Below, one piece after another: positions 1-26,962 of a DNA stretch of 26,962 bases. The notes beneath the pieces were generated by a model. It was not told the origin of the DNA. It saw only the letters and a list, made by a program, of their open reading frames with translations, and did not search any database. A program made the translations under genes and the position numbers. The stretch covers positions 1-26,962 of the forward strand of contig CAYWGS010000011.1 of assembly GCA_964457525.1 (NCBI GenBank), written 5' to 3'. Every line of letters begins with the position of its first letter. Positions within the stretch are counted from its first letter, which is position 1. Source of the stretch: an uncultured Erysipelotrichaceae bacterium (GTDB taxonomy: Bacteria > Bacillota_I > Bacilli_A > Erysipelotrichales > Erysipelotrichaceae).

Positions 1-53
1 ATTTACATAGATTCTTTTTTTATAGAAAAATAGTAAACGCTTTCAAAAAAATG

Positions 54-82
54 TTGACAAGAATATTAAGAATTGATATTGT
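54..82 (+). promoter_or_regulatory. sigma-A type promoter of the thiolase-to-TetR operon
   Basis: TTGACA at 54-59, a 17-nt spacer, then TATTGT at 77-82 preceded by TG at 74-75 (extended -10). The predicted TSS near 89 lies downstream of the ORF-track ATG at 83. Confidence 0.6.
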
Positions 83-139
83 ATGAATATAAAAGATGAA
101 TCACCTTTCATATTTGATTTATCAAAGGGGTATAAAGAA

Positions 140-1345
140 ATGAGTAAAGTGTATATTGTAAGTGCTAAGCGTTCAGCGACAGGTTCCTTTTTAGGGACTC
201 TTAAGAACATGTCTGCGGGCGATTTAGGTGCAGAGGTTTTAAAGTCAATCTTAAATGAAACTAAGATTGATCCAAAAGAAATTGATGAAGTGATTATGGG
301 TAATATCTTGCCAGCTGGACAAGGGCAAGGGGTCGCGCGTCAAGTTGCGATTAAAGCAGGAGTTCCTGTGGATGTACCAGCGTATAGCTTAAATATGGCT
401 TGCGGATCTGGTATGAAGGCAGTTATGAATGCTTATACAAGTATTAAAGCAGGTTTACATCATTGTGTTGTCGCGGGTGGTGTTGAGATCATGAGTGGTG
501 CTCCATACTTACTACCAAAAGAAGTTAGAAGTGGTTATAAGATGGGTCAATTAAATTTAACAGACCACATGATTTACGATGCATTAACCGATGCATTCGA
601 AGGAATCCACATGGGTGTTACAGCAGAGAACATTGCGGCTCGTTATAACATCTCTCGTTTAGAACAAGAACAATTTGCTTATAATTCTCAATTAAAAGCA
701 ATCAAAGCAGTCGATGGGGATGTATTCAAGAATGAAATCGTTCCAATCAAAGTTAAATTAGGAAAAGAAGAAGTCAGTTTTGAGAAGGATGAGTATCCAA
801 ATCGTAAGACAGACTTAGATAAATTAGCTGGATTAAAACCAGCATTCAAGAAAGATGGAGTTGTAACTGCCGGTACAGCTTCAGGCTTAAATGATGGAGC
901 AAGCATTACGTTGATTGCTTCAGAAGAATTTGTTAAAAAACATAACTTAACACCGATCGCAGAAGTTGTGGCGATTGGACAAGGTGGTGTAGAACCAAAT
1001 GTAATGGGTCTTGGCCCAACCCCTGCCATTCGCCACGCACTTAAGCATGGTAATCTATCCTTAAGTGATATCGATGTCTTCGAACTTAATGAAGCGTTCG
1101 CAGCTCAAAGCTTAGGGGTTGTACATGAACTAAGTGAAGAACACAAAGTATCAAAAGAAGAGATTATGAATAAGACAAATCCACATGGTGGTGCAATTGC
1201 TTTAGGTCATCCAGTAGGAGCAAGTGGTAATCGTATCTTGGTTACACTTGTACATGAATTGCATACATTAAACAAAAATATCGGTTGTGCTTCTCTCTGC
1301 ATTGGTGGAGGAATGGGCACAGCGATAATCGTTAAGAAAGCGTAA
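140..1345 (+). CDS. acetyl-CoA C-acetyltransferase (thiolase II), 401 aa
   Basis: Frame of ORF 83..1345. Start moved to ATG 140 (MSKVYIVSAKRS, a typical thiolase N-terminus) with SD AAAGGGG at 124-130. The ATG at 83 abuts the -10 box. Thiolase signatures are visible: NMACGSGMKAV (acyl-Cys), NPHGGAIALGHPVGASG (His) and GCASLCIGGGMG (C-terminal Cys). Confidence 0.95.
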   Translation: MSKVYIVSAKRSATGSFLGTLKNMSAGDLGAEVLKSILNETKIDPKEIDEVIMGNILPAGQGQGVARQVAIKAGVPVDVPAYSLNMACGSGMKAVMNAYTSIKAGLHHCVVAGGVEIMSGAPYLLPKEVRSGYKMGQLNLTDHMIYDALTDAFEGIHMGVTAENIAARYNISRLEQEQFAYNSQLKAIKAVDGDVFKNEIVPIKVKLGKEEVSFEKDEYPNRKTDLDKLAGLKPAFKKDGVVTAGTASGLNDGASITLIASEEFVKKHNLTPIAEVVAIGQGGVEPNVMGLGPTPAIRHALKHGNLSLSDIDVFELNEAFAAQSLGVVHELSEEHKVSKEEIMNKTNPHGGAIALGHPVGASGNRILVTLVHELHTLNKNIGCASLCIGGGMGTAIIVKKA

Positions 1346-1356
1346 GGGACAGAACA

Positions 1357-2076
1357 ATGAAATTAGATGGTAAAGTAGCAATTATTACAGGTGGTGCAAG
1401 AGGTTTAGGTCAAGCAATGGCAGAGGAATTTGCGAATGCTGGGGCTAAAGTTATTGCGGCTGATATGGGTGAATTAAGTTATTCTCATCCAAATGTAGAA
1501 GGTTACAAACTTAATGTGACGGATTCAGAAGCTTGTTTAAAATTCTTCAATGATGTCGTCGAAAAATACGGTAAAATTGATATTCTAGTTAATAATGCAG
1601 GAATTACTCGTGATGCATTAACACGCAAGATGACTGAAGAAATGTGGGACTTAGTTATTGATGTTAACCTTAAAGGTGTATTCAACTTAACTCGTCATGT
1701 GGGTCCTCATATGCAAGGTAATCAAACAGGATCCATTATTAACATCGCATCCATCGTTGGTGTGTTTGGAAATATTGGACAAGCAAACTATGCGGCTTCT
1801 AAAGCAGGTGTTATTGGTTTAACCAAGACTTGGGCTAAAGAATTTGCGATGAAGGGTGGCAATGTTCGTGTCAATGCGATTGCGCCTGGATATGTTATGA
1901 CCGATATCTTAAAGACTGTACCTCAAGACTTATTGGATAAATTCGCAGCAATGACGATGTTAGGTCGTTTAGGACAACCAGAAGAAATCGCTAAAGTTGC
2001 GTTATTCTTAGCAAGTGAAGATGCATCTTACATTACAGGCCAGGTTATCGAACCTAATGGAGGCATGAGACTCTAA
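1357..2076 (+). CDS. fabG: 3-oxoacyl-ACP / acetoacetyl-CoA reductase (classical SDR, FabG/PhaB-like), 239 aa
   Basis: TGGARGLG dinucleotide motif, NNAGITRD, catalytic YAASKAG (YxxxK) and PGYVMTD. SD AAGGGA lies 7 nt upstream. Confidence 0.9.
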   Translation: MKLDGKVAIITGGARGLGQAMAEEFANAGAKVIAADMGELSYSHPNVEGYKLNVTDSEACLKFFNDVVEKYGKIDILVNNAGITRDALTRKMTEEMWDLVIDVNLKGVFNLTRHVGPHMQGNQTGSIINIASIVGVFGNIGQANYAASKAGVIGLTKTWAKEFAMKGGNVRVNAIAPGYVMTDILKTVPQDLLDKFAAMTMLGRLGQPEEIAKVALFLASEDASYITGQVIEPNGGMRL

Positions 2077-2969
2077 TGAAACAATACGAAGTCAAGACTT
2101 TACTCCTAAGTAATGGTGAAACCATTGCTTACCGTGAATGTGGACATGGGGATAAGACAATTATCCTTGTTCATGGAAACATGAGTTCTTCTGTTCACTT
2201 TCAAACTACGATGGAAGCTTTAGAAAATGATTTTAAAGTATATGCCGTGGATATGCGTGGATTTGGGGATAGTTCTTATAACTCAGAACTAAATAGCTTA
2301 CATGACTTCTCTATTGATATTCAATTATGGATTAAAGCATTAGACCTAACGAACTTTACGATCTTAGGTTGGTCTACCGGTGGTGGTGTTGTGCTCGAAT
2401 TAGCAGCTGATATGCCACAACGTGTAAACAAAGTATTATTACTCGATTCTGTTGGTATTAAGGGTTATCCAATGTTTAAGAAAGATGAGAAGGGTCAGCC
2501 AATCTTAACTCAACTTATCACAACAAAAGAAGAAATAGCAGCAGATGCAGTTCAAGTATTACCAATTCTTGGAGCGTATGCGACACGTAATAAAGATTTA
2601 TTAAAGATTATTTGGAACGCGGTTATTTATAATCTTAAGCAACCAAGTGAAGAAGATTATGATCTTTACTTAGACGCAATGTTAAAACAACGTAATTTAG
2701 TCGATGTAGACTATAGTCTCGTACACTTCAATATGACATTAGATCACAATGGAATTAACTCTGGAAGTGGAAGAATACAACTCGTGAAAGCACCAGTTGT
2801 CATCATGCATGGTAAAGTTGATTACGTTGTACCATTCGCTTATGCAGAAGAAATGAAAACATACTTCAAGGATCAAGCAACACTTATTCCGTTTGAAAAT
2901 GTTGGACATTCTTGCATAACCGATAACTTCGATTTATTTATACAAACAGTGAAAGAAAATGTGGCTTAG
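2076..2969 (+). CDS. alpha/beta-fold serine hydrolase, 297 aa
   Basis: HGN oxyanion region (ILVHGNMSSS), nucleophile elbow GWSTGG, C-terminal VGHS histidine. The start overlaps the fabG-like stop by 1 nt (TAATG). Confidence 0.85.
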   Translation: MKQYEVKTLLLSNGETIAYRECGHGDKTIILVHGNMSSSVHFQTTMEALENDFKVYAVDMRGFGDSSYNSELNSLHDFSIDIQLWIKALDLTNFTILGWSTGGGVVLELAADMPQRVNKVLLLDSVGIKGYPMFKKDEKGQPILTQLITTKEEIAADAVQVLPILGAYATRNKDLLKIIWNAVIYNLKQPSEEDYDLYLDAMLKQRNLVDVDYSLVHFNMTLDHNGINSGSGRIQLVKAPVVIMHGKVDYVVPFAYAEEMKTYFKDQATLIPFENVGHSCITDNFDLFIQTVKENVA

Positions 2970-3998
2970 ATGGAAAAAGTAAATATTGGAATTATGGGGG
3001 TTGGTGTATATCTCCCGTCAGAGGTGATGACTGCGCGTGAAATCGCAGACGCAACCAATGGAGTTTGGAGTGAAACCGCTGTTATTGATAAACTTGGAAT
3101 TGTTCAAAAAACAGTGCCAGGTGCAAATGACGGAACCCAAGAAATGGGTGCTCTTGCGGCAATCGAAGCAGTTAAAGATGCGGGAATTGACCCTAGTGAA
3201 ATTGATGTCATTCTATGTTTTGGAGAAGAGTGGAAAGAGTATCCTCTAACAACTTCTGCACTATACATTCAAGATCGTGTTAAAGCCGTTAATGCTTGGG
3301 GTATCGATGTACAAAATCGTTGTTGCACATCGGTAACTGCACTTAAGATGGCGAAAGACATGATGATTGCGGATGATGAAATCAAGACTGTACTTGTCTG
3401 TGGTGGATACCGTAATAGTGATTTCGTAGACTACACTGATAAGAATATGTCAATGATGTATAACTTATCTGCTGGTGGTGGTGCACTTATCTTACGTAAA
3501 GGATTAAATAAGAACTTATTATTAGGATCACATATTATCTCTGATGGGTCTCTTGCTCGTACAGCTGGAGTTGAAATTGGTGGTACGGTTAATCCTTATA
3601 ATAAAGAAAATATCGAAACAGGCTTTAAATCCCTCCGCTTAATGGATGCGGAAAAGATGAAAAATCGTTTAAATGAAGTATCACAAGGGAATTGGTTGAA
3701 ATGTATCGATCGTGCTCTTGAGAAATCAGGTTTAGAAAGAAAAGATCTTGGTTATCTTGATATTCTACATATTAAACGTTCTGCTCACTTAGGTATGTTA
3801 AAGGATTTAGGTCTAAATGAAGATCAAAGTATTTATTTAGAAAATTATGGACATATGGGTCAAGTTGACCAAATTCTATCTTTATCCCTTGCGCTTAAAG
3901 AAGGTAAAGTTAAAGATGGAACAGTTATATGTATGTTAGCGGCAGGCATTGGGTATGTCTGGGCAGCTAATATTGTGAAATGGGGAGTGGCTCAGTGA
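2970..3998 (+). CDS. 3-oxoacyl-ACP synthase III (KAS III/FabH)-like condensing-enzyme family protein, 342 aa
   Basis: FabH-like N-terminus (IGIMGVGVYLPSEVMTAREI). By-eye alignment to E. coli FabH places DVQNRCCTSVTAL on the active-site Cys, ILHIKRS on HQAN and YGHMGQV on HGNTSAA. The start directly abuts the preceding stop. Confidence 0.8.
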   Translation: MEKVNIGIMGVGVYLPSEVMTAREIADATNGVWSETAVIDKLGIVQKTVPGANDGTQEMGALAAIEAVKDAGIDPSEIDVILCFGEEWKEYPLTTSALYIQDRVKAVNAWGIDVQNRCCTSVTALKMAKDMMIADDEIKTVLVCGGYRNSDFVDYTDKNMSMMYNLSAGGGALILRKGLNKNLLLGSHIISDGSLARTAGVEIGGTVNPYNKENIETGFKSLRLMDAEKMKNRLNEVSQGNWLKCIDRALEKSGLERKDLGYLDILHIKRSAHLGMLKDLGLNEDQSIYLENYGHMGQVDQILSLSLALKEGKVKDGTVICMLAAGIGYVWAANIVKWGVAQ

Positions 3999-4870
3999 GT
4001 ACCTTTATCCAAATCTTACTTAGAAGCTTAGAGTCTGGAAGTGTCTATGCACTTGCGGCTTTAGGGATCATCATTATCTATCGTACGTCTAATATCACTA
4101 ACTTCTCGCAAGGGGTTGTTGGGATGTTTAATACCTACGTAGTAACCTATTTGTTTATGAAAACGGGGGCACCTTTGTGGTTGTGTATCTTGGGTGGTGT
4201 TGTCAGTGCGATAGTAGTAGGATTAACCATCGACTTCTTAGTTATTCGTCATACTAAGAAAGTCGCTCCAGTAGCGAAGCAAATTATAACACTGGGTTTG
4301 ATTATGGTTATTATGGGGATTGCGCCAATCTTGTTTGGTGTCGATCCATTGAATCTTCCACGTTTAATTAACGAAGGGAATTTAACCATTCTCGGTGCAA
4401 ATATCTCATACAATGGTTTGTTTAACATTGTGTTTGGTATCGTGATTATGTTTATCTTATTTTATATCTTACAGAAGACGAAAATTGGTCTTGCGGTTCG
4501 TACAACTGCAAGTAATGAATTTACAGCTCGCTTAATGGGTGTTCCAACTAAAACAGTTACCATGGGTGCTTGGGCTGTTGCAGGGGTCTTAGGGGTTTTA
4601 GCAGGTGTTATGATTGCGCCTACGACAACGGTTACCTTGAACTTAATGGATGTCGTGCAAATTAATGCCTTAATCGCTTGTGTTCTAGGTGGTTTCCAAA
4701 CCTTCTATGGTCCGATTTTAGGGGCTTATATCATTGGTGTGAGTCGTAACTTATTGATTTATTATGTTTCAAGTGTATGGGGTGGACAAATCCTTTATAT
4801 CTTGATCCTAATCTTCTTGATTTTTAGACCATATGGTTTAATCGGTAAGAAGACTGTGAAGAAAGTGTAG
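3995..4870 (+). CDS. branched-chain amino acid (HAAT family) ABC transporter permease, LivH-like
   Basis: Polytopic hydrophobic protein with a LivH-type N-terminus (LLRSLESGSVYALAALGIIIIYRTS). I prefer GTG 3995 because GGGGAG lies 7 nt upstream and GTGA overlaps the KAS III-like stop. The ORF-track ATG at 3980 has no SD but cannot be excluded. Confidence 0.85.
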   Translation: MSTFIQILLRSLESGSVYALAALGIIIIYRTSNITNFSQGVVGMFNTYVVTYLFMKTGAPLWLCILGGVVSAIVVGLTIDFLVIRHTKKVAPVAKQIITLGLIMVIMGIAPILFGVDPLNLPRLINEGNLTILGANISYNGLFNIVFGIVIMFILFYILQKTKIGLAVRTTASNEFTARLMGVPTKTVTMGAWAVAGVLGVLAGVMIAPTTTVTLNLMDVVQINALIACVLGGFQTFYGPILGAYIIGVSRNLLIYYVSSVWGGQILYILILIFLIFRPYGLIGKKTVKKV

Positions 4871-4877
4871 GTTAAAT

Positions 4878-5924
4878 ATGAACAAGTTAAATATCGAAAC
4901 ACTTTCAAGCAAAATTAAAAAACTATCTAAAAATCCGTATTTACAGTTTATCCTCTTTGGATTAGTGCTAAGTACATTGCCGATCCTGGCCAGCCAATTT
5001 TCCTTTATTAAATCAGCGTATATCACAACCATCGGTGCTACTCTGATTTATGCCATTGCCGCTTTAGGCTTGAACATCCTCCTCGGTTGGTCAGGATTAA
5101 TTTCCCTAGGTACAGCTGGGTTTATGGGTCTTGCGAGTTATATCTCAGCGTATCTTACGGTTGACATGCAGCTTCCATTCGAAGTTGCGTTACTTGCAGC
5201 CATACTTGTACCAACCATTATTGGTGTACTTGTTGGATTGGTCTCACTCAAAATCGAGGGTCTCTACTTAGCAATTGCGACCTTGGCGGTTTCAGAAATC
5301 TTACGAAAGACCTTCGAAGAGTTTGAGCCATTAACCGGTGCGTTTAGTGGTAAAGCAGCGAAGTATCCAATGTTATTCAATAGTATTCAATTGGATCGAG
5401 CTTCAACTTATTATCTAATTGTATTTATCTTAGTGATTATCATGTTAATTACCTATAACTTAGTGAATGGCCAAATGGGACGTGCATTAAATGCAATGCG
5501 TGGATCAGAAGCTGCAGCTCAAGCAATGGGTGTTAACTTACTTAAATATCGTTTAGTCGCATTTGCACTTGCGACAATCTTCGCATCTGTTGCGGGTGTA
5601 CTTTATGTTCACTTCATTCGTTATTCGTATCCGTCCACTTGGACACTTAAATTATCTCTGGATTTCTTAGCGATGATTGTTATTGGTGGGGTTCGCTCCA
5701 TTTATGGAACAGTCTTAGGTGCATTCATTGTGTTTGCGGTTCCTGATTTGTTCTTGAAACAAATTCCTTATTTCAGTCAATTGTCTTATACCTTAAATGG
5801 TATTCTAATTATCCTTGTCATTATGTTCTATCCAAATGGGATTGTAATGATCTTTAGAGATATTAAGAATGTATTCTTAAAATTATTCAAGAAAGGAAAT
5901 GGAAATCATGTTAGCGGAAAATGA
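4878..5924 (+). CDS. HAAT-family ABC transporter permease, LivM-like, 348 aa
   Basis: Polytopic membrane protein with a LivM-type core (LNILLGWSGLISLGTAGFMGLASY). Confidence 0.88.
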   Translation: MNKLNIETLSSKIKKLSKNPYLQFILFGLVLSTLPILASQFSFIKSAYITTIGATLIYAIAALGLNILLGWSGLISLGTAGFMGLASYISAYLTVDMQLPFEVALLAAILVPTIIGVLVGLVSLKIEGLYLAIATLAVSEILRKTFEEFEPLTGAFSGKAAKYPMLFNSIQLDRASTYYLIVFILVIIMLITYNLVNGQMGRALNAMRGSEAAAQAMGVNLLKYRLVAFALATIFASVAGVLYVHFIRYSYPSTWTLKLSLDFLAMIVIGGVRSIYGTVLGAFIVFAVPDLFLKQIPYFSQLSYTLNGILIILVIMFYPNGIVMIFRDIKNVFLKLFKKGNGNHVSGK

Positions 5925-6714
5925 AGTTCTGAAGATTGAGAACTTATCCATTGCCTTCGGTGGTTTAAAAGCTGTTGATAACTTATCGTTTGAAATAAAG
6001 AAGAATGAAATCTTTGGATTAATAGGTCCGAATGGTGCAGGTAAAACAACGGTGTTTAACTGTATTACGCAGTTCTATAAACCCAATGATGGAAAAATCT
6101 TATTTAGACTAAAAGATGGATCAGAAACAAATCTTGTGGATCATAAAGTTCACGAGATTATCAAACTTGGTTTAGTTCGTACGTTCCAAAACGTTGAGCT
6201 AATTCGTGAATTAAGTATTCTCGATAATGTAATGATTGGAGCTCATATTGACTTCAAGGCAACGATTATTGAACAAGCACTCCGTTTACCTAGAGCACGT
6301 AAAGAAGAAAAACAACTTCGTTCAGAAGCGGAAGAAATTCTAAAACGTTTAGGTATTTGGGAACGTAAGGATATGTTGGTCTTTGGTCAACCGTATGGAA
6401 TTCTAAAGAAAGTAGAAATGGCTCGTACACTTATGTGTCGTCCATCACTTATTATCTTGGATGAACCTGCAGCTGGCTTAAATGATGTCGAAACACTTCA
6501 ATTAGCAGAGTTGATTCGTACGATTCGTGATGAATTTAATTGTTCAGTTCTACTCGTTGAACATGATATGCGTTTAGTTATGGATGTGTGTGATCGTATT
6601 TGTGCTATTTCGTTTGGTAAGTTCTTAGCGAAGGATACTGCAAAAGAAATCCAAAAGAATAAAGCAGTCCAAGAGGCTTATCTTGGTAGCAACGAGGAGA
6701 TTCATCATGTCTAA
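5908..6714 (+). CDS. HAAT-family ABC transporter ATP-binding protein, LivG-like
   Basis: Walker A GPNGAGKTT, Walker B LIILDEPAAGLN, LVEHDM switch. Start is either ATG 5908 (AGGAA 9 nt upstream) or ATG 5899 (ORF track). The gene overlaps the end of the LivM-like gene. Confidence 0.88.
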   Translation: MLAENEVLKIENLSIAFGGLKAVDNLSFEIKKNEIFGLIGPNGAGKTTVFNCITQFYKPNDGKILFRLKDGSETNLVDHKVHEIIKLGLVRTFQNVELIRELSILDNVMIGAHIDFKATIIEQALRLPRARKEEKQLRSEAEEILKRLGIWERKDMLVFGQPYGILKKVEMARTLMCRPSLIILDEPAAGLNDVETLQLAELIRTIRDEFNCSVLLVEHDMRLVMDVCDRICAISFGKFLAKDTAKEIQKNKAVQEAYLGSNEEIHHV

Positions 6715-7426
6715 TACAGCGTTATACATAAAAGGCTTAAAGGTACGTTATGGTGCGATTGAAGCGCTAAAAGGTATCGATATGGAAGTTAAAGAAGGGG
6801 ATGTTGTTGCGATTCTCGGTGCTAATGGTGCTGGTAAAACGACAACCTTACGTACGATTTCTGGGTTAATTGAGCCAGCAGAAGGAAGTATTCTATTCTA
6901 CAATCATGAGATTGGAAAATTAGAACCTGAAAAGATTGCGGCTTTGGGATTATCCCAATCTCCAGAAGGACGTCAAGTATTTAGAGATTTAACCGTTGAA
7001 GAGAACCTAAAAGTTGGGGCTTTCACGGTAAGAGACAAAAAGATTGTTAAGGAACAATTCGAAAAAGTATATCGTTACTTTCCAGTGTTAAAAGAACGTA
7101 AGAATCAAATTGCCTCTACCTTATCCGGTGGGGAACAACAGATGCTTGCGATTGGTAGAGCACTTATGAGTAATCCTAAGATTTTACTTCTAGATGAACC
7201 ATCCTTAGGTTTAGCACCACTCATTATTCGCGATATTATGAACATTGTCTTAGAGATTAAGAAATCTGGTACTACAGTCATTATTGTTGAACAGAATGCG
7301 GCTCAAACCTTAAAGATTGCGGATTATGCATACGTGTTGGAACTTGGTGAAATTAGTACCCATGGTCCTGCACAAGAATTATTAAATGATCCTAAGCTCA
7401 TTGAAGCGTATCTCGGATCGCATTAA
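6707..7426 (+). CDS. HAAT-family ABC transporter ATP-binding protein, LivF-like, 239 aa
   Basis: Walker A GANGAGKTT, ABC signature LSGGEQQMLAIGRAL, Walker B LLLDEPSLGLAP. ATG 6707 has SD GAGGAG about 7 nt upstream and overlaps the LivG-like stop by 8 nt. The ORF-track start at 6683 is a non-ATG extension. Confidence 0.9.
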   Translation: MSNTALYIKGLKVRYGAIEALKGIDMEVKEGDVVAILGANGAGKTTTLRTISGLIEPAEGSILFYNHEIGKLEPEKIAALGLSQSPEGRQVFRDLTVEENLKVGAFTVRDKKIVKEQFEKVYRYFPVLKERKNQIASTLSGGEQQMLAIGRALMSNPKILLLDEPSLGLAPLIIRDIMNIVLEIKKSGTTVIIVEQNAAQTLKIADYAYVLELGEISTHGPAQELLNDPKLIEAYLGSH

Positions 7427-7428
7427 TT

Positions 7429-7437
7429 TGGTATAAA
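7429..7437 (+). promoter_or_regulatory. possible internal extended -10 promoter ahead of the binding-protein gene
   Basis: TGgTATAAA at 7429-7437, with no convincing -35. A weak 6-bp hairpin (AATGCT/AGCATT, 7436-7450) overlaps it. AAGGAGG at 7462-7468 is one of the strongest SDs in the operon. Confidence 0.3.
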
Positions 7438-7473
7438 TGCTGAAAGCATTATATATAAAAAAAGGAGGAATAC

Positions 7474-8703
7474 ATGATGTTTAAGAAGTTGTTTATGATT
7501 CTTACTGTTATGGCATTAGCTACAACTTTAGTAGCTTGTGGTCCAAAAGAAGAAGTCGTTGAAGAAGTTGCTGCACAAGGGATTACAGACACTGAAGTTC
7601 TAATCGCTAACTGTGCTGCTACATCCGGTGCATTTGCACCTGTTGGTGTACCGTTTATCGCAGGTATTGAAGCTTATTTAAAGACGATTAATGATGCAGG
7701 TGGTATCGATGGTCGTACGATTAAATTCTTACACCAAGATGATGAATTTGACCCTGCTAAAGGTAAGGCTTGTTTAGCTTCCATGGTAGAAGATGAAAAA
7801 GTATTCGCAATCGTTGGTCACTTCGGTACTCCAGTTGTTGGGGCTACTCTTGAAGATCTAAAAGACTACGGTATTCCAGCTGTTTACTTCGCAACTGGTA
7901 TCGGTCAACTTTACAATGATAAAGCTGAAGGTCGCGATCGTGGTATTATGCCTGTTCAACCAATCTATGTCACAGAAGGACAAATCATGGTTGCACGTGC
8001 TGTTGGGGATTTCGGTGCTAAATCAATCGGTATCATCTATACAAATGATGACGCTGGTAAAGACATCTTAGCTGGTGCTCAAAAGAAAGCTGCTGAATTA
8101 GGCGTTACTTTAGTTGAAGCTCAAGTTGCTCCTGGTACAGATGATGCATCTGCTGCTGTTACTACAATTAAAGAAGCTAACGTTGATTTCATTATTGGTG
8201 GTGCTATCCAAGCTACTATCCCTACAATTATCAAAGAATTAGCTGCTCAAGGTAATGACAAAGACGTTATCACAACTTATGTTAACGTTGCGCCAGTTAT
8301 CGCTGAAGCTGTTATGAATGAAATTGCTGGTAAATTTGATGTTTACGGTAATGGTTGGGTTTCTTTTGAAAGTGAAATTCACCAAAAAGCTTTAGCTGAC
8401 TATACTGCAGCAATCGCTCCTGAATACGCTGCTAATGCTTACGCTATGACTGGTTGGATTGCAGCAACATTCTTCGTTGAAGGTTTAAAACGTTTAGAAG
8501 GTGATAAAGTTATCACTTGGGAAAACTATTTAGACGCAATGGAATCTGCTCCTATTCAAAACCCATTCGGTGGTTTAATTGATTACAGTAACGGTTTACG
8601 TGCTGGTACTCAAGAAATGAACCTTTCCAAGATTAATCCTGAAGCTCCTACTAAGTGGGAAGTTGTTGACGGATTAAGATCAATGGATGATTTATTAAAT
8701 TAA
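7474..8703 (+). CDS. ABC transporter substrate-binding lipoprotein (type I periplasmic-binding fold, LivK/Peripla_BP_6-like), 409 aa
   Basis: Signal peptide with lipobox LVAC (Cys22). Typical family core GITDTEVLIANCAATSGAFAPVG...INDAGGIDGRTIKFLHQDDEFDP. Strong SD. Confidence 0.9.
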   Translation: MMFKKLFMILTVMALATTLVACGPKEEVVEEVAAQGITDTEVLIANCAATSGAFAPVGVPFIAGIEAYLKTINDAGGIDGRTIKFLHQDDEFDPAKGKACLASMVEDEKVFAIVGHFGTPVVGATLEDLKDYGIPAVYFATGIGQLYNDKAEGRDRGIMPVQPIYVTEGQIMVARAVGDFGAKSIGIIYTNDDAGKDILAGAQKKAAELGVTLVEAQVAPGTDDASAAVTTIKEANVDFIIGGAIQATIPTIIKELAAQGNDKDVITTYVNVAPVIAEAVMNEIAGKFDVYGNGWVSFESEIHQKALADYTAAIAPEYAANAYAMTGWIAATFFVEGLKRLEGDKVITWENYLDAMESAPIQNPFGGLIDYSNGLRAGTQEMNLSKINPEAPTKWEVVDGLRSMDDLLN

Positions 8704-8725
8704 TAAGATACAATAAATATGATCG

Positions 8726-8751
8726 GTTGCGGAAGGTAAACCTTCCGCAAC
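8726..8751 (+). other. GC-rich intercistronic hairpin (partial terminator or mRNA 3-prime stabiliser)
   Basis: GTTGCGGAAGG-TAAA-CCTTCCGCAAC, an 11-bp perfect stem. It is followed by ACCCTTTATGG, which is not a proper U-tract, so it is not a canonical intrinsic terminator. Confidence 0.5.
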
Positions 8752-8772
8752 ACCCTTTATGGAGAAACAATA

Positions 8773-10077
8773 ATGGATATTTCAATGAAAAAGATTACTG
8801 CAAGTGAAGCAGTCAAAAAAGTTAAAAGTGGAATGATGATTGTTACAGGTTTAGGTTGTGCTGAAGGACGTGATTTCTTAAGTCAACTTCATACAATTGC
8901 AGATGAGGTAAGTGGGGTTACAGTTACAAATTGTTTGCCGATGTCTGATCCTGAGTTCATTAAGAAAGAATATAAAAATTCGTTCTATGTGGATGGTTGG
9001 TTTTATTCCCCTGCTTTGCGTAAAGCACATCAAAATGGAAATATATCCTTTATTCCGAATCATTTACATCTAGCTGGAACAAAGCGTTTAGCGCATGTTC
9101 ACACAGATATATATGTCGGTGCTTGTTCAATGCCAGACAAACATGGATATGTTTCTTTATCCTTAAGTAATACGTATGAAAAACGTGTCATTGAAGAAGC
9201 AGATTTAGTTATATTAGAAATTAACCCTAATATGCCATATACCTATGGAGATGTAGAACTTCATCTAAGTGAAGTTGACTATGTCATCGAATCCAATTAC
9301 TTACCTGCTGAATTGCCTGATACAGAACCAAATGAGAAAGATATTGCGATTGGAAATAGTATCGCAAGTCAAATCAATGATGGAGATACCATCCAACTCG
9401 GTATTGGAGGTATTCCAAATGCAGTCGCATCCGCATTAAAGAATAAAAAAGACTTAGGTGTACATACGGAAATGCTAACAACAGGTCTTATGAAGTTAGC
9501 GAAACTCGGTGTTGTGACAAATAAACGTAAAACTTTACACAAAGGTAAAATGGTTTGTACCTTTGCGATGGGGACGAAAGAACTCTATGAATACATTGAT
9601 CACAACCCAGGTGTTGCGGTTCTTGATGGAGCTTATACCAATGATCCTCATATTATCGGATTAAACGATAATATGGTCTCTATTAACACAACCTTAGAAA
9701 TTGACCTAACTGGACAATGTTGTTCAGAATCCATTGGTTCTACGCAGTTTAGTGGATCTGGTGGACAAGTTGATACCGCTGTTGGGGCACAAAATGCGAA
9801 GAATGGCCGTTCATTTATCGCTCTATATTCAACGGCAATGGTTAAAAATCCTGTAACAGGAGAGCGTGAAGAGATTTCTAAGATTGTTCCTCAATTAAAA
9901 CAAGGAGCGGTTGTTACTTTAAGTCGTAATGATGTGAACTATGTTGTTACGGAATATGGAATGGTAAACCTAAAAGGTACGAACGTTCGTGAACGTGTTA
10001 AACTACTCATTTCCATTGCTCATCCTAAGTTTAGAGATGAACTTCTTGAACAAGCTAAGGCGTTAGGTATTATCTAA
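8773..10077 (+). CDS. acetyl-CoA hydrolase/transferase family protein (4-hydroxybutyrate / butyryl-CoA:acetate CoA-transferase-like), 434 aa
   Basis: Size and motifs fit the family: QLGIGGIPNAV, VHTEMLTTG (candidate catalytic Glu region) and SGSGGQVD. SD GGAGA lies 7 nt upstream. Confidence 0.85.
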   Translation: MDISMKKITASEAVKKVKSGMMIVTGLGCAEGRDFLSQLHTIADEVSGVTVTNCLPMSDPEFIKKEYKNSFYVDGWFYSPALRKAHQNGNISFIPNHLHLAGTKRLAHVHTDIYVGACSMPDKHGYVSLSLSNTYEKRVIEEADLVILEINPNMPYTYGDVELHLSEVDYVIESNYLPAELPDTEPNEKDIAIGNSIASQINDGDTIQLGIGGIPNAVASALKNKKDLGVHTEMLTTGLMKLAKLGVVTNKRKTLHKGKMVCTFAMGTKELYEYIDHNPGVAVLDGAYTNDPHIIGLNDNMVSINTTLEIDLTGQCCSESIGSTQFSGSGGQVDTAVGAQNAKNGRSFIALYSTAMVKNPVTGEREEISKIVPQLKQGAVVTLSRNDVNYVVTEYGMVNLKGTNVRERVKLLISIAHPKFRDELLEQAKALGII

Positions 10078-10892
10078 TGGCAACCCTAGAATTTCAGGAT
10101 TATTCGATTTACTATGAAGTTTATGGTAAAGGGAAACCACTTTTAATCCTAAATGGTATTATGATGTCAACCGCTAGTTGGCAAATGTTTATTGCTAGTT
10201 TTAGTCAAAAGAATCAATTGATACTTGTTGATATGTTAGATCAAGGTCAATCTTCTAAGTTAGAAGGAATGGAATATACACAAGATTTACAAGTTGAAGT
10301 TGTTAAGACGGTTATTGAAAAACTTAATCTTAAAGATGTGGCATTGTTTGGAATTTCATATGGAGGAGAAGTTGCGATTAAGTTTGCGATTAAATATCCT
10401 CATTTAGTTGAGAGATGTTTGCTCTTTAATACAACAAGTTATACCAACCATTGGCTTCAAGAGATTGGGAATGCATGGAATCTTGCAAGTACCAATGCGG
10501 AACAATACTATGGCACAACCATTCCTGTTATTTACTCTTCTTACTTCTATGAATCGAAGATTAAATGGATGAATGATCGTAAGAAGATTTTATTAAATGT
10601 ATTTTCGAATCCAGTCTTTCAACGTGCCATGGTACGTTTAACCAATAGTGCTAATTCTCTTGATGAAAGAGCAAATCTACATAAGATTAAATGCCCATGT
10701 TTAATTGTTGGTTGTGATGAGGATGCGATAACACCGCTATCACACCAAAAATATTTACACGAGAATATTAAGAACTCGAGTTTAGTGATTGTTCCAGGCT
10801 CAGGACATGCGTCTATGTATGAGAAACCAATGTTATTTAGTTCACTTGTTTTAGGATTTGTACATTCGTTGATTATACCGGATGTGGTATAA
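10077..10892 (+). CDS. alpha/beta-fold serine hydrolase, 271 aa
   Basis: Nucleophile elbow GISYGG, acid region GCDEDAITP, histidine GSGHAS. TAATG overlap with the CoA-transferase stop. Confidence 0.85.
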   Translation: MATLEFQDYSIYYEVYGKGKPLLILNGIMMSTASWQMFIASFSQKNQLILVDMLDQGQSSKLEGMEYTQDLQVEVVKTVIEKLNLKDVALFGISYGGEVAIKFAIKYPHLVERCLLFNTTSYTNHWLQEIGNAWNLASTNAEQYYGTTIPVIYSSYFYESKIKWMNDRKKILLNVFSNPVFQRAMVRLTNSANSLDERANLHKIKCPCLIVGCDEDAITPLSHQKYLHENIKNSSLVIVPGSGHASMYEKPMLFSSLVLGFVHSLIIPDVV

Positions 10893-10915
10893 TTGAAACG
10901 ATTTGAGGGAAAATT

Positions 10916-11506
10916 GTGAACACTCTTGTAAACCAACCAAAAACGAAACGTGGTCAAGTAACACTCGATAGAATATGTGTTGCGGCTGAGCAATTATTTT
11001 TTAAGAAGGGCTATCATGGAACATCGATCAATGATATCACTTATAAAGCAAAGGTTGCGCCTGGTACATTTTATATATACTTTACGGATAAGTTAAGTTT
11101 ATATAAGTATCTACTTATTTCATATAGTCACCAAATTCGTATGAATATTGCGAAGGATGTGAAGGATTGTAAGACGCGTAAAGAAGTTGAACGACTTGGT
11201 CTTAAGAGTTTCTTAGTCTTTATTAAAAACAATCGACATGTGTACAATATTATTTGGGAATCATTGTACATTGATAAAAAACTGTTTATAGAGTATTATA
11301 CGGATTTCGCAGCGAACTACGTTAAACACATCAATGAGGCACAAGATAGAGGTGAAATGAAGAAACATGATCCTGAAGTTGTGGCTTATATCTTAATGGG
11401 TATATCAAACTTTATTGGTTTAAACTGGATTATGTTTAAAGAAACTGAAGAGTTTGATGTTGTTGTGGATAAAGTTATTGCGGCATTAGATGAAGGATTA
11501 TTTTAA
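10916..11506 (+). CDS. TetR/AcrR-family transcriptional regulator, 196 aa
   Basis: GTG start with SD GAGGGA 5 nt upstream. N-terminal HTH (AAEQLFFKKGYHGTSINDITYKAKVAPGTFYIYF). It is the last gene of the operon. Confidence 0.9.
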   Translation: MNTLVNQPKTKRGQVTLDRICVAAEQLFFKKGYHGTSINDITYKAKVAPGTFYIYFTDKLSLYKYLLISYSHQIRMNIAKDVKDCKTRKEVERLGLKSFLVFIKNNRHVYNIIWESLYIDKKLFIEYYTDFAANYVKHINEAQDRGEMKKHDPEVVAYILMGISNFIGLNWIMFKETEEFDVVVDKVIAALDEGLF

Positions 11507-11530
11507 AGGTGTTTAACACCTTTTTATTTT
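11505..11530 (+). terminator. intrinsic terminator of the 11-gene operon
   Basis: AAAGGTGT-TTA-ACACCTTT stem followed by the T-rich tract TTATTTTGTTTTT. It starts inside the TetR stop codon. Confidence 0.75.
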
Positions 11531-11560
11531 GTTTTTATGCTTTTGTATTATAATAGAGAT

Positions 11561-12130
11561 ATGCAAAAACACACTATCTTGGCTAGCCAAAGTCCACGTC
11601 GTAGAGAACTTCTTAATTTAATGGGAATCCCATTTACGACTGTGAATCCAAATGTGGATGAAGTAATTAATCCAGAACTAACACTTGAAAACGCAATCGA
11701 GGAATTAGCGTATAAGAAAGCATTAGATGTTTTAAATCGTCATCCAGAGGCAAATATTATTTCAGCAGATACAATCGTCGTTTGTGATAATGAGGTAATG
11801 GGGAAACCAGCAAATGAAGAAGACGCAATTCGTATGCTTAAGCAGTTATCCGGAAAGAAACATGAAGTTATAACAGGAGTATGTTTATTAAGTACTGAGA
11901 AGGAATTAAGATTTCATACAAAGACAATCGTTGAGTTCTTTGATTATGATGATGAGTTTGTAAAAGCGTATGTCGCATCTAAAGTGCCACTTGATAAAGC
12001 AGGTGCGTATGGTATTCAGGACAAAGGTGCACTACTGATTAAAGGTATCGAAGGTGATTATTATACCGTTATGGGTTTACCGATTGGAGAGTTGTATCAA
12101 GCACTTAAGAAGTTTCATGAAGTGGATTAA
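11561..12130 (+). CDS. maf: Maf-like nucleoside triphosphate pyrophosphatase / septum formation protein, 189 aa
   Basis: MQKHTILASQSPRRRELL... and AGAYGIQ are Maf hallmarks. The ORF-track ATG at 11537 lies in the terminator T-tract, so ATG 11561 is preferred. Confidence 0.9.
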   Translation: MQKHTILASQSPRRRELLNLMGIPFTTVNPNVDEVINPELTLENAIEELAYKKALDVLNRHPEANIISADTIVVCDNEVMGKPANEEDAIRMLKQLSGKKHEVITGVCLLSTEKELRFHTKTIVEFFDYDDEFVKAYVASKVPLDKAGAYGIQDKGALLIKGIEGDYYTVMGLPIGELYQALKKFHEVD

Positions 12131-12168
12131 TCTTTCTTGTTAAAAAACTCTATTTTATGCCAAAATTC

Positions 12169-12197
12169 TTGCAATATTGAACTTTTTTCAGTATTAT
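12169..12197 (+). promoter_or_regulatory. sigma-A promoter of the tRNA gene
   Basis: TTGCAA at 12169-12174, 17-nt spacer, TATTAT at 12192-12197. The tRNA 5-prime end is 14 nt downstream. Confidence 0.6.
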
Positions 12198-12210
12198 AGA
12201 AAGGCATAAC

Positions 12211-12284
12211 GCCATCATAGTTCAATGGTAAAATAGAGCAATGGTAATGCTCAGCTCCGAGTTCGATTCTCGGTGATGGCACCA
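12211..12284 (+). tRNA. tRNA-Thr (anticodon GGU), CCA encoded
   Basis: Folded by hand. Acceptor stem GCCATCA/TGATGGC, anticodon stem GAGCA/TGCTC with loop ATGGTAA (GGT), T-arm CCGAG-TTCGATT-CTCGG, discriminator A plus CCA. The D-stem is weak (3 bp including G-U). Confidence 0.85.
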
Positions 12285-12294
12285 GTTCAATAAT

Positions 12295-12327
12295 AAAACC
12301 GATTTGATTAACAGATCGGTTTTTTTG
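12295..12327. terminator. bidirectional intrinsic terminator (tRNA on +, lipoprotein gene on -)
   Basis: AAACCGAT...ATCGGTTT stem flanked by an A-run on the 5-prime side and TTTTTT (12321-12326) on the 3-prime side. Confidence 0.75.
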
Positions 12328-12891
12328 TTATTCTAATTCAGTTTTCTTACCTAATTTTATCACCTCATGAAATCTAAAATTAGAATCATCCATTAACTTT
12401 GAGTAGGATAGTGTATTATTACTCATACTCGATTCTGATAGTCCATAATAACTTAGTATTTGGTTAAGAGTATGTGTATCAATGGATTGATTAAAATCAA
12501 TAATGACTGTAACAGAATAACCAATATCCGTATTTTGAGCATACTTTGGATCGATGATATCATCTTCTACTTGTACTGAGATTGCATAACCATCCTTTGG
12601 ACTTAAATCAATAAAGTTGATGGTATCTGATGTTAGGTAAATATTTTCTAAATTCTGAAAGAATTCTAGATCTCGGTAATATTCTTCCAATAGAAGTTCT
12701 CGATTACCATACTCAATACTACTCTTTAATTCTCTTAATCCTATTTTAGTAATCTTATCTTCATTTAGTACGAACTTAATAACCCGATCATTCTCATTTT
12801 GATAGACAATCTGTTTTGTGTAATTTAATTGGCACGAACTTAAAACAAGAGTTAGTATAGAAACTATTATGAATTGATATCTATGTTTCAT
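12328..12891 (-). CDS. hypothetical lipoprotein, 187 aa
   Basis: Internal ATG at 12891 is preceded by GGGGGA. The signal peptide MKHRYQFIIVSILTLVLSSC carries lipobox LSSC (Cys20). The 39-codon upstream extension in the ORF track has no SD and disrupts the signal peptide. Confidence 0.75.
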   Translation of the reverse strand: MKHRYQFIIVSILTLVLSSCQLNYTKQIVYQNENDRVIKFVLNEDKITKIGLRELKSSIEYGNRELLLEEYYRDLEFFQNLENIYLTSDTINFIDLSPKDGYAISVQVEDDIIDPKYAQNTDIGYSVTVIIDFNQSIDTHTLNQILSYYGLSESSMSNNTLSYSKLMDDSNFRFHEVIKLGKKTELE

Positions 12892-13021
12892 GTATCCCCC
12901 ATGTAATTCATATTTTATAGGAAATGAATAGGATTTTCTATTATGATTCAAACAAATCAAAAAATAGACGAGACAACTATTTGAGTCTGGATTATTTAGT
13001 TTGTACATTGACTCTCAAGTG

Positions 13022-13050
13022 TTGAGGGGATTGCGTAAAAAAGATATAAT
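13022..13050 (+). promoter_or_regulatory. sigma-A promoter of the nucleotidyltransferase-ADH pair
   Basis: TTGAGG at 13022-13027, 17-nt spacer, TATAAT at 13045-13050. Confidence 0.55.
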
Positions 13051-13073
13051 TGAATCAGCGAGGAATTAAAAAA

Positions 13074-13988
13074 ATGAATCAAGTAAGTTTAGTAATTTTA
13101 GCGGCTGGTATGGGTAGCCGTTATGGTGGTTTGAAGCAAATTGATACCGTTGGGAATAATGGCGAAAGTATCATTGACTTTACGATTTATGATGCGATTA
13201 AGGCTGGGTTTAAGAAAGTCTACTTAATCATCCGAAGAGAACATGAAGCTGCATTCGAAGAATCGTTAGTTAAGCGTGTTCGTCCGTTTGTAGAAGTAGA
13301 ATATGTGTTCCAAGATAAGGATGATTTGCCTGAAGGATTTAAATGTCCTGTGGGTCGTGAAAAACCTTGGGGAACAACGCATGCCTTATTGGCTTGTCGT
13401 CACCAGGTTAAAGAACCATTTATGATTTGTAATGCGGATGATTATTATGGTAAGGATGCATTCACAAGCATGTATGATTTCTTAACTCAATCTGTTGATG
13501 ATCAAAACTATTCGATGGTGGGTTATCGTTTGCGTAATACCTTATCTGATTCAGGAACGGTATCCCGTGGGGTATGTCAAATTGAAGATGGTAAGTTAAA
13601 AGATGTGGTTGAAATTGCGAAGATTAAACGTGATGGGGATCAAATTGTATACTTAACTAAGAATGAAACATGGGAAGCATTACCGTATGAAAGTTTAGTT
13701 TCCATGAATTTCTGGGGATTTACACCTAAGGTTTTTGAATTAGCAGAGAAACAATTTATTGAGTTTTTACATCGTGAGTTAGAAGGAAACCCAATGAAGT
13801 GTGAACATGTTATTCCAACGATGATTGGGGAAACCTTGAGTAAAGGTTTATATACTTTACATGCTTTATCGTCTGAGAACACATGGTTTGGTGTTACTTA
13901 TCAAGAAGATAAACCGTATGTTGTTAATCAGTTTAAACAATTTAAAGAAAATGGTGTTTATCCATTTAACTTATGGGAGGTTAAATAA
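13074..13988 (+). CDS. NTP-transferase-fold (sugar-phosphate nucleotidyltransferase family) protein, 304 aa
   Basis: N-terminal LVILAAGMGSRYGGLKQ (G-x-G-S-R signature), KPWGTTHA and ICNADDYYG. ATG 13074 has GAGGA upstream. The ORF-track TTG at 13050 overlaps the -10 box. Confidence 0.75.
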   Translation: MNQVSLVILAAGMGSRYGGLKQIDTVGNNGESIIDFTIYDAIKAGFKKVYLIIRREHEAAFEESLVKRVRPFVEVEYVFQDKDDLPEGFKCPVGREKPWGTTHALLACRHQVKEPFMICNADDYYGKDAFTSMYDFLTQSVDDQNYSMVGYRLRNTLSDSGTVSRGVCQIEDGKLKDVVEIAKIKRDGDQIVYLTKNETWEALPYESLVSMNFWGFTPKVFELAEKQFIEFLHRELEGNPMKCEHVIPTMIGETLSKGLYTLHALSSENTWFGVTYQEDKPYVVNQFKQFKENGVYPFNLWEVK

Positions 13989-15166
13989 TGAATAATTTTA
14001 CTTTTTATAATCCAGCTCGTATTGTGTTTGGTAAGGATACTGAACTTAAAGCGGGTTCGCTTATTAAAGAGTATGGAACACGTGTTCTCGTTCATTTTGG
14101 TGGTCACAGTGCTAAGGCATCTGGTTTACTCGATCGAGTGATTGATTCGTTACACAAAGAAGGCATTACTGTATTTGAATTAGGTGGAGTTAAACCGAAT
14201 CCAAGATACTCACTTGTAAAAGAGGGGATTGAGCTTTGTAAGAAAGAGAACATCCAAGCCATCTTAGCTGTGGGTGGTGGTAGTGTTATCGATAGTGCAA
14301 AAGCCATTGCGTTTGGTGCACTGATTGATGAAGATGTTTGGGATTACTACTTATATGGAAAAGCGATTAAAGATATTCTTCCACTTGGGGTTATTTTAAC
14401 GATACCTGCGGCAGGTAGTGAATCTTCCACAAGTACCGTATTAACGCATGATGAAACCTTGATTAAGCGTGGATTGGGATCTCCATTATTTATTCCTAAG
14501 TTTGCGATTATTAATCCTGAACTTCATTACAGTTTACCTAAGTTTCAAACAGCATGCGGTATCGTTGATATGAGTGCTCACTTAATTGAACGTTACTTCA
14601 CTCAAACTGAACACAATGATTTAACCGATCGTTTAATTGAAGCAAACTTAAAATCTATTATTGCGAATGCATTACCTGTACTTGAAAATCCAACGGACTA
14701 TAATGCACGTGCTGAAATTGCGTTCTGTGGTACGCTTGCACATAACGGATTATTTGGTGTAGGTAGAGTGGGTGATTGGGCAAGTCATTCGATTGAACAT
14801 GAACTTTCAGCGAAGTTTGATATTGCGCATGGAGCAGGACTCGCCATGATTATTCCTTGGTGGATGCGTCATGTTTATCAAGAAGGAACACATAAGTTTG
14901 TTCAATTTGCTCAACGTGTGTTTGATGTTCAATTAGATACACGTTATCCAGAACTCATCGCATTAGAAGGTATCCGTCGTTTAGAGTTGTTCTATCAATC
15001 ACTAGGTTTAGAAACAACCACTACAGGATTACCAATTGATGAAGCAGTGATTGAAGAAATGACTGAGAAGATATTTGTGGCTCGTGATAGTCAAACCTTA
15101 GGTTTCTTTAAACCTTTAACAAGAGAAGATATAAAAGCGATTTATCGAAGTGCGAACCAAAAATAA
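13988..15166 (+). CDS. iron-containing alcohol dehydrogenase (butanol dehydrogenase / YqhD-like), 392 aa
   Basis: MNNFTFYNPARIVFGKD N-terminus, GGGSVIDSAK, metal-binding His cluster HSIEHELSAKFDIAHGAGLA. TAATG overlap with the upstream stop. Confidence 0.9.
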   Translation: MNNFTFYNPARIVFGKDTELKAGSLIKEYGTRVLVHFGGHSAKASGLLDRVIDSLHKEGITVFELGGVKPNPRYSLVKEGIELCKKENIQAILAVGGGSVIDSAKAIAFGALIDEDVWDYYLYGKAIKDILPLGVILTIPAAGSESSTSTVLTHDETLIKRGLGSPLFIPKFAIINPELHYSLPKFQTACGIVDMSAHLIERYFTQTEHNDLTDRLIEANLKSIIANALPVLENPTDYNARAEIAFCGTLAHNGLFGVGRVGDWASHSIEHELSAKFDIAHGAGLAMIIPWWMRHVYQEGTHKFVQFAQRVFDVQLDTRYPELIALEGIRRLELFYQSLGLETTTTGLPIDEAVIEEMTEKIFVARDSQTLGFFKPLTREDIKAIYRSANQK

Positions 15167-15186
15167 AAGATGGGCAACCATCTTTT
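15166..15186. terminator. bidirectional terminator shared by the ADH gene (+) and the TraB-micropeptide operon (-)
   Basis: AAAGATGG-GCAA-CCATCTTT. On the minus strand it is followed by TTTTATTTTTGG (good U-tract). On the plus strand only TTTT follows. Confidence 0.65.
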
Positions 15187-15289
15187 ACTTTGACTTATTT
15201 TGATTTAACACAATAACCATCACAACAATAAGCGCACCTGTAAATACAGCCAAACCAATAAATAGTAGATAACTAAGAGAAAAGATCAT
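15185..15289 (-). CDS. unannotated hydrophobic micropeptide, 34 aa (MIFSLSYLLFIGLAVFTGALIVVMVIVLNQNKSK)
   Basis: Hand-translated codon by codon. ATG at 15289 is preceded by AAGGAGGT (15293-15300) and the TAA stop is at 15185-15187, abutting the terminator. One predicted TM helix plus a basic C-terminal tail. Below the ORF-track size cutoff. Confidence 0.6.
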   Translation of the reverse strand: MIFSLSYLLFIGLAVFTGALIVVMVIVLNQNKSK

Positions 15290-15301
15290 TATACCTCCTT
15301 A

Positions 15302-15388
15302 TTATTTAGGGCTAGAAACTGCCACAATGATAACAATCAAGAGTATGATTATAACTAAACCACCTAAACCCAATAACATGATTGACAT
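15302..15388 (-). CDS. unannotated hydrophobic micropeptide, 28 aa (MSIMLLGLGGLVIIILLIVIIVAVSSPK)
   Basis: Hand-translated. ATG at 15388 has AAGGAG 5 nt upstream, and that SD overlaps the TraB stop codon (TAAGGAG). The TAA stop is at 15302-15304. One predicted TM helix. An alternative start is Met4. Confidence 0.55.
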   Translation of the reverse strand: MSIMLLGLGGLVIIILLIVIIVAVSSPK

Positions 15389-15397
15389 AGAAACTCC

Positions 15398-16540
15398 TTA
15401 ATTAAATAAATTCTTTATCAGATCAATAGAATATACGATCGAACCCAAACTAGCAAACACGTTCGCAAGTAAGACAACAAGTAAGATACGGGCAACTCGA
15501 TTGGTCCAATATCCTTTGATGTGTAGGACATCATCTTGTAGATTCATGAAATCTTCTACTTTTGGCTTATGTACCCATGCTTCCATTAATCCAGCAAACC
15601 AACCCGTCGCAAGGAATGGACTTAAGACCCCGATCGGTGCCATTACGAATGCAGTAAGGATACTAAGTGGATGTCCAAGGGCGATAAGTGTACCCAGTGC
15701 AGCTAAACTCCCATTGATTAGAATGAAACGTAGTATTGTATCATACGCTAATCCAGGAGAGTTAATAATACTAAGTAAGATTAATCCAACAATGAAAAGT
15801 GGAAAAATCCAAGCGGTTAATTGACTATTCTTTTTCTTATTTACTTGAAGAATATTTGAAATCGGTGTGTTATTGGTTAAGTTCTTTTGTATGCCAGGAA
15901 CATGAGCAGCCCCAACTACAGCCACAATTTTTTGACCATTTGCATGTGCTAACTTATAGGCCATGATACGATCTCGTTCAAAGATAAGAGTCTCCGCTAT
16001 CTTAGGGAATTGTTTACTGACTTCCGCTAGTGCGGATTGTAACATATCACCTTGTTTAAGGGCTTCGATGTCTTCTTCCTTAACATCATTTTCAAATAAA
16101 GAACCTAAGAGTTCGGATAACATCTTAATTTTTTCAAACCAACCTAAATTATGCCAAATGCGTAAAAGGGTTGTTTGAATATTCCGGTCAATCATAATAA
16201 GCTTTGTTTGATTCTCTTTACTGTATTGAATCGCTACACTCATTTCTTGACCAACATTTTGATTTAAATTCTGTGCAATCTTGCGTTGATAAGAAGATAA
16301 AATCATTTGAGCCAAAAGAAAACCAACTTTCTTTTTCTTGATAATATCGACAATATCCATTTCCTTCCAATCCTTTGTTTCAGTCATGGATTTATAACGT
16401 TCATCATCTAATTCAATCGCTACGGTATCGGGTTGAATCTCTATCAGGGCTTGTTTGACTTCTTCTACACTATCACTGGAAATATGAGCTGTTCCAATAA
16501 TCGTGATTTCTTTTCCATTAATGACTTCTTGTATTCGCAT
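15398..16540 (-). CDS. TraB/PrgY (TraB/GumN) family membrane protein, 380 aa
   Basis: N-terminal family motifs IIGTAHIS (G16-H19), AIELD (E43), FERDRIMA (188-194) and VVGAAHVPG (G210-H213). The C-terminal about 140 aa contain roughly 4 hydrophobic helices. SD AGAAAGG lies 6 nt upstream. Confidence 0.88.
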   Translation of the reverse strand: MRIQEVINGKEITIIGTAHISSDSVEEVKQALIEIQPDTVAIELDDERYKSMTETKDWKEMDIVDIIKKKKVGFLLAQMILSSYQRKIAQNLNQNVGQEMSVAIQYSKENQTKLIMIDRNIQTTLLRIWHNLGWFEKIKMLSELLGSLFENDVKEEDIEALKQGDMLQSALAEVSKQFPKIAETLIFERDRIMAYKLAHANGQKIVAVVGAAHVPGIQKNLTNNTPISNILQVNKKKNSQLTAWIFPLFIVGLILLSIINSPGLAYDTILRFILINGSLAALGTLIALGHPLSILTAFVMAPIGVLSPFLATGWFAGLMEAWVHKPKVEDFMNLQDDVLHIKGYWTNRVARILLVVLLANVFASLGSIVYSIDLIKNLFN

Positions 16541-16588
16541 AGCTAGCCTTTCTAATCAATCCAACAGCATATATCTATCACATAATTG

Positions 16589-16597
16589 TGTTATAAT
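16589..16597 (+). promoter_or_regulatory. extended -10 promoter of the cdaA string
   Basis: TGtTATAAT at 16589-16597 with no clear -35. GAGGAGG at 16607-16613 lies 7 nt before ATG 16621. Confidence 0.55.
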
Positions 16598-16620
16598 AAT
16601 TTCGCTGAGGAGGTCTGTTC

Positions 16621-18042
16621 ATGTTTAATTATACGACCCAACAAACAATCATCCAAATGTTTCGGATGTTCTTCGATATCCTTATTCTATGGGTATTACT
16701 CTATTATACAATTAAGATCGTTCGAAATAACTCAAGAACTACACAAATTTTCAAAGGAATCATACTAATCCTAATCATTCGAGCGATTGCCAACTTTTTT
16801 GGCTTCAAAGCGGTTGACTGGTTAGCGGGAGTCCTAGTGACCTATGGTTTCTTAGCTATCATAATAATTTTCCAACCAGAAATTCGATCCTTATTAGAAA
16901 AACTTGGGAAAAGTAGTGTTTTCTCACGTTTAAATACCTTATCTGTGAATGAACGTTTACGCTTAGTAGATGAATTAGTTAATGCGACAATGGCGTGTTC
17001 AACGAGTAAGGTCGGTGCTTTGATTACACTTGAACAAGGGCATTCACTTAGTGATTTTATCAAAACAGGGACACGCATGAACTCTATCGTGACCGCTGAT
17101 TTATTACAAACAATTTTTATGCCTTCCACACCACTCCATGATGGGGCGGTTATTATACAAGGGGATCGTATTGCGTGTGCAAGTGCGTATTTTCCTCCAA
17201 CCAATTTAGAAGTTCCGAGCCGTTATGGTGCACGTCATCGTGCTGCGATTGGGATTAGTGAAATTACAGATTCTGTTACGATTGTTGTGTCTGAAAAGAC
17301 GGGTCGTATTTCAATTGCGGAAGAAGGAAAGTTGATTACGATGAACCAACAAAGCTTAAGATCTTACTTGGAACAAGTCATCTTGCAGGATGAAGAAGAA
17401 GTTTATGATCCTGATCCAAATAAGGCTGTTGGGACTGTTCAAAAGGAAGAGGTTCAAATACCAAAACCAATTACTTTCAAGACAAAAGAAAATATGCCTG
17501 AAGTTAAACCGACTGATCGATTAAATTTTAATTTTAAAGGATTATTTAAGAAGAAACTTAAAGTTAAGAAAACGAATCAAACGGAAGAACCTAAAGTTAC
17601 AAAAGTTGAAGAAACCCTAGAAAATCAAATAGAAGAAACGAAAGTTGTTCAGGTAGAAGAAGTTAATTTAGATAAAACTGAAGCAATAAGTGTTGATCAA
17701 GTTGAAGTTCAAAATGATCCTAAGGAAGTATTGGAAGATGTTTTAAATGTGGTTAAAGAGAAGTTATCCACTAAAACAGTTAATAAACCAATAAAGAAAC
17801 GTACGTCTAGGAAGAAAGCAGTGGAAGAAAAAGTAGAACAAGCTGTTTCTGAAGAAGTTGTTCATGAGGAATTACCTCAAGAACTATTTGATCAAGAAGA
17901 GATTGTGTTGGTTGATCCACTTGAAGTTAAAGAAGAAAAAGAAGTAACGATTAAATCAATACCACACATTAAATTAGAATACAGTGTGTCCGATGATTCA
18001 CTGTTAGATGATGAAGAAGAATCTAAGGGAGGTGAGCAATAA
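16621..18042 (+). CDS. cdaA: diadenylate cyclase CdaA with a long C-terminal extension, 473 aa
   Basis: Three N-terminal TM helices, then a DAC domain with PLHDGAVII and YGARHRAAIGISE...IVVSEKTGRIS. Residues from about 257 to 473 are an E/K/V-rich tail. Confidence 0.93.
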   Translation: MFNYTTQQTIIQMFRMFFDILILWVLLYYTIKIVRNNSRTTQIFKGIILILIIRAIANFFGFKAVDWLAGVLVTYGFLAIIIIFQPEIRSLLEKLGKSSVFSRLNTLSVNERLRLVDELVNATMACSTSKVGALITLEQGHSLSDFIKTGTRMNSIVTADLLQTIFMPSTPLHDGAVIIQGDRIACASAYFPPTNLEVPSRYGARHRAAIGISEITDSVTIVVSEKTGRISIAEEGKLITMNQQSLRSYLEQVILQDEEEVYDPDPNKAVGTVQKEEVQIPKPITFKTKENMPEVKPTDRLNFNFKGLFKKKLKVKKTNQTEEPKVTKVEETLENQIEETKVVQVEEVNLDKTEAISVDQVEVQNDPKEVLEDVLNVVKEKLSTKTVNKPIKKRTSRKKAVEEKVEQAVSEEVVHEELPQELFDQEEIVLVDPLEVKEEKEVTIKSIPHIKLEYSVSDDSLLDDEEESKGGEQ

Positions 18043-19406
18043 TGAGTCAAAAGAAAAAGCCCATTGAACCTAGAAATGATAAGTTAGAATTAGCTAAGAA
18101 AATTGCGGAACAAAGTTCTAAAGTATTTAAGACGTATAACTCGATTGAGTTTTTAGTCATGCGCATTGTTCGTTTCTTTAGTACTTGGATTGACCGATTA
18201 TTGTTTAGTCCAAATTCTGGTAAGATTGTGAGTCTTATCTTAGCGGTAGTATTATATGTCGCAATTAACTTTAACATCGGTGAGATTATCTTTGAAACAC
18301 CCATTACTTCCGGTGTAACAATCGATAATATTCCTGTAACGGTTATTTCCAATGATGAAGTGTATGAAGTATCTGGATTACCAACAGAAGTAAAAGCGTA
18401 TGTGATTGGGGATATGTCTGATATTACCTTAATTCGCACTCAAAAAGTCTATTCGGTTGTGGCAGATTTAACGGGTTTATTAGAAGGAACTCATGAAGTT
18501 AAGTTGATTCCAAAGGATTTCTCAACGCGTGTTGAAGTGGCGTTGTCTCAATCAACAGCGGTCGTAACAATTAAGAAGAAAGTATCACAACACTTTAATT
18601 TAGAATATGACTATATAAATACGGATAAGATGAATCAAGAATTTGTATTGTCTGAACCAAGTTTTGCGGATCAAGAAATTATTATTCGTGCTTCACAAGA
18701 TACCTTATATAAGATTGGGATTGTAAAGGCGTTGATTGATGCGAGTGGCGTTACAGCTGACTTTACTCAAGAAGCTCCAATCGTCGCATATGATCAAGAT
18801 GGGAATAAGATGAATGTTGATATTATTCCATCCTCTGTTCAAGTGAGTGTGGGTGTTACATCTCCGAACAAAACTGTTGCGATTGAAATTGTACCGAATG
18901 GGGATATTCCGAATGGTAAAGCAATTGAAAGTATTACCTTAGATCAACAAACAGTAACCATCTTTGGTAAGGATTCTGTTCTACAAAGTATTGATACCAT
19001 TCAGGTTCCAATTGATGCGACTACCTTAACAGCTGATACCAGTTTAGTCGCGGATATTCCTCTTCCAACTGGGGTTAAGAAAACAAGTATTAGTCGTGTT
19101 AATATGCAGATTACCTTAGGCGATGGTGTTCAAGGCCGAGTAGAAGATGTCTTTATCCAGTTTATCAATAATGTGAATGGATATCGATTTACGCTAGTCA
19201 ATCCGCAAGATACCGTAACTGGAATTGATTTATTTGGTACTCAAGCAAATATTGATAATGTGACTAGTGATGACTTCTATGTCTACTTCGACATGTCAAA
19301 ACTCGAAGAAGGTGAACAAGATGTGACGTTATTATTAAGATCATACAAACCGCTTGTTAAGGCAAGCTTAGTAAAACAAACGATAAGGATCAATGTGGTG
19401 AAATAA
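18042..19406 (+). CDS. cdaR: CdaR (YbbR-domain) regulator of CdaA, 454 aa
   Basis: TAATG overlap with cdaA. Single TM (IVSLILAVVLYVAINF) followed by repeated beta-rich YbbR-like modules. Position between cdaA and glmM is conserved. Confidence 0.85.
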   Translation: MSQKKKPIEPRNDKLELAKKIAEQSSKVFKTYNSIEFLVMRIVRFFSTWIDRLLFSPNSGKIVSLILAVVLYVAINFNIGEIIFETPITSGVTIDNIPVTVISNDEVYEVSGLPTEVKAYVIGDMSDITLIRTQKVYSVVADLTGLLEGTHEVKLIPKDFSTRVEVALSQSTAVVTIKKKVSQHFNLEYDYINTDKMNQEFVLSEPSFADQEIIIRASQDTLYKIGIVKALIDASGVTADFTQEAPIVAYDQDGNKMNVDIIPSSVQVSVGVTSPNKTVAIEIVPNGDIPNGKAIESITLDQQTVTIFGKDSVLQSIDTIQVPIDATTLTADTSLVADIPLPTGVKKTSISRVNMQITLGDGVQGRVEDVFIQFINNVNGYRFTLVNPQDTVTGIDLFGTQANIDNVTSDDFYVYFDMSKLEEGEQDVTLLLRSYKPLVKASLVKQTIRINVVK

Positions 19407-19407
19407 A

Positions 19408-20730
19408 ATGGGGAAGTATTTTGGGACAGATGGGGTTCGCGGTAAAGCGAATGTTGAGTTAACTGCAGAAACAGCATTTAAGATTGGTCGTGCATTAGGT
19501 TATTTATTTAAAGGTCAAAAGATTGTGATTGGGATGGATACACGTCTATCCAGTAGTATGTTAAAACAAGCCGTAAGTGCAGGGTGTTGCGCGAGTGGTG
19601 CAGATGCGTATGATATGGGCGTTGTGCCTACTCCAGCGATTGCATATGTTACAACACATGAGGATTTTGCGTGTGGTGTTATGATTTCTGCAAGTCACAA
19701 TCCATATTATGATAATGGGATTAAGGTTTTTAATACACATGGTGTAAAGATTGATGATGAACTTGAAACGAAGATAGAAGCTGTTATTGATGGACAAGAA
19801 GTACCGTATGCGGAATCCGATCAGATTGGTAAAGTAGTTAATTACTCGATTGGACTCGATCACTATAAACAAAACTTAATTCAATTATTTGATATGGATT
19901 TATCCGGTATGCGAATTGCGATTGATGCGTCTAACGGTTCTGCGAGTGTTACAGCGCTTGATGTACTGACTGAGTTAAATGCGGATTGTTTCATCATGCA
20001 TAATCAGCCAAATGGTTTAAACATCAATGAGAAATGTGGATCTACACATCCAGAATCACTTCAAGCTTATATGCGTGAAAATAACTGTGATATTGGTTTA
20101 GCTTTTGACGGGGATGCGGATCGTTTGATTGCGGTCGATCATACAGGTGATTTAGTGGATGGTGATAAGACTATCTACATCTGTGCTAATTACTTAAAGT
20201 CAAAGAATGAATTGAAAGATGATAGTGTTGTGACTACGGTTATGGCAAACTTAGGCTTATATAAAGCATTGAGTAAACTCAATATTCATACTGAACAAAC
20301 TCAAGTTGGAGATAAGTATGTATACGAAAGAATGTTAAGCAAGGATATCCAACTAGGTGGAGAACAATCAGGTCATATTATCTTTAAGCAACATGCCACA
20401 ACAGGAGATGGCTTATTAACTGCGCTTAAATTGATTGAAGTCATGCATGATACACAAAAGAGTCTAAGAGATTTAGGGGAGGATGTGAAGATTTTCCCTC
20501 AAGTCTTAAAGAATGTTCATGTAAACAATAAGAAAGCTGCGCTAGAAAACAGTGTACTAAAGGCTGAAATCGAACGTATGGAAAAAGAGTTACACGGTGA
20601 AGGAAGAATCTTAGTTCGTCCATCTGGAACGGAACCTCTTGTTCGTGTCATGGTTGAAGCCGCAACACTTGAGAAATGTCATGCGTGTGTTGAACCATTA
20701 GTAGAGTTGATTCAAACCTTGAAGTTATAG
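19408..20730 (+). CDS. glmM: phosphoglucosamine mutase, 440 aa
   Basis: MGKYFGTDGVRGKAN, phosphoserine loop SASHNP, Mg site FDGDADR, GGEQSGH, and RPSGTEPLVRVMVE. Confidence 0.96.
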   Translation: MGKYFGTDGVRGKANVELTAETAFKIGRALGYLFKGQKIVIGMDTRLSSSMLKQAVSAGCCASGADAYDMGVVPTPAIAYVTTHEDFACGVMISASHNPYYDNGIKVFNTHGVKIDDELETKIEAVIDGQEVPYAESDQIGKVVNYSIGLDHYKQNLIQLFDMDLSGMRIAIDASNGSASVTALDVLTELNADCFIMHNQPNGLNINEKCGSTHPESLQAYMRENNCDIGLAFDGDADRLIAVDHTGDLVDGDKTIYICANYLKSKNELKDDSVVTTVMANLGLYKALSKLNIHTEQTQVGDKYVYERMLSKDIQLGGEQSGHIIFKQHATTGDGLLTALKLIEVMHDTQKSLRDLGEDVKIFPQVLKNVHVNNKKAALENSVLKAEIERMEKELHGEGRILVRPSGTEPLVRVMVEAATLEKCHACVEPLVELIQTLKL

Positions 20731-20739
20731 GAGGGGTGT

Positions 20740-21396
20740 ATGAAACGAGTCATTTGTGTAGTTGAGGATGAAAAGGATCTGAATGAGTTAGTGAGAAGCT
20801 ATCTTGAGAAAGAAGGCTTTGAAGTTCGTTCTTATCTAACCTATGAAGAAGCATTAGTTCATGTCATGGATGATGATGTTCATTTGTGGATTCTTGATAT
20901 CATGTTAGACAATAAGAGTGGCTTTGATTTGATTGAAGATATTCGTAAACAATCTAAATCGGTTCCAGTCATCTTTATGTCTGCACGTGATAAAGAATTT
21001 GATCGAATTATTGGTTTAGAAAAGGGTAGTGATGATTATATTACAAAACCTTTCTCTCCAAAAGAGTTGGTTTTAAGAGTCAATAATATCATTCGTCGTG
21101 TCTACAAAGATGATAATCGTACGCATGTCGACTCCTATGAGATTGATGTGGAACAACGTAAAGTCTATAAAGATAATCAAGAAATTGAACTAACAACTAA
21201 AGAGTTTGATTTATTGATGTTATTTGTGAGAAATAAACAAACAGCTTTTTCAAGAGATCAAATATTAGCGCGTGTTTGGGAAACAAATTATTTTGGAAGT
21301 GATCGTGTTGTGGATGATACATTACGTCGTTTACGTAAGAAAATGAAGGATTTAAATATTCATACCATCTATGGATATGGATATCGATTAGGTTAA
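20740..21396 (+). CDS. OmpR/PhoB-family response regulator, 218 aa
   Basis: Receiver domain (VVEDE, phospho-acceptor D53 in WILDIML, TKPF) plus a winged-helix output (LTTKEFDLLMLF...YGYGYRL). SD GGAGGGG. Confidence 0.93.
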   Translation: MKRVICVVEDEKDLNELVRSYLEKEGFEVRSYLTYEEALVHVMDDDVHLWILDIMLDNKSGFDLIEDIRKQSKSVPVIFMSARDKEFDRIIGLEKGSDDYITKPFSPKELVLRVNNIIRRVYKDDNRTHVDSYEIDVEQRKVYKDNQEIELTTKEFDLLMLFVRNKQTAFSRDQILARVWETNYFGSDRVVDDTLRRLRKKMKDLNIHTIYGYGYRLG

Positions 21397-21398
21397 AA

Positions 21399-22769
21399 AT
21401 GAGTCGATTAAAGAAGTTTATAAAAAGCATGTCACTGACGCAACAGCTTATGAGTGTTGTGTTGGTTTCGCTTGCATTTTTTATTTTCTTCTTATTGGTG
21501 TTTATCTTTGGGAACATTAATACACTTGTGAGTGAACAACTGTTTACGAGTATTGATGGGACACAGTTAAGAGTTATTAATAATTTTAAGAACTCAATGA
21601 ATAAAGAGGATATCTTTATTGGGACAGATCCAAATGTTATTCATGTAATTTATACTTTAGATGATTCAAAATCAATTATTACCAATTCAAAAACACAACT
21701 TGATTCTGAGCTTGATCGTGTGTTTAGAGAGAATTTAATCGTTCAAACAACGGATTTAGTACGTTACGAAAGTTCACAGACGAATCTAAGGGTTGTGTAT
21801 CAAATTCGAAGAATTGATGTTTCCAACTTTATTATAAGCTTTGTCCCAAATAGTTACATGGATCAGTTTAAGCTTGCCTTGGTTAATGGGGTTGTAAATA
21901 TCTTGTTAGTGATTGTAGGAATCTTATTTCTACTCTTAATGATTTGGGTTGGATACTTAATCCATTCACTTAAACAGATAGAGGTCTACATTAACAAGTA
22001 TCGTAAAGGTGAGAATGTAGACTTAAAAATGGACCGTAATGATGAAGTTGGAGAACTTGCACGAGCGATTGTTGGAATGAACAAGGAAATTCGTCGACAG
22101 GAACAACTCAAAGAAGAAATGGTTCAGAATATTTCACATGACTTGAAGACTCCCATCGCAACAATCAAATCGTATGGTGAAAGTATAAAGGATGGTATTT
22201 ATCCTTATGAAACCTTAGAGAAGAGTGTTGATGTGATTATTGAACATGCGAATCGATTAGAACGTAAAGTACATAGTTTACTACTCTTAAACCGTATGGG
22301 TTATCTTATTGCGGAAGATAAGGGGAATGACAAAACAGAGATGAAAGATGTGATTGAGAAAGTACTTCTTTCATTAAAGGTGATTAAACCATCCATTAAG
22401 CTTAAGACTGATTTAACTTCATGCAGTTATTACGGAAGTGAAGAACCTTGGCGAGTGGTTATTGAAAATATATTAGATAATGCATTACGATATGCAAAAT
22501 CAGAAATTACGATTGACTTAAAAGCGGATCGTTGTATCATCTACAATGATGGTCCAAATATTCCAGAGGATCGTATTGAACAAATATTTAAACCTTATGA
22601 AAAGGGGACGGGTGGGCAGTTTGGTTTAGGTTTAGCGATTGTAAGACGTGTTTTAACTGCGTATCATTATACAATCAAGATTAAGAACCTAAATATTGGA
22701 GTTCAGTTTATTATTGAAAAAGAGAATACAGATACAAAGATTACGAAAGATGAGCTGGCAACCTTATGA
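21399..22769 (+). CDS. sensor histidine kinase (two TM helices, extracytoplasmic loop, HAMP, HisKA, HATPase), 456 aa
   Basis: H-box NISHDLKTPIATI, N-box ILDNALRYA, G-boxes YNDGPNIP and GGQFGLGLAIV. Starts 2 nt after the response-regulator stop. Confidence 0.92.
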   Translation: MSRLKKFIKSMSLTQQLMSVVLVSLAFFIFFLLVFIFGNINTLVSEQLFTSIDGTQLRVINNFKNSMNKEDIFIGTDPNVIHVIYTLDDSKSIITNSKTQLDSELDRVFRENLIVQTTDLVRYESSQTNLRVVYQIRRIDVSNFIISFVPNSYMDQFKLALVNGVVNILLVIVGILFLLLMIWVGYLIHSLKQIEVYINKYRKGENVDLKMDRNDEVGELARAIVGMNKEIRRQEQLKEEMVQNISHDLKTPIATIKSYGESIKDGIYPYETLEKSVDVIIEHANRLERKVHSLLLLNRMGYLIAEDKGNDKTEMKDVIEKVLLSLKVIKPSIKLKTDLTSCSYYGSEEPWRVVIENILDNALRYAKSEITIDLKADRCIIYNDGPNIPEDRIEQIFKPYEKGTGGQFGLGLAIVRRVLTAYHYTIKIKNLNIGVQFIIEKENTDTKITKDELATL

Positions 22770-23527
22770 CTATGATTCAAGTAAAGCAAATAAATACCTA
22801 TTATACACAAATGGGTGAAGGGTATGATGTCGTATGTCTAGTTGGTTGGGGTCAAGATACTCGTATGTTTGAACCAACGCAAACTTATTTGTCGAAACAC
22901 TTTAGAGTAACGTGTGTCGATTATCCAGGATTTGGACAAACTGAACTTATGAAGGAGGCTTGGTCAGTGGATGATTATGTGAGTTGGTTGAATGATTTTC
23001 TAACTCAACTTAATATCAGTCATCCGATTATTATCGCGCATTCGTTTGGGGCTCGAGTTGCCCTAAAGTATAACTTACTCTATCCAATTCGTAAACTTGT
23101 GTTTACTGGTGCAGCAGGAATTCGTCCAAAGCGTAAGTTGAGTACACAGATTCGAATTAGAGTGTATAAGATATTGAAAAGACTTGTACAATTACCAGGC
23201 TTATCCATGTTTCAAGAAGATTTAAAGAAAATGTTTGGCAGTGAAGACTATCGCTCCATCAGTGGCGTGTTGAGAGATAGTTTTGTTCGAATCGTGAATG
23301 AAGATTTGAGTGGAATTCTAAAAGAAGTTAAAGTACCATGTTTACTTATCTGGGGAGATAAGGATGATGCGACGCCTTTGTGGATGGGCAAGTTGATGGA
23401 GAAAGAGATGAAGGATGCAGGACTTGTCATTTTTGAAAATGAAGGTCATTATGCGTATTGGAATCAAATTCAACGATTTAATAAAATTGTGGATGTGTTC
23501 CTAGAAAAGGATCGTAATCATGAATGA
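22766..23527 (+). CDS. alpha/beta-fold hydrolase, 253 aa
   Basis: Nucleophile elbow AHSFGA, GDKDDATP acid region, EGHYAY histidine. ATGA overlap with the kinase stop. No signal peptide. Confidence 0.85.
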   Translation: MTMIQVKQINTYYTQMGEGYDVVCLVGWGQDTRMFEPTQTYLSKHFRVTCVDYPGFGQTELMKEAWSVDDYVSWLNDFLTQLNISHPIIIAHSFGARVALKYNLLYPIRKLVFTGAAGIRPKRKLSTQIRIRVYKILKRLVQLPGLSMFQEDLKKMFGSEDYRSISGVLRDSFVRIVNEDLSGILKEVKVPCLLIWGDKDDATPLWMGKLMEKEMKDAGLVIFENEGHYAYWNQIQRFNKIVDVFLEKDRNHE

Positions 23528-25118
23528 TTTTTTACTCTTTATCAATCGAATATTGATTGTAGTGGCATGGATTGTATTATATGCGACGATGATCAAGAAA
23601 AGTTTACATATGTTTCAACAAAACCGATATGAGATTCGACGTTATTGGCCATGGTTGTTAGAACATATTCAATTGGATGTTAAACAATCAATCAAATGGA
23701 TTGTGATTGGAATAGTTTATGTTTGTATCGCCTTTATTGCGAATGCATCTAATGTGATTGGAAGCTTATTGGTGGTTGGATTAACTCTATTACTAGGGTA
23801 TTTAACCATACAAGCAGAAAGAAAAATTAATTACATTAAGAAACTGAATATGACATCACGTGTTAAACGACAAGTTTGTGTGATGGTTGTTTTAGTTTTT
23901 GTCTCACTTTACTTTGTGATTTCACTCAGTTGGACATGGATCGCTTTATTTACTCCATTAATGATTGTTTTAATCTGGATATATGTTATTTTAATGGCTC
24001 TTATTACGATGCCATTTGAAAGTATTCTTAAGCAAATTTATATCAATAAGGCTAAAGGGATTCTAAACCAACAATCACGTCTCATTAAAATTGGGATTAC
24101 CGGCAGTTATGGTAAGACATCGAGTAAGAACATTCTAAATGAAATTCTATCCGAGAAGTACTATGTATTAAGTACACCTGCATCGTTTAATACACCAATG
24201 GGCTTAACCATCACCATACGTGAACAACTCAAGACCATTCACCAAGTCTTTATTGCGGAAATGGGTGCAGATAAAGTGGGTGAAATTAATTTCTTAAGCA
24301 AGTTTATTCGTCCTCAATATGCGATTATTACATCGATAGGACCTCAACACTTAAATACATTTAAAACATTAGATAATATCATTCGTGAGAAAATGCGATT
24401 AATCGAGAATTTGCCAGTTTCTGGGGTTGGTGTTATTAATTATGATTATGAAACAGTACGTAATTATCGAATCAAGAATAATTGTAAGATTATTCGTTAT
24501 GCGATCGATCATGAAGCAGATTTTATGGCTGAGAAGATTGAATACTCACCCAATGGTTCAAACTTTATAGTTAAGTGCAGTGAAGGCGAATATCCTTTCT
24601 CAACACGATTATTGGGTAAACACAATATTTCTAATATCCTAGCAGGGATTGCGTTAGGTCGAGTATTGTGTTTAAGTTGGGATTTACTTCAAAAAGCAGT
24701 CAGTAATGTTAATTACGTTGAACATCGCTTACAACTTAAGAAAATAAATGGTTTTAATTATATTGATAATGCATTTAATTCCAATCCTGAGGGAGCTAAG
24801 ATGTCTCTTGAGGTGTTGAAGTTAATGCCGAATCATCGCTATATTGTGACTCCAGGGATGATTGATTTAGGGGTTAAGCAATATGAACTAAATAAACAAT
24901 TTGGGACACAAATGAAAGACCATGTGGATACAGTTGTGTTAGTTGGTAAGAAACAAACACTTCCAATCTATGAAGGATTAAAAGAATCTGGATTTAATAT
25001 GGAAGAAGTAGTCGTGTTGGATACCGTAAAAGAAGCGTTTAAATACATTGAAACTCATGCGAGTAAAGACGATATCATCTTATTAGAGAATGATTTGCCT
25101 GATGCGTTTAATCACTAG
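23520..25118 (+). CDS. murF: MurF-like UDP-MurNAc-tripeptide--D-Ala-D-Ala ligase with an N-terminal polytopic membrane domain, 532 aa
   Basis: aa 1-166 contain about 5 hydrophobic helices. Mur-ligase P-loop IGITGSYGKTSSK at aa 191-203. MurF-type C-terminal motifs IDNAFNSNPEGAKMSLEVL and IVTPGMIDLG. 8-nt overlap with the upstream hydrolase gene. Confidence 0.8.
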   Translation: MNDFLLFINRILIVVAWIVLYATMIKKSLHMFQQNRYEIRRYWPWLLEHIQLDVKQSIKWIVIGIVYVCIAFIANASNVIGSLLVVGLTLLLGYLTIQAERKINYIKKLNMTSRVKRQVCVMVVLVFVSLYFVISLSWTWIALFTPLMIVLIWIYVILMALITMPFESILKQIYINKAKGILNQQSRLIKIGITGSYGKTSSKNILNEILSEKYYVLSTPASFNTPMGLTITIREQLKTIHQVFIAEMGADKVGEINFLSKFIRPQYAIITSIGPQHLNTFKTLDNIIREKMRLIENLPVSGVGVINYDYETVRNYRIKNNCKIIRYAIDHEADFMAEKIEYSPNGSNFIVKCSEGEYPFSTRLLGKHNISNILAGIALGRVLCLSWDLLQKAVSNVNYVEHRLQLKKINGFNYIDNAFNSNPEGAKMSLEVLKLMPNHRYIVTPGMIDLGVKQYELNKQFGTQMKDHVDTVVLVGKKQTLPIYEGLKESGFNMEEVVVLDTVKEAFKYIETHASKDDIILLENDLPDAFNH

Positions 25119-25130
25119 AAAGAGTGAATT

Positions 25131-25730
25131 ATGGAATGGAATCATTTCTTAAGTAAGTTATTATCGATTAGTAAAATTGGATTAAAGTTTTCGAAGGATC
25201 CCTATGCACTTGAGAATTATCAAGAACTACAGGATTTAGTCATTCAACAGTCACAGGAAGTGAATCAACCGATTGATGTGGTTAAGTTGTATCCTAAGGA
25301 TACCTATCCTACACCTAATGTATCTGTACGTATCATGATTTTTAATGAGAAGAATCAATTACTAATGGTCCAAGAAAAGAGTGATCAAGGGTATGCGGTT
25401 CCAGGTGGATGGTGTGATGTATTTGAATCACCGAAGCAGAATGCGATTAAAGAAGTTAAACAAGAAACTGGACTTGACGTAGAGATTGTTCGATTATGTG
25501 CAATCATGCAGAGAGAATTGTATAAATCAAAGCCTACCATGATTTCGGAATATGTGATGTATTTCTTAGCTGAAATCAAGGGTGGAGATCTACAGTTTAA
25601 TCATGAGTTGATGGATATTGGTTTTTTTGATTATGATGCGTTGCCTGTGTTATCATTAAAAACGTCAAAACGCGAATTAGAGATCGCGATGGATGTGATT
25701 AAACATCATAAAGATGTTTATATCGATTAA
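25131..25730 (+). CDS. Nudix hydrolase with an N-terminal helical Nudix_N-type extension, 199 aa
   Basis: Nudix box GGWCDVFESPKQNAIKEVKQETGL (G-x5-E-x7-[K]E-V-K-[Q]E-x-G-L). The helical N-terminal about 60 aa (MEWNHFLSKLLSISKIGLKFSKDPYALENY) resemble the YjhB-type N-domain. Confidence 0.85.
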   Translation: MEWNHFLSKLLSISKIGLKFSKDPYALENYQELQDLVIQQSQEVNQPIDVVKLYPKDTYPTPNVSVRIMIFNEKNQLLMVQEKSDQGYAVPGGWCDVFESPKQNAIKEVKQETGLDVEIVRLCAIMQRELYKSKPTMISEYVMYFLAEIKGGDLQFNHELMDIGFFDYDALPVLSLKTSKRELEIAMDVIKHHKDVYID

Positions 25731-25740
25731 GGAGAATCGT

Positions 25741-26910
25741 ATGAAACTCAATATAGGGGTATTATTTGGTGGTAATTCAGTTGAACATGAAGTGAGTGTT
25801 ATCTCTGCTTCTCAAGCAATTGCGGCAATTGATCGTGAACGTTATCATGTCATTCCTTTGTACTTAACAAAGGATCATCGTTTGTTTTCAGGTGAAGCTT
25901 TATTGGATGTGAAGAACTTTAAGAATATGTCCTCACTCTTAAATAAATGCAAACAAGTAAGTATTGTTAAAATCCAACAAAAGTTTTATGTACAACCTAT
26001 TAAATCTAATCTATTTAACAAGGCACAAGAAGTGGATATTGTGATTCCAGTTGTACATGGAACCCATTGTGAAGACGGTAGTATACAAGGTTATTTAGAA
26101 ACGGTAGGTATTCCATATTCTGGGTCTGATGTTATATCAGCAGGACTTGGTCAAGATAAAGTCTATATGAAAATGGTGTTTGAACACCATAACATACCAA
26201 TGGTTCCTTGGACTTATTTCAATTCTAATGAGTATCGTTCGAATAAAGCTAAAGTATTAGATACGATTCAATCTACAGTTGGGCTTCCATGTGTGGTTAA
26301 ACCAGCAAGACTTGGTTCAAGTGTTGGTATCTCTTTGGTTAAAACGATTGAATCATTAGAGTTCGCAATTGATGATGCGATGAATTATGATACAAAAATA
26401 GTCATTGAAAAAGCAGTTATGAACTTAAGAGAAGTGAATTGTTCTGTTTTAGGGGATGAGATTAAGGTTGAAGCATCGATTCTTGAAGAAGTTATGAAAT
26501 ATGATGCGATCTTATCGTATAAGGATAAATATCAATCAAACTCTAAATCAAAAGGAATGGCTTCTACTTCACGTATTTGTCCTGCTCCACTTGATGATGC
26601 TTATACTTCAAAGGTACAAGAATTAGCTAAGGAAGTATTTACTGTGTTAGGGTGTTCAGGGGTGACACGAATCGATTTTATGATTGATTCTGAAACCATG
26701 GAACTGTATGTAAATGAGATTAATACCATTCCTGGTTCGTTATCTTTCTATCTATGGGATAAGTCAGGATATAACTTTACAGATTTGATGGATAAACTCA
26801 TTGAACAATCGATTGAACGTCAAAGACGAAGAGAAAAAATGGTTTTCTCATTTGATACAAACCTACTTGATCAGTATTCATCGACGGGTTCTAAAGGAAG
26901 TAAGAGTTAA
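25741..26910 (+). CDS. ddl: D-alanine--D-alanine ligase (long form), 389 aa
   Basis: MKLNIGVLFGGNSVEHEVSVISA, CEDGSIQGYLE, ATP-grasp core, omega-loop SYKDKY, EINTIPG. ATG 25741 has AAGGAG 6 nt upstream. The ORF-track ATG at 25714 lies inside the Nudix gene. Confidence 0.92.
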   Translation: MKLNIGVLFGGNSVEHEVSVISASQAIAAIDRERYHVIPLYLTKDHRLFSGEALLDVKNFKNMSSLLNKCKQVSIVKIQQKFYVQPIKSNLFNKAQEVDIVIPVVHGTHCEDGSIQGYLETVGIPYSGSDVISAGLGQDKVYMKMVFEHHNIPMVPWTYFNSNEYRSNKAKVLDTIQSTVGLPCVVKPARLGSSVGISLVKTIESLEFAIDDAMNYDTKIVIEKAVMNLREVNCSVLGDEIKVEASILEEVMKYDAILSYKDKYQSNSKSKGMASTSRICPAPLDDAYTSKVQELAKEVFTVLGCSGVTRIDFMIDSETMELYVNEINTIPGSLSFYLWDKSGYNFTDLMDKLIEQSIERQRRREKMVFSFDTNLLDQYSSTGSKGSKS

Positions 26911-26962
26911 GAGGCTGTAACGAAATAGAATAATTAGTTGGTCAAAAAGACAATTAATGATT

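What the first reader, a model, noticed from the sequence alone, without database searches (positions are those of the whole stretch)
54..11530. TetR-capped 11-gene operon joining acetoacetyl-CoA-type enzymes, two serine hydrolases, a KAS III-like enzyme and a CoA-transferase to a Liv/HAAT-family ABC importer
**Seen in the sequence**
- One promoter (54-82) and one strong terminator (11505-11530) bracket eleven co-directional genes.
- The junctions are tight and suggest translational coupling: TAATG at 2076 and 10077, zero gap at 2969/2970, GTGA at 3995-3998, and an 8-nt overlap at 6707-6714.
- The importer genes sit in the middle of the enzyme genes. They are not a separate unit.

**Established knowledge**
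- Thiolase, a PhaB/FabG-type reductase and a 4-hydroxybutyrate-type CoA-transferase together suffice to interconvert a short 3-hydroxy or 3-keto acid with acetyl-CoA.
- HAAT-family binding proteins are not restricted to Leu/Ile/Val. Characterised members bind other carboxylates and amides.
- TetR regulators of acyl-CoA pathways are often acyl-CoA responsive (for example B. subtilis FadR).

**Inference**
- The locus could be an uptake-plus-catabolism module for a 3-hydroxy/3-keto short-chain acid, its esters or its oligomers, such as ketone bodies or 3-hydroxybutyrate oligomers.
- Alternatively it could be a biosynthetic module whose product I cannot name.
- The KAS III-like gene and the two hydrolases are not explained by any textbook pathway I know. 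The combination looks undescribed.
Basis: partly seen in the sequence, partly recalled or inferred. Interest (0 to 1): 0.7.

Follow-up and report, generated by a model that had tools for sequence, protein, structure and literature searches.

The report
Conserved 3-hydroxybutyrate-ester uptake and breakdown operon
This is a real twelve-gene operon, conserved across many Firmicutes and wall-less relatives, that most likely imports 3-hydroxybutyrate or small bioplastic (PHB) fragments and burns them to acetyl-CoA, built around an uncharacterised FabH-like enzyme whose role is unknown.

Summary

**Anatomy**
- Twelve co-directional genes (11 plus TetR) run from a promoter at 54-82 to a modest terminator at 11505-11523, with the junctions as described.
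- The window comes from an Erysipelotrichaceae-like bacterium.

**Conservation**
- A relative of the KAS III-like gene turned up at 533 places in a species-level genome collection.
- Of 42 loci with full flanks, 31 carry all twelve gene families and 35 carry the ten-gene core. They span Erysipelotrichaceae, Acholeplasma, Izemoplasmatales, Christensenellaceae and Oscillospiraceae.
- Variants with other regulators occur in Clostridium, Neobacillus and Paenibacillus.

**Gene identities**
- Hydrolase 1 belongs to the Bacillus thuringiensis PhaZ family of PHB depolymerases (PDB 8YNV, 6e-87).
- The binding protein lies far outside the Leu/Ile/Val binders.
- The reductase is the NAD type.

**Regulation**
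- Orthologous leaders conserve a cre-like box and a palindrome that co-occurs only with this TetR type.

**Open question**
- The KAS III-like protein is the most conserved enzyme. It carries Cys-His-His-Asp instead of FabH's Cys-His-Asn, which resembles acyl-transferring KAS III homologues. Its role is unknown.

**Literature:** ten searches found no description of this cluster.

The parts
32..45 (+). cre-like palindrome AGTAAACGCTTTCA just upstream of the -35 hexamer (candidate CcpA site)
   Evidence: Nearly invariant in 10 orthologous leaders. A cre-type pattern occurs upstream of the thiolase gene in 19 of 66 loci, against a background of 0.025 per kb. The assignment to CcpA rests on the consensus recalled from memory and was not tested.
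54..82 (+). sigma-70-type promoter: TTGACA, 17-nt spacer, TG-extended TATTGT
   Evidence: Top-scoring site, 10 of 12 matches. The -35 hexamer is invariant, and -10 positions T77, A78 and T82 are invariant, in 10 related loci.
97..110 (+). palindromic operator candidate TGAATCACCTTTCA, downstream of the -10 hexamer (candidate TetR site)
   Evidence: Conserved block. The motif TGAAYCA(N3-4)TTYA occurs upstream of the thiolase gene in 28 of 66 loci. It is found in loci with a co-directional, window-type TetR (or with no tetR detected on the DNA held) and in none with a divergent TetR. Background is 0.017 per kb.
140..1345 (+). thiolase (acetyl-CoA C-acyltransferase); the ORF could start at 83
   Evidence: TIGR01930 scores 454 bits (cut-off 240.55). 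Thiolase_N and Thiolase_C domains are present. The Cys, His and Cys motifs NMACGSG, GHPVGASG and CIGGG are present.
1357..2076 (+). short-chain dehydrogenase of the FabG/PhaB type, predicted NAD(H)-dependent 3-hydroxyacyl-CoA / 3-oxoacyl-CoA oxidoreductase
   Evidence: adh_short_C2 at 1.4e-62. The FabG and acetoacetyl-CoA reductase models both score just below cut-off (275 against 296; 242 against 302). The Ser-Tyr-Lys residues are invariant, and Asp36 at the end of beta-2 is conserved in 70 of 72 orthologues.
2076..2969 (+). cytoplasmic alpha/beta-hydrolase of the B. thuringiensis PhaZ family (short-chain PHA depolymerase family)
   Evidence: NF050089 scores 380.6 bits (cut-off 300). PDB 8YNV matches at 5.8e-87 over residues 7-293, with the GWSxGG nucleophile elbow aligned. 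8YNV is from B. thuringiensis (PMC12278694). No signal peptide.
2970..3998 (+). KAS III-fold protein of family NF005308/PRK06840 with Cys118, His267, His295 and Asp300
   Evidence: NF005308 scores 468.8 bits (cut-off 315). The AlphaFold model has pLDDT 94.5, and FabH structures match at TM 0.84. The FabH Asn aligns with His295. Residue conservation among 306 homologues: C118 in 297, H267 in 277, H295 in 298, D300 in 300.
3980..4870 (+). HAAT-family ABC permease (LivH-like)
   Evidence: BPD_transp_2 at 1.2e-34.
4878..5924 (+). HAAT-family ABC permease (LivM-like)
   Evidence: BPD_transp_2 at 9.6e-41.
5908..6714 (+). ABC ATPase (LivG-like)
   Evidence: ABC_tran plus BCA_ABC_TP_C domains; the LivG model scores 259 bits. 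The start at 5908 follows the gene calls in identical contigs.
6707..7426 (+). ABC ATPase (LivF-like)
   Evidence: ABC_tran domain; the LivF model scores 236 bits.
7474..8703 (+). lipoprotein substrate-binding protein (Peripla_BP_6), ligand unknown, not a Leu/Ile/Val binder
   Evidence: Peripla_BP_6 at 2.6e-51. The LivJ/K model scores 44.8 bits against a cut-off of 477. The best solved relatives are 4n03 and 3lop, only at 1e-12 to 1e-14. The lipobox LVAC is present.
8726..8751 (+). strong GC-rich intercistronic hairpin after the binding-protein gene (partial terminator or RNA-stability element)
   Evidence: dG -21.1 kcal/mol, z -5.2, no clear T-run. An equivalent hairpin of -17 to -30 kcal/mol, with a different sequence, is present in 49 of 50 related loci.
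8773..10077 (+). CoA-transferase of the 4-hydroxybutyrate / butyryl-CoA:acetate family
   Evidence: AcetylCoA_hydro plus AcetylCoA_hyd_C domains. PDB 3eh7 matches at 1.1e-100 and 3gk7 at 3e-95. TIGR03948 scores 305 bits against a cut-off of 675.
10077..10892 (+). second cytoplasmic alpha/beta-hydrolase (esterase), related to the metagenomic protein MGS-M2
   Evidence: Abhydrolase_1 at 5e-20. PDB 4q3l (MGS-M2) matches at 1.5e-70. The GISYGG nucleophile elbow is present and there is no signal peptide.
10916..11506 (+). TetR-family regulator (GTG start)
   Evidence: TetR_N at 3.7e-12. Weak matches to FasR and Bacillus FadR models.
11505..11535 (+). intrinsic terminator: 8-bp stem, 3-nt loop, T-run
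   Evidence: dG -7.8 kcal/mol, z -2.5.

Best explanation
**What it is**
A substrate-inducible catabolic operon. It takes up a short-chain (R)-3-hydroxyalkanoate and converts it to acetyl-CoA at the CoA-ester level. The most likely substrates are 3-hydroxybutyrate (3HB) and its soluble ester oligomers released from PHB.

**Proposed steps**
1. *Uptake.* The lipoprotein binding protein and the LivHMGF-type ABC system import the substrate. Shown: the family and the lipobox. Inferred: the ligand.
2. *Ester cleavage.* Two cytoplasmic serine esterases cleave ester bonds. One belongs to the B. thuringiensis PhaZ family. Shown: family membership. Inferred: that oligomers are the substrate.
3. *Activation.* The 4-hydroxybutyrate-type CoA-transferase makes 3HB-CoA from acetyl-CoA (inferred).
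4. *Oxidation.* The NAD-type dehydrogenase oxidises 3HB-CoA to acetoacetyl-CoA (inferred).
5. *Cleavage.* The thiolase splits acetoacetyl-CoA into two acetyl-CoA (inferred).
6. *KAS III-fold enzyme.* It carries Cys118, His267, His295 and Asp300 and is the most conserved protein of the set. It is an acyl-S-enzyme catalyst rather than a FabH. Its role is unknown. My best guess is acyl transfer between 3HB esters and CoA.

**Regulation (inferred)**
- TetR represses at the palindrome at 97-110 until a pathway CoA-ester accumulates.
- The cre-like box ties expression to carbon-catabolite control.
- The hairpin after the binding-protein gene sets a higher level of the upstream genes, through the binding-protein gene, than of the genes after it.
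For: **Gene identities**
- assign all twelve genes to families.

**Hydrolase 1 and the PhaZ family**
- It scores 380.6 bits on NF050089 (cut-off 300), and PDB 8YNV matches at 5.8e-87.
- Family members sit in the equivalent cluster in Acholeplasma, Izemoplasmatales relatives, Clostridium and Neobacillus, scoring 286-444 bits.

**Conserved linkage**
- A relative of the KAS III-like gene is encoded at 533 places in the species-representative genome collection.
- All 12 families occur together in 31 of 42 fully flanked loci, and the core 10 in 35 of 42. The housekeeping neighbour maf is linked in only 8 of 42.
- The same enzyme-plus-importer set recurs under unrelated regulators:
  - MalT/BTAD-type in Neobacillus and Paenibacillus, where a CoA ligase replaces the transferase.
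  - A sigma-54 activator in Clostridium.

**Direction and substrate class**
- Binding-protein-dependent ABC systems are importers (established knowledge).
- The binding protein is far from the Leu/Ile/Val binders.
- The dehydrogenase has a conserved Asp36, which marks the NAD(H) type.
- The thiolase, CoA-transferase and both esterases retain catalytic motifs, and the esterases lack signal peptides.

**Regulation**
- The cre-like box, promoter and operator are conserved. The operator occurs only in loci with a co-directional, window-type TetR or with no tetR detected, and in none with a divergent TetR.
Against: - No ligand, activity or transcript was measured. The substrate is inferred from one characterised homologue.
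- That homologue, B. thuringiensis PhaZ, acts on the cell's own PHB granules. Its gene sits alone, outside any such cluster.
- A plain 3HB pathway needs neither the KAS III-fold enzyme nor two esterases. Yet the KAS III-fold protein is the best-conserved member (69-82% identity). The true substrate may therefore be something else.
- The cluster also occurs in human and ruminant gut bacteria, where PHB fragments are not an obvious nutrient.
- The dehydrogenase scores below the cut-offs of both the FabG and the acetoacetyl-CoA reductase models.
- NAD(H) specificity fits a fermentative reductive direction as well as an oxidative one.
Confidence: 0.55

Rival explanations
1. Same architecture, different substrate. 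The module imports and degrades another small 3-hydroxy or 3-oxo acid ester or amide, and the PhaZ-family esterase acts on that compound rather than on 3HB oligomers. Candidates include acyl-carnitine or carnitine, 3-hydroxyacyl or 3-oxoacyl conjugates of amino acids or homoserine lactone, lactones, or oligomers of other hydroxy acids.
For: - The binding-protein ligand is unknown, and HAAT-family proteins mostly bind amino acids or amides.
- Hydrolase 2 and the KAS III-fold enzyme are not needed for 3HB itself.
- The cluster occurs in gut bacteria.
- In Bacilli the CoA-activating enzyme is a FadD-like ligase, whose weaker matches include the carnitine-CoA ligase model.
Against: - The only experimentally characterised relative of any cluster-specific enzyme is a PHB depolymerase.
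- The CoA-transferase belongs to the C4 hydroxy-acid / butyrate family.
- The thiolase is closest to acetoacetyl-CoA thiolases.
- No amidase, lactonase of a known type, or betaine-handling gene is in the cluster.
Confidence: 0.2
2. A self-contained storage or turnover cycle for PHB or oligo-3HB without a canonical PhaC. The steps would be:
1. The thiolase and the reductase make 3HB-CoA.
2. The KAS III-fold Cys-His-Asp enzyme polymerises or oligomerises it by O-acyl transfer.
3. The PhaZ-family enzyme and hydrolase 2 mobilise the product.
4. The CoA-transferase re-activates the released 3HB.
For: - Every enzyme except the transporter maps onto a step of the PHB cycle.
- KAS III homologues with a Cys-His-Asp triad, such as CerJ and ChlB3, transfer acyl groups onto a hydroxyl group or a carrier-protein thiol rather than condensing them. 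CerJ forms an ester on a sugar hydroxyl (PMC9573744).
- C118, H295 and D300 are conserved.
- No PhaC_N domain was found in any ORF scanned in the window.
Against: - The importer is embedded in the enzyme genes and conserved with them, which this model does not explain.
- No phasin or PhaR is in the window or in the neighbourhoods read.
- To my knowledge the carrier lineages are not known to store PHB.
- The dehydrogenase is the NAD type rather than the NADPH type usual for PhaB.
- Catabolite and repressor control suggest a nutrient-use operon.
Confidence: 0.07
3. A branched-chain amino-acid importer fused by chance or convenience to acyl-CoA enzymes. The KAS III-like protein would be a true condensing enzyme that primes fatty-acid or polyketide synthesis from short acyl-CoAs.
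For: - The Liv-type components give their best named matches to LivG, LivF, LivH and LivM.
- The fold is closest to FabH.
- His267 plus His295 resemble the Cys-His-His set of elongating ketosynthases, so condensation cannot be excluded.
Against: - The binding protein fails the LivJ/K model by a wide margin.
- No aminotransferase, keto-acid dehydrogenase, ACP, dehydratase or enoyl reductase is in the cluster.
- The defining FabH Asn is absent.
- Linkage to two esterases and a CoA-transferase across orders argues against a chance fusion.
Confidence: 0.08
4. Not one operon. The genes before and after the hairpin at 8726-8751, or other subsets, are independent transcription units that merely lie side by side.
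For: - A strong conserved hairpin follows the binding-protein gene.
- There are 47-nt and 69-nt gaps on either side of that gene.
- In some lineages the gene blocks are rearranged, for example L057, L060 and L081.
Against: - In the window the hairpin lacks a clear T-run.
- No conserved promoter was seen in the gaps.
- Most junctions overlap or touch.
- The blocks stay within one cluster even when they are reordered.
Confidence: 0.1

Closest known systems
PHB mobilisation and 3-hydroxybutyrate catabolism (PhaZ, oligomer hydrolase, thiolase PhaA, reductase PhaB; the anaerobic CoA-transferase route described for Ilyobacter delafieldii, cited from memory)
   Same: - A PhaZ-family esterase, a second esterase, a thiolase and a PhaB/FabG-type oxidoreductase.
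- Activation of 3HB by CoA transfer, followed by oxidation at the CoA-ester level.
   Different: - No PhaC, phasin or PhaR.
- The genes are welded to a binding-protein-dependent importer and to a KAS III-fold enzyme.
- Many carriers are lineages not known to store PHB.
- The dehydrogenase is the NAD type.
- The characterised B. thuringiensis phaZ gene itself lies outside any such cluster.
E. coli ato operon (atoDAEB) for acetoacetate and short-chain acid use (from memory)
   Same: One operon combines a transporter, a CoA-transferase and a thiolase that feed a C4 keto or hydroxy acid into acetyl-CoA.
   Different: - The CoA-transferase is of a different family (AtoDA is two-subunit, class I).
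- AtoE is a permease, not an ABC system.
- There are no esterases, no dehydrogenase and no KAS III-fold gene.
- The ato operon is controlled by AtoSC, not by TetR.
KAS III-like acyltransferases CerJ and ChlB3, and the priming enzyme DpsC
   Same: - The KAS III fold.
- The nucleophile sits at the FabH Cys position.
- His replaces the FabH Asn, and an Asp lies five residues later. Compare CerJ C116/H295/D300 and ChlB3 C113/H296/D301 (PMC9573744) with C118/H295/D300 here.
   Different: - Those enzymes sit in antibiotic biosynthetic clusters and use ACP or sugar acceptors.
- Sequence similarity is weak: E about 1e-7 for the single sequence and 1e-22 to 1e-26 for the profile. FabH is the closer match by both sequence and fold.
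- This family keeps the FabH-type His267, which ChlB3 lacks (Phe266), as DpsC does (His266).
- I did not inspect a residue-level alignment to CerJ, ChlB3 or DpsC.
HAAT-family (Liv/Urt-type) ABC importers for non-amino-acid carboxylates, e.g. Rhodopseudomonas palustris aromatic-acid and fatty or dicarboxylic-acid systems next to beta-oxidation genes (from memory; PDB 4evq/4evs)
   Same: - Two BPD_transp_2 permeases, LivG-like and LivF-like ATPases and a Peripla_BP_6 binding protein.
- The importer is encoded with CoA-pathway enzymes.
   Different: - The binding protein here is only remotely related to any solved member. The best are 3lop and 4n03, at 1e-20 to 1e-22 even with a profile.
- Its ligand is unknown.

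Membership tests
B. thuringiensis-type intracellular short-chain PHA depolymerase (NF050089) | Full-length match to the family model above NCBI's cut-off | tested here: met
   380.6 bits against a cut-off of 300, covering residues 11-295 of 297.
B. thuringiensis-type intracellular short-chain PHA depolymerase (NF050089) | Serine nucleophile in a G-W-S-x-G elbow, with downstream Asp and His aligned to the solved enzyme | tested here: met
   GWSTGG aligns with GWSMGG of 8YNV. The HGKVDYVVP and GHS segments align with QGDRDYVVP and GHS.
B. thuringiensis-type intracellular short-chain PHA depolymerase (NF050089) | Hydrolyses native PHB granules of the host cell, which therefore makes PHB and has PhaC | not testable with these tools
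   No PhaC_N domain was found in the window ORFs scanned. The rest of the genome could not be read. The B. thuringiensis gene lies in a different context.
FabH (KAS III, beta-ketoacyl-ACP synthase III) | KAS III fold and the ACP_syn_III N- and C-terminal domains | tested here: met
   PF08545 and PF08541 are both present. The model has pLDDT 94.5, and Foldseek matches FabH structures at TM 0.84.
FabH (KAS III, beta-ketoacyl-ACP synthase III) | Cys-His-Asn catalytic triad | tested here: not met
   The Cys and the His are kept (C118, H267). The Asn position is His295 in 298 of 306 family members. The FabH models TIGR00747 and NF006829 score 108 and 116 bits against cut-offs of 292 and 249.
CerJ/ChlB3-type KAS III-like acyltransferases | Cys nucleophile, His at the FabH-Asn position, and Asp five residues later | tested here: inconclusive
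   C118, H295 and D300 are conserved in 297, 298 and 300 of 306 members. Their numbering and spacing match the published triads. Equivalence rests on the FabH alignment; no direct alignment to CerJ or ChlB3 was inspected. The extra His267 is DpsC-like.
CerJ/ChlB3-type KAS III-like acyltransferases | Transfers an acyl group to a hydroxyl or carrier-protein thiol instead of condensing | not testable with these tools
   An enzyme assay is needed.
HAAT-family binding-protein-dependent ABC importer | Two BPD_transp_2 permeases, two ATPases (one with the BCA_ABC_TP_C tail) and a Peripla_BP_6 binding protein with an export or lipid-anchor signal | tested here: met
   One search shows the domains. The lipobox LVAC is at residues 19-22.
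Leu/Ile/Val-binding proteins (LivJ/LivK clade) | Match to the LivJ/K family model, or close similarity to the solved proteins | tested here: not met
   NF011933 scores 44.8 bits against a cut-off of 477. LivJ and LivK structures match at 1e-6 to 6e-8.
4-hydroxybutyrate / butyryl-CoA:acetate CoA-transferase family | AcetylCoA_hydro plus AcetylCoA_hyd_C architecture and close similarity to solved 4HB CoA-transferases | tested here: met
   One search shows the domains. PDB 3eh7 matches at 1.1e-100 and 3gk7 at 3e-95.
Butyryl-CoA:acetate CoA-transferase equivalog (TIGR03948) | Score above the equivalog cut-off | tested here: not met
   305 bits against 675.
Thiolase II (acetoacetyl-CoA thiolase type) | Family model above cut-off, with the catalytic Cys, His and Cys | tested here: met
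   TIGR01930 scores 454 bits against 240.55. The motifs are present. The specific PhaA and BktB equivalogs are not reached (356 against 740; 362 against 725).
TetR-family repressor with an operator in its own operon's promoter | N-terminal TetR helix-turn-helix, and a palindrome at the promoter that co-varies with the regulator | tested here: met
   TetR_N at 3.7e-12. The palindrome at 97-110 is conserved. It is found only in loci with a co-directional, window-type TetR or with no tetR detected, and in none with a divergent TetR. Binding itself was not tested.

The most novel reading that the evidence does not exclude
The KAS III-fold protein is a new kind of 3-hydroxybutyryl transferase. It would use its Cys-His-Asp site to move 3HB units between ester bonds and CoA.

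- In the catabolic direction it would cleave imported 3HB oligomers with CoA instead of water, giving 3HB-CoA directly. That saves the activation step, which a fermenter pays for with the thioester of one acetyl-CoA and a Bacillus pays for with ATP.
- It would be a thiolase-fold counterpart of the thiolytic PHB depolymerase PhaZ1 of Ralstonia and, run in reverse, of PHA synthase.
- It would also mean that the 'intracellular PHB depolymerase' family is mainly part of a scavenging system in bacteria that store no PHB.
Probability: 0.2. Interest if true: 0.8.

Novelty: new variant of a known kind. Interest (0 to 1): 0.6.

Why it matters
- **Carbon turnover.** PHB is one of the most abundant microbial storage polymers and a commercial bioplastic. 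How strict anaerobes and wall-less bacteria use its breakdown products is poorly known. This operon is a concrete, widely distributed candidate for that step. It occurs in digesters, sediments, groundwater and animal guts, and cultured carriers are available for testing.
- **Annotation.** It shows that the B. thuringiensis-type 'intracellular PHB depolymerase' family is usually encoded with an importer, in organisms not known to make PHB. Automatic annotation of these genes may therefore be misleading.
- **An uncharacterised enzyme family.** The cluster centres on a highly conserved KAS III-fold family (NF005308/PRK06840) whose catalytic residues are those of acyl-transferases. Its chemistry could be new for primary metabolism.

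Tried and rejected
**Searches and predictions that failed**
The narrower alignment A3 worked. It biases the survey towards relatives with at least about 69% identity.
- Structure prediction of the binding protein:
  - The single-sequence model had pLDDT 41 and was discarded.
  - So there was no fold comparison and no inspection of the binding pocket.
- Profile searches of the PDB align LivJ and LivK only over the N-terminal half. The residues that bind the amino-acid ligand could not be compared.
- The original PhaZ papers (PMC1636284, PMC2725475) are not held. Product specificity and gene context had to come from elsewhere.
- No paper mentions MGS-M2.

**Uninformative or negative results**
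- Foldseek on the KAS III-fold model does not separate FabH from the CerJ/DpsC type. No CerJ, ChlB3 or DpsC structure is in the top 50, and all listed hits have TM about 0.78-0.87.
- I expected B. thuringiensis phaZ to sit in a similar cluster. It does not.
- Rfam found no riboswitch or leader RNA in 1-13100, only a tRNA outside the operon.

**Considered and rejected**
- HMG-CoA synthase identity for the KAS III-fold protein: there is only an N-terminal match, at 1e-16.
- A butyrate-fermentation operon: there is no Hbd-type dehydrogenase, crotonase or Bcd/Etf in the cluster.

Full report
**1. What is in the sequence**

The window has about 36% G+C. Positions 83-11506 hold twelve co-directional ORFs. 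Family scans identify them as follows.

| Coordinates | Gene product | Main evidence |
|---|---|---|
| 140-1345 | thiolase | TIGR01930, 454 bits |
| 1357-2076 | FabG/PhaB-type short-chain dehydrogenase | |
| 2076-2969 | alpha/beta-hydrolase (hydrolase 1) | NF050089, 380.6 bits (cut-off 300) |
| 2970-3998 | KAS III-fold protein | NF005308/PRK06840, 469 bits |
| 3980-4870 | LivH-like permease | BPD_transp_2 |
| 4878-5924 | LivM-like permease | BPD_transp_2 |
| 5908-6714 | LivG-like ATPase | ABC_tran plus BCA_ABC_TP_C |
| 6707-7426 | LivF-like ATPase | ABC_tran |
| 7474-8703 | Peripla_BP_6 binding protein | lipoprotein signal LVAC |
| 8773-10077 | CoA-transferase | acetyl-CoA hydrolase/transferase fold |
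| 10077-10892 | second alpha/beta-hydrolase (hydrolase 2) | Abhydrolase_1 |
| 10916-11506 | TetR regulator | TetR_N |

- The thiolase probably starts at 140 rather than 83.
- livH may start at 3980 rather than at the GTG at 3995.
- Downstream lie maf, a tRNA-Thr and housekeeping cell-wall and c-di-AMP genes.

**2. Control elements**

- *Promoter.* The promoter-like site at 54-82 is the best in 13 kb. The scan as a whole is not enriched over shuffles.
- *Conservation of the leader.* In ten orthologous leaders the following are conserved:
  - the -35 hexamer, and -10 positions T77, A78 and T82;
  - a cre-like palindrome just upstream (32-45, AGTAAACGCTTTCA);
  - a palindrome just downstream of the -10 hexamer (97-110, TGAATCACCTTTCA).
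- *Operator and TetR co-occur.*
  - The downstream motif lies upstream of the thiolase gene in 28 of 66 loci.
  - It occurs in loci that carry a co-directional, window-type TetR, including Christensenellaceae-type clusters, and in some loci where no tetR was detected on the DNA held.
  - It occurs in none of the loci that carry a divergent, differently related TetR.
  - The background is 0.017 per kb.
  - This co-occurrence makes it the likely TetR operator.
- *Terminator.* The terminator at 11505-11523 is real but modest (dG -7.8, z -2.5).
- *Internal hairpin.*
  - A much stronger hairpin follows the binding-protein gene (8726-8751, dG -21, z -5.2).
  - A GC-rich hairpin of a different sequence occupies the same spot in 49 of 50 related loci.
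  - That pattern fits a partial terminator or an RNA-stability element, which would raise expression of the upstream genes, through the binding-protein gene, relative to the genes after it.
- *RNA families.* Rfam finds nothing in the leader or the gaps.

**3. Origin and conservation**

- Identical proteins occur on wastewater and other metagenome contigs. Close homologues are named Erysipelotrichaceae or Erysipelothrix.
- A scan of one genome per species found 533 places that encode a relative of the KAS III-fold protein. The best 80 were compared with the twelve window proteins.

Among 42 loci with at least 9 kb on each side:

| Measure | Result |
|---|---|
| Loci with all twelve families | 31 of 42 |
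| Loci with the ten-gene core | 35 of 42 |
| Loci with the housekeeping neighbour maf | 8 of 42 |
| Median identity, dehydrogenase | 76% |
| Median identity, KAS III-fold protein | 72% |
| Median identity, CoA-transferase | 67% |
| Median identity, thiolase | 64% |
| Median identity, hydrolase 2 | 54% |
| Median identity, PhaZ-family hydrolase | 44% |
| Median identity, permeases and binding protein | 39-43% |

- Carriers include Erysipelotrichaceae, Acholeplasma granularum, other Acholeplasmataceae, Izemoplasmatales, Christensenellaceae, Oscillospiraceae and human and ruminant gut MAGs.
- More distant versions, with about 50% identity in the KAS III-fold protein, occur in Neobacillus niacini and Paenibacillus alginolyticus. 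There the order is regulator, binding protein, LivGFHM, a small 59-61 aa ORF, KAS III-fold, PhaZ family (444 bits), dehydrogenase and a FadD-like CoA ligase, with a thiolase nearby.
- In Clostridium sp. MSJ-11 the cluster has a sigma-54 activator.
- The same enzyme-plus-importer set therefore recurs under three unrelated kinds of regulator. That is strong evidence for one functional module.

**4. The individual proteins**

- *Hydrolase 1.*
  - It matches the solved B. thuringiensis PHB depolymerase (8YNV) at 5.8e-87 over its full length, with the catalytic elbow aligned.
  - The equivalent hydrolases in Acholeplasma, Mycoplasmatota, Clostridium and gut lineages score 286-410 bits on the same model.
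  - The B. thuringiensis gene itself sits alone, among MarR and MFS genes.
- *Hydrolase 2.* It matches the metagenomic protein MGS-M2 (4q3l, 1.5e-70). No paper on that protein was found in the library searched.
- *Both hydrolases* lack signal peptides, so they act inside the cell.
- *CoA-transferase.* It matches 4-hydroxybutyrate CoA-transferases at 1e-100.
- *Dehydrogenase.* Asp36 at the end of beta-2 is conserved in 70 of 72 orthologues. This is the classical mark of NAD(H) rather than NADP(H) use (established SDR rule).
- *Binding protein.* It fails the LivJ/K model (44.8 against 477 bits) and is only remotely related to any solved HAAT protein.

**5. The KAS III-fold protein**

- The model is confident (pLDDT 94.5), and FabH structures are the best matches (TM 0.84).
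- In the FabH alignment, Cys118 and His267 correspond to the FabH Cys and His. The FabH Asn is replaced by His295.
- Residue conservation across 306 homologues:

| Residue | Conserved in |
|---|---|
| Cys118 | 297 of 306 |
| His267 | 277 of 306 |
| His295 | 298 of 306 |
| Asp300 | 300 of 306 |

- Among the most divergent representatives, a few have Ser at position 118.
- The published triads of KAS III-like acyltransferases are CerJ C116/H295/D300 and ChlB3 C113/H296/D301. In these, the His-Asp pair activates the Cys for acyl transfer rather than for Claisen condensation. DpsC has Ser, two His and an Asp (PMC9573744).
- The match in position and spacing is striking, but I did not see a direct residue alignment to those proteins. 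The retained His267 also means condensation cannot be excluded.
- The family is therefore not a FabH. It works through an acyl-enzyme on Cys118, and its reaction is unknown.

**6. Most likely function**

- Thiolase, dehydrogenase and CoA-transferase suffice to convert a 3-hydroxy C4-C5 acid to acetyl-CoA.
- The importer and the repressor and catabolite-control signature point to use of an external substrate.
- The PhaZ-family esterase points to 3-hydroxybutyrate esters.
- I therefore favour uptake and catabolism of 3HB and its soluble oligomers (confidence 0.55 for the general scheme, less for the exact substrate).
- The KAS III-fold enzyme may cleave the ester bonds with CoA instead of water. 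There is a precedent in the thiolytic PHB depolymerase PhaZ1 of Ralstonia eutropha (cited in PMC3430594). This step is pure inference.
- Points against this reading:
  - No measurement of any kind was made.
  - The characterised homologue works on internal PHB granules.
  - The cluster occurs in gut bacteria.
  - The best-conserved enzyme is not needed by the simple scheme.

**7. Novelty**

- Ten full-text searches found no description of this cluster or of the KAS III-fold family.
- The library lacks most subscription journals, so absence there is weak evidence.
- I rate it a new variant of a known kind: PHB and 3HB catabolism, with a new importer linkage and a new core enzyme.

Noticed in passing
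window 8726-8751; the same position in L008-L086: A GC-rich hairpin lies directly after the binding-protein gene (dG -21 kcal/mol here). A hairpin with a different sequence is present in 49 of 50 related clusters. It is probably a partial terminator or decay barrier that raises expression of the upstream genes, through the binding-protein gene, relative to the downstream genes.
   Followed up: partly
window 32-45: A conserved cre-like palindrome (AGTAAACGCTTTCA; TGTAAACGGTTACA in some relatives) lies just upstream of the -35 hexamer. At that position CcpA sites can activate rather than repress (from memory). Binding was not tested.
   Followed up: partly
L089 (B. thuringiensis), 10001-10918: The experimentally characterised B. 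thuringiensis phaZ gene stands alone, next to MarR and MFS genes. Its family members in many other Firmicutes and Mollicutes-like bacteria sit inside the importer / KAS III / CoA-enzyme cluster. The family's annotation as 'intracellular PHA depolymerase' may not fit most members.
   Followed up: partly
L087 9804-9983; L088 9806-9991: In Neobacillus and Paenibacillus a small 59-61 aa ORF with no family match lies between the permease gene and the KAS III-fold gene. The window cluster has no counterpart.
   Followed up: no
window 12211-12284, 12295-12323 and 12328-13008 (-): A tRNA-Thr(GGT) is followed by a good terminator. Next comes a 226-aa minus-strand ORF with no Pfam or NCBIfam match. Other contigs that carry the identical KAS III-fold gene have a called gene of 99 aa (L002) or 187 aa (L003, L004) at the corresponding spot, so the region beside the tRNA is variable.
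   Followed up: no
window 16621-18042: The CdaA (diadenylate cyclase) ORF is 473 aa. Only residues 9-246 match CdaA models. The C-terminal 220 or so residues match no Pfam or NCBIfam family. CdaR (YbbR) and GlmM follow as usual.
   Followed up: partly
window 20740-26910: This stretch holds an OmpR/PhoB-type response regulator, a histidine kinase, a third alpha/beta-hydrolase (weak EstV-lipase match), a 532-aa MurF-like ligase with an unmatched N-terminal 180 residues, a NUDIX protein and a 398-aa D-Ala-D-Ala ligase. It looks like housekeeping cell-wall synthesis with an attached two-component system.
   Followed up: no
L052, L037, L041, L082: Some Acholeplasmataceae and Mycoplasmatota clusters carry two PhaZ-family genes. 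One resembles the window's (65-68% identity) and lies between the dehydrogenase and KAS genes. The other is a divergent copy (about 40%) at the end of the cluster. In L052 both score above the NF050089 cut-off.
   Followed up: partly

Follow-up and report, generated by a model that had tools for sequence, protein, structure and literature searches.

Two tandem genes for single-helix small membrane proteins directly behind a chromosomal traB gene, and their possible partnership with TraB

The 26,962-nucleotide stretch of DNA analyzed here (the window), from an uncultured Erysipelotrichaceae bacterium, contains two tandem small genes, ORF1 and ORF2, in the 231-nt gap between a traB gene and an Fe-ADH gene. 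Comparison of the gap across relatives establishes, at the level of sequence, that ORF1 and ORF2 are genuine protein-coding genes under purifying selection. As to their role, we propose that they are small membrane proteins with N-out/C-in topology that are co-expressed with TraB and are probably its partners, a reading to which we give an about even chance.

On the minus strand, traB is read first, followed by ORF1 and then ORF2 (Table 1). The two small ORFs occupy 192 of the 231 gap bases, and the remainder consists of the two Shine–Dalgarno (SD) spacers and the terminator. A sequence scan found no promoter-like site between traB and ORF2 and a single terminator, which lies after ORF2. We strongly infer that the three genes traB, ORF1, and ORF2 make up a single minus-strand operon. 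Its start is probably a promoter within the 80-nt divergent region common to traB and cdaA, where the candidate promoter sits. The terminator is common to the traB operon and the convergent Fe-ADH gene on the plus strand. The outer ends of its palindrome are the stop codons of ORF2 and Fe-ADH, and the ORF2 stop TAA forms the first triplet of the scan hairpin. The minus-strand hairpin RNA has a folding energy of −14.3 kcal/mol (z = −3.3) and is followed by the U-run UUUUAUUUUU; the terminator is conserved in four of the related loci (L002, L038, L040, and L048). The assignment of the Fe-ADH gene was confirmed by PF00465/PF25137. The other neighbors in the window are cdaA, cdaR (YbbR), glmM, and the genes for a nucleotidyl transferase, Maf, and a two-component system, and all relatives compared keep the synteny with cdaA.

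Table 1 Features of the traB–ORF1–ORF2 unit in the window
Feature	Position	Strand	Basis
traB, TraB/PrgY/Tiki-family membrane protein, 380 aa, first operon gene	15398..16540	-	PF01963, TIGR00261
ORF1, 28-aa single-TM small protein, MSIMLLGLGGLVIIILLIVIIVAVSSPK	15302..15388	-	Sequence, conservation, dN/dS
ORF2, 34-aa single-TM small protein, MIFSLSYLLFIGLAVFTGALIVVMVIVLNQNKSK, basic/polar C-terminal tail	15185..15289	-	Sequence, conservation, dN/dS
Shine–Dalgarno AAGGAG of ORF1	15394..15399	-	Sequence; kept in relatives
Shine–Dalgarno AAGGAGGT of ORF2, 3 nt to ATG	15293..15300	-	Sequence
Candidate sigma-70-type promoter of traB–ORF1–ORF2 (TGAACA-17-TATTAT)	16593..16621	-	Consensus scan, 9/12 matches
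Bidirectional intrinsic terminator	15160..15191 (scan hairpin 15164..15187)	both	Terminator scan and RNA fold

A preliminary description of this DNA had read the gap as two tandem minus-strand ORFs of 28 and 34 aa that, with their SDs, fill it almost completely, the second ending exactly at the terminator hairpin. It had also given each ORF a near-consensus SD at proper spacing and a single hydrophobic core of transmembrane (TM) length with a short polar or basic C terminus. All of these features stood up to the analysis, whereas its label "strongly ribosome-bound" found no support. The SD of ORF1 overlaps the traB stop codon (15398..15400) as TAAGGAG, with 5 nt between GGAG and the ATG, and a GGAG core is located right behind the traB stop in all relatives, in the form TAAGGAG, TAAAGGAG, or TAAAAGGAG. 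The SD of ORF2, AAGGAGGT, is directly 3′ of the double stop (TAATAA) of ORF1. It is conserved in the L001, L027, L038, L048, and L041 types and is absent in the type represented by L002, L040, and L046, in which the ATG is only 6 to 7 nt past the ORF1 stop; this arrangement implies translational coupling, and coupling within the operon is strongly indicated. Both SDs rank among the strongest of the window and are stronger than that of traB itself.

The Kyte–Doolittle maxima of the two products (17- to 19-residue windows) are 2.9 to 3.5. Each product is shorter than 50 aa, has a single TM helix, and is predicted to adopt an N-out/C-in topology, with a short C-terminal tail (SSPK; NQNKSK or RRNRD). 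In ORF1, no variant has Lys or Arg in its N-terminal part, and the charges are C-terminal. The N-terminal part of ORF2 is likewise free of Lys and Arg, except for Lys10 in the L002, L040, and L046 type.

Chance does not account for the arrangement, in agreement with the preliminary description, which had considered a chance origin unlikely. Among 20,000 dinucleotide shuffles of the gap, 4% contained one or more SD-preceded ORFs that reached 25 aa, and 0.1% contained one that was also hydrophobic. Two SD-preceded ORFs on one strand appeared in 0.01% of the shuffles, and two hydrophobic ones in none (0/20,000). Over both strands of the whole 27-kb window, ORF1 and ORF2 are the only SD-preceded hydrophobic small ORFs.

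Downstream of the TraB homologs, the reading frames are conserved with synonymous-biased substitution: the dN/dS values are 0.12 to 0.39 for ORF1 and 0.08 to 0.13 for ORF2, with dS of about 0.4 to 2. Synonymous sites are near saturation (dS about 1.2), yet the start, SD, stop, and length are kept across the relatives. In the sense frame, substitutions are most frequent at codon position 3, followed by position 1, and are by far the rarest at position 2, and all length differences among the relatives are whole codons. Of the six frames, only the sense frame runs uninterrupted through ORF1 and ORF2 in all eight loci, and the ORF1 frame has no stop in any of them. No relative with at least 75% TraB identity has broken frames beside an intact TraB. 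The dN/dS values alone leave the strand unset, as the antisense frame shares third positions over ORF1 and gives a similar pN/pS; the strand was assigned from the start and stop codons, the SDs, the ORF lengths, and the ORF2 part.

Every examined relative of 82 to 100% TraB identity carries both ORFs (L001, L002, L027, L028, L037–L041, and L046–L048). ORF1 is 28 aa long in its seven distinct variants, with Met1, Ser2, Gly7, Val12, Ile21, Ala23, and Lys28 invariant. ORF2 is 32 to 34 aa long in ten variants, and its invariant residues (Ser4, Leu5, Leu9, Gly12, Phe16, Ala19, Leu20, and Met24) form one helical face, an i/i+3/i+4 stripe (moment 0.35, permutation p = 0.0009); such one-sided conservation was not found in ORF1. 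In L046 and L047, the ADH context has been lost, and both ORFs are still located behind traB. In the 75% TraB-identity clade, a single ORF2-like gene of 30 aa is found at the same place behind traB. Its similarity to ORF2 (z 5.5, tblastn E = 0.003) exceeds that to ORF1 (z 3.7), and we tentatively take it to correspond to ORF2, although the sequence alignment requires a one-residue gap within the helix. The 63 to 67% clade has no small ORFs behind traB. No small hydrophobic ORFs were found after the distant traB genes of 38 to 49% identity (L007–L025 and L031–L034), which are followed by tRNA genes, terminators, or unrelated genes. The number of ORFs thus goes from none (67% identity or less) to one (75%) and two (82% or more), which makes the locus a concise example of an operon that has recently gained small genes.

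The first gene of the operon encodes a TraB/PrgY/Tiki-type protein with matches to TIGR00261 (326.2 bits, cutoff 178.35; residues 7–376) and PF01963 (113 bits, cutoff 26.8). It consists of an N-terminal putative metalloprotease-like domain and four to five C-terminal TM helices (residues about 239–379). In the AF2 model (pLDDT 79), helices span residues 239 to 260, 262 to 286, 291 to 306, 312 to 324, and 348 to 379. In the PDB, its fold and sequence matches are "TraB family protein" and ChaN. The metalloprotease site proposed for the TraB/Tiki family reportedly consists of two GxxH motifs with conserved acidic and Arg residues (attributed to Bazan et al., 2013). The TraB sequence contains two GxxH motifs and conserved acidic and Arg residues in keeping with such a putative site; Gly16-Thr-Ala-His19, Glu43, Arg48, Glu188-Arg189-Asp190, and Gly210-Ala-Ala-His213 are invariant in 25 homologs. 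To our knowledge, besides PrgY and TraB of Enterococcus plasmids, the bacterial and archaeal membrane proteins of the TraB/Tiki family have no known function or substrate.

Neither ORF1 nor ORF2 matched a curated family: no Pfam or NCBIfam match reached its cutoff, also when permissive E-values were included. The best subthreshold matches, DUF3917 (15.6 bits, cutoff 25.1), DUF3149 (14.9, cutoff 23.2), and GG_III-CTERM (12, cutoff 22), are due to TM composition. A phmmer search of ORF2 against 1.84 billion cluster representatives returned one match, P0001, which is a 94%-identical strain variant, and no wider family was found among these representatives. As an indirect check on the preliminary description's term "unannotated," the exact ORF1 and ORF2 peptides are both absent from a collection of 15 billion proteins. 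Genes for small membrane proteins in operons are a well-known kind, to which the two genes add a new example; the family is narrow and restricted to one Erysipelotrichaceae-related lineage. Regarding their origin, similarity between ORF1 and ORF2 as paralogs is a weak signal (z about 2, p 0.02–0.06), and a duplication of the C-terminal helix of TraB was rejected, as the similarity is one of composition only (z between −0.9 and 1.6). A readthrough fusion of ORF1 with TraB was also rejected: the two share a frame in the window, L001, L002, and L003 but not in L038, L041, and L048, where 10 nt separate stop and ATG.

Here, we propose a role for the two products as partners of TraB. The partnership is inferred from linkage and from analogy to proteins of the KdpF, CydX, and AcrZ type. 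Translation would begin at the strong SDs of the ORFs themselves, right behind the preceding stop codon, and in the sublineage that lacks the ORF2 SD, it would proceed by reinitiation 6 to 7 nt past the ORF1 stop. ORF1 and ORF2 would then be made whenever the traB mRNA is made, probably in molar excess over TraB. Each product would be essentially one TM helix, with an N terminus of three to five residues outside and the short polar or basic tail inside, and would sit in the membrane next to the four- to five-helix membrane domain of TraB. There, the two may act as small accessory or modulatory partners of TraB, either singly or as an ORF1–ORF2 pair, and ORF2 may pack through its conserved face (Ser4/Leu5-Leu9-Gly12-Phe16-Ala19/Leu20-Met24). 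Simple 1:1 subunits are argued against by the SDs of the ORFs, which are far stronger than that of traB.

Operon-encoded single-helix accessory proteins have been reviewed, with KdpF of KdpFABC, CydX of cytochrome bd, AcrZ of AcrB, and CcoQ/CcoS as examples (PMC12648545). Like these proteins, ORF1 and ORF2 are short N-out/C-in proteins with one TM helix, share a transcription unit with a larger membrane protein, are conserved with it, and are routinely missed by annotation. They have no sequence relationship to any of the five; there are two tandem small genes instead of one, and the presumed partner is of the TraB/Tiki type. A small partner of a TraB/Tiki-type protein was not described in the literature searched. 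Regulation of membrane proteases by small membrane proteins is known from BofA with SpoIVFB and MgtR with FtsH. The concept is alike, in that a short membrane protein modulates a membrane-embedded metalloprotease; however, the proteases belong to other families, the small proteins are not homologous, and BofA, with 87 aa and two helices, is larger. Among the three roles that the preliminary description had suggested, namely small membrane-protein subunits, pheromone or inhibitor precursors, and membrane-active toxins, the first fits best, given the linkage in the traB operon, its survival of a changed downstream context, and the one-face conservation of ORF2. The linked single-helix pair may offer an experimental handle on the TraB/Tiki family, whether as binding partners or as candidate substrates.

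The TraB proteins themselves speak indirectly against a partnership. The membrane domain is nearly invariant across the clades with and without the ORFs, and the only fixed difference between them is I7L, which lies outside the membrane; there is thus no sign of a TraB interface that has coadapted to the small proteins. The lack of the ORFs in TraB relatives of 67% identity or less also counts against a partnership. ORF1 and ORF2 may instead be genuine small membrane proteins that are mere passengers on the traB transcript and whose function, in general membrane or stress physiology or in partnership with another complex, is unrelated to TraB, and we regard this as a serious although clearly less probable possibility. 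It would agree with the missing clade-specific adaptation of TraB to the presence of the ORFs and with the more distant relatives that manage without them. The strong SDs of the ORFs would permit expression levels independent of TraB, and the ORFs arose in the same lineage as a remodeling of the neighborhood, since Fe-ADH is found only in the clade that carries them. Against such riding on the transcript, the ORFs are directly behind traB in every one of the at least 12 loci, with the ORF1 SD overlapping the traB stop. They are kept in L046 and L047 though everything downstream differs, and no copy away from traB was found in the DNA of the loci examined. Throughout the relatives of 75% identity or more, they remain in the same unit as traB.

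Another reading, which we consider unlikely, is that the ORFs encode hydrophobic peptides dedicated to TraB, as substrates or precursors of a TraB/PrgY-type protease that would trim or degrade them in a chromosomal peptide-processing or signaling module related to enterococcal pheromone control. The presumed targets of the TraB/PrgY family are short hydrophobic peptides that stem from the signal sequences of lipoproteins (reviewed in PMC7117660), and archaeal TraB-family members co-occur with lipoproteins (PMC12462473). In the window, the GxxH, Glu, and Arg catalytic-type motifs of TraB are intact; the N-terminal residues of the peptides are highly conserved (Met-Ser in ORF1 and Phe-Ser-Leu in ORF2), and the high predicted expression relative to TraB would be more fitting for a substrate than for a subunit. 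Protease activity of bacterial TraB is, however, only putative, and the conservation extends along the whole helix (one face in ORF2) instead of a short mature-peptide segment. Genes for a receptor, a regulator, or an oligopeptide-binding protein are also absent from the window.

The comparison with the enterococcal systems likewise speaks against processing by TraB. The precursors of iAD1 and iCF10 are signal peptide-like: their N terminus is basic, and the mature heptapeptide or octapeptide lies at their C-terminal end. ORF1 and ORF2 share with the iAD1 (iad) and iCF10 (prgQ) precursors a very short length, a hydrophobic character, and a genetic association with a TraB/PrgY-family protein. 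Unlike those precursors, however, ORF1 and ORF2 have uncharged N termini and polar or basic C termini, so that their polarity is opposite, and they do not show the signal-peptide layout of a basic N terminus, a core, and a C-terminal mature peptide. The iAD1 and iCF10 loci are plasmid regulatory loci with traA/prgX and traC/prgZ, whereas the ORF1–ORF2 locus is chromosomal, by cdaA-cdaR-glmM, with neither these genes nor conjugation genes among the neighbors. On these grounds, the earlier suggestion of pheromone or inhibitor precursors finds little favor. It is also rather improbable that the ORFs are not subunits at all but the cognate substrates or precursors of a chromosomal TraB/PrgY-type protease, in a self-contained cassette of a protease plus its peptides. 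If true, such a cassette would show what the widespread nonplasmid TraB proteins act on and might be a peptide-signaling or autoregulatory module tied to the origin of enterococcal pheromone shutdown.

Membrane-active toxins, whether of the type I-toxin, holin, or bacteriocin type, are very unlikely. ORF1 and ORF2 do resemble the type I toxins of Firmicutes (Fst/Ldr-like, TxpA, and BsrG) in their size of about 30 aa and in the combination of a hydrophobic helix with a polar or charged C-terminal tail. Unlike those toxins, they have no promoter or antisense RNA of their own and carry strong, accessible SDs of near-consensus form, with no sign of tightly limited translation. They take second and third place in a conserved operon and are cotranscribed with a conserved chromosomal housekeeping-type gene. 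No antitoxin signature was found: Rfam, which covers catalogued RNAs only, gave no antitoxin match, and the antisense ORFs are not conserved. Leaderless bacteriocins are cationic or amphipathic, which the peptides are not; the neighborhood contains no genes for immunity or export, and purifying selection acts on one helical face. The toxin suggestion of the preliminary description thus loses most of its ground, with constitutive strong SDs in a housekeeping operon and no antisense RNA signal.

Finally, that the gap is noncoding on the minus strand, as a conserved 3′ UTR or with an antisense ORF as the true gene, is scarcely credible: one antisense frame is free of stops over the ORF1 segment in all eight loci, with a similar pN/pS that cannot separate it there, and gene callers picked a 63-aa antisense ORF in L038 and L039, but the antisense ORFs have no conserved start or SD, vary from 21 to 63 aa in length, and are interrupted by stops over the ORF2 segment of the window, L038, and L048, whereas the sense ORFs preserve all of these features everywhere and vary least at sense position 2. 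An antisense gene was rejected accordingly. As to an RNA element, Rfam at E-values up to 1 gave noise (best match rli40, 15.8 bits, cutoff 100), no Rfam family was found for the gap, and its sole strong RNA structure is the terminator.

The two conserved genes are mostly missed by standard gene callers, and some assemblies carry the spurious antisense ORF in their place. The usual minimum gene length of Prodigal-type callers is believed to be 90 nt, and ORF1, with 87 nt including the stop codon, is probably missed for this reason. The ORF2 variant P0001 has been called as a gene once, and the 30-aa gene of the 75% clade is annotated as "hypothetical protein" on about 90 contigs.

The arrangement of the genes between Fe-ADH and traB is summarized in the table. 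The preliminary description had placed two tandem minus-strand ORFs with Shine-Dalgarno (SD) sites and a terminator between an ADH gene and a TraB gene. The coordinates agree with this, and the flanking products match PF00465/PF25137 (Fe-ADH) and PF01963 plus TIGR00261 at 326 bits (TraB). Strong ribosome binding, which the title of that description also names, goes beyond what a sequence can reveal. ORF1 and ORF2 are very probably genuine small membrane-protein genes, the second and third cistrons of the traB operon, and this point is close to settled. The hairpin in the minus-strand RNA has a folding energy of -14.3 kcal/mol (z = -3.3 versus shuffles) and is followed by UUUUAUUUUU; therefore, it is a bidirectional terminator common to the traB unit and Fe-ADH. 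It is kept nearly base for base in four of the traB loci fetched for comparison (L002, L038, L040, and L048), despite synonymous saturation in the flanking coding DNA.

Features of the traB–Fe-ADH gap and of the surrounding window
Feature	Position	Strand	Remarks
Co-directional cluster	83..10892	+	
ORF with internal ATG	12328..12891	-	
Nucleotidyl-transferase gene	13050..13988		
Fe-ADH gene	13988..15166	+	convergent on ORF2
Palindromic terminator	15160..15191		serves Fe-ADH (+) and ORF2 (-); both stop codons are its outermost triplets (TAAAAGATGG-GCAA-CCATCTTTTA)
Hairpin core	15164..15187	both	first triplet is the ORF2 stop TAA; opposite end is the Fe-ADH stop codon
ORF2	15185..15289	-	34 codons; start at 15289, 3 bases past AAGGAGGT
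SD of ORF2	15293..15300	-	AAGGAGGT; entered from the second TAA of the ORF1 double stop
Antisense ORF	~15210..15410	+	63 aa in public calls for L038 and L039 (2632..2823, -), instead of the two small genes
ORF1	15302..15388	-	28 codons; ATG at 15388, 5 bases past GGAG; ends in double stop TAATAA
traB	15398..16540	-	TAA stop merges with GGAG to give TAAGGAG
cdaA	16621..18042	+	diadenylate cyclase, 473 aa; DAC domain at residues 121-238

Such an arrangement had been judged unlikely to arise by chance, and this is borne out by shuffling the 234-nt gap 20000 times with dinucleotides preserved. At least one SD-preceded ORF of at least 25 aa appeared in 4% of the shuffles, one that was also hydrophobic in 0.1%, two on one strand in 0.01%, and two hydrophobic ones in none (0/20000). 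A scan of both strands of the 27-kb window detected no further SD-preceded hydrophobic small ORF, nor any further SD-preceded small ORF in the intergenic gaps. A GGAG core lies within 20 nt of the start in 7 of the 26 large genes of the window; the SDs of ORF1 and ORF2 rank among its best, and that of traB is weak.

In comparisons of the window with L001, L027, and L002, traB shows a near-saturated dS of ~1.25-1.4 and a dN/dS of 0.05-0.07. The dN/dS values in all compared pairs were 0.12-0.39 for ORF1 and 0.08-0.13 for ORF2; substitutions by codon position follow the order 3 > 1 >> 2, and length differences between relatives are whole codons throughout. In all eight distinct loci, the proposed minus-strand frame alone of the six runs through both ORFs without a stop. 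Over ORF1, no locus has a stop in the antisense frame with the same third codon positions either, which explains why the pN/pS of that frame is similar to that of the sense frame there. Across the compared loci, this antisense frame has no conserved start and no SD, its length varies (21-63 aa), and in the window, L038, and L048 it is interrupted by stops within the ORF2 part. The antisense ORF was therefore rejected as a gene, the minus-strand reading is the coding one, and the 63-aa call probably represents a mis-annotation that recurs. The gap region has no match in Rfam.

The traB loci were collected from genomes, metagenomes, and an exact look-up of TraB homologues, and the DNA 3' of each traB was read. 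At 82-100% TraB identity (L001, L002, L027, L028, L037-L041, and L046-L048), both ORFs follow traB, ORF1 with 28 aa throughout and ORF2 with 32-34 aa (the L041 contig stops within ORF2), and a GGAG core lies immediately 3' of the traB stop. Thus, the frames, whose interruption in close relatives the preliminary description had named as contrary evidence, are intact. At 75% identity (L003-L006 and L029, Erysipelotrichaceae MAGs), a single 30-aa ORF, MTMSFLFFVGLTALAFVLLIVVMMVVIKRQ, with the SD AAAGGAG follows traB and is already annotated as "hypothetical protein" on ~90 contigs. At 63-67%, the small ORFs are missing and traB is followed directly by a terminator (L030 and L043-L045) or by an unrelated gene (L042), and at 36-49% (L007-L025 and L031-L034) by tRNA genes or unrelated genes. 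The small ORFs move with traB rather than with the downstream gene, because both are retained in L046 and L047, where other DNA replaces the ADH gene and the common terminator. In L030 and L043-L045, Fe-ADH and the small ORFs are both absent, and both therefore arise in one lineage; in these loci, a homologue of the nucleotidyl-transferase gene is convergent directly on traB. In L048, Fe-ADH (2872..4053, -) is called as four fragments of 98, 72, 183, and 55 aa, representing a pseudogene or, alternatively, a misassembly, and the two small ORFs beside it are intact.

In both peptides, a single hydrophobic stretch leads into a short C-terminus that is polar or basic. Charges are confined to the C-termini, and an N-out/C-in topology is therefore predicted by the positive-inside rule. 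The invariant residues of ORF1 (M1, S2, G7, V12, I21, A23, and K28) are distributed around the helix. Those of ORF2 (S4, L5, L9, G12, F16, A19, L20, and M24) form an i/i+3/i+4 stripe with a helical conservation moment of 0.35, reached by 9 of 10000 position permutations; this is the pattern expected of a specific helix–helix contact. In the L002, L040, and L046 sub-lineage, ORF2 lacks an SD and starts 6-7 nt past the ORF1 stop, which implies translational coupling to ORF1. ORF1 and ORF2 are weakly similar at most (z about 2), and the ORF of the 75% clade is closer to ORF2 (z 5.5) than to ORF1 (z 3.7); no likeness of either to TraB's own helices was found. Neither matches a Pfam or NCBIfam family. 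Among 1.84 billion cluster representatives, the sole ORF2 match was a 94%-identical variant, which comes from a near-identical strain, and the exact window peptides were not found in a 15-billion-protein collection.

The two GxxH motifs of TraB are present, as are the conserved E, R, and ERD residues; all are invariant in 25 homologues. Its AF2 model (pLDDT 79) combines an N-domain of alpha/beta type with helices at 239-260, 262-286, 291-306, 312-324, and 348-379. Among solved structures, ChaN and a subunit of Tetrahymena mitochondrial complex IV named "TraB family protein" are the closest. In the fold and PDB search, the latter (7w5z_E and 8b6h_DQ), an accessory subunit, was the only solved full-length relative of this architecture; judging by the HMM alignment, its GxxH motifs seem to be degenerate (GTTNSS and VNQWH). 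Because traB is divergent from cdaA-cdaR-glmM in all relatives, the window TraB is chromosomal and not part of a pheromone plasmid. Past its DAC domain, CdaA carries a disordered-looking, E/K/V-rich tail of ~200 residues that varies in length among relatives (called products, 440-563 aa).

Small single-helix proteins encoded beside larger membrane proteins form a familiar class, and accessory proteins of the KdpF, CydX, and AcrZ type (PMC12648545) offer a model. Following their pattern, ORF1 and ORF2 would most likely partner or modulate TraB in the membrane, or act as a pair with it; the invariant linkage, the translational coupling, and the one-sided conservation of ORF2 point to this. Against it, TraB shows no clade-specific change except a fixed I7L between clades with and without the small genes, it functions in sister clades without them, and the SDs predict that ORF1 and ORF2 would be in excess over TraB. 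The combined statement, genuine genes and TraB partnership, is therefore given even odds. That they are real genes but functionally unrelated passengers of traB is a lesser possibility. Among the bacterial proteins of the family, only PrgY and TraB of Enterococcus have been studied, and these are thought to break down or sequester pheromone peptides, which are hydrophobic (PMC7117660). The archaeal proteins, unassigned membrane metalloproteases of the Tiki superfamily, co-occur with lipoproteins (PMC12462473). Given the supposed role of PrgY, ORF1 and ORF2 as substrates or precursors acted on by TraB is an attractive idea, but an improbable one: pheromone and inhibitor precursors, which resemble signal peptides, have the opposite polarity, and no gene for a receptor or regulator is present. 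Toxins fit poorly and are very unlikely, and a non-coding gap or an antisense gene is the least credible. The pair, without family assignment and confined to one lineage (Erysipelotrichaceae-type MAGs from metagenome assemblies), is attached to a family of undefined cellular role; it is a solid annotation correction and a testable lead for TraB biology.

Elsewhere in the window, the long co-directional cluster encodes a thiolase, a short-chain dehydrogenase, two alpha/beta hydrolases, a KAS-III-like enzyme, an acetyl-CoA hydrolase/transferase, and a five-gene branched-chain-amino-acid-type ABC transporter, followed by a TetR regulator, and looks like one metabolic unit. The ORF at 12328..12891 has no Pfam match; its product from the internal ATG begins MKHRYQFIIVSILTLVLSSC, resembling a lipoprotein signal peptide with the lipobox L-S-S-C, and the start listed for the 226-aa ORF is probably placed too far upstream.
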